Positions 1-36,236 of a stretch of DNA of 36,236 nt are shown here, piece after piece. The position numbers and the translations under genes were made by a program. The stretch's first letter is position 1, and each line of letters begins with the position of its first letter. The stretch comes from a bacterium (GTDB taxonomy: Archaea; Thermoplasmatota; E2; JACPAO01; JAHFTW01). Location of the stretch: the NCBI GenBank assembly GCA_040390065.1, contig JAZJZE010000021.1, forward strand, positions 1 to 36,236, in the 5' to 3' direction. The notes beneath the pieces are model-generated. The model saw only the letters and a program-made list of their open reading frames with translations, was not told the DNA's origin and did not search any database.

Positions 1-172
1 AGGCAAGGAAGAACGAACCCTTGCCCTTCTCAGCGGACTCCTTCTTGAAGCGCTCAATTTCATGGGCCGGGAACTGTCCCGTGTCCAGCATCAGGCGACC
101 GACGAGGGTCGACTTTCCGTGGTCGACGTGGCCGATCACGACGAGGTTCATGTGGGGCTTGTTGCTTGCCAT
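1..172 (-). CDS. tuf: Translation elongation factor EF-1 alpha (aEF1A), 5' part; runs off the window start
   Basis: Not in the ORF track. Manual translation from ATG at 172 gives [57 protein letters not shown], which contains the [10 protein letters not shown]-loop and the archaeal EF-1a N-terminus. Confidence 0.97.
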
Positions 173-383
173 GGGGATCATCTCTTGTCCCCCTCGGCGC
201 CGCCCTGCGACAACGGCGTAGCGCGTAGCCAGGGGGGGCCTGCGTCTGCGCCGTGGAAGCCTAATCGACTCCGACGGGACCTGGCCAACGGCACCCGAAG
301 GGACCGGCGGCGCAGGCTTTGGACGATTCGCCGAGACAGGGGTGGTATTTGGAGATGACGGCGCGGCCCCCACAGGAGGATAC

Positions 384-400
384 GGGAAAGAAGGGAAAAG
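384..400 (-). terminator. Possible pyrimidine-rich archaeal terminator after the 416-1477 gene
   Basis: The minus strand reads CTTTTCCCTTCTTTCCC about 15 nt after the stop codon. Confidence 0.35.
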
Positions 401-415
401 GCATGGTCGGGCTCG

Positions 416-1477
416 TCAGACGCTGGGCACGCACGTGGCAAGAGCGGCGGGGGTTCCGCCGTTCTGCTTGGATACGCCGAGCGCCCAGGCTCGCAGGCAG
501 GTGATGGGCAGTTTCGTGATGGCCGCCTTCGGGCTGAGCGCATGGACGTTAGTGCAGGTGTTCGCATGGGGCTCCTCCCATGTGTCGTAGGCGCCGCCGT
601 CGATGTAGTATCCGACGAGGCAGTACTTGGTGACGGTCTCGTTCTGGTCGGCATCGTACGGAATCGCCACGGGGCATTGGAAGAGGATTTGTTCGGCGTC
701 TTCCGCCAGATCCATGGGGCCACAGTTTGCGTTCGTGCCGTTGTACCAGAAGTGACCGTAGTCGCCGTAGTCCCAGCCGTCGGCGTGCGAGACGATGCCG
801 CTGAGCGTGAGCATCGGGTTCTCGTCGAGGACGGGCACCCAGGTGTCCTGGGCCGCGGGCACCACGACCTGCGCTTGGTCGAGCACGTCCCAACCCCCGG
901 TGGACCGGACCTCGCCCATGACAGCGGGCAGGGCGGGTAGAAGGAGGCCGACGACGCGCTGCAGGCGCAAGCTGCCAGCCAGTGGATTCAGCGGCTGCGT
1001 GATGTCGACGGTTGCGTTGCATTGCCCCGCAACTCCGGATTGGCTGTTGTATCCGAGAGCAATGCGGGCGTACGGCGGCGCCGTATGCATGCGGAGTTCA
1101 CTGTCGGCTGCCGTGGTCACGTTGTCGTTGTACAAGGCAAAGTCGTTGTTGCCCAGATCAACGGCCCCGGTCACGTCGACGCTGCCGAGGTTGCACTGGT
1201 CCGTCGCGTCCTCGACGGGCGCCACGTGGATCTCCGTGATGCCGATGCTGTCCAGTTGGACCTTGACCATCACCTTGAGGTCGGAGCCGGCCTCGACGAA
1301 CTTGGGGGCGTCGATCCGTCCGGAGATGTCGAGGACCTTGATGGGGTTCTGGGCAAGCGTCGGAGGCTTGACCTGCGCCGTGGCGGGCATCGGGCCGGCG
1401 GCGGTCGTCATCAGGATGAAGGCCGCGAGTGCAGCGGCAAGCAGTCTGGTCGCGATTCGGTCTGTCATGGGTGTCAT
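416..1477 (-). CDS. Secreted hypothetical protein (~353 aa) with several Cys
   Basis: Start re-picked at MTPMTDRIATRLLAAALAAFILMTTAAG, a signal-peptide-like N-terminus. The mature region is beta-rich with host-like codon usage. No family recognised. Confidence 0.75.
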   Translation of the reverse strand: MTPMTDRIATRLLAAALAAFILMTTAAGPMPATAQVKPPTLAQNPIKVLDISGRIDAPKFVEAGSDLKVMVKVQLDSIGITEIHVAPVEDATDQCNLGSVDVTGAVDLGNNDFALYNDNVTTAADSELRMHTAPPYARIALGYNSQSGVAGQCNATVDITQPLNPLAGSLRLQRVVGLLLPALPAVMGEVRSTGGWDVLDQAQVVVPAAQDTWVPVLDENPMLTLSGIVSHADGWDYGDYGHFWYNGTNANCGPMDLAEDAEQILFQCPVAIPYDADQNETVTKYCLVGYYIDGGAYDTWEEPHANTCTNVHALSPKAAITKLPITCLRAWALGVSKQNGGTPAALATCVPSV

Positions 1478-1613
1478 CCGGGCGCAAGGCCCGGAAGCCC
1501 CAAGACACGACTTGAGCAAGGCGTGGAACGCTCGCGCCCTCACCTGTGCGAATTCACTTCCAGCGAAACCACGAGGCCTGGCGCCGCCTCGTCTGGATGG
1601 GATGCAGCGGCGT

Positions 1614-2081
1614 CTAGCTGGTTGGCGCGGGGGCAGGCCGGGCACGTCGGGCAAGGTGGGTGACCGCAACGCCGACCGCGGCAGTGAGGGCCGCCAGGCC
1701 CGCAAAGGTTCCCATGAAGGTGACGACCGAGGGCACCCATCGTCCTGCCGCGTCTTCCTGGAGCGCCCCTGCGACGACGAGTGTGGCAAGCGCCCCCGGC
1801 AGGGACCCGGCCCAGAACCAGTTCGCCTCTCGGCGGCCGGTCACGCCAGCAATGCCCGCAGCCAGGATGCCCAGGCCCACGCATGCCGCCACGGCTAGGA
1901 CAGCGGAGAGGACGATGGCGCCGGCACCCGTCTGCGGGGCCACGAGCAGACAGCCTTCGGGGCCTTGGTTTCCGGCGGCGCACGCGCCACCGACCTTGAT
2001 GGTCTCGAAGCCGATGCGCCAGGCGGCGGCGGCACCGACGGTCAGAAGCGAGCCGACGAGGATTGCGAGGGGGTTTCGCAT
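1614..2081 (-). CDS. Small integral membrane protein (~155 aa, about 4 TM segments)
   Basis: Starts MRNPLAILVGSLLTVGAAAAW; has four hydrophobic stretches and a Cys pair in the first loop. Confidence 0.7.
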   Translation of the reverse strand: MRNPLAILVGSLLTVGAAAAWRIGFETIKVGGACAAGNQGPEGCLLVAPQTGAGAIVLSAVLAVAACVGLGILAAGIAGVTGRREANWFWAGSLPGALATLVVAGALQEDAAGRWVPSVVTFMGTFAGLAALTAAVGVAVTHLARRARPAPAPTS

Positions 2082-2242
2082 GCAGTCCCCACGAGCTCCT
2101 AGGCAATAACCACCGTCGGACACTCGTTGGTGTTGGACTGGCGGTCTCTCCTGGGGCACCCCAGATGGCCGGGCCGGCAGTGCGTTATAGCAAGACTTCG
2201 TACCCGAAGCGATGGTCCGCTATGGGCCGTCAGTTGAATACC

Positions 2243-2446
2243 ATGGGATACGATGATCGAGGCCCCCCCCGCGGTGGCGGCGGCGGTGGCGGATTTGGAC
2301 GCGGGCCCCCCCGCGAAATGCACAAGGCCGTCTGTTCGGACTGCAAGAAGGAGACCGAGGTCCCCTTCAAGCCGACCGAGGGACGCCCTGTCTACTGCCG
2401 CGACTGCTACCCGAAGCACGCTCCGCCTCGCCCGAACCGCTTCTAA
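2243..2446 (+). CDS. CxxC-x17-CxxC zinc-binding domain protein with a Gly/Arg-rich N-terminus
   Basis: REMHKAVCSDC-KKETEVPFKPTEGRPVY-CRDC has exactly 17 residues between the CxxC pairs and the PFKP..GRPVYC signature. Confidence 0.92.
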   Translation: MGYDDRGPPRGGGGGGGFGRGPPREMHKAVCSDCKKETEVPFKPTEGRPVYCRDCYPKHAPPRPNRF

Positions 2447-2460
2447 GCGGCCAAGGTCGA

Positions 2461-2505
2461 GTTTCCCTTCTCCCCTTCTCCTTCGTTTTTGATTGGCTTT
2501 TCTTG
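2461..2505 (+). terminator. Pyrimidine/oligo-T tract, probable terminator
   Basis: GTTTCCCTTCTCCCCTTCTCCTTCGTTTTTGATTGGCTTTTCTT follows the stop at 2446. Confidence 0.45.
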
Positions 2506-2555
2506 GCAGCGCCAGTCGTCGCAAGCTTCACCTCGTGCTCCGGGGTACGGCGTCC

Positions 2556-4097
2556 ATGCGCGCGTCGACCGTCGCCGTCATCCTCCTCGCCTCCGTCATG
2601 GTCGGCGGCTGCACTTCTCCCCCCAACCCGCGCACGGGTCCTGACCTGCTCGGTTGGCGCTTGGACTGTGGCCTTGGCCTGATCGAGGCGGCGACGGACC
2701 CCGCTTGGCTGCAGGACTGCGAGGCGCGGGCCAGCCACACGGTCGGGCCCAAGCAGGAAATCTGGCTGGCGGTCAACCCGACCGATTCCCAGAACGTGGT
2801 GCTGGCGGCCAAGGACAACAACCCCGCCTCCTCGGCGGCGTGCGTGTGGAACGGCGTGTTTGTGACCCATGACGCGGGCGCGCACTGGAAGGACGTCACG
2901 ATCGGCGGTCGCTACTCCGACCGGAAGCCTGGCGAGCTCTGGTACGGCTATGCGTGCAACACCGACCCCATGTTCCGCTTCGGCGCCGACGGACAGCTGC
3001 ACTACGCCGTCGAGATGTACAACCTGGGCGGCACGAATTCCCACGGCCCCGGCGGGCCGAGCCCGCAGACCGGGCGGCCCTACATCCAACCAGGGTGGCG
3101 CCTGGTTCTCGCCACAAGCAAGGACGGCGGCGACACGTGGCCCACGGTCGTCGAGCTCGTGGATGGCGACGGGACCGTCGACCTGAACGATTACAGCCGC
3201 ATGGCCATCTCGCCGAAGACGGGCACAATCATCGAGGCGATTGGTCTGCTGTCCGGCACGGACTTCACGTTGCCCGCCGTCGGGGCGCCGCCCCAGACGA
3301 CGGACGCCGCGACGCATTCTTACTGCTGGGTGACGGCCAGCGAGGATCATGGCGCGTCGGCCCGGACGCCGGTCGCGGTCGTGCAGAACCCACCCCAGGG
3401 CATCGCCTGCCAGGCCATCGCTGTGTCGCCCGAAGGCGTCGTCGTGCTCGGCGGCGAAGTTGGCGGCAGCGCCGTCGGTGGCAAGGAAGGGTCGGGTCAC
3501 TTCTCGTTCGCCACCAGCACGGACGACGGCAAGTCGTTCGGGGCGTACGCCGGAGGCTTCGACTACGTGTCGCTGCCGGGGCACTTCAACAACACGCGCT
3601 TCCGGACCGGGACTAACATCGAGATGGTCTACGACCTCACGACCGGGCCGCGCCACGGCAGGCTGTACGCCATCTACTCGGACTTTTCCCGCGGCGACGC
3701 GGACATCCTGCTGCGCACAAGCAAGGATGATGGAGCGACGTGGAGCCAGGCGGTCCGAGTCAACGACGGCGGCGACGGTTCGGACCAGTTCATGCCCAAC
3801 ATGGCGGTGGCCGGCGACGGCTCGCTGCACGCTTTCTGGATGGACCGCAAGCACGACCCTCAGGGCCGCCTCATCGGCATCACCCACGCCGTCAGCCTCG
3901 ACGGCGAGCACTGGCAGGAGGAGCGCGTCACGTCCGTGAGCTGGGACGGTGACCTCGGGGTCCACCAGGAAGGGTTCCCGTTCATTGGGGACTACCTTGG
4001 CGTCGATGCGGTGGGCAACGACGTGTGGGGAGGCTTCCCTGACGCCTCCAACGGGGCGACCACCGTCGTCGCCGCAGCGCACGTCGTCAAGGCGTGA
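2556..4097 (+). CDS. Lipoprotein with BNR/Asp-box repeats (sialidase-like beta-propeller), paralogue 1
   Basis: Lipobox MRASTVAVILLASVMVGG-C. Asp boxes THDAGAHW, SKDGGDTW, STDDGKSF, SKDDGATW and SLDGEHW. C-terminal FIGDY motif. Confidence 0.88.
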   Translation: MRASTVAVILLASVMVGGCTSPPNPRTGPDLLGWRLDCGLGLIEAATDPAWLQDCEARASHTVGPKQEIWLAVNPTDSQNVVLAAKDNNPASSAACVWNGVFVTHDAGAHWKDVTIGGRYSDRKPGELWYGYACNTDPMFRFGADGQLHYAVEMYNLGGTNSHGPGGPSPQTGRPYIQPGWRLVLATSKDGGDTWPTVVELVDGDGTVDLNDYSRMAISPKTGTIIEAIGLLSGTDFTLPAVGAPPQTTDAATHSYCWVTASEDHGASARTPVAVVQNPPQGIACQAIAVSPEGVVVLGGEVGGSAVGGKEGSGHFSFATSTDDGKSFGAYAGGFDYVSLPGHFNNTRFRTGTNIEMVYDLTTGPRHGRLYAIYSDFSRGDADILLRTSKDDGATWSQAVRVNDGGDGSDQFMPNMAVAGDGSLHAFWMDRKHDPQGRLIGITHAVSLDGEHWQEERVTSVSWDGDLGVHQEGFPFIGDYLGVDAVGNDVWGGFPDASNGATTVVAAAHVVKA

Positions 4098-4161
4098 GTC
4101 CGCCCCGGGCGGCGGCCTCGAGTGCAACAAGGCTTTTCCCCGCTGGCCAGGGTCGCCGTTC

Positions 4162-5721
4162 ATGCGCGCCGCCGTCCCCGTCATCCTCCTGTCCTTCGCT
4201 GCCCTGTCCGGGTGCATGGGCGAATCGCCGCCGCCGACCGAGCTGGCCATCCACGGCTGGGCGCTCGACTGCAGCATGGGCAACGCCGAACGCGCCATCC
4301 CGGGCGCATCGTGGGCCCAGGACTGTGAGGCCCGCGCCAGCCACACCATGGGCCAGAAACAGGAGATCTGGGTAGCCGTCAACCCGACCGACTCCAACAA
4401 CGTCGTCATCGGAGCGAAGGACCTCAACCCCGACCTGTCGTCGCACTGCGTGTGGAACGGCATCTCGACCACCGTCGACGGCGGCAGGTCCTGGACCGAC
4501 GTCCTGCTCGGGGGCAAGTACGCGGACCGCAAGCAGGGTTCGCCCTACTACGGCTATGCGTGCAACACGGACCCCATGGGGGTCTTCACCGCGGACGGCA
4601 CGCTCCACTGGGTCGTCGAACTCTACAACCTCGAAGGCCACGACGGCTACGGCCCGCTCGGAGCCGACCCGTCGTCGGGCCGCGGCGTCCTGCAGCCGGG
4701 CTGGAAACTCGTGCTTGCCATCTCGCACGACAAGGGCCTGAGCTTCCCCGAGGACCAGGCCGTCACCCTGGAGTACGGCGACGGCATCGCCGCCCTCAAC
4801 GACTACTCGCGCATCACGAACAACCCCACGACCGGCTCCACGGTCACGGTCATCAACACGTACTACCCGGGCTTTGCCGCCAACGCGGTCCCTCTGCCGA
4901 TTGGTGGCGTCGTGTGCAGCGTCATTGCCTACCGCGGCGCCGGCGAACCGGTGCAGCCGCTGCCCCTCCAGCCCACCCTCCAGACGGGCACGGCCAACCC
5001 GAACGGCATCAACTGCAACGCCATCGCGGCCGACTCCAAGGGCACGATCACGCTCGCCGGCATCGGCGCAGCCGCTCCCACCGGCGGCGCCACGACTTCG
5101 TGGTTCGCCACGTCCACCGACGACGCCGCGAGCTTCACGGATTTCCGGCCGGGCTTCACGTTCAAGGGCATTCCGGGGAAGTTCGCCGAATCGCCTTACC
5201 GGACCGGCACCAACTTCGAGGTCGCGTACGACAACTCGATGGGCAACCACTCGGCGCACCCGGGCATGCTCTTTGCCGTCACGGCGGAGGACGCCTCGGG
5301 CCGCGGCGGCGACGACGCCGACATCTTCGTCCATGCAAGCCCGGACGGCGGTGCCACGTGGAAGGACGCCGTCAAGGTCAACCAGGATGGCGCCAAGAGC
5401 CACCAGTTCATGCCCAACATCGTGGTCGCCCGCGACGGCTCGATCCACGTCTTCTACATGGACAAGTCGTACGACGCGGCGCACAGCCTCATCGACGTCA
5501 CGCATGCCATGAGCCTCGACGGCGGCCAGACGTGGTCCAACGAACGCGTCACAACGGTGTCGTGGGACGGCGCCCTGGGCAAGCACCAGGAGGATTTCCC
5601 GTTCATCGGGGACTACACGGGCATCGGCACCTCGGGCAACCTCGTTTGGGGTGGCTTCCCCGATTCCTCCAATGGCCAGACGACGGTCGTGGCGGCCATC
5701 AAGGTGGAACTGCACGGATAA
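4162..5721 (+). CDS. Lipoprotein with BNR/Asp-box repeats (sialidase-like beta-propeller), paralogue 2
   Basis: Lipobox MRAAVPVILLSFAALSG-C. Asp boxes TVDGGRSW, SHDKGLSF, STDDAASF, SPDGGATW and SLDGGQTW. Colinear with the 2556-4097 protein (QDCEARASHT, YGYACNTDPM, FPFIGDY). Confidence 0.88.
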   Translation: MRAAVPVILLSFAALSGCMGESPPPTELAIHGWALDCSMGNAERAIPGASWAQDCEARASHTMGQKQEIWVAVNPTDSNNVVIGAKDLNPDLSSHCVWNGISTTVDGGRSWTDVLLGGKYADRKQGSPYYGYACNTDPMGVFTADGTLHWVVELYNLEGHDGYGPLGADPSSGRGVLQPGWKLVLAISHDKGLSFPEDQAVTLEYGDGIAALNDYSRITNNPTTGSTVTVINTYYPGFAANAVPLPIGGVVCSVIAYRGAGEPVQPLPLQPTLQTGTANPNGINCNAIAADSKGTITLAGIGAAAPTGGATTSWFATSTDDAASFTDFRPGFTFKGIPGKFAESPYRTGTNFEVAYDNSMGNHSAHPGMLFAVTAEDASGRGGDDADIFVHASPDGGATWKDAVKVNQDGAKSHQFMPNIVVARDGSIHVFYMDKSYDAAHSLIDVTHAMSLDGGQTWSNERVTTVSWDGALGKHQEDFPFIGDYTGIGTSGNLVWGGFPDSSNGQTTVVAAIKVELHG

Positions 5722-5954
5722 TCCGAAGCGCAGGGCTCGCACTGTGATTTGGCATCGTCAAAACGAGGACGCTTGGGATGGATTTGGTCAAGGACGAAGA
5801 GTCGACCCAAGCCCTGTGGCCGAATCACGATGGCACCAGGGGGTCAGGTTGGAGGTCGCCGAGTAGTGGCAGCGGAAAGTAACCCCTCCGCTGTCCATCG
5901 CAGTCCACGGCGTTGGCCAATGAAGGGTTAACTAGAATTGATGTCTGCCAGAGA

Positions 5955-7790
5955 ATGATGATGACTCGTGCGACGGCGCTTCTCGTTGGTTTTTTTTTCC
6001 TCGTCGTGTCCGGTTTTCCCGGAAGCATGATTCCGGGGGCCCATGCCGCGCCAACCGCCTCCGACGCAGGGGACCGATGCGCGTCGTTCGACCAGGTCGG
6101 CTCCCCGGGAGGGCTGTTTGTGGTTCCAATTCAGCCGCCCGTCGTCTTCGAACATGACACGACAATCATCGCCGACAGCATTGATGTCCAAGGCGTTCTC
6201 GCCACGCGACCGCCTGCGGAAGTCGTGGCCGCATTCGCGCAGGGGGGCCCCGAATTTCGCGGGCCTGATCTCTGCCTCGTGGCTCAGCATATCAACGTGA
6301 CTCCCGGCGGGTCGATTGTAACCGCGGCCGGCGCATCGCGAGGGCTTGAGGTGCGCTTCGTAGATGCAGGACCTGCGGTAGGCAGTGCCGGCGGGCGTGG
6401 GGGCGACATCATCCTTCGTGTCGTTCCTGCGGACAGTGGTCCCACATCGCTCGTAATTGACGGTCAGCTGCGGACAGGAAACGGAGGTGACGGCGGGTCT
6501 GCGCTGGCGGTCCTTCGGCCCGCCACCTCCCTTCCTCCGTCTTCTGTTTGCGCACAAGGCCTGCTTCCGGCCACGGCGTTGGGCGGGTCAGGGGGAAGAG
6601 CGGGCGAGGTGCAGCTGTTTTCTCAGAGCAGTACCGAATCGGCTATTCGCCCTGGCGGGCTTGCCATTGGGGAGGGTGGTCGCGGCGGGACCGCGGTAGT
6701 CTCAGCAACGTTGCTTGGTGGAGTCGCCAATGGCGGCCCTGCCGGAACGAGCAATGCATATTTTGACGGTGTTCCCGCTGGCGCGAAGGACTTGTCTCTT
6801 TTCGCTTCGGGGCGCGGCGGAGATGGTGGCGGCGCAGTGGCGGTTCCAAACCTCTGCCCATCGGCCCCGCCCCCATCCGACTGCAATTCCGTTCCTTGCG
6901 ATTGTACCTATTTTGGATCGTTGGTGTGCGGGATTCTCACGGCCTGTACTCCCATTTATGGAGGCAATCCTGTGAGCGACTGCAAACCGCTGGGCGGACC
7001 GGGTGAACCGGACGTTCAGCGCTGCGACACCCTGCCGTCCACGGCAGGCGCGGGCCAGGTGGGCCCTCAGACGGTGACGGCGAAGGGGTGGCCGGGCGAA
7101 TACGGGCTGCTGCAAGGCGGCAATGGCGGACTGGGCAAGGCCGTCGGCTGCAACGCCACAGGCGCCGGGACAAACGCGAAAGATGCGGGCAATCCCCCGT
7201 GCCCCTCGTACACGGAATGGTCCTGTGGGCCCGGGAGTGGCCTGAACGGCAAGAAGCCCAAGGGCGAGAGCGGCGGCACCGGCCCCCAGGGTGGGGACGC
7301 CGAGGCAACGGGGGGGCGAGGGGGAGACAGTCTTCTTCGAGGTGGTGATGGAGGGCTTGGAGACGCAACCGCGGGTCGAGGCGCGCCGGGCGGGCGCGGC
7401 GGGAAGGGCGAGGATGCCTATGACTGGAGCTGTGGTGACGGCGGAGATGGGGGCGACTCGGGCGACGGTGGATATGGGGGGAAGGCCACAGGAAACGGCG
7501 GCGATGGGGGTGATGGCACGTCAAATTACGGGGTCGGAGGGCAGGGCGGGCAAGGGTCCGCGAGCAGCCCGGGTGGCGCACCGCCAGGACGCCCTGTCGG
7601 CAGCGGAGGAAAGGCCAGTCATTGGTGGTACTTCCAACACGCCCCCGTACGCTGCGAGCTGACCATCAAACAAGTGCCAGTGACCCCGTGGACCCCCACC
7701 GACGGATCGCCGGGAGCGCCCGGAAATCCGGGACTTCCCGGGCCGACTTACCAGAATCCTGGCCTCAATGGGAACGGCGGTGGCCTGTGA
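5955..7790 (+). CDS. Secreted Gly-rich (GGxGGxG, PE_PGRS-like) and Cys-rich protein with a short collagen-like C-terminus
   Basis: Signal peptide MMMTRATALLVGFFFLVVSG...AHA. Many GGxGGxG repeats, a central Cys cluster, and GSPGAPGNPGLPGPT near the end. More A/T-ending codons than the flanking genes. Confidence 0.8.
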   Translation: MMMTRATALLVGFFFLVVSGFPGSMIPGAHAAPTASDAGDRCASFDQVGSPGGLFVVPIQPPVVFEHDTTIIADSIDVQGVLATRPPAEVVAAFAQGGPEFRGPDLCLVAQHINVTPGGSIVTAAGASRGLEVRFVDAGPAVGSAGGRGGDIILRVVPADSGPTSLVIDGQLRTGNGGDGGSALAVLRPATSLPPSSVCAQGLLPATALGGSGGRAGEVQLFSQSSTESAIRPGGLAIGEGGRGGTAVVSATLLGGVANGGPAGTSNAYFDGVPAGAKDLSLFASGRGGDGGGAVAVPNLCPSAPPPSDCNSVPCDCTYFGSLVCGILTACTPIYGGNPVSDCKPLGGPGEPDVQRCDTLPSTAGAGQVGPQTVTAKGWPGEYGLLQGGNGGLGKAVGCNATGAGTNAKDAGNPPCPSYTEWSCGPGSGLNGKKPKGESGGTGPQGGDAEATGGRGGDSLLRGGDGGLGDATAGRGAPGGRGGKGEDAYDWSCGDGGDGGDSGDGGYGGKATGNGGDGGDGTSNYGVGGQGGQGSASSPGGAPPGRPVGSGGKASHWWYFQHAPVRCELTIKQVPVTPWTPTDGSPGAPGNPGLPGPTYQNPGLNGNGGGL

Positions 7791-8380
7791 GTGGTGGGAC
7801 GCATTCGGTAACGCCGGACCTTCGGCGCCGGTTCTGGTCCCTGGTGTCCTTTGCGTCCCTAGGGCTGGCGGGCTGCGTTGGAAACTCAGGCGCCCCTCCG
7901 GCCTCCACGGGGCCGGCCGGCTTTCCGCCCCCCATCTTCACGGTGGCACAGGACCGCCTTCTCAATGCCAGCACGGTGCCTAATCCAACTGGCCCCCAAG
8001 TTGGCGTGCGCGACAATTGCAGCCAGGCGGTTGTCCACCGCATGGAACAGGCGATTTCCGTGAATGTGACGGCCACCTTCACAGGGCCCGTCGGCTATGT
8101 TCCAAGTTGGGACCTGATTATCCGCTGGGTGGAGGCGCCAGGCGGTTTCAATGGAACCGTTGTGCAGTCTGGTCTCATGCCTCTGAAGGCTTCCCTCTCC
8201 CTTCGGGGCGCCGAGGGCTGGAACGGCACCATTTCCATCGTTGTCGCCCCGGAACGTGGAAGTCCGATTCCCGCAATTGAACAGCGCGTTGCCCTCCACC
8301 AAGAAGTTGCATCGTCGTCCCCTGGAAATGCCGAATTCATGGGCCAGCAGTTTCGCATGTCGTGCACGGCCACGTATTAG
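7787..8380 (+). CDS. Hypothetical lipoprotein (~197 aa), possibly Tat-exported
   Basis: The GTG start overlaps the upstream TGA (GTGA, 7787-7790). DLRRRFWSLVSFASLGLAG-C gives an RR-like motif plus a lipobox. Confidence 0.7.
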   Translation: MSGGTHSVTPDLRRRFWSLVSFASLGLAGCVGNSGAPPASTGPAGFPPPIFTVAQDRLLNASTVPNPTGPQVGVRDNCSQAVVHRMEQAISVNVTATFTGPVGYVPSWDLIIRWVEAPGGFNGTVVQSGLMPLKASLSLRGAEGWNGTISIVVAPERGSPIPAIEQRVALHQEVASSSPGNAEFMGQQFRMSCTATY

Positions 8381-8656
8381 GCGTCGCTGCAAGATAGAGT
8401 AATCCTCCTGTAATGAGTGCAATTCGTGCCTGAGCGACCGGCCAGAAGTGGGAGGGCCCGATTCACCAACCCCCCGGCTTTTTATCCATCCCCTTCGTCC
8501 GGCGTTTGAACAGAACCGGAAGCGGGCCGCCCCACCGTCGCGCCGGCGATTTCAATCGCCGGCATCGGTGGATGGGCCCCAAGCCTCTCCGTGAAGGCAC
8601 TTTTAGCCTCCACCCTGAGCGGCCTTGCCTCCAGGTTCACCCGCCCAGGTGAATCA

Positions 8657-9382
8657 ATGCAACCCCAGAACGCAGCCACCGCGTACGACCGCGCAATCAC
8701 CGTCTTCTCACCGGATGGCCGACTCTTCCAGGTCGAATATGCCCGCGAGGCCGTCAAGCGCGGCACGACCGCCGTCGGCGTGCGCAGCAAGACGGGTGTC
8801 GCCCTCCTCGTCGACAAGCGCGTCAGTTCCAAGCTCGTCGTGGCCGCCTCCATCGAGAAAATCTTCGCCATCGACGTGCACGTCGGCTGCGCCACCTCCG
8901 GCCTCGTGGCCGACGCCCGCGCCCTCGTGGACCGCGCCCGCGTCGAGGCGCAGATGAACCGCGTCTCCTACGACGAGCCGATCCCCGTCGACACGCTCAC
9001 CAAGCGCATCTGCGACTACAAGCAATCCTACACCCAGTACGGCGGCGGACGCCCCTTCGGCACCGCCCTGCTGGTGGCCGGCGTCGACTCGTCCGGCCCG
9101 CGCCTGTTCGAGACGGACCCGTCGGGCGCGCTCATCGAGTACCGCGCCTCCGCCGTCGGCTCCGGCCGGGCCCAGGCCCTCGAGACGCTCGAGGCCCAGT
9201 ACAAGGAAGGCATGTCCACGGACGCGGCCATCCAGCTCGGCATCAAGGCCCTGCACGCAGCCACGGAAGGCAAGCTCAACGTCGAGGCCCTCGAGGTCGC
9301 GACGGTCGAGCCGGCCACGACGGGCGCCGGCGGGTTCCGCCGCCTCAGCGAGGCCGAGGTCAAGGCCGCAGTGAAGGGATAG
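8657..9382 (+). CDS. psmA: Proteasome subunit alpha
   Basis: YDRAITVFSPDGRLFQVEYAREAVKRG signature, RPFGTALL and ETDPSG. SD-like AGGTGA precedes the ATG at 8657. Confidence 0.98.
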   Translation: MQPQNAATAYDRAITVFSPDGRLFQVEYAREAVKRGTTAVGVRSKTGVALLVDKRVSSKLVVAASIEKIFAIDVHVGCATSGLVADARALVDRARVEAQMNRVSYDEPIPVDTLTKRICDYKQSYTQYGGGRPFGTALLVAGVDSSGPRLFETDPSGALIEYRASAVGSGRAQALETLEAQYKEGMSTDAAIQLGIKALHAATEGKLNVEALEVATVEPATTGAGGFRRLSEAEVKAAVKG

Positions 9383-9385
9383 TCC

Positions 9386-10102
9386 ATGGTCAGCCTCGAG
9401 AAGGCCGTCGTGGCCCGCCTGCACCGCTTCCAGACGAACTACGAGATTCTCGTCGACCCCGACCGGGCCCACGAGGTCGCCGACAAGCTGCGCAAGGGTG
9501 AGCCGGCAAGCGACGACGACGTGCGCGCCATCACGGCCGTGGACACGGTCTTTACGCACCACAGCGACGGCAAGAAGGCGTCCGACGAGATGCTCACCAA
9601 GGGCTTCGAGACCACGGACTTCGTCGCCGTCGCGCGCCGCATCCTGGTCGAGGGCGAGATCCAACTCACGGCCGAGCAGCGCAAGAAGATGGCCGACGCC
9701 AAGCACAAACGCATCGTCGAGACCATCCTCCGCAACGCCTGGAACCCCCAGACCAAGACGCCCCACCCGCGCGACCGCATCGAGCGCGCCCTTGAGGAAG
9801 CCAAGTTCAAGGCCGACCCGCAAAAGCGCGTCGAGGAGCAGGTCGAGACCGCCATGAAACTGCTGCGGCCGCTCATGCCCATCGCCATGGAGATGGTGCG
9901 TATCGCCGTCAAGATCCCCGCCGAGCACACGGGCCACACGTATGGCGTCGTGAAGGGCCTCGGCGAAATGAAGAACGAGGAATGGCAGAAGGACGGCTCG
10001 CTCATCGTCATCCTCGAGATGCCCGCCGGCATGCAGACGGAAGCCTACGACCGGCTCAACTCGGTGACGCACGGGCAAGTCACCACGAAACTTCTCACGT
10101 AA
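9386..10102 (+). CDS. Ribosome maturation protein SBDS/SDO1 homologue
   Basis: MVSLEKAVVARL, YEILVDP, GEIQLTAEQRK, NPQTKTPHP and EEWQKDGS; canonical position after psmA. Confidence 0.96.
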   Translation: MVSLEKAVVARLHRFQTNYEILVDPDRAHEVADKLRKGEPASDDDVRAITAVDTVFTHHSDGKKASDEMLTKGFETTDFVAVARRILVEGEIQLTAEQRKKMADAKHKRIVETILRNAWNPQTKTPHPRDRIERALEEAKFKADPQKRVEEQVETAMKLLRPLMPIAMEMVRIAVKIPAEHTGHTYGVVKGLGEMKNEEWQKDGSLIVILEMPAGMQTEAYDRLNSVTHGQVTTKLLT

Positions 10103-10128
10103 TGCAATTCCAAGGAGAAACCACCATC

Positions 10129-10881
10129 ATGAACACCCCAAGTGACCGCCAACTCGTGCTGCCCGGCGACCGCGTCGGCGACAAGCGCTCCGTCGCCGGA
10201 CCGGGCACCAAGCTCGTCGGCAACGACCTCGTCGCCACCAGCGCCGGCCTGCTCTCGAGCCTCGGCGAAAAAGTGACCGTCCTGCCGATGAGCGGCTGCT
10301 ACGAACCCCGGCCCGGCGACCTCGTCGTCGGCATCGTGCGTGAAGCGAACCCGGGCAACTGGATCCTCGACATCCGCGCCCCGTGGCTGGCGCCCATGCA
10401 TGTGAGCGAAGTGCCGTGGCGCGTCGACTTCGGCGAGACGACGTCGTACCTCAAGTCGGGCGACGCCGTCCTGTGCAAGATCCTGTTCGTCGACGAACAG
10501 AAGAAAGTCCAGGTGACCCTGAAGGACCGCAACCTCTCCAAACTGGAGGGCGGCGAGATCATCGAGGTCAGCCCCGTCAAGGTGGCCCGCGTCATCGGCA
10601 AGAACGGCGCCATGCTCAACCTCCTGAAGGAGTACGTCGAGTGCTGGTTGTTCGTCGGCCAGAACGGGCGCATCTGGCTGAATGGCGAGCCGAAGGAGAT
10701 CCTGCTTGCCAAACAGGTCATCCAGACCATCGCGGACCAGGCGCACCTGCCGGGTCTCACGGAGAAAGTCAAGGCTCTCCTGGAGAGCAAGCGGCCCGGC
10801 GGCCTCGACGCCGGCATCACAGTCGAACGGGCGCGGCCAACGCGCAACGAAGAAGGCGCCCAGGCGCCGAAGGAGGAATGA
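10129..10881 (+). CDS. rrp4: Exosome complex RNA-binding protein Rrp4
   Basis: LVLPGD N-terminus, S1 domain (YEPRPGDLVVGIV) and KH domain (KVARVIGKNGAM, VGQNGRIW). AAGGAG lies upstream of ATG 10129; ATG 10102 is an alternative start. Confidence 0.95.
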   Translation: MNTPSDRQLVLPGDRVGDKRSVAGPGTKLVGNDLVATSAGLLSSLGEKVTVLPMSGCYEPRPGDLVVGIVREANPGNWILDIRAPWLAPMHVSEVPWRVDFGETTSYLKSGDAVLCKILFVDEQKKVQVTLKDRNLSKLEGGEIIEVSPVKVARVIGKNGAMLNLLKEYVECWLFVGQNGRIWLNGEPKEILLAKQVIQTIADQAHLPGLTEKVKALLESKRPGGLDAGITVERARPTRNEEGAQAPKEE

Positions 10882-11630
10882 CCATGGGTGTACCCGATCC
10901 AACCAAGGAACTTGTGAACAAGAAAGGCGTCCGCGTCGACGGCCGCAAAGTCAACGAAATCCGCCCGATCAAGATCGAGGCCGGAGTCCTGCACCGCGCC
11001 GACGGCTCCGCCTACCTCGAGTGGGGCGGCAACAAGGTCATCTGCGCCGTCTACGGGCCGCGCGAACTCAACCCGCGCCGCTTCCAGGAATCGGACAAGG
11101 CGGTCGTGCAAGTTCGCTACGGCATGTCGGCCTTCTCGACGTCAGACCGCAAGCGCCCCGGCCCCGACCGCCGCAGCCAGGAGATCAGCAAGGTCATCGC
11201 GGACGCGTTCGAGAACGTCGTCCTCACCGAGCGCTTCCCCCGCGGTGCGGTGGACGTCAACGTGCAGATCCTCGAGGCGGCCGCCGGAACGCGCTGCGCC
11301 GCAGTCACCTGCGCCGCCGTGGCGCTCGCCGACGCCGGCATCCCCATGAAGGGCCTCGTCACCGCGGTCGCCGCCGGCAAGGCCAGCGACACCGTCATCC
11401 TCGACCTCAGCCAGGACGAGGACAACTACGGCAACGCAGACCTGCCCATCGGCTTCAACCACACCACCGGCGAGGTCGTGCTGTTCCAGATGGACGGCAA
11501 CCTCAGCCCGGAGGAGTTCGACCGCGCGCTCGACATGGCCGTCGAGGGCAACAAACAGGTCGTGGCGTACCAGCGCGACGCCCTGTTGCGCCGCTTCAAC
11601 GCCAAACTCGACTCCCAGGAGGCCAACTGA
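10878..11630 (+). CDS. rrp41: Exosome complex exonuclease Rrp41
   Basis: RVDGRK..EIRPI, ADGSAYLEWGGNKVICAVYGPRE, PGPDRRSQEIS and EDNYGNADLP; ATGA overlap with rrp4. Confidence 0.97.
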   Translation: MTMGVPDPTKELVNKKGVRVDGRKVNEIRPIKIEAGVLHRADGSAYLEWGGNKVICAVYGPRELNPRRFQESDKAVVQVRYGMSAFSTSDRKRPGPDRRSQEISKVIADAFENVVLTERFPRGAVDVNVQILEAAAGTRCAAVTCAAVALADAGIPMKGLVTAVAAGKASDTVILDLSQDEDNYGNADLPIGFNHTTGEVVLFQMDGNLSPEEFDRALDMAVEGNKQVVAYQRDALLRRFNAKLDSQEAN

Positions 11631-12460
11631 TGGAAGACAATCCCCTGTCGCTCATCAAGAAGGACTTCATCCGCAGTCTCGTCAAGGACGGCAAGCGCGA
11701 GGATGGCCGCGGCTTCGACGAGCACCGCAAGCTCGACATCCAGGTCAACTACGTCAGCCGCGCCCAAGGCTCGGCCCGCATCCGCCTCGGCAACACGCAA
11801 GTCGTGGCCGGTGTCAAAATCCAGTTGGAGAAGCCGTACCCGGACACACCGAACCGTGGCAACTTCATGACGTCGGCGGAACTGAACCCGATGGCGAGTC
11901 CCAACTTCGAGCCGGGGCCACCGCGCATCGAGGCCATCGAGCTCGCGCGCGTCACGGACCGCAGCCTGCGTGAATCCGGCGTCATCGACTTCGAGGCGCT
12001 CTGCATCACGCCGGGCGAGAAGGTCTGGGCGGTCTTCGTCGACCTCGAGATCATCGACTACGATGGCAACCTCTTCGACGCGTGCTCCATCGCGGGCCTC
12101 GCCGCCGTCCTGTCGGCCAAACTGCCGGCCACGGACCCGAAGACGAAGGAAGTCGTCTACGCGGACGGCAAGGACCGCCCGCTGCCCGTCAAGATCGACA
12201 ACGCATGCTTCAGCACGACGTTTGCCAAGATCGACGGCAAGATCCTGGTGGATCCGCAACTGCACGAGGAGCTCATCTGCGAGACTCGCCTTACGCTCGG
12301 CCTCGACCCGAAAGGCAACCTGCGCGCCGGCCAGAAGGGCGGCTACGGGTCCTGGACGGTCGACGAGATCAAGGAGACGCGCCGCAAGGCCGTCAAGCTC
12401 GGGACCGCCGTCTTCGAGAAGATCCAGAAGGCCGTGAAGACGGGGCATTACTCGGACTGA
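11630..12460 (+). CDS. rrp42: Exosome complex component Rrp42
   Basis: REDGRGFDEHR, GSARIRLGNTQVVAGVK, FEPGPP and DYDGNLFDA; TGATG overlap with rrp41. Confidence 0.97.
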   Translation: MEDNPLSLIKKDFIRSLVKDGKREDGRGFDEHRKLDIQVNYVSRAQGSARIRLGNTQVVAGVKIQLEKPYPDTPNRGNFMTSAELNPMASPNFEPGPPRIEAIELARVTDRSLRESGVIDFEALCITPGEKVWAVFVDLEIIDYDGNLFDACSIAGLAAVLSAKLPATDPKTKEVVYADGKDRPLPVKIDNACFSTTFAKIDGKILVDPQLHEELICETRLTLGLDPKGNLRAGQKGGYGSWTVDEIKETRRKAVKLGTAVFEKIQKAVKTGHYSD

Positions 12461-12755
12461 GCGGCGCTTTCGGCAAAACTTGCCATCAACCGGGCACCTG
12501 CGTGTCCCGCCTGTGCCAGGGCGGTCGGCCTGCGACGGCGGCGACGGCGGTCACGCCCTCAAGATGGATAGGGCAACGGCGGCATGGGATTGCACGGGTT
12601 CGGTCGCGATGAATGGGATGATATCCGCGGGGCTCGAATCCCGGGAATCGCCGTTCGCATCCCGGAAATCCGAGGCCTCCCACACTCGGCCCGCGTTCGC
12701 TGCGCTCGCTGGCCTCGGCCCCTCGCCAGGGGGGACGCGCACTTGCATCCTTGGC

Positions 12756-13805
12756 CTAGCGCAGCAAGTTCCTGTCCGTCCGCACACAATTCACGCCAAG
12801 GAACTGTTCGCACACCCACGCATTCGTCGTGAGATGCGGCGTCGCGTGCGGAATCCGGACCGCGCCGGCTCCCAGGGCAACCCATGGCACCAAGTGGTCC
12901 GCGAGGTGGCGGTCGACGGTGGCCCCGCTGTGCCAATCCTCCACGAGGTTCGTGGCGGCAATCTTGCCGACCGATTCCGCCGACGTGCCGCGGTTGCCCA
13001 GCCGGTCGGATGCAAGCACGTTTCCCGCGTCGTCCTCGAGGCTGCACGTCACCGCCGAACCCAAGCCGTCCGATTCGACGTCCACGATGTCAAGGTGCGG
13101 CGCACCCATCGTCGCAAGCTGCGCGTACGCCGCCAGAGCCTGGCGCCGTGCGACCTCGCGTCCGATGCCCGTCGCGGCGATGCTGCGGATTGTAACTTTT
13201 CGAACCTTTCCCTGGGCGATGCGGCGCTCGCCGAGCCTGGCCGCGGCATGGGCACGAAACGCTTCGGGGGTTCCGACTACGGCCGGCTGGTGAACTTCCA
13301 CCGCCACACGACCGCCGCCTTCCGGCGCAAATCCGACCCGCTCCACGCGCAAGTCGACGTCGGCAAGACGGCGCAACCACGGCAGATACGCCCGCTCCAT
13401 CCAGTCGACAGTCGGCCCGAATGGCACATGCGTTCCGCCCGTGATCTCGACGCGCGTCGTTCCCGCCGTCGCGACGGCGATGGGCAACACCGTCTGGAGG
13501 ACGAGGGGGATGCAGCCGGCCGTGCCGATGTCAGCCTGCCATGAACCCGGCCGCAACCGTCCCGGCGTGAACGTCAACTCGGTCGCGCCGGGCACCGCCC
13601 CGTCGGCCTGCGACTCCGTCATCTCGGCCAGGAGGCGCAGAATGGCCACGTGCTGCGGCTTGAGGCCCGGCTTGTCGCGGCCCGCGCGGATGCGCGTCAT
13701 GTGAAACGGTTTGCGCAGCAGAAGCGACAAGAACAATCCCGTGCGGACAATCTGGCCGCCGCCCTCGCCGTGTGCGCCGTCGAGTTCGAGCAACGCCTGC
13801 GCCAC
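12756..13805 (-). CDS. rtcA: RNA 3'-terminal phosphate cyclase
   Basis: LDGAHGEGGGQIVRT, IRAGRDKPGLKPQH, GGTHVPFGP, GFAPEGGG and VDRHLADHL (adenylated His motif). Start GTG 13805 is my choice; the ORF extends to 13847. Confidence 0.95.
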   Translation of the reverse strand: MAQALLELDGAHGEGGGQIVRTGLFLSLLLRKPFHMTRIRAGRDKPGLKPQHVAILRLLAEMTESQADGAVPGATELTFTPGRLRPGSWQADIGTAGCIPLVLQTVLPIAVATAGTTRVEITGGTHVPFGPTVDWMERAYLPWLRRLADVDLRVERVGFAPEGGGRVAVEVHQPAVVGTPEAFRAHAAARLGERRIAQGKVRKVTIRSIAATGIGREVARRQALAAYAQLATMGAPHLDIVDVESDGLGSAVTCSLEDDAGNVLASDRLGNRGTSAESVGKIAATNLVEDWHSGATVDRHLADHLVPWVALGAGAVRIPHATPHLTTNAWVCEQFLGVNCVRTDRNLLR

Positions 13806-13879
13806 GGCGCCGCGCAGGAAAAGCCGCCGGTCAGCCTGTGCAGGCAACGACTATAGCCCCCACGTCCCGGTCCCCGGCC

Positions 13880-14692
13880 ATGCGTGAGTGGGTCTGGCCT
13901 TTGCTGGTCGCCGTCGTGATCGTGTTTGCCGGCTGCAGCAGCAAGGAACCGGATGCGCGGTCCGTGCCCGGCACGACGGATGACACGAGCCACCCCGGAG
14001 GCAACGACCCGGTGACGTCGAACGGCGCCCCACCGACTGGACCGCCGCCAACGTCGGGGGCCGGCACGCCTGCGTCGCAAGGCGGGAACCACGCCCCGAT
14101 CCCGGACGTCAAGCCCTCGGCAAAGTCCGGTCCGGCGCCGCTCTCCATCAACTTCACGTTGGGCGCAAGCGACGCCGACGGCGACGCCTTGTCCTGGACG
14201 TTCGACGCCAATTCCGACGGTACAAAGGAAGACTCCGGCACCGATTTGCCCAAGACGGTCGCCTTCTCGTACGCGCAGGCCGGCACATCGAACGCCACCT
14301 TCCGCGTCACGGATGGACGCCTCGAATCCGTCTTCGTCGTCGCGGTCACCATCCTCGAAGCCAAGCCTGCGTCCGTCGTCTTCACCGGCCACGTCGACGT
14401 ACCCGACCCCGCCTCCACGGCGGCCAACGAGTGCATCCTCGACATCGCCATCGTGGCCGGCGCCCCGGACAACGTGGTGGGCAACATCCACGCCTTCCCC
14501 GAAGCCCTCGACGGCTGGCACTACACCTTCGACAAGCCCGGATTCTGGGCGCAATTCTGGCAAGGCACCACGGCCATCACGGGCTCCGGCGCCGGAGGCG
14601 ATGTCCCTACCGGTTCCGACCAAGTCTGGGTTTGCGGCAAGGATGCGGCGACGCTCAACACGGACTACGTGCTCACCATCAGCCCGCCGTAG
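13880..14692 (+). CDS. PKD-domain lipoprotein 1
   Basis: Lipobox VIVFAG-C, a T/P/G linker, then the PKD module NHAP...GPAPLSINFTLGASDADGDALSWTFD...YAQAGTSNATFRVTDG, then a distinct head domain. Confidence 0.88.
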   Translation: MREWVWPLLVAVVIVFAGCSSKEPDARSVPGTTDDTSHPGGNDPVTSNGAPPTGPPPTSGAGTPASQGGNHAPIPDVKPSAKSGPAPLSINFTLGASDADGDALSWTFDANSDGTKEDSGTDLPKTVAFSYAQAGTSNATFRVTDGRLESVFVVAVTILEAKPASVVFTGHVDVPDPASTAANECILDIAIVAGAPDNVVGNIHAFPEALDGWHYTFDKPGFWAQFWQGTTAITGSGAGGDVPTGSDQVWVCGKDAATLNTDYVLTISPP

Positions 14693-14694
14693 GC

Positions 14695-15033
14695 TCAAGC
14701 GACTCGGCGGCGGCGCGACACCCACCGGTACGCCGCGTCTCGCACTGGCTTGGGCACCAACCACACAGTTGCTTGGACGCGCCAGGGCCAGCGCAGCCGC
14801 TTGGCCACTTGCACCACGGCGGCGGATTCGACGAACGCCGCCTCGCCCACGACGGCGACCATCGTGTCGTCCTTGCGGGAGCCTAGGCCGTGCACTCTGA
14901 GCAGCGCGGCCCCTTCCTCGGACTGCGACGCAACGAACCGCAGCGCCCCCGGCACGGCATGCCGCATGCCAAAATGCGCCGCGCGGTTGCAGAGTGCGCA
15001 GTCGCCGTCGATGACGATGATGGCCGGCTGCAC
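14695..15033 (-). CDS. DCC1-like thiol-disulfide oxidoreductase family protein (DUF393)
   Basis: IVIDGDCALCN (DxxCxxC), LRFVASQSEEG and VPKPVRDAAYRWVSRRR. Confidence 0.88.
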   Translation of the reverse strand: MQPAIIVIDGDCALCNRAAHFGMRHAVPGALRFVASQSEEGAALLRVHGLGSRKDDTMVAVVGEAAFVESAAVVQVAKRLRWPWRVQATVWLVPKPVRDAAYRWVSRRRRVA

Positions 15034-15287
15034 ACGGCGGCCACCCGGACGGCCGCTATGGGCGTTGGCGTCAGGCGTCGCAACGGTCCCGGACCGGACC
15101 CCTTACGAACCTTGTCCGGCCACTGAAGACCATGGCACGAACGGCCCTTGCCCGTCACCCGGGTGGATGGAAGAGGTGCAGCCGAGGCCACGCCTTCCGG
15201 GGCCCGCGCTGCGTCACGTGTTGGCCTGGCGGGGGTGCCCCTTCACGGCGGGCCAACCGACCGGCGCGGCGGCATCCTGCGGCCCAT

Positions 15288-15299
15288 AACCCTTAAATG
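15288..15299 (+). promoter_or_regulatory. BRE/TATA-like promoter of rpl37ae-rpoP
   Basis: AACCCTTAAATG lies about 45 nt upstream of the ATG, with AGGAG SD in between. It nearly matches AACGCTTAAAAC upstream of rpoE1. Confidence 0.6.
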
Positions 15300-15340
15300 A
15301 AGGGGGACTTGGCGAAGCCTGCCTCCAGGAGTCCGTCCCC

Positions 15341-15640
15341 ATGTCCCACACCAAGAAGGTCGGCTCGTCCGGTCGCTTCGGCCCGCGCTACGGTGGCCTT
15401 GGCCGCCGCCAAGTCGCCAACATCGAGAAGGTCCAGAAGGCGGCCCACACCTGCATCAAGTGCGGCCAACTGTCCGTCTACCGCATGGAGACGGCCATCT
15501 GGTCCTGCAAGAAGTGCGGCTACACGTTCGCCGGCGGCGCCTACACGCCGTCGACCGGCGCCGGCCAGGGCGCGGAGAAGGCCCTGCGCGCCGTCCAAGA
15601 GAAGCTCGCGGCGCCCGCACCCGACGCCCCCAAGGAGTGA
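15341..15640 (+). CDS. rpl37ae: 50S ribosomal protein L37ae (eL43)
   Basis: TKKVGSSGRFGPRYG, CIKC...IWSCKKCGYTFAGGAYTP. Confidence 0.97.
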   Translation: MSHTKKVGSSGRFGPRYGGLGRRQVANIEKVQKAAHTCIKCGQLSVYRMETAIWSCKKCGYTFAGGAYTPSTGAGQGAEKALRAVQEKLAAPAPDAPKE

Positions 15641-15645
15641 ATCCG

Positions 15646-15783
15646 ATGGCGTACAAGTGCGGCGTCTGCAAGAAGCGCGTCGAGTTCAACGCCCAGAACA
15701 TCGGCATCCGCTGTCCTTACTGCGGTTCCAAGATCTTCTACAAGGAGCGCCCCACGGTGGCAAAGGCGCTCAAGTCAGAGTGA
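15646..15783 (+). CDS. rpoP: DNA-directed RNA polymerase subunit P (Rpo12)
   Basis: MAYKCGVC...GIRCPYCGSKIFYKERP, directly after L37ae. Confidence 0.95.
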   Translation: MAYKCGVCKKRVEFNAQNIGIRCPYCGSKIFYKERPTVAKALKSE

Positions 15784-15849
15784 GCATTCCACAGAATCCC
15801 TCCGGTCGGTCAGCCATCGGGAAACCCGCAGATTGACTCCTACCGCGAA

Positions 15850-15942
15850 GTCAATCCGTGGAATCTGCTCCCAGTCGGTGCCATTGCAAGACGTGCAAGA
15901 GCTCACCAGGACGATACCTAGGATCTCAGCGGAATCTGTGGA
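15850..15942 (-). repeat. 93-bp dispersed intergenic repeat, copy A
   Basis: Ungapped hand alignment gives 80/93 identity to 24769-24861 (inverted) and 81/93 to 26614-26706 (direct). Confidence 0.92.
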
Positions 15943-16012
15943 TCCGTCGGGCTTGCATGATTCCGTTGCCTAGTAGCGGCAACCTGAAGCCTGCGCCGTT
16001 GGTCACGCCCGC

Positions 16013-16255
16013 GTGCACGAAGCCACGATCCGCCTTGGCCTCGGCACGCATGCCGTGGCCGCCGCCGTCGTGCGCGCGCTTGCGGCCGAGCAAGCCGACG
16101 CGCCGGAGGGCGTCACGGTCACGCTTCGCGCCGATGGCAGCGACCTCGTCGCCGACCTTGCGGCGGCGGACCTGCCGACCATGCGTGCCGCGATGACGGG
16201 CGTCATCCGGCTGGCGGACGCCGCATCGCGCTCCGCGGCATTGGCCGTCCGCTAA
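16013..16255 (+). CDS. pcc1: KEOPS complex subunit Pcc1
   Basis: 80 aa: HEATIRL...AVVRALAAEQ...LAAADLPTMRAAMTGVIRL, in the canonical position after rpoP. Confidence 0.8.
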   Translation: MHEATIRLGLGTHAVAAAVVRALAAEQADAPEGVTVTLRADGSDLVADLAAADLPTMRAAMTGVIRLADAASRSAALAVR

Positions 16256-16303
16256 TTGCGCCGCCGCCGATAGGATATTTAGGTCAAGTGACTACCCTCT
16301 TGC

Positions 16304-17278
16304 ATGCGCCTTTTCGCGTTGGGCTGCATCTTGGCGGTTGTCCTGTCGGGATGCGGGGGCAAGAGCACGGACGGGGGCGACACGACCGGCAATGACGTCA
16401 CGACCGGCGTCGTGAGTTCGCACGGCACGGGCACGCCTGGGAACCATCCTCCGGACGGCGCCCTGCGCCCCTCAACGGTCGCCGGCCCCGTGCCGCTCGT
16501 CGTCAACTTCACGCTCGATGGCACCGACCGGGACCAGGATCCCTTGACGTGGACGTTCGACGCCGACCACGACGGCAAGGCCGACAAATCGGGCAAGGGA
16601 ACGGAACTTCCTGCGACGTTCTCGTACACGTACAAGACCACGGGTTCGTTCAATGCCACGTACAAGCTCTCCGACCCGCAATCCACCGTCACCTTCTCCC
16701 GCATCATTGGCGTGGGAGCTCCCGTGGGCGGCGGCGGCACCTTGTTCATCGACGACGCGGAAGGGGATGCGGGCAAGTGGACCATCATGAGCGAGGTCGT
16801 CGTCAACACGAACCTCCCCGCGGGACCCGGTCCGACAGGCACCGGGCAGGAGCATCCTGCGGGCCCATGGGCGCAGGTGTCCGACCAGTTCCACCTGGGC
16901 GCCAAGTCGTGGCATGCGCACTACCCGGACAACTACTACAGTTCCATGACGGTGAAGACGGCGATCACCGTCCCGCCCGGCGGAGCGCTGGTGTCGTTCT
17001 GGCTGAAGGGCGCGGCCGAAGACAACGGCTACGACGGCGTCTACGTGAACTCGGGCCCCAGCGCGGACGCACTCGAGAACCAGGTCTACCAGGCCAAGGC
17101 CATCGAGGATTGGAAGCAGTTCTTCTATCCGGTCCCGGAAGGCCCCCTGGTGCTGCAGTTCGTCTTCGCCGCCGACATCTCCTGTAGCAGCGAACCAGCC
17201 CCCACAGGAGGCCCGGTTGCATGCGGTGCTGGCTACGATGGCGGCGGCTTCTGGGTGGACGACATCCAGGTTGGTTAG
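16304..17278 (+). CDS. PKD-domain lipoprotein 2 with a jelly-roll (MAM/cleaved-adhesin-like) head
   Basis: Lipobox AVVLSG-C and PKD module GPVPLVVNFTLDGTDRD...LTWTFD. Head motifs are FIDDAEG..W, VSFWLKG..EDNGYDGVYV, LQFVFAAD and GFWVDDIQV. Confidence 0.88.
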   Translation: MRLFALGCILAVVLSGCGGKSTDGGDTTGNDVTTGVVSSHGTGTPGNHPPDGALRPSTVAGPVPLVVNFTLDGTDRDQDPLTWTFDADHDGKADKSGKGTELPATFSYTYKTTGSFNATYKLSDPQSTVTFSRIIGVGAPVGGGGTLFIDDAEGDAGKWTIMSEVVVNTNLPAGPGPTGTGQEHPAGPWAQVSDQFHLGAKSWHAHYPDNYYSSMTVKTAITVPPGGALVSFWLKGAAEDNGYDGVYVNSGPSADALENQVYQAKAIEDWKQFFYPVPEGPLVLQFVFAADISCSSEPAPTGGPVACGAGYDGGGFWVDDIQVG

Positions 17279-17323
17279 CCGGGCCTGGCAAGGTTTTTAG
17301 GGCCTGAGGCTGCCTCCTGGGTC

Positions 17324-18181
17324 ATGCGGTGGCTGGCGTTGGCGCTGATGGTTGGACTATTGCTTTCCGGGTGCTCGAGCAAGGGCTCCGGCGACGGCGA
17401 CGCGTCGCAGGCCGGCGACCAACCGAACGACGGGTCCGGACCGACGGAGGTCAGCGACGGCACGACGTCGCAGCACCAGGGCAACAACGGCGGTACGACA
17501 TCCGGCAACTCCGGTACCAACCACGCGCCCGTCGGCTCGATGCTCGTCTCCACCACCAAGGGCAATGCGCCGCTGCGCGTCAACTTCACGCTCGATGGCC
17601 GCGACCAGGACGGCGACAAGCTCACGTGGACGCTGGACGCCAACGGCGACGGCAAGGCCGACTCGCAGGGAAGTGCTCTGCCCAAGGTCGCGAGCTTCAA
17701 CTACACGACGCCCGGCCTGTACAAGGTGACGTTCAAGGTCACCGACGGCAAGCAGGACGTCTCCTTCCCGGCGACGGTCAACGTCACGGCGAACGTCCCG
17801 CAGGGCGCCCAGGCCCCGATCACTATCACCGGCACGATCACGGGCGCCTACATCGGGACCCCCGTCGGCATCGGGCTCGGTTACACGAACATCGACGACC
17901 ACCCGTTCGACGTGACGATGGAGGCCAAGCAGATGACGGTGCACCTCGACTGGGACCAGACGACCCCAGACCTCGACATGTACCTCCTGGCACCCGACGG
18001 CACGTCCGCGGGGACGGCCAATGCATACAACGAGCCGACGGGGACGGCCTTCGACGCCAAGGAGCCGGATATCATCGTCACGGACCCGACGCTGCTTGCC
18101 CAGTTGGGCTCCTGGGACATCCAGGTCGCCCCCGGGGAAGCCGCCAACAGCGCCTACACCGTCACCATCACGTTCGCTTAG
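17324..18181 (+). CDS. PKD-domain lipoprotein 3 with a PPC-like head
   Basis: Lipobox LLLSG-C and PKD module GNAPLRVNFTLDGRDQDGDKLTWTLD...YTTPGLYKVTFKVTDG. Head is VHLDWD..PDLDMYLLAPDG...GSWDIQV...YTVTITF. Confidence 0.9.
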   Translation: MRWLALALMVGLLLSGCSSKGSGDGDASQAGDQPNDGSGPTEVSDGTTSQHQGNNGGTTSGNSGTNHAPVGSMLVSTTKGNAPLRVNFTLDGRDQDGDKLTWTLDANGDGKADSQGSALPKVASFNYTTPGLYKVTFKVTDGKQDVSFPATVNVTANVPQGAQAPITITGTITGAYIGTPVGIGLGYTNIDDHPFDVTMEAKQMTVHLDWDQTTPDLDMYLLAPDGTSAGTANAYNEPTGTAFDAKEPDIIVTDPTLLAQLGSWDIQVAPGEAANSAYTVTITFA

Positions 18182-18226
18182 CGGCCTACAACAACCCTTG
18201 TATACGGTGGCGGCAACGCTGTACCC

Positions 18227-19060
18227 ATGCGCTGGGTAGCCCTGCTCTTCGTCGTCGCGTTCGCCCTTGCGGGTTGCGGCGGCTCGAGCGACGACGGATC
18301 GAATGGCAGCTCCTCCTCGAACTCGTCCTCGACGTCCAAGTCTTCGACCTCGTCGACGACCTCGACCTCGAGCACGACATCGACCACCACGACGTCCGGC
18401 GGCCCCGGCGAGAACCACGACCCGACGGCCGACCTCACCGTCGACGTCGCAGCCGGAAAGATTCCTCTCTCCGTCAATTTCACCGTCGTTGCCACCGATC
18501 CCGACGCAGGCGACTCCGTCACCTGGTCGCTCTCCTTCGGCGACTCCACGACCCCCTCAAGCGGCGACGCCGGCAAGAAGGTCCAGCACTCCTACACCGC
18601 CATCGGCAACTACACGGCGACACTCATCGTGACGGACAGCCACCAGGCGGCCACGACGAAGACGGCGCGCGTCAACGCCACCGCGGCCGGCCCGACCAAG
18701 ACTGTCCTCTCGGGCAGCGTAACGAACCGCTGCGGGGACCCCTGCGACACGACGGCCATGGGCTGTGCCGACTTCGCCAGCAACATGCCGGGCACGCTTT
18801 GCATCTGGTTCCCCATCACCGCGGCCATGCAGAACCAGCCGTTTACCGCCACCTCGACGGGCGGCGACCCTGACATCTACTTCACGGACACGTGCACGGC
18901 CCCTTCGGATGCAACCACGGAGCAAGGCTTCCAGAAGTCCGGACCCGAGGCCGGGACCGTCCCCGCCCTCAACTGCCTCGTCATCTGGGAGTACAACAGC
19001 CCGGCGGCGAACCCGACTGGCTACTCGATGCCGAGCACGTTCACCGTCACGATTGGCTAG
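18227..19060 (+). CDS. PKD-domain lipoprotein 4 with a poly-Ser/Thr linker and a Cys-rich head
   Basis: Lipobox FALAG-C, linker SSSSNSSSTSKSSTSSTTSTSSTTSTTTTS, PKD module WSLSFGD...HSYTAIGNYTATLIVTD, and a head containing six Cys. Confidence 0.9.
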   Translation: MRWVALLFVVAFALAGCGGSSDDGSNGSSSSNSSSTSKSSTSSTTSTSSTTSTTTTSGGPGENHDPTADLTVDVAAGKIPLSVNFTVVATDPDAGDSVTWSLSFGDSTTPSSGDAGKKVQHSYTAIGNYTATLIVTDSHQAATTKTARVNATAAGPTKTVLSGSVTNRCGDPCDTTAMGCADFASNMPGTLCIWFPITAAMQNQPFTATSTGGDPDIYFTDTCTAPSDATTEQGFQKSGPEAGTVPALNCLVIWEYNSPAANPTGYSMPSTFTVTIG

Positions 19061-19249
19061 AGGTCGTTGCATCACTTCCAGGGTGGCCTGCGACGGCCGA
19101 ACAACGACCCGCAAGGGCGCGCCGCTTTGCGGGGGACGTCGTCGTCGGATCCGACTCGGCGTGGCGCTGCCGCGCCGTCGCCGAATCGTCCTAGCCCTCC
19201 TTGCAACCCGGCGCGCGCAGGCCTCCTGGAGGTGATGCAACGACCTCTA
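19058..19249. mobile_element. MITE-like element (~192 bp) with ~35-bp terminal inverted repeats, flanked by TA
   Basis: Left end TAGAGGTCGTTGCATCACTTCCAGGGTGGCCTGCG (19058-19092). Reverse complement of the right end is TAGAGGTCGTTGCATCACCTCCAGGAGGCCTGCG (19216-19249). No credible internal ORF. A related copy starts at 36086. Confidence 0.8.
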
Positions 19250-20350
19250 CGCGCGACTTGGTTTGCGTGCCGCCTTGGCTCCCGGCTCGAGGGGCAACTC
19301 CTCACGCCGGCCGCAGTTGGGGCAGAGAAGCACCGTCGGGCCGAACAGGTTGCGCACGGCGTTGAACTTCGTCTGGCACTTGGGGCAGCGCGCCCGCACG
19401 GAGGCCACCGCCGCCCGCTCTGGCTTGGCAAGCGGGTTCTCCCACAGCGCCGGCAGGACTTCGGCCAAACCGCACTTGGGGCACAGGATGGCCGTCTCGG
19501 CGGCGGGGTCGCGCTGCAGGTCGAAGTGCGTCGCGCATCGCCCGCACGTCACGTCCAGGCGCATGAGGCGCGGCCGGTGCGGCCGCAGGAACGGCAGGAA
19601 CGGCGTCGAGCCGCCTGCCTCGCGCACGGCCTTGCGCTCCGCCTGCAGGTCGGACCACCACGACAGACGCGCGGTCCAGCGGGCCTTGCGTTCCGTCTTG
19701 CGGCGCTCGAACCGCGAACCAGCATAGTACGATTCCTTGCGGGCGCGGTCGAGGGCCACGAGGAAGCGGGGGTCGGAGCCGAGTTCGACGTCGACCTCCA
19801 TGCCGTGGCCGGGGTGCGCCCGTTCGTAGGACCAGAAGCGGTTCAGGCGCCCTTGTTCCCAGATGATGAAGAAGAAGCCGCCAAGGATCGGCACGAGTGT
19901 TGCGACCCAGATGGCCGTGGCGTTGCCGTAGCGCACGTCCGACGGGGCCACCATCGCGGCGGTGCGGCGTGCCGTCCACAATTGCAGGATCGACGTCGGG
20001 GCCAAGCACAACGCGCCAAGGACGTAGCCCATCACGCCCAGGTGCAGGCTGCCAGCGCCGAGGAGGAAAACGGCGCCTAGGGCGGCAAGCCACAGCATCG
20101 CTGCGTTGGCCCGGTGGTTCAGGCCCAGCGCCTCATGGCCGTCGACTTCCTTGTTGATGGCAAACAGCCACCGGCGCCGGTAGATGCCGAGGGTCACGGC
20201 CTGCAAGACCAGCTGCCGCCACAAGATGCGGCTGCGGCCGAGGAAGACGACCCTCACGGACTTGACCAAATGCCCGTCGTTTATCACGGTTGGGATGAGA
20301 TTGCTTGAGCCGCTGCTGGGCATGGGCCTTGGTGCGGACGTTTCCGCCAT
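19247..20350 (-). CDS. Membrane protein: DUF4234-like N-terminus plus two C-terminal Zn ribbons
   Basis: LQAVTLGIYRRRWLFAINKEV and about 4 TM segments, followed by CGRC...CPKC and CPKC...CPNC. Confidence 0.82.
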   Translation of the reverse strand: MAETSAPRPMPSSGSSNLIPTVINDGHLVKSVRVVFLGRSRILWRQLVLQAVTLGIYRRRWLFAINKEVDGHEALGLNHRANAAMLWLAALGAVFLLGAGSLHLGVMGYVLGALCLAPTSILQLWTARRTAAMVAPSDVRYGNATAIWVATLVPILGGFFFIIWEQGRLNRFWSYERAHPGHGMEVDVELGSDPRFLVALDRARKESYYAGSRFERRKTERKARWTARLSWWSDLQAERKAVREAGGSTPFLPFLRPHRPRLMRLDVTCGRCATHFDLQRDPAAETAILCPKCGLAEVLPALWENPLAKPERAAVASVRARCPKCQTKFNAVRNLFGPTVLLCPNCGRREELPLEPGAKAARKPSRA

Positions 20351-20391
20351 GCGCGCAACAGGCTTATCGTCTGCCGGGTCGGCTGGCCATC

Positions 20392-21594
20392 GTGGGCAAC
20401 GCGTGGCTGTTGGCAGTGCTGCTGGGCGCGACCGGGTTGGCCGGGTGCGGAGGCCTCGCTGGCTCGTCCTGCGACGGCTTCTGCATGACGCCCCCCGCCG
20501 ACCCGTCGGGCGCGTACGCGTTCCGCGCCGACGTCGCCGCGGACGAGTACCTGTGGGATTTCGGCGACCACACGACCGCGTCCGGCCACGACGTCATGCA
20601 CTCCTTCCCGTTCCGGGACGGCAAGGTGAACGTGCGCTTGACGGCGAAGTCGGCAGACGGTGCCCGGGCGTTCCAGCAGCCCATCACGCTGGGCACGGGC
20701 ACGAACAAGGCGCCGACCTTCCTGCTCGAGGCGCAGACGGATTGGGCCGCCGTCGGCGAGTCGGTCACGTTCAGTGCAGCGGGCTCGACCGACCCCGAGC
20801 ATGACCCACTGCTCTTTTCCTGGTCCTGCCAACGCGTCGGCGAGGCCATCCGCCTGGCCGAACACTACGACAACGCGCGGCCCCCACCGATCACCCCGAG
20901 TGCCGGGTCGATTGCAAGCGGGCGTGCCAACCACACGCTGCCCGAGGCGACGAAATCCTACAGCGGAGACTTGTGCGATTCCTTGGGGCACATCGGCGAC
21001 CACGCACTCTCCGCCGATGCGCAGACAGTCAAGGGGACGTTCCAGCGCCCCGGCAAGTACATGGTGTTCCTCGAGGCCGCCGACGCGACGCATCCGACCG
21101 TCTCCGGATCGTTCAGCCTCGTCGTGACCCCGGCGTCGGAGCGTCCAGCCGCACGCTACGCTTTCCCGTTCGCCGGGACGCTGACGGCGGGCACCCAATC
21201 CGCGACCGGGGCCGATCCGCCGCTGCAGACGGGTTGCAACAAGCTGCCCGAGAAGCCACGCTGCGACATCTTCCTGGGAAACTTCTCGCTCCCCCTCGGC
21301 GCGTCGAGCTCATGGATCAACCTCACCTACGACCGCGGCACCGCGGGACAGCCGCCCGTCGCGGGAACACCCGGCGAGGCCGCCGCCTACGAGGTGACCT
21401 GGGAACTCCTGCGCAGCGGCTTCGTCATCGCGTCCGGTGGCCCCGCGCAGGACACGACGTTCCTGCCGGGCAGCGCGACCCCGTTTTCGGGCAACTTCAC
21501 GGCGCGGGTGACGCTGCGGCAAGGGGCCAACGTGGCCTTCACGTGGTCGATGGAGTCGCACATCGAAGCGGACCCGTACAAGCTGTACTACTGA
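20392..21594 (+). CDS. Lipoprotein with degenerate PKD modules, paralogue 1 (ends DPYKLYY)
   Basis: GTG start about 28 nt after a TTAT box. Lipobox GLAG-C, YLWDFGD and GESVTFSAAGSTDPEHD. Colinear with 21685-22941. Confidence 0.85.
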   Translation: MGNAWLLAVLLGATGLAGCGGLAGSSCDGFCMTPPADPSGAYAFRADVAADEYLWDFGDHTTASGHDVMHSFPFRDGKVNVRLTAKSADGARAFQQPITLGTGTNKAPTFLLEAQTDWAAVGESVTFSAAGSTDPEHDPLLFSWSCQRVGEAIRLAEHYDNARPPPITPSAGSIASGRANHTLPEATKSYSGDLCDSLGHIGDHALSADAQTVKGTFQRPGKYMVFLEAADATHPTVSGSFSLVVTPASERPAARYAFPFAGTLTAGTQSATGADPPLQTGCNKLPEKPRCDIFLGNFSLPLGASSSWINLTYDRGTAGQPPVAGTPGEAAAYEVTWELLRSGFVIASGGPAQDTTFLPGSATPFSGNFTARVTLRQGANVAFTWSMESHIEADPYKLYY

Positions 21595-21684
21595 GGACGA
21601 GCATGACCCAGACCGAACCCGTTGAGAGCCGCCCCGGCCGGCAGTCCATAAGACTTATACCAAAACCCCTGGCATCGGCGCGCC

Positions 21685-22941
21685 ATGGACCTAGGAAAGG
21701 CCGCCGCACTCACCCTCCTCGTCGCTGCGGCCCTGGCGGGCTGCTCCGGCAAGAACGACCAGGGTGGCCCCGGCGCCTCCGGCTCGGGCTGCGTCGACGG
21801 CTTCTGCATCACCGTGCCGGCCTCGCCTGGCGACGCGTACCACTTCAGCGCCAGTGTGTCGGCGGACAACTACACGTGGGACCTCGGCGACAACCTCGGT
21901 CCCGCTTGGGGGCACGACGTCGACCACACGTACGACGTGCAGAACTCCAACCTGACGGTGCGCCTCTACGCCAAGAGCGGCTCGGACACGCACATGTACG
22001 AGCGCAAGGGCGCCATCGTGCGCGGCTGCTTCCAAGCACCAACACCAGCCTGCGAGAATCACCGGGCCACGTTCCTGCTCGAGGCCGAACGCAACTGGTT
22101 CGTGACGGGCGAGAAGGCGCACTTCTCGGCTGCCTCGAGCCGCGACCCGGACGGCGACAACATGCGCTTTGCCTGGGCCTGCCAGCGCAATGGCCCTGCC
22201 GTGAAACTCACGCCCCACTCGCACGGCCCGATGCCGCCGCCCTTCCAGGCGCCGCCCGCCGGCTCCGTCACAAGCGGTGTGGCCAATCATACGCTCCCCG
22301 CCGCCACGCTCGTCCTCGACGCGTCGGTCGACCTGTGCCAAGCCCTCGGCTCGATCGGCTCCCAGCGCCTCTCCACGGGCGCCACGACCCTCGAAGGCAC
22401 GTTCCTGCAGGAAGGCAAGTACAGCATGTTCCTGATCGCCGCCGACCCGGCACACCCGACAGTGTCGGGACAATTCGACTTCGTCGTGACGCCGCCTGCG
22501 GACCGACCGGCCCTCCTCCAGACCTGGCCGTTCTCCGGGAACTTCAAGGCCGGCGCGCACACCGCAACGGGCGGAGCCGCGGACGTGCAGACCGTCTGCG
22601 ATGCGGCGATGTCGGGCCAGACGTGCGACGTGTTCCTCGGTGCCGTCAACATGCCGCTTGGCGCCACCATCTCCTGGGTCAACTTCACGTACGGCATCGG
22701 TCCGGGCGGCTCCACCGTGCCACCCAGCGGCCAGAACCAGGCCAAGTGGTTCCTCACGAAGGACGGGGTCAGCATCGCCAATGGCGGCCCTGGACAGGAG
22801 CCGGTCGTGATCGAGGCCATCCACACGCCGCTTGGCGCCAACTACGTCATGCGCATCACGGCGGAGCAGGGCGGCAACTTCGACTTCCAGTTGCAGATGC
22901 AGTCCAAGATGGACCTCGACCCGTACAAGCTCTACTTCTGA
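21685..22941 (+). CDS. Lipoprotein with degenerate PKD modules, paralogue 2 (ends DPYKLYF)
   Basis: Lipobox AALAG-C, YTWDLGD and GEKAHFSAASSRDPDGD. Shares TFLLEA, W.CQR.G, ANHTLP.AT, HPTVSG and PLGA..SW.N.TY with paralogue 1. Confidence 0.88.
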   Translation: MDLGKAAALTLLVAAALAGCSGKNDQGGPGASGSGCVDGFCITVPASPGDAYHFSASVSADNYTWDLGDNLGPAWGHDVDHTYDVQNSNLTVRLYAKSGSDTHMYERKGAIVRGCFQAPTPACENHRATFLLEAERNWFVTGEKAHFSAASSRDPDGDNMRFAWACQRNGPAVKLTPHSHGPMPPPFQAPPAGSVTSGVANHTLPAATLVLDASVDLCQALGSIGSQRLSTGATTLEGTFLQEGKYSMFLIAADPAHPTVSGQFDFVVTPPADRPALLQTWPFSGNFKAGAHTATGGAADVQTVCDAAMSGQTCDVFLGAVNMPLGATISWVNFTYGIGPGGSTVPPSGQNQAKWFLTKDGVSIANGGPGQEPVVIEAIHTPLGANYVMRITAEQGGNFDFQLQMQSKMDLDPYKLYF

Positions 22942-22984
22942 GCGAAGGCGGAACGCTTTTTCCGCCGCCGCGCTGGGAGTGCCC

Positions 22985-24745
22985 ATGAAGCCCTCCGTCG
23001 CCTGGGCCGCCGCCTTGACCATGGCTTGCCTCGCCCTTGCAGGCTGTTCCAGCAGCAGTGGCAGCGCCCCGGCAGCCACCGTGGACCCGTCGGAGAACTC
23101 GGACTACGTCTCCGGCCGCGAGATCCACCTCAAGATGTCGGTCGTCGACTACGACCAGGAACTCTACCCGGGAATGCATTCCTGGCTGTGGGCGTTCTGC
23201 GTCGAGGCCTTCGACCCCGGCGACGCGGCCTCCGTCGCGGCCATCGAGTACTTCGACCGGCTGCCCGGCGACGGCACGAACCCGGAAGTTGCCGGCCAAC
23301 TGCGTGACCACTGCGGCGTGCCGGGCCCGACCATCCGCGTGCACCAAGGCGACCACGTCGTCGTCGAGTTCACGAACACGCACGTCCACCCGCACACCAT
23401 CCACTGGCACGGCCAGTACGTCCCCGGCGACCAGTGCCCGGAGTCCGGCTGCGCCGACGGCGCCCAAGGCGTGACGCAGCAGGCCGTCAAGGGCACACCC
23501 TTCGTCTACGACTTCATCGCGAAGCGCGCTGGCACGCTGTGGTACCACTGCCACGTCGACGCCGGCTTCCACATGATGCAGGGCCTGTACGGCATGTTCA
23601 TCGTCGAGCCCAAGAGCACGGACCACGAACCGAAGAACATCGACCACGAAGAGACGATGATCCTGAGCACCGTGCGCCGCGCAATCGTCGAAGCCGTCCC
23701 TGGCACGAGCCGGCACAACCACCCGCCGGGCTGCTTCGTCTCCGGGACACCCAACTGCCAGAACCCGCCGCAGATCCTGACGCCGGACATCTTCATGATC
23801 AACGGCCATAGTTATCCGTTCACGGAGGACCAGCCGCAGTCGGTCATGCACATCGAGTCGGGCAAGGACATCCGCGTGCGCATCCTCAACGCGGGCAACA
23901 CGCAGGAGGAGATCCATTTGCACGGGCATGACATGGAAGTCATTGCGGAGGACGGCGTGGCGCTTGCCGTGCCCTACTACGTCGACACCCTGCGCGTCGG
24001 CCCGGCCGAGCGCTTCGACGTCGTCATCCACGGCAACAACCCGGGCGTCTGGCTCATGCACACCCACGTGGCGCAGGACGAGACCAACGACCTGCAGTTC
24101 CCCGGCGGCATGCACACGATGCTCGTCTACAAGGGCTTCGAGGACAAGATGCACAACTTCCCGGCGGAATTGGCCGGAGGGATGCCGTACCATGCCGACG
24201 TCTTCCCGCCGAGCGACCACACGTTCTCGGACACCGTGTACATGCCGACGGCTGCCGCCGCGCCGATTCCGGGAGGCCCGGCGCCGACCAATACGGCAAA
24301 CGTGCAGCGCACGTTTGGCGTGCCAATGGAGTGCGCGCTCAAGACCATCAGTTTCACGGCCCAATTGTCCGGCTCGCAGGCCAGCCAGACAGCGTCGTCG
24401 CTGGACGTCGCCATCCGCAAGCCCGGCGACGGTCCAGAGAAGGCGGCGTACCGCAACGGGGCGCTCGGCTTCAACCAGGGGAACCCGGGCACGCCGACCC
24501 CCACGGTTCACTTTGCCCTTGCCCAGGCGCAACACCCGGACGGCACGTTCGAACTGACGCAGGGCAACTGGACCATCAGCATCACGGGCCGCGCCGCCGA
24601 GTCGATTGTGGCGCTCACGACGGACACGGACTACTATGCGTCCTGGGACGAGCAGTTGGAAAGCCACCACTCCAACAAGACGCCTCTTTGCGGGACCTAC
24701 GGGTACGGCAACGAGGGCCGCGTCGTCGGCGCCGGCAACGTGTAG
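22985..24745 (+). CDS. Lipoprotein multicopper oxidase, two-domain (type C-like), with a C-terminal extension
   Basis: Lipobox LALAG-C. Domain 1 has PGPTIRV, HTIHWHG and WYHCHVDAGFHMMQGL. Domain 2 has IHLHGH, GPAERFDV and WLMHTH. Confidence 0.93.
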   Translation: MKPSVAWAAALTMACLALAGCSSSSGSAPAATVDPSENSDYVSGREIHLKMSVVDYDQELYPGMHSWLWAFCVEAFDPGDAASVAAIEYFDRLPGDGTNPEVAGQLRDHCGVPGPTIRVHQGDHVVVEFTNTHVHPHTIHWHGQYVPGDQCPESGCADGAQGVTQQAVKGTPFVYDFIAKRAGTLWYHCHVDAGFHMMQGLYGMFIVEPKSTDHEPKNIDHEETMILSTVRRAIVEAVPGTSRHNHPPGCFVSGTPNCQNPPQILTPDIFMINGHSYPFTEDQPQSVMHIESGKDIRVRILNAGNTQEEIHLHGHDMEVIAEDGVALAVPYYVDTLRVGPAERFDVVIHGNNPGVWLMHTHVAQDETNDLQFPGGMHTMLVYKGFEDKMHNFPAELAGGMPYHADVFPPSDHTFSDTVYMPTAAAAPIPGGPAPTNTANVQRTFGVPMECALKTISFTAQLSGSQASQTASSLDVAIRKPGDGPEKAAYRNGALGFNQGNPGTPTPTVHFALAQAQHPDGTFELTQGNWTISITGRAAESIVALTTDTDYYASWDEQLESHHSNKTPLCGTYGYGNEGRVVGAGNV

Positions 24746-24768
24746 TCTTGCCCTGGTCGCCCACGCAA

Positions 24769-24861
24769 TCCACAGATTTCGCCGAAACCTTGGGCATCGT
24801 CCTGGTGGGTTCTTGCGCGTCTTGCAATGGCACTGACTGGGAGCAGATGCCACTGATTGAC
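24769..24861 (+). repeat. 93-bp dispersed intergenic repeat, copy B
   Basis: TCCACAGATTTCGCC...TCTTGCAATGGCACTGACTGGGAGCAGATGCCACTGATTGAC, inverted relative to copies A and C. Confidence 0.92.
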
Positions 24862-25017
24862 CAAGCCGGCGTGGCCAATCTGCGGCGGGTCGCGGGCGCC
24901 GGCAGGCCCCCCGGCAAGGAGGCAGGCGCGGGAGGCGGCAGCCCCCCGCCGTTCTGTGGGGCCGAGCCATGCGCGGCCCCACGCACAACTGATCGACCTG
25001 GTTGCAGGTCGTGAGGC

Positions 25018-25030
25018 AACGCTTAAAACC
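25018..25030 (+). promoter_or_regulatory. BRE/TATA-like promoter of rpoE1-spt4
   Basis: AACGCTTAAAACC lies about 55-60 nt upstream of the TTG start. Confidence 0.55.
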
Positions 25031-25084
25031 ACCTTCCCGTCCGAAGGTCGCCCAGGGTGCCCTTCGCATCCAGGGGGTCCTCCC

Positions 25085-25747
25085 TTGTACCGCGTCATCC
25101 CGATGAGCGACACCGTCCGCATCCCGCCGGAACAGATGACGGAGGACCTCGCCGACACCATTTCGAACCTCGTGCAGAAGTCCTTCGAGGGCCGCCTCAA
25201 CAAGACGCACGGCATCACTGTCCTCACGACCAACGTCCAGCCTGCAGGCGAGGGCCAGGTCATCCACGGCGACGGCGCCATCTACCAGAAGGTCGCCTTC
25301 GACGCCCTCGTCTTCAAGCCGGACAATCAGGAAGTCGTCGACGGCATCGTCGCCGAGATCGTCGAGTTCGGCGCCTTCGTCCACATCGGCCCCCTCGACG
25401 CCCTCGTCCACATGAGCCAGGTCATGAACGACTTCATGACGGCCGACGTGCACAACGAGCGCCTGGTCGGCAAGGAGACCGGCCGCACCCTCGAGGTCGG
25501 CGAGAACGTCCGCGCCCGCATCGTCACGGCGAGCCTCAACGAGCTGTCGCCCCGCGAATCCAAGATCGGCCTCACAATGCGCCAACCCGGCCTCGGCAAG
25601 TTCGACTGGATCGACGAGGACCGCCGCAAGGCCCGCAGCGGCGACGTCGCCCCGGCCCCTGGCACGCCCGACAACGTGCGCAGCGAGAAGCCGACGACCA
25701 AGCGCGCCGTCAAGAAGGCCGAGAAGGAATCCGCGGGAGCTGCCTAG
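25085..25747 (+). CDS. rpoE1: DNA-directed RNA polymerase subunit E' (Rpo7)
   Basis: TTG start gives MYRVIPMSDTVRIPP. Also IHGDGAIY, S1 domain EFGAFVHIGPLDALVHMSQV, and KIGLTMRQPGLGKFDW. Confidence 0.96.
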   Translation: MYRVIPMSDTVRIPPEQMTEDLADTISNLVQKSFEGRLNKTHGITVLTTNVQPAGEGQVIHGDGAIYQKVAFDALVFKPDNQEVVDGIVAEIVEFGAFVHIGPLDALVHMSQVMNDFMTADVHNERLVGKETGRTLEVGENVRARIVTASLNELSPRESKIGLTMRQPGLGKFDWIDEDRRKARSGDVAPAPGTPDNVRSEKPTTKRAVKKAEKESAGAA

Positions 25748-25927
25748 ATGAGCAAAGCCTGCAAGGCCTGCCACCTCATCAGCGAAGAACTGCAGTGCCC
25801 CAACTGCGGCCAAGCCACCAGCAAGAACTGGTCCGGCATGCTCACCATCCTCGACCCCAAGGACTCGGAGCTCGCGAAGAGCATGAATATCCAGAAGCCT
25901 GGCGTGTACGCGCTGAAAGTGCGCTAG
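25748..25927 (+). CDS. spt4: Transcription elongation factor Spt4 (RpoE'')
   Basis: Below the ORF-track cutoff. Manual translation: MSKACKACHLISEELQCPNCGQATSKNWSGMLTILDPKDSELAKSMNIQKPGVYALKVR. Confidence 0.95.
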   Translation: MSKACKACHLISEELQCPNCGQATSKNWSGMLTILDPKDSELAKSMNIQKPGVYALKVR

Positions 25928-25936
25928 GCGGGTTGC

Positions 25937-26365
25937 TTGGTCGGCGTCGAGTGCCCCAGTTGCGGGGCCATGGCGCTGGGCTACGACGCCCAGGGGAGGA
26001 TGCGATGCTTCACGTGCGGTTTTCCCCATCAAGACTTTGTTGCCGTGGACGCAGGCGGCAACGAACCCGCAGGGGCGGGGCCGGCGATGTTCCCCACAAA
26101 GGTGGCTTCCGGAGCCAACCTCTCCATCCTTGCAGCCATCCTGGCTTGGCCTGCCATTTTCTTGCCGTTTCCGTTCGCGCTCCTCGGCTTCCTCGGGCTC
26201 AGTACGTTGGCTCTTGTCGTCGGCTCGCTCGCGATTGGAAAACAGCGCCGCGACCCCCGGCTTGGGGGTCGGGTAGCGGCATGGTGCGGGGCCATCCTTG
26301 GCGGCCTTGAATTGACGTTCTTCGCCACTTCTCTCATTGCCGCGATCCTTCGTGCGAGGCCCTGA
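25937..26365 (+). CDS. Small membrane protein with an N-terminal Zn ribbon (DUF4190-like TM part)
   Basis: CPSC...CFTC followed by about 3 TM segments and GGRVAAWCGAILG; TTG start. Confidence 0.7.
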   Translation: MVGVECPSCGAMALGYDAQGRMRCFTCGFPHQDFVAVDAGGNEPAGAGPAMFPTKVASGANLSILAAILAWPAIFLPFPFALLGFLGLSTLALVVGSLAIGKQRRDPRLGGRVAAWCGAILGGLELTFFATSLIAAILRARP

Positions 26366-26613
26366 ACCGCCCTGGGCGGGCCGCCGGCGGCCCCCGCGCG
26401 CTCCCTTCGGTTCGCGCAATTGCCACTCCCTCGCTTCGCCGCGGCTTCGCCGACGGCGTGCTCGCCCCGGCCGGCGGCCCCTTCGCCTTCCTTCCATTCC
26501 ATCATGACGTCGCCGCCGTCGGAGGACTGCAGGAATGGGTCGTTGGCTTGGACAGGCAGGTTCGCGGGCGGGGTCCGGTCGGTTCCGTGGTTCGCACGAA
26601 GCCAGCCCTGAAA

Positions 26614-26706
26614 GTCAATCGGCGAAATCTGCTCCCAGTCCGTGCCATTGCAAGACGTGCAAAGGCTCACCAGGACGATACCTGGCGTTTCAGCGAAATC
26701 TGCGGA
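26614..26706 (-). repeat. 93-bp dispersed intergenic repeat, copy C
   Basis: Ungapped hand alignment gives 81/93 identity to copy A and 76/93 to copy B. Confidence 0.92.
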
Positions 26707-26782
26707 CTGCCTGCTCAGCCAGCCCGGCCCACCACCAATTCGACCCGAACCCCTAAAACCACGGCCTGGCGTCCCAAGTCCG

Positions 26783-26962
26783 ATGACCCTGACCATGGCG
26801 ACCGTCCCGAAGGCCGTGAAGGCGCTGCCGGCGGAGGCCCAGAAGATCTTCCTCGACGTCTACAATGCCGACTTCGGTTGGCGCTGCAGCGAGGGCCACG
26901 CAGAGAAGGCCGCTTGGACCGCCGTCACGGCTCGCTGGCCCGAACACGCGCCCAAGGAGTAA
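26783..26962 (+). CDS. chaB: ChaB family protein
   Basis: LPAEAQKIFLDVYNA...AEKAAWTAV matches the ChaB pattern LP..AQ.I....FN.A...A...AW.AV. AACCCTAAAA box lies about 27 nt upstream. Confidence 0.75.
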   Translation: MTLTMATVPKAVKALPAEAQKIFLDVYNADFGWRCSEGHAEKAAWTAVTARWPEHAPKE

Positions 26963-26967
26963 GCCGC

Positions 26968-27501
26968 GTGGCCGCGGACCTTCGCCCGAAGGTCGCGTAT
27001 GTCCTGCCGGATTCACTGCGTGGCGAACTTGGCCGCGCGTGGGGCCCGATCGTGCAGACCGATGGATTGCCTGCCGCCGTGGCGGGGGCCGATGTCGTCG
27101 TGGCCGTCGGCGACGTCGTGAGCCTGGCGCTCAAGAAACTGGACATCGAGCCGCGCGTCTTCATCTGCGATTTCCAGACCCAGCGCGGCGAGCCCGACCC
27201 CGTGTACGAGGTCGAACTCGGTTCTTGGGGCGACTTCGCGTTCCGCGTGCGCAATCCGGCAGCGCGCATCACGCGGGAGGCGTGGGACGCCATCCGTTTG
27301 GCGCTTGCCGCACAGGACGGGCCGGTCCGCATCGTCGTCGAGGGCGAGGAGGACTTGCTTGGCATTCCATGTTTCTTGGAGTGCCCGCTTGGCGCGAAGG
27401 TGCTGTACGGCATGCCCGGCAAGGGCGTCGTCGTCGTGGACGTGACGGCGGCGTTCCAAGAGAAGGTCAAGGCGTTGCTGGCGCGGTTCGAGAGGGCGTG
27501 A
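26968..27501 (+). CDS. GTP-dependent dephospho-CoA kinase family protein (DUF359)
   Basis: VAVGDVVS, D.QTQR, VRNPAARIT, VEGEEDLL and VLYGMPGKGVV; usual neighbour of rpoE1/spt4. Confidence 0.9.
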   Translation: MAADLRPKVAYVLPDSLRGELGRAWGPIVQTDGLPAAVAGADVVVAVGDVVSLALKKLDIEPRVFICDFQTQRGEPDPVYEVELGSWGDFAFRVRNPAARITREAWDAIRLALAAQDGPVRIVVEGEEDLLGIPCFLECPLGAKVLYGMPGKGVVVVDVTAAFQEKVKALLARFERA

Positions 27502-27502
27502 C

Positions 27503-28381
27503 TCACGGGTACGGGTCGATCGGCTCCTTGCATTGGTCGTCGTTGAAGCGGTACATGTGGCCTTCGACTTCGGTGTCGTCGGTGAAGCCGTCGAAGCCGC
27601 CGCGGTTGCCAACGTAGGGGTCGCCGAGTTTGGCGTTCAGCATGGGGGGACGCATGTGGCCGGTTGCGGGCGTAAAAACGGGCCACGCCAAATCGCCGGA
27701 TTCATGCCAATCCAAGAGCGTCACGCGGCCTTCCTTTGCCCAGGCGAGGCGGTGCTTCACGTCGTCGGTCGTATTCTGGAGTCGCAGTGCCGTGATACTG
27801 ACCTCGGATTGCTCGCCACCATCTGGTTGCCACACCAGGTGGACGGTATCACCGTAGGTCACGGTCATGCTCGCATGGCGTGCCGGCAAGGATAGATTCG
27901 ACGCCATGTAGGCGACCACTTGCGGATCGTCCACGTAGATTGCGTTCAGGCTCGCGAAGAAAAACCAGTCACCGAGCTTGCATTGCTCGGGGACCGTTTG
28001 GTTGGTGTGACCTTCAAGGATGAAGCGCAAGGGCCGCTCGAACGGCCCCCAGTTGAATCTCTGGCAATCGAAAAACTGGATTCCCGACTCGCTCCCGGTC
28101 CCGCCCGTCCCGCCCCAACTTGCAAGGGGATGGGCCGGGCTGGTGGACCCTTCCCAACTCACGGACGTGACCAGCATGCGGCACTGATTCCAAGTCGTGA
28201 ACTGCACGTCCATCTCTGGGGCCGGCGGAGCAACGGGGCCCGGCTGGGTTGCGTTGGAAGCGTTCGAGGTCGGGGATGCCGGATGGGTCGATGTCGGTCC
28301 AGGCCCGCCAGGAGCAGTACATCCTGCTGCCAGAAGTGCGGCCGCAAGCAACAGGCTGGCCAGGACGTTACGCTGCGTCAT
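27503..28381 (-). CDS. Hypothetical lipoprotein (~292 aa)
   Basis: Lipobox MTQRNVLASLLLAAALLAAG-C, a P/T/S linker and a Trp/Cys-containing globular domain. Codon usage is less GC-biased than the neighbours. Confidence 0.8.
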   Translation of the reverse strand: MTQRNVLASLLLAAALLAAGCTAPGGPGPTSTHPASPTSNASNATQPGPVAPPAPEMDVQFTTWNQCRMLVTSVSWEGSTSPAHPLASWGGTGGTGSESGIQFFDCQRFNWGPFERPLRFILEGHTNQTVPEQCKLGDWFFFASLNAIYVDDPQVVAYMASNLSLPARHASMTVTYGDTVHLVWQPDGGEQSEVSITALRLQNTTDDVKHRLAWAKEGRVTLLDWHESGDLAWPVFTPATGHMRPPMLNAKLGDPYVGNRGGFDGFTDDTEVEGHMYRFNDDQCKEPIDPYP

Positions 28382-28386
28382 GTCGT

Positions 28387-28914
28387 CTAACACCTCGTCC
28401 CGTCAACGTCTTGTGTCACGCCAAACGCGTACTCGCCGGGCCCGGGAAATCCTGAAACTTCAGGATCCTTGTCATGCGGCCCTCGTGTCGGCAGATGGAT
28501 TAGGAAGGGGTATCCCATGGCGCGCCGGCCCGTCGTGATACCCACCGGGTAGGTCGGCGTCAGCCCAGGTAGGGGCGGGCCGCCGGAATCGAAGTCGATG
28601 CATACGTAGCCGCTCAGTGGCTGGCATCTGGCGACATCCCCGGTCGGGTCACTCGGTGGGTCGGGCAGCCGTGCGCGCCAGTCATTCACGACCCCCACGA
28701 GGCATTTCCACGTCGTTGCGGCGTCGCCCGTCAGGCCGCAGACGTTTCCAGGCGGTGAGGCTGGCGGCGTGCATGCCGTCTCGTTGAGCGCGTTGACGGC
28801 CGCGGTGACGACGTCCACGACGGTCTCGTCAATCGTCTCCGGGCCGTCTGCGACTGCGCTCGGGAGGACCAAAAAGAACATGGTGGCGGTTGCGGCGAGT
28901 CTGCTTGCGTTCAT
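28387..28914 (-). CDS. Secreted Pro/Cys-rich hypothetical protein (~175 aa)
   Basis: Signal peptide MNASRLAATATMFFLVLPSAVA-D. Six Cys, the last being the C-terminal residue. Confidence 0.62.
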   Translation of the reverse strand: MNASRLAATATMFFLVLPSAVADGPETIDETVVDVVTAAVNALNETACTPPASPPGNVCGLTGDAATTWKCLVGVVNDWRARLPDPPSDPTGDVARCQPLSGYVCIDFDSGGPPLPGLTPTYPVGITTGRRAMGYPFLIHLPTRGPHDKDPEVSGFPGPGEYAFGVTQDVDGTRC

Positions 28915-29077
28915 GGGTGCCCAACAGGTCCAGTGCCGTCGCCTACTTAGGTGGCGTCGGACACCCGTTGGTGTCGACCCGGCCAACAGGAGGCAACTGC
29001 CGAAGCCGACTTGCCCTGCAGCTACATGAATCCGACGGGTCGTTTCCTTTCCGCCAATAATGATTTGCGGAAAATCG

Positions 29078-29686
29078 CTACGTTGGCTCGTCGTGGCTTG
29101 GGGCCGCCGGCTCGTCCGGCAGGTACATGCCCTGCGCCTTCACGACTTCGCCTGACGTCGAGCACTTGGCGTAATCCTCCAATGGCAACTTGTTCAACTC
29201 GAGGAACTGGTCGCCGAAGACGACTGCGGACAAGACGTCGCGGGCCAGGCGCTGCTCGCCGACAATCCACAACGCGGCGCCAATCGCTTCCGCGGTCGAC
29301 AGCACGAACGGTTTGCCGTAGTTGACTGGGTTCGCGGCGACGAGGTACGGCAAGGCGCGGCTGCGGGTCTTGCCCAAGAGGACGGGGAATGCCTCTTCGG
29401 CTTGTGCCCACGAGCAGTCGAGCGCAAGAAGCCCGTGGCGCCGCATGTCCTCGAGGTCTTCGCGGCTGAGGGCTTTCTTGGCAAACGGGTTGAGGAGGAC
29501 CGCGTGCTTGGGGCACTTGTCGAGCTTGTCGATGAGGCGGACCTTGCCAGCTTTTGCCATCCGCAGCGCGGTGTTCTTGCGCGGGTCGTCCTGGCTCAGG
29601 TGGTACACGACGACGTCGACGGTGCCCTTCATGCCGGACGCACTGCGGTGCGGCGCACTTCCGTCGATGTTCTCGCGTCGCGTCAT
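29078..29686 (-). CDS. tsr3: 16S rRNA aminocarboxypropyltransferase Tsr3
   Basis: QDDPRKNTA, LLNPFA, LDCSW and RALPYLVAANPVNYGKP..LSTAEA. Confidence 0.95.
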   Translation of the reverse strand: MTRRENIDGSAPHRSASGMKGTVDVVVYHLSQDDPRKNTALRMAKAGKVRLIDKLDKCPKHAVLLNPFAKKALSREDLEDMRRHGLLALDCSWAQAEEAFPVLLGKTRSRALPYLVAANPVNYGKPFVLSTAEAIGAALWIVGEQRLARDVLSAVVFGDQFLELNKLPLEDYAKCSTSGEVVKAQGMYLPDEPAAPSHDEPT

Positions 29687-30897
29687 GCCGACTCCTTGGG
29701 GATGCGCAGGGCGACCTTGAGGAAAAAGGGCACGAGCCGCGGTTGCGCCCGCAACAGGGGCAGGACGAGGCGGCTCGGATAGTCGATGTCCCCGACTTTC
29801 TCGATGACTGCCTTGGCCTTCGGCGTCGACAGCAGACGCGCCAGCCGGTTGAAGTCGGCGTCGGTGAAGCGCTTGTACATGGCGCGAAGGGCCCGGCCTT
29901 TGCGAAGTTCGCGGCCCAGGACGCGGCGCACCTTGCGCTCGTACGGCAGGAGGCTGCCGCGGTCGAGGCGGTCCGTCCGCAGCGCCACATCTGCGACGGG
30001 CGCCAGGAACTCCGAGGCAAGAAGACCGTAGTAGATGCCGCCGCCCGACGTGGGCTTCGCCATTCCCGCCGCGTCCCCGACCAGCATCACGCGGTCGTCG
30101 ACGAGGCGGCTACGCAGGCCCAGCGGGATTCCGCCAATGATGAGGTAGCTCGGCGTCGCTCCCGCAAGAAACGGCGCGGATTGCGGGTCCGTGAACATGC
30201 GTTCGTAGTACTTCTTGGCCGATTCCGTGTTCATGCCCGGTGCCACCGCGAGGCCGGCGCGGGCCCGGTCGCCGCCGACGGGGATGATCCAGGAGAAGAA
30301 TCCAGGTGCCTGCGCCGCGCCGGCGAACATCGGAATCAGGTGCGGCTTGTCCGCGGGGATGTGTACGCCGCAGAGTTCGGCCTCGTAGCAACTCACGATC
30401 TCCTCGACTGCAGGGAAATCGAACCAGCGCGCTACGCTGCCGCGGATGCCATCGGCGCCGACGAGGAGGCGGCATCGGCTCGTCGCCTGCCCCGTGGGCG
30501 TCAAGAACGAGACGCTCACGCCGGATGCGTCGCGCTTTGCGGCAACGGCCTTCGTCGCGACGGCGAGCTCCACGCCAGCGGCGACGGCGGCCGCTGCCAT
30601 CTTCTGGTCGAAGCGCGCGCGGTCCATGGCTTGCGCGTGCGGCTTTCCAGCGTCGAACTCCACGAAGGTGCCGTCGGGCGCGTAGACGCGGGCGCCCGTG
30701 AGGTCGTTCTGCCACAAGTCGCCGATGGGGAACGGCGTATGGTCGAAGGTCCGCGGCGTCACGAGGCCCGCGCATTGCACCGGGATGCCGACTTGCGGGT
30801 GCTCTTCGCAGAGCAGGACGGACCACCCGCGCAAGGCGAGAAGGCGCGCGACATTCGAGCCTGTCGGCCCTGCGCCGACCACGATGGCGTCGTACAA
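29683..30897 (-). CDS. Geranylgeranyl reductase family (digeranylgeranylglycerophospholipid reductase-like)
   Basis: YDAIVVGAGPTGS, GIPVQCAG, DRARFD, VGADGIRG, PGFFSWIIP and VGDAAGMAKPTSGGGI. Confidence 0.92.
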   Translation of the reverse strand: MYDAIVVGAGPTGSNVARLLALRGWSVLLCEEHPQVGIPVQCAGLVTPRTFDHTPFPIGDLWQNDLTGARVYAPDGTFVEFDAGKPHAQAMDRARFDQKMAAAAVAAGVELAVATKAVAAKRDASGVSVSFLTPTGQATSRCRLLVGADGIRGSVARWFDFPAVEEIVSCYEAELCGVHIPADKPHLIPMFAGAAQAPGFFSWIIPVGGDRARAGLAVAPGMNTESAKKYYERMFTDPQSAPFLAGATPSYLIIGGIPLGLRSRLVDDRVMLVGDAAGMAKPTSGGGIYYGLLASEFLAPVADVALRTDRLDRGSLLPYERKVRRVLGRELRKGRALRAMYKRFTDADFNRLARLLSTPKAKAVIEKVGDIDYPSRLVLPLLRAQPRLVPFFLKVALRIPKESA

Positions 30898-30948
30898 CGG
30901 CTTCAGGCGGAGTCCTCCTGCACGACAAGGCCAGTGGTGCCGGGTTCT

Positions 30949-31806
30949 TCAACGCGAGCGAGGCGGACGGGTCGGACTCAGGGCTGGGCTCGCAGCCGCC
31001 TGGGGAATCCGTTGCCTCGGCAACTTGGCCGCGAATCCCTGGACCTGGCTTGCAAGCCCCTCGACTTCCTCGAGGCGCAGGCGGCCCGTGATTTCACGCA
31101 CGAGCCACGGTCCCCGCCACTGCCATGTTCCGTCGGTCCCGATGGCAAGCAAGTGCTGCATCATTGCCGGCGTCAGCACGTCGTAGGCGAAGCGGCGGTC
31201 GTCGCACTTGACCCAGAACGCGCGGGAGAATTCGTCGGACTCCGTGTCGATGTCCTCGCCGCCCAAGGCGTCGAAGATCTTCTTGCCGACCGTTTCCCGC
31301 GACATGGTCAGGTTGTGGCCGTCGATGGGCATGCGGCTTGCTACCACCGTGTTGTAGTACGTCGTTTCGTGGCGGTTCTTGCCGGAGCCGGACGTGACCG
31401 TGTACTGGTACGTGAAGGTCTCGAAGTGGACGCCTGCGAGGTCGCCTTCGATGACGTCGGTGGCCCTGCGACCGTGGCCTTGGCCGAAGGGCTGGAAGCC
31501 GAGGAAGCGCGACGGTCGGTCCGACGCATCGGCCTGCGTGTACGTCCAGCCGTGGCGTGCGGCGAAGTCCTGCCACACGAGGGTGCGGGCCGCGGCAGCC
31601 TTGAAGGCGACGACGATGGCCGCCACGAGGAGGCCGATGAAGCCGAGGCCCGCGACGATGGCAAGAGGCCAGAGCCGTGTGAGGAGGGATATGAGTGCGC
31701 CCACGAAGGCGACCGCCGCCCCGCCGCCCAGCAGCCCGCCGAGGAGTTGCAGCCGCTTCATGCGCTCGATGTGGGCTTCCTGCGCCGCCGGCAGGCCGGC
31801 GTCCAT
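30949..31806 (-). CDS. Membrane protein with two TM segments and a DUF3137-like soluble domain, coupled to lemA
   Basis: TGATG overlap with lemA. YQYTVTSGSGKNRHETTY and DIDTESDEFSRAFWVKCDDRRFAYDVLTP.MM. Confidence 0.75.
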   Translation of the reverse strand: MDAGLPAAQEAHIERMKRLQLLGGLLGGGAAVAFVGALISLLTRLWPLAIVAGLGFIGLLVAAIVVAFKAAAARTLVWQDFAARHGWTYTQADASDRPSRFLGFQPFGQGHGRRATDVIEGDLAGVHFETFTYQYTVTSGSGKNRHETTYYNTVVASRMPIDGHNLTMSRETVGKKIFDALGGEDIDTESDEFSRAFWVKCDDRRFAYDVLTPAMMQHLLAIGTDGTWQWRGPWLVREITGRLRLEEVEGLASQVQGFAAKLPRQRIPQAAASPALSPTRPPRSR

Positions 31807-32390
31807 CACGCCACCCGGACCGTGGGGGCGACGCGGAAGGCCGGCGAACCGACCTCGAAGAAGGCGATGTCCCGCATGCCGAACCAGCCCGCAAAGAACA
31901 CGCCTGGGAACGTGTGCGTCTGGTTGCGAAAGTCGCGCACGTTCGCGTTGTAGAAGCGCCTCGCGGCCTGGATGCGGTCCTCGGTCAACGCCAGTTCCGT
32001 CTGCAATTGCAGGAAATTCGTGTTGGCGCGCAGCGTCGGATACGCCTCCGCGACGGCCAGGAGCCGGTTCATGGCTCCGACGAGGGCGTTCTCGTTGGCC
32101 GCATGGCGCGCAGCCCCCGTCGTCGACGAGGCGATGGCTGCGGCGCGGGCCTGCACGACTTGCGTCAGGACTTCCTTCTCGTGCGCGGCGTATCCCTTCA
32201 CGGTCGCCACCAAGTTGGGGATGAGGTCGTAGCGGCGCTTCAGCTCGGTGTCGACGTTGCTCCAGGACTCGCTGCAGCGGTTGCGCAGCGTCACCATGCG
32301 GTTGTACTGGAACCACGGGATGGCGACGATGAGGATGAGGCCGAGGATGGCCAGCAGGACGATGGCGACGACTTCCACTGGGTCGTGCAT
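31806..32390 (-). CDS. lemA: LemA family protein
   Basis: YNRMVTLRN, WSNVDTELKRRYDLIPNLV, AEAYPTLRANTNF and EDRIQAARRFYN. Confidence 0.96.
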   Translation of the reverse strand: MHDPVEVVAIVLLAILGLILIVAIPWFQYNRMVTLRNRCSESWSNVDTELKRRYDLIPNLVATVKGYAAHEKEVLTQVVQARAAAIASSTTGAARHAANENALVGAMNRLLAVAEAYPTLRANTNFLQLQTELALTEDRIQAARRFYNANVRDFRNQTHTFPGVFFAGWFGMRDIAFFEVGSPAFRVAPTVRVA

Positions 32391-32461
32391 GCGGGGCCCG
32401 CGTTCAGGAACCTTTCGCCTCGCGGCGCCAGTTCTATGAACGTCGCCGCAGTGGCCAAGGC

Positions 32462-32821
32462 GTGGATTACACGCGTGAGCAGATCGTAGCAGTCGCCGGC
32501 GTCCTTGCCATCCTGCTCGGCGTCATCGTGTACAACAACCTGCGCGCCATGCGGCCGAAGGCCAAGGCAACGGCCCCGGACGTGAAGGACCCGATCATCG
32601 GCCGCTACGTGCACCACGAGGGCGCCGTCGTCGGCCAAGCCATCGCCGTGCACGGTGACCGCGTGCTCCTCAAGCAAGGCAACATCCACAAGGCCGTGCC
32701 CCGCGCCCAACTGGAGCCCGTCGGCGACGAGTTGCGTCTCATGGGAACCGTGGACTGGATGGATGCGGAGAAGGAAGGCGCCGCGCTGGCGGGAGCCAAG
32801 GCCAGCGAGCCAAACGCGTAG
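32462..32821 (+). CDS. Single-pass membrane protein with a small beta-barrel (DUF5749/PRC-barrel-like)
   Basis: N-terminal TM segment, then IGRYV..EG.VVGQAIAV.GD.VLLKQG...G.VDW.DAEKEG. Confidence 0.7.
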   Translation: MDYTREQIVAVAGVLAILLGVIVYNNLRAMRPKAKATAPDVKDPIIGRYVHHEGAVVGQAIAVHGDRVLLKQGNIHKAVPRAQLEPVGDELRLMGTVDWMDAEKEGAALAGAKASEPNA

Positions 32822-32831
32822 GAGTGCGTCC

Positions 32832-33185
32832 ATGCCGTACAAGATGGTCATCATCGCGCGCAAGGACCTCGACCTGTCCAAGGGGAAGCTCGCGGCCCAA
32901 GTGGGGCACGCCGCCGTCGAGTGCACCCTCAAGGCGCAGAAGTACTCCAAGGAAGCCTTGGCCGAGTGGTTGTCTGCGGGCGCCATGAAGGCCGTCCTCA
33001 AGGTTGCATCCGAGGGCGACTTCTATCCGCTCAAGAAGGCCGCCGAGGTCGCGGGCCTCTGCACGGCACTCATCCAGGACGCCGGCCACACCGAGATTCC
33101 GGCGGGCACCGTGACGGTCCTGGGCATTGGTCCGGGGAAAGAGTCCGTTGTCGACAAGGTGACGGGCCACCTGTCGTTGCTTTGA
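32832..33185 (+). CDS. pth2: Peptidyl-tRNA hydrolase Pth2
   Basis: KMVIIARKDLDLSKGKLAAQVGHA, IQDAGHTEI and TVLGIGPG..VDKVTGHLSLL. Confidence 0.97.
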   Translation: MPYKMVIIARKDLDLSKGKLAAQVGHAAVECTLKAQKYSKEALAEWLSAGAMKAVLKVASEGDFYPLKKAAEVAGLCTALIQDAGHTEIPAGTVTVLGIGPGKESVVDKVTGHLSLL

Positions 33186-33371
33186 CGGTGGGCCAGCGGC
33201 TCGGGCGCATGCGGCCCCGGCCGTGCGCGAAGCATCGCGACCATCTTGCCGCATCCGAAAGCCGCGGCAGGCCTCGACAATTCGGTACCCTTGCATGGCC
33301 GGCTATCAGGCCGCATCGCCTCATCCACTCGCCTGGGACGCGGCATGCGCCTTGGCCAACGGTGACTGACC

Positions 33372-36044
33372 ATGCGCTACCCAACCGTCCTGCTCCCTGT
33401 CCTGCTCATTGCCGCCACGCTCCTGCCGGCCGCGGCCTTCGCTGATGTTGACGGTGTTGTGGCCGCCTCGCCGACGACCATTGGCCAGGCCGTCATTGGC
33501 TTCCAGGATGGCGCAATGCCGCACCTGTCGGCCGGGGGCACGTTCCTCGGGATGCCGGTCCTCCAGGTCGTGCCGCAGACGCAATTCCTCGTCGTCCAGG
33601 CCCCCGACCTGGCGACCGTGCGGACCGCCGTGTCCGGGCTGACGACGATCGCCTACGTCGAGGACAACGGCCTCATGTCGGCCCTCGTGACGCCCAACGA
33701 CGCGCAGTACTCGAGTCAGTATGGGCCAGGGATGATGGGCTTCCCGACGGCGTGGGGCCAGGCAGGCTACGGCTCGTCGTCCACCATCGTGGCGCTCGTC
33801 GACTCTGGCATCCTGAAGACGCACCAGGACCTCACGGGCAGCCGCATGATGCAGGGCCACGACTACGTCAACAATGACAGCGACCCCAACGACGACTGCG
33901 GCCACGGCACACACACGAGCGGCACGGTCGGCGCCACCACGAACAACGGCCTGGGCGTCGCCGGCATGAGCCAGGCGCGCATCTTGCACATGAAAGCCCT
34001 GGCGGCCACGGGCGGCATCCTGTCCGTCCAGTGCTCGGGCAGCAACTCCAACATCGCCCAGGCCATCATCGATGCAACGGACCAGGGGGCGAAGGTCATC
34101 TCGATGTCCATCGGCGGCCCGAGCTCCGATAGCACGACCTTGAATGCCGTCAACTACGCCTGGAACCACGGCGTCACCTTGGTCGCGGCCGCCGGCAACG
34201 ACGGCGCCGCCAACTCGGTCGAGTATCCCGGGGCGTATCCGAACGTCATCGCGGTGTCGGCCCTTGACTCCAACAAGGTGCTTGCCTCCTATTCCAGCTA
34301 CGGCCCGCAGGTCTCGATTGCGGGCCCCGGCACCAACGTCCTCTCGACGTACAACGACGGCGGCTACTCCACGCTCAGCGGGACGAGCATGGCCACGCCG
34401 CACGTCGCCGGTGCCCTCGCCCTGGCCCTGTCATGCGCTCCGTCGACGACGAACGCGGCACTTCGCACGGCCCTGCAGAACACCGCCGAGGATTTGGGCC
34501 CCGCGGGCAAGGACAACCAGTACGGCTATGGGCTGGCACGCGCCGACCTCCTGGTGGCAAACCTGTGCACGGGCGGCGGCGCCACGAACCACGCGCCGAC
34601 TGCTTCCTTCTCCTACTCGACGGCGGCCCTCGCGGTCAGCGTCGACGGCACCGGTTCGACGGACTCCGACGGCGACGCCCTGACCTACGCCTGGACCTTC
34701 GGCGACGGCGCGGCGGCGACGGGGGCGACGGCCAGCCACACGTACGCGAGTGCCGGAAGCTACTCGGTCACGCTGACGGTGAGCGACGGCAAGGGGGGCA
34801 CGAATGCGGTGAGCCAGTCGGTGACGGTCACGGCCTCAGGGGACCCGGACCCCGCGACGCCGAACATGCAAAGCGGCGTGGCCCAATCCTATTCCCTGTC
34901 CAGCGGCCAATGGGTGTATCGCAAGATCCAGGTGCCCGCCGGTGCCACGAACCTGGGCGTCAGCATGACGGGACCGGGTTGCACGCTGACCTGCAGTTTC
35001 GACGCCGACTTGTACGTCCGGCAAGGCGCACGCCCGACCTCTGCGACGTACGATTGCAGGCCCTACCAGAGTGGCAACGCGGAATCGTGCAGCTTCACGA
35101 ACCCCGCCGCCGCCTGGTGGTACGTGGGCGTCTACGCCTACTCCGGCTCGGGCACCGTCACCGTCACGGCGACCGTCACCGCGCCGGCTGCCAATCAGCC
35201 GCCGACCGCGAGTTTCAGCCACACCCAATCCGGTCTCACGACCAGCGTGAGCGGTGCGGGCAGCAGCGATCCAAACGGTGACGCGCTCACGTACGCCTGG
35301 ACCTTCGGGGACGGCGGTACGGCCACGGGCGTCACTGCAAGCCATACCTACGCGGCCGCGGGGACGTACACCGTCACCTTGACGGTCAACGACGGCAACG
35401 GGGGATCGAACGCCCAGAGCCAGGCCGTCACCGTGGCCCCGGCGGCAAACCAGAACCCCACGGCAAGCTTCACGCACAGCGAATCCAGCCTGACGACGTC
35501 GGTCAACGGTGGAGGCAGCAGCGACCCTGACGGCGACGCGCTGAGCTATGGCTGGTCGTTCGGGGACGGTGCGTCAGGCACGGGCGTGACCACCAGTCAT
35601 GCCTACGCGAGCGCGGGGACGTACACGGTCACGCTGACGGTCAGCGACGGCCACGGCGGCAGCGCGACGGCATCGCAATCCGTCGCCGTCACGACGGACC
35701 CGGACCCTGGAGCGCCGACCCTGACGAGCGGCCAATCCCAGAGCGTGCCGCTGTCGGCCGCAGGGGACAACAAGTTCTACAAGATCCAAGTGCCGGCCGG
35801 AAAGACGCAGTTGCAGGTCGTCATGACCGGTCCGAGTTGTGGCCTGCTCAGCTGCAGCTTGGACGCCGACTTGTATGTCAAGGCGGGAAGTCGCCCCACG
35901 GACACGTCCTACGACTGCCGGCCGTACACGCAGGGGAACGCCGAGACCTGCACCATGGCCAACCCTGGCGCGGGCTGGTGGTACATACGCGTCTACGACT
36001 ACTCGGGATCCGGAACGGTCACCATCACGGCAACGGCGAGCTAA
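33372..36044 (+). CDS. Secreted S8 subtilisin-like serine protease with a PKD-PPC-PKD-PKD-PPC tail
   Basis: Catalytic motifs VDSG, HGTHTSG and GTSMATP, plus AAAGN. Three PKD modules (YAWTFGDG-type) and two PPC modules (DADLYV...YDCRPY..GNAE.C). Confidence 0.96.
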   Translation: MRYPTVLLPVLLIAATLLPAAAFADVDGVVAASPTTIGQAVIGFQDGAMPHLSAGGTFLGMPVLQVVPQTQFLVVQAPDLATVRTAVSGLTTIAYVEDNGLMSALVTPNDAQYSSQYGPGMMGFPTAWGQAGYGSSSTIVALVDSGILKTHQDLTGSRMMQGHDYVNNDSDPNDDCGHGTHTSGTVGATTNNGLGVAGMSQARILHMKALAATGGILSVQCSGSNSNIAQAIIDATDQGAKVISMSIGGPSSDSTTLNAVNYAWNHGVTLVAAAGNDGAANSVEYPGAYPNVIAVSALDSNKVLASYSSYGPQVSIAGPGTNVLSTYNDGGYSTLSGTSMATPHVAGALALALSCAPSTTNAALRTALQNTAEDLGPAGKDNQYGYGLARADLLVANLCTGGGATNHAPTASFSYSTAALAVSVDGTGSTDSDGDALTYAWTFGDGAAATGATASHTYASAGSYSVTLTVSDGKGGTNAVSQSVTVTASGDPDPATPNMQSGVAQSYSLSSGQWVYRKIQVPAGATNLGVSMTGPGCTLTCSFDADLYVRQGARPTSATYDCRPYQSGNAESCSFTNPAAAWWYVGVYAYSGSGTVTVTATVTAPAANQPPTASFSHTQSGLTTSVSGAGSSDPNGDALTYAWTFGDGGTATGVTASHTYAAAGTYTVTLTVNDGNGGSNAQSQAVTVAPAANQNPTASFTHSESSLTTSVNGGGSSDPDGDALSYGWSFGDGASGTGVTTSHAYASAGTYTVTLTVSDGHGGSATASQSVAVTTDPDPGAPTLTSGQSQSVPLSAAGDNKFYKIQVPAGKTQLQVVMTGPSCGLLSCSLDADLYVKAGSRPTDTSYDCRPYTQGNAETCTMANPGAGWWYIRVYDYSGSGTVTITATAS

Positions 36045-36085
36045 CGTCGGACGCAGCGGTGCCTTGGCGCCGCGCTGCCGTTGCC

Positions 36086-36236
36086 TAGAGGTCATTGCAT
36101 AACTTCCAGGGTGGCCTGCGTCGTTTTCCGGGCTTCGCAGTCCTGGCGGCGCTGGCCGCCGGCGGGCCGGCAGCCCGCCAAGGCCGGCGCCGCCAAGAAT
36201 GTGTGGCCGGAAAACGACCCGCAAGGGCGCGCCGCT
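36086..36236. mobile_element. Second, longer copy of the MITE-like element; truncated by the window end
   Basis: 36086-36120 matches 19058-19092 at 33/35 positions, and 36213-36236 is identical to 19103-19126. Confidence 0.78.

Follow-up and report, generated by a model that had tools for sequence, protein, structure and literature searches.

Palindrome-associated elements (PATEs), which derive from IS200/IS605, are small, hairpin-ended and non-autonomous and make no target duplication. In the REP/REPIN systems, as outlined in three published accounts, short palindromic repeats are dispersed between genes, and many gene-less copies stand beside a few whose inverted repeats enclose a small gene, RAYT, that encodes a nucleic-acid enzyme (Bertels & Rainey, 2011, PMC3116915; Nunvar, 2010, PMC2817692; Di Nocera, 2013, PMC3733652). 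Prokaryotic MITEs, among them Correia, RUP, Chunjie and QMITE as well as archaeal members in Sulfolobus and Haloquadratum, are treated in a 2024 review as short, multicopy elements with terminal inverted repeats, and their flanking direct repeats are said there to fade with age (PMC10969869). The archaeal repeat family described here has features of all three and is read, with a probability of roughly two in three, as a gene-less, MITE/REPIN-like, non-autonomous derivative of GxxExxY nuclease cassettes.

The family was recognised in a window of 36,236 nt, which is the whole stretch of DNA analysed (contig JAZJZE010000021.1). The original prediction had named three similar, ungapped copies of 93 bp, and the analysis bore out the three positions, the similarity, the invariant blocks and the stop-free frame. 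The unit did not hold, since copies A, B and C measure 159, 117 and 91 nt, and 93 bp is the stretch common with the truncated copy C. The features in the window are:

15784..15942, minus strand: copy A, full-length, 159 nt (family-profile nhmmer E 9.6e-50)
15943..15953, minus strand: C-rich 5' flank of copy A, GCCCGACGGA, common to other copies
15925..15942, minus strand: 5' outer arm of copy A, composed of two units of 9 nt, TCCACAGAT TCCGCTGAG, 88.6% identity to consensus
15825..15862, minus strand: inner hairpin of copy A, GGATTGAC...GTCAATCTG plus the pairs on either side, present in the MFE fold
15784..15802, minus strand: 3' outer arm of copy A, ending GGGATTCTGTGGAATGC, segment 86.3% conserved
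24769..24885, plus strand: copy B, 117 nt, profile positions 5-132; 5' arm, spacer and inner hairpin, without the 3' module
26616..26706, minus strand: copy C, first 91 nt only, profile positions 7-108

Positions 15848-15942 and 26612-26706 share 87% identity over 95 nt; complementarity is 81% over 118 nt between 15826-15943 and 24768-24885, and 79% over 109 nt between 24753-24861 and 26614-26722. The gene context first given for the copies (after rpoP, before rpoE1 and in the spt4-DUF359 interval) is right by Pfam. Copy A sits immediately 3' of the rpoP TGA stop, 70 nt ahead of the Pcc1 start; copy B has a multicopper oxidase gene on one side and rpoE'/Rpo7 on the other, is upstream of an rpoE' promoter-like box, and adjoins an unrelated repeat (24880-25013); copy C is flanked by spt4 and by a ChaB-like ORF, which precedes DUF359, and beyond GATTGAC it runs on into sequence common to C9:574702 and C6:90089, followed by another repeat family (26378-26565). 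A C-rich string that is the same as or similar to the flank of copy A is found 5-10 nt upstream of most copies and may be the outer edge of the element. The closest congener (G004) lacks the element at sites A and B: there, 20 nt separate the rpoP stop from the Pcc1 start, vs 229 nt in the window, and site B holds unrelated sequence. No precise empty-site allele was recovered, so the ends given here are putative.

The genome-wide BLASTN proposed for copy number and boundaries was run, and copies were collected by a family-profile nhmmer search, after which element coordinates were trimmed. In this genome (2.68 Mb, 89% complete) there are 17 full-length and 5 partial copies, 22 in all, with a full element of 157-161 nt (~160), and copy B as query gives 17 matches at E < 1e-5, far above chance. 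By our own gene calls, all 22 copies are intergenic and lie in either orientation, none overlapping a called gene by >20 nt except at two calls with doubtful starts; 15 of the 22 lie within 50 nt of a gene 3' end (stop codon) and 5 within 50 nt of a gene start, and those after stop codons are split into 10 sense and 8 antisense. The copies are clustered, with 7 neighbouring pairs within 15 kb vs 2.05 expected (P = 0.002). In a search of 41 genomes, the family proved to be limited to a single species, with 22 matches in its own genome and single weak matches in 2 of the 40 others. No target-site duplication was found at the 17 full-length copies. Because the copies have diverged (pairwise identity 54-93%, median 74%), the family is probably old and now little active or inactive, and there is no sign of recent movement among them.

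The element starts with ATCCACAGAT and has TCCACAGATTCC-type ends, which are imperfect inverted repeats made of 9-nt units (TCCACAGAT/TCCGCTGAG). Outer ends and inner hairpin consist of CCRCAGATT-type units in nested inverted repeats, giving a composite layout of outer and inner arms with ~80 nt of unrelated spacer, and self-identity peaks at lag 9 (0.32 vs 0.20-0.29 at other lags). Across 16 copies, the 5' and 3' outer arms pair in 80.7% of cells and the inner hairpin helix in 80.3%, together 80.5%, vs 27-53% for the two-helix structure in slid registers; the 3' arm, taken as its reverse complement, agrees with the 5' arm in 11 of the 12 core bases. Conservation is 86-96% in the arms, 80-85% in the spacers and 65% in the loop. 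The long stem originally drawn is complementary in the consensus and pairs in 76% of cells vs 25-49% in slid registers, but its GGCATC/GATGCC part is good only in copy B, and one pair of that part forms in 1 of 16 copies.

The nonamer motif extends beyond this family. The double nonamer CCRCAGATTYCRCNGA (<=1 mismatch) occurs 35 times in the genome, 17 times in this family, 14 in a second family and 4 elsewhere; it is found in all 12 congeners (11-228 each) and has 127 occurrences in a genome from another genus, with 0-3 occurrences in reversed-pattern controls. The second family has 17-nt terminal repeats, and no target duplication was found at 9 of its copies. Its ends are identical to the 16-mer ACACAGATTCCACAGA, and two ACACAGATTCCACAGA hairpins adjoin the sole GxxExxY gene of congener G007, where CCGCCCC / GGGGCGG enclose hairpins that share the motif type of the element.

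GxxExxY PD-(D/E)XK proteins are ~115-130 residues long, and one published listing gives the function of the family as 'Unknown'. PF13366 (PDDEXK_3) matches are present in 13 of 13 genomes of the genus (45 matches); the three proteins checked all match NCBIfam TIGR04256 'GxxExxY protein', and in an alignment of 10 proteins the D, E and K residues of the nuclease motif show no variation. Nonamer arms are tightly associated with these genes: inverted arms surround the GxxExxY gene at 29 of 36 loci examined in the genus (5/5, 13/15, 11/16) and at 18 of 24 examined in named genomes of other phyla, the other 7 and 6 loci having no flanking arms at the thresholds used. CAGAT-type nonamers occur in 14 of the 18 flanked loci in other phyla, and six of the 24 begin with ATCCACAGAT, like this element. 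The cassette arms of congener G006 (ACACAGATTCAGCAGATTC) are 33 nt long, 82% complementary and 491 nt apart, and in congener G011 outer and inner arm pairs are nested around the nuclease gene, as in this element. The genome itself carries two intact cassettes, one on contig C17 with CAACAGATG arms and one on contig C3 with GAATCCACC/GAATCCACA arms, and a third, broken gene; no GxxExxY gene with exact CCRCAGATT arms was found in this 89% complete assembly. We know of no experiment or paper showing that GxxExxY proteins bind or cut such arms, and no paper describing this cassette class was found in the literature searched.

Because arms of the same kind, often with the ATCCACAGAT start, enclose GxxExxY genes in relatives and in many bacterial phyla, the element is read as a non-autonomous cassette derivative. 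Its interior has no similarity to the cassettes, no BLAST matches in congeners and no Pfam match for its open frames, so it is from the arms and the nested architecture that we infer descent from a cassette. The evidence points to the GxxExxY PD-(D/E)XK nuclease as the partner enzyme, and not to the RAYT/TnpA(Y1) partner suggested at the outset, which was not found in the genome. The nuclease would be the mobilising enzyme; in the presumed mechanism of movement, the cassette protein would recognise nonamer arrays of the CCACAGATT type and move or copy the element in trans, and the element, which is non-coding, hairpin-forming and probably parasitic DNA, would spread, or would once have spread, through the intergenic regions of one archaeal species.

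Two readings offered by the original prediction give the element a product of its own. A structured small RNA family, transcribed from the G-U-pairing strand, would agree with the more stable fold of that strand (-65.1 vs -54.8 kcal/mol) and with the two stem positions that are G-U in 10 of 16 copies, but it is improbable. Shuffled sequences differ between strands likewise (-53.8 vs -46.0), so the difference is largely compositional. The RNAalifold energy is only -10.8 kcal/mol and its covariation term +0.71, and shuffles score comparably: the proposed stem reaches 0.074 vs 0.067 in shuffles, with 149 of 500 as high, and the score of the arms and inner hairpin is reached by 395 of 500. The suggested Infernal/Rfam and covariation checks on 16-18 aligned copies gave no Rfam match and no covariation; both strands fold better than shuffles, the copies lie in either orientation, and the family occurs in one species. 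Hardly credible is a mobile remnant or mini-gene for a Cys-rich peptide (...LVSSCTSCNGTDWEQ... frame), which is refuted as far as sequence tells. That frame is stop-free in 17 of 18 scorable copies (4 of 22 were left out for gaps), but on the reverse strand two frames also lack stops, in 17 and 16 of these 18, the observed-to-expected ratio of synonymous changes (43 vs 32.6) equals that of a control frame (40 vs 30.1), and substitutions by codon position are 74/80/94. The frame has no start codon and is broken by 1-nt indels between copies after column 92, the open frames have no Pfam match at E <= 10, and copies lie behind genes in either orientation; the coding-signal check on the aligned copies was negative. 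By the test that the original prediction set in advance, which was the lack of both covariation and coding signal in an alignment of many copies, both readings fail. Its third option, a new REP-like element, comes close to the evidence of a dispersed, intergenic, palindromic, non-coding repeat, and its interpretation is partly supported overall.

A signal used by the host as DNA or RNA (a protein-binding site, a transcript-end hairpin or a regulator at gene 3' ends), with mobility secondary, has been proposed likewise for REP/BIME and some MITEs, and is unlikely here. The 15 of 22 copies near stop codons would fit it, as would copy A separating rpoP from Pcc1, copy B just upstream of the rpoE' promoter-like box, the better conservation of arms than spacers, and the folding of both strands better than shuffles (z = -2.9 and -2.2). 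However, the closest congener has no element at these sites and the family is missing from the 12 congeners, which argues against a conserved host role tied to these genes; orientation after stop codons is mixed, and the element is without an oligo-T tract of the type at which archaeal transcription ends. Slightly less doubtful is a classical MITE, an internally deleted derivative of a DDE-transposase IS whose full copy is missing from the draft, with the resemblance to cassette arms coincidental. By the definition in the 2024 review, the element is MITE-like in being <500 bp, multicopy, intergenic and non-coding, with imperfect terminal inverted repeats, and in its absence from orthologous sites in a relative (PMC10969869). 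Insertion sequences are frequently missing from metagenome bins, and in source-run contigs the assembly breaks at each repeat. Against this, a transposase search of the genome confined to the DDE_Tnp_1 family gave only two ORFs of 590-650 residues, without matching ends; no inverted motif pair 0.4-3 kb apart around an ORF was found in the genome or in 400 kb of G007; and neither the 17 full-length nor the 9 second-family copies showed target duplication. The arms are, moreover, arrays of 9-nt units identical in type to GxxExxY arms in many phyla, for which chance is hard to credit.

Read as a cassette derivative, the element still resembles prokaryotic MITEs in its length, its terminal inverted repeats, its multicopy, intergenic and non-coding nature and its truncated and modular variants, and its copies adjoin other repeat families, as in the BOX/RUP/SPRITE clusters covered by the same review (PMC10969869). 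Unlike MITEs, it shows no target-site duplication and no transposase-bearing parent was found here, its ends are tandem nonamer arrays, and its candidate parent carries a nuclease, not a transposase. With PATEs it has in common that it is small, hairpin-ended, non-autonomous and seen without target duplication, whereas neither a Y1 transposase nor TnpB was detected in this genome. As in the REP/REPIN-RAYT systems of the accounts cited above, short palindromic repeats are dispersed between genes, gene-less copies outnumber those that flank an enzyme gene, no target duplication is evident, and distinct repeat flavours are paired with distinct gene copies within one genome. The differences are that the candidate enzyme is a PD-(D/E)XK (GxxExxY) protein and not an HUH/Y1 transposase (no Y1_Tnp gene was found in this genome), that the arms are arrays of two or three 9-nt units where a REP is a palindrome of 20-40 bp tagged by GTAG or CGTC, and that the family is larger and two-level, at 160 nt, with a putative mobilisation by the enzyme. 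The element may stand in the same relation to the cassette as MITEs do to insertion sequences and REPINs to their RAYT genes.

A repeat search of the window recovered all three predicted copies of the element, A, B and C, at the positions proposed for them, with 87% identity over 95 nt between 15848-15942 and 26612-26706, and complementarity of 81% over 118 nt between 15826-15943 and 24768-24885 and of 79% over 109 nt between 24753-24861 and 26614-26722. Iterative nhmmer over the whole assembly (2,677,426 bases in 50 contigs, 66.8% G+C, 89% complete) ended in a profile of 182 positions and set the genome-wide copy number at 22, namely 17 full-length copies (E 7e-52 to 4e-32) and 5 partial ones, besides a few fragments. 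Once trimmed to their conserved ends, the full copies measure 157-161 nt, and their pairwise identity ranges from 54 to 93% (median 74%). The unit had originally been drawn at 93 bp, a boundary beyond which most copies stay similar on the 3' side and which is therefore too short. The window holds:

15784-15942, minus strand: copy A, full-length
24769-24885, plus strand: copy B, ending after the inner hairpin
26616-26706, minus strand: copy C, the first 91 nt only, followed by sequence common to two other truncated copies

Pfam bore out the predicted gene context, with the rpoP, rpoE' and spt4-DUF359 neighbours all present: the order around copy A is L37ae, RpoP, copy A, Pcc1, that around copy B is multicopper oxidase, copy B, Rpo7/RpoE', Spt4, and Spt4 is followed by an interval of ~850 nt with copy C, then by a ChaB-like ORF and DUF359. 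No tRNA gene was found in the window. Other repeat families adjoin copies B and C. The ~134-nt repeat abutting copy B (24880-25013) recurs four times elsewhere in the genome and a few times in the congeners G004, the closest one, and G002, and the ~185-nt repeat beside copy C (26378-26565) has at least 10 copies in the genome, mostly on contigs C9 and C17, and ~20 matches in G004, for which reason it is considered older and more widespread than the studied family. A further family, present at 19057-19257 and 36081-36236, is bounded by terminal inverted repeats of 25 nt (TAGAGGTCGTTGCATCACTTCCAGG) that are 96% complementary and separated by 142 nt. The genome contains 30 loci of this family, measuring up to ~290 nt, and as about half of these sit at contig ends, it is a main cause of assembly breaks; source-run depth at these repeats rises to 89, compared with ~13 elsewhere. 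Several neighbouring genes at 13901-19060 and 33372-36044 encode PKD-domain surface proteins with internal repeats (direct repeats D1-D3; Pfam).

The studied family has an insertion-like distribution. Relative to genes called with a home-made codon-usage gene caller, most copies (15 of 22) sit no more than 50 nt from the 3' end of a gene and only 5 are that close to a gene start, overlap with a called gene never exceeds 20 nt except at two calls with doubtful starts, and behind stop codons 10 copies are found in sense and 8 in antisense orientation. The copies are clustered (seven neighbouring pairs within 15 kb versus 2.05 expected, P = 0.002) and spread unevenly among contigs, with four on the 94-kb C3, three on the 36-kb window, one on the 609-kb C9 and none on the 226-kb C11, which could reflect local hopping, a regional preference or a mixed bin. 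Among 41 genomes the family is species-specific, with 22 matches in the studied genome, whereas two of the 40 others have a single weak match apiece. Nineteen metagenome stretches picked up with an 18-nt end motif were rejected as chance hits, because none matches beyond position 57 of the 182-position profile.

The element is variably present at orthologous sites, being missing from G004 at both sites compared. At the first, the rpoP-Pcc1 interval that holds copy A, all 12 congeners align with L37ae-rpoP to a few bases from the rpoP stop and not beyond, and the distance from this stop to the Pcc1 start is 20 nt in G004 versus 229 nt in the window. At the second, the interval upstream of rpoE' that holds copy B, G004 carries unrelated sequence, and the alignment is regained upstream of rpoE', at a conserved GCTTAAAA box. 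A box conserved in G004, AA(C/G)GCTTAA(A/G)A..CTTCCCGTCCGAAG (25018-25045), starts exactly at the end of the repeats, upstream of rpoE', and probably serves the rpoE'-spt4 operon as promoter and leader. Congeners differ in the length of the spt4-DUF359 spacer (0-835 nt); in the window this spacer also contains a 142-codon ORF (25937-26365), whose codon bias is weak and whose only hit, to DUF4190, is below threshold. The element explains the large differences between sister species in the spacers beside rpoP, rpoE' and spt4, and it explains where the assembly breaks. Contigs of the probable source run break inside or beside each repeat (~15881-15907, 19095-19249, 24939-24968 and 26633-26655). 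No allele lacking the element was found among the probable source-run contigs, and no consistent direct repeat indicative of a target-site duplication was found at the 17 full-length copies.

The original prediction had left three readings side by side, a REP-like element, a multicopy RNA and a peptide-coding remnant, the latter two of which can be weighed on the aligned copies. For an RNA, the consensus bears out the complementarity of the proposed stem (76.3% paired) and the element folds better than shuffled sequences on both strands (z = -2.9 and -2.2), but the stem lacks covariation (0.074 versus 0.067 when shuffled, with 149 of 500 shuffles as high). The score for the arms and inner hairpin was reached by 395 of 500 shuffles, and RNAalifold returned -10.8 kcal/mol with a covariation term of +0.71. 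The G-U pairs that were said to work on one strand only are largely a matter of composition, since the difference of 10 kcal/mol between the strands recurs in shuffled sequences. No Rfam family was matched over the whole window, and the best hits of a permissive search with copy A scored 14 bits (cut-off 80) and 11 bits (cut-off 45).

The frame read as a possible peptide is stop-free in 17 of the 18 copies scored (4 of the 22 being left out for gaps), but the same is true of two reverse frames (17/18 and 16/18), and the excess of synonymous changes noticed in it (43 versus 32.6 expected) is much the same in a control frame (40 versus 30.1). Substitutions at its three codon positions number 74, 80 and 94, no start codon is found in it, 1-nt indels differ among copies, and the open frames of the element match no Pfam family at E <= 10. 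Both readings fail, because the aligned copies give neither covariation nor coding signal, the very test that the prediction had set in advance, and it would be a mistake to annotate the hairpin as an RNA or the open frame as a peptide gene. The element is a real, non-coding, MITE/REPIN-like repeat family.

The consensus runs TCCACAGATTCCGCTGAG, spacer, GAGCAGATTCCGCCGATTG, loop, GGTCAATCTGCGGGG, spacer, GGGAATCTGCGGAATGC. The element ends are imperfect inverted repeats, which in copy A agree over 11 bases of their 12-nt core, and a 12-bp inner hairpin is nested between them. In 16 aligned full copies, the terminal arms pair in 80.7% of cells, and arms and inner hairpin together in 80.5%, compared with 27-53% in slid registers. 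Conservation is 86-96% in the arms, 80-85% in the spacers and 65% in the loop. The arms are composed of 9-nt units, with a self-identity maximum at lag 9 (0.32 versus 0.20-0.29 at other lags), and double nonamers are found at both ends and at the inner hairpin, the one at the 3' end being inverted. The period of 9 nt, or three codons, may let the arms persist within reading frames.

With at most one mismatch, the double nonamer CCRCAGATTYCRCNGA was counted 35 times in the genome, where 17 occurrences belong to the studied family, 14 to a second family and 4 to neither. Each of the 12 congeners has 11-228, a single genome from another genus has 127, and the other 18 genomes of the taxonomic family have 0-5, with reversed-pattern controls giving 0-3. 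One element of G004 shares the end and hairpin motifs but differs in its interior. In the congener G007, the basic unit is a hairpin of 50-90 nt, at times in tandem arrays, bracketed by C-/G-rich strings that resemble the C-rich flank of the window copies. The second family of the studied genome consists of 9 gene-less copies of 166-262 nt, with near-perfect 17-nt ends (ACACAGATTCCACAGAA), the CACAGATTCC core in common and inverted GCATCTGCGGAATTCTGG motifs in the interior; two copies stand in tandem, and no target-site duplication was found at any of the nine. Its loci include:

Contig C1: 123694-123955, 130752-131013, 162189-162384, 175779-175944 and 325714-326118
Contig C5: 84675-84886, 87028-87232 and 98895-99100

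A RAYT partner had been suggested as the source of mobility, yet PF01797 (Y1_Tnp) has no match in the genome, while control genomes were positive. TnpB likewise gave no match, and two long ORFs with weak DDE_Tnp_1 matches were dismissed as parents, being without related ends. Within this search (Y1, TnpB and DDE_Tnp_1, in the 89%-complete assembly), no autonomous transposase-bearing element with the same ends was found. Gene-carrying versions of the element were sought in the genome with single-motif and relaxed double-motif patterns and yielded only chance matches in coding sequence, the relaxed pattern giving 57 matches versus 48 for its reversed control. The congener G005 has two inverted motifs at some distance from each other, a pair that was rejected, as it lies within an unrelated long ORF, and in the first 400 kb of contig C3 of G007, 22 motif clusters were found, all shorter than 400 nt and none enclosing a gene.

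Arms of the same build are associated with a nuclease gene. PF13366 (PDDEXK_3) has 45 matches across 13 of 13 genomes of the genus, and all three proteins checked match PDDEXK_3 and TIGR04256, 'GxxExxY protein'; ten aligned copies of this small PD-(D/E)XK nuclease show no variation at the G..E..Y and D...ExK residues. Inverted arms of tandem nonamers surround the gene at 29 of 36 loci in the genus (5/5, 13/15 and 11/16 in successive batches), a count that leaves out 9 fragmentary PF13366 matches. The arm sequences vary between these cassettes (CGCCGATT, CACCGATG, CACGAATT, CGCGGAT, CACGGGGA and others), and arms of the CAGAT type are found in G005 (two loci), G006, G011 and G012 (two loci). 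Those of G006 (ACACAGATTCAGCAGATTC) are 33 nt in length and 491 nt apart, and in G011 an outer and an inner arm pair are nested around the gene with spacers of 51 and 45 nt, which is the layout of the studied element plus a gene. The sole GxxExxY gene of G007 adjoins two ACACAGATTCCACAGA hairpins. The studied genome has three such loci:

C17:28700-29150: intact cassette with three CAACAGATG units per arm
C3:83930-84380: intact cassette with GAATCCACC/GAATCCACA units (GAATCCAC arms)
C5:18990-19560: cassette with other arms and a broken gene, the two Pfam matches lying in different frames

In the C17 cassette, the reading frame and its start codons begin inside the CAGATG nonamer array, and the arm therefore supplies in-frame ATG codons. 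Gene-less copies of the C17 and C3 arm types number 16 and 12 in the genome, with none in controls, and none of the three loci in the 89%-complete assembly has exactly CCRCAGATT arms. A scan of one genome per prokaryotic species returned at least 551 protein relatives among at least 601 candidate stretches, and the 80 relatives kept represent many bacterial phyla as well as archaea. In the first 24 of these 80 loci with full flanks, all from other phyla, inverted arms flank the GxxExxY gene in 18 of 24, CAGAT-type nonamers occur in 14 of the 18 flanked loci, and 6 of the 24 start with ATCCACAGAT, the 5' end of the studied element (all among the matches listed). An entry in a 2012 survey of PD-(D/E)XK proteins gives the function of PF13366 as 'Unknown' and notes 'multiple transfers' (PMC3424549). 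No paper linking GxxExxY/PDDEXK_3 to repeats was found in a search that had subscription journals and supplements outside its range, and no description of the enzyme of the cassette class was found in searchable papers.

Judged from sequence, the best explanation of the studied element is that it derives from a GxxExxY nonamer-arm cassette and lacks the gene. It is the arms and the nested layout that suggest this descent, because the interior of the element matches nothing, and the nuclease may be what mobilises it. This explanation is weakened mainly by three points: no matching cassette was found in the 89%-complete assembly, no target duplications were seen, and the copies are old. More broadly, we tentatively propose, at a probability of roughly 0.4, that the family is one non-autonomous branch of a class of mobile or selfish DNA that would be very widespread among bacteria and archaea and has yet to be described. 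The GxxExxY nuclease, of ~120 residues, would recognise the tandem 9-nt units in hairpin arms, and would propagate its own cassette as well as large populations of gene-less hairpins. Taken alone, the studied repeat is ordinary genome clutter, and its wider interest lies in its ends, which tie it to the cassettes of a very common small nuclease; if this nuclease moves the hairpins, a new class of enzyme would stand behind dispersed repeats of prokaryotes, and the GxxExxY family would gain a function.

Among known systems, MITEs are described in a 2024 review as typically shorter than 500 bp, with flanking direct repeats that fade in old copies, and among archaea are listed there only for Sulfolobus, Halobacterium, Haloquadratum, Desulfurococcus and a few others (PMC10969869); no paper on MITEs in archaea of the Thermoplasmatota was found. 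Like MITEs, the studied element is short (157-161 nt), multicopy and non-coding, has terminal inverted repeats and is variably present at orthologous sites, but it differs from them in showing neither a consistent target-site duplication nor, in the 89%-complete assembly, a transposase-bearing parent among the Y1, TnpB and DDE_Tnp_1 types searched. The REP-like option of the original prediction holds insofar as a MITE/REPIN-like family is concerned, and falls short on the REP tag and the RAYT gene: REPs carry a conserved tag, GTAG or CGTC, according to PMC3733652, whereas the consensus ends of the studied element carry neither, its unit is of 160 nt rather than a palindrome of 20-40 bp, and the RAYT (Y1 HUH transposase) gene of REPIN-RAYT systems was not detected in the genome. 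From the GxxExxY cassettes the element differs in being gene-less, in a genome where no cognate copy with matching arms was found, and it shares with them the inverted arms of tandem 9-nt units of the CAGAT type; nuclease, cassettes and hairpins together would form a nuclease-based counterpart of REPIN-RAYT and MITE-IS.
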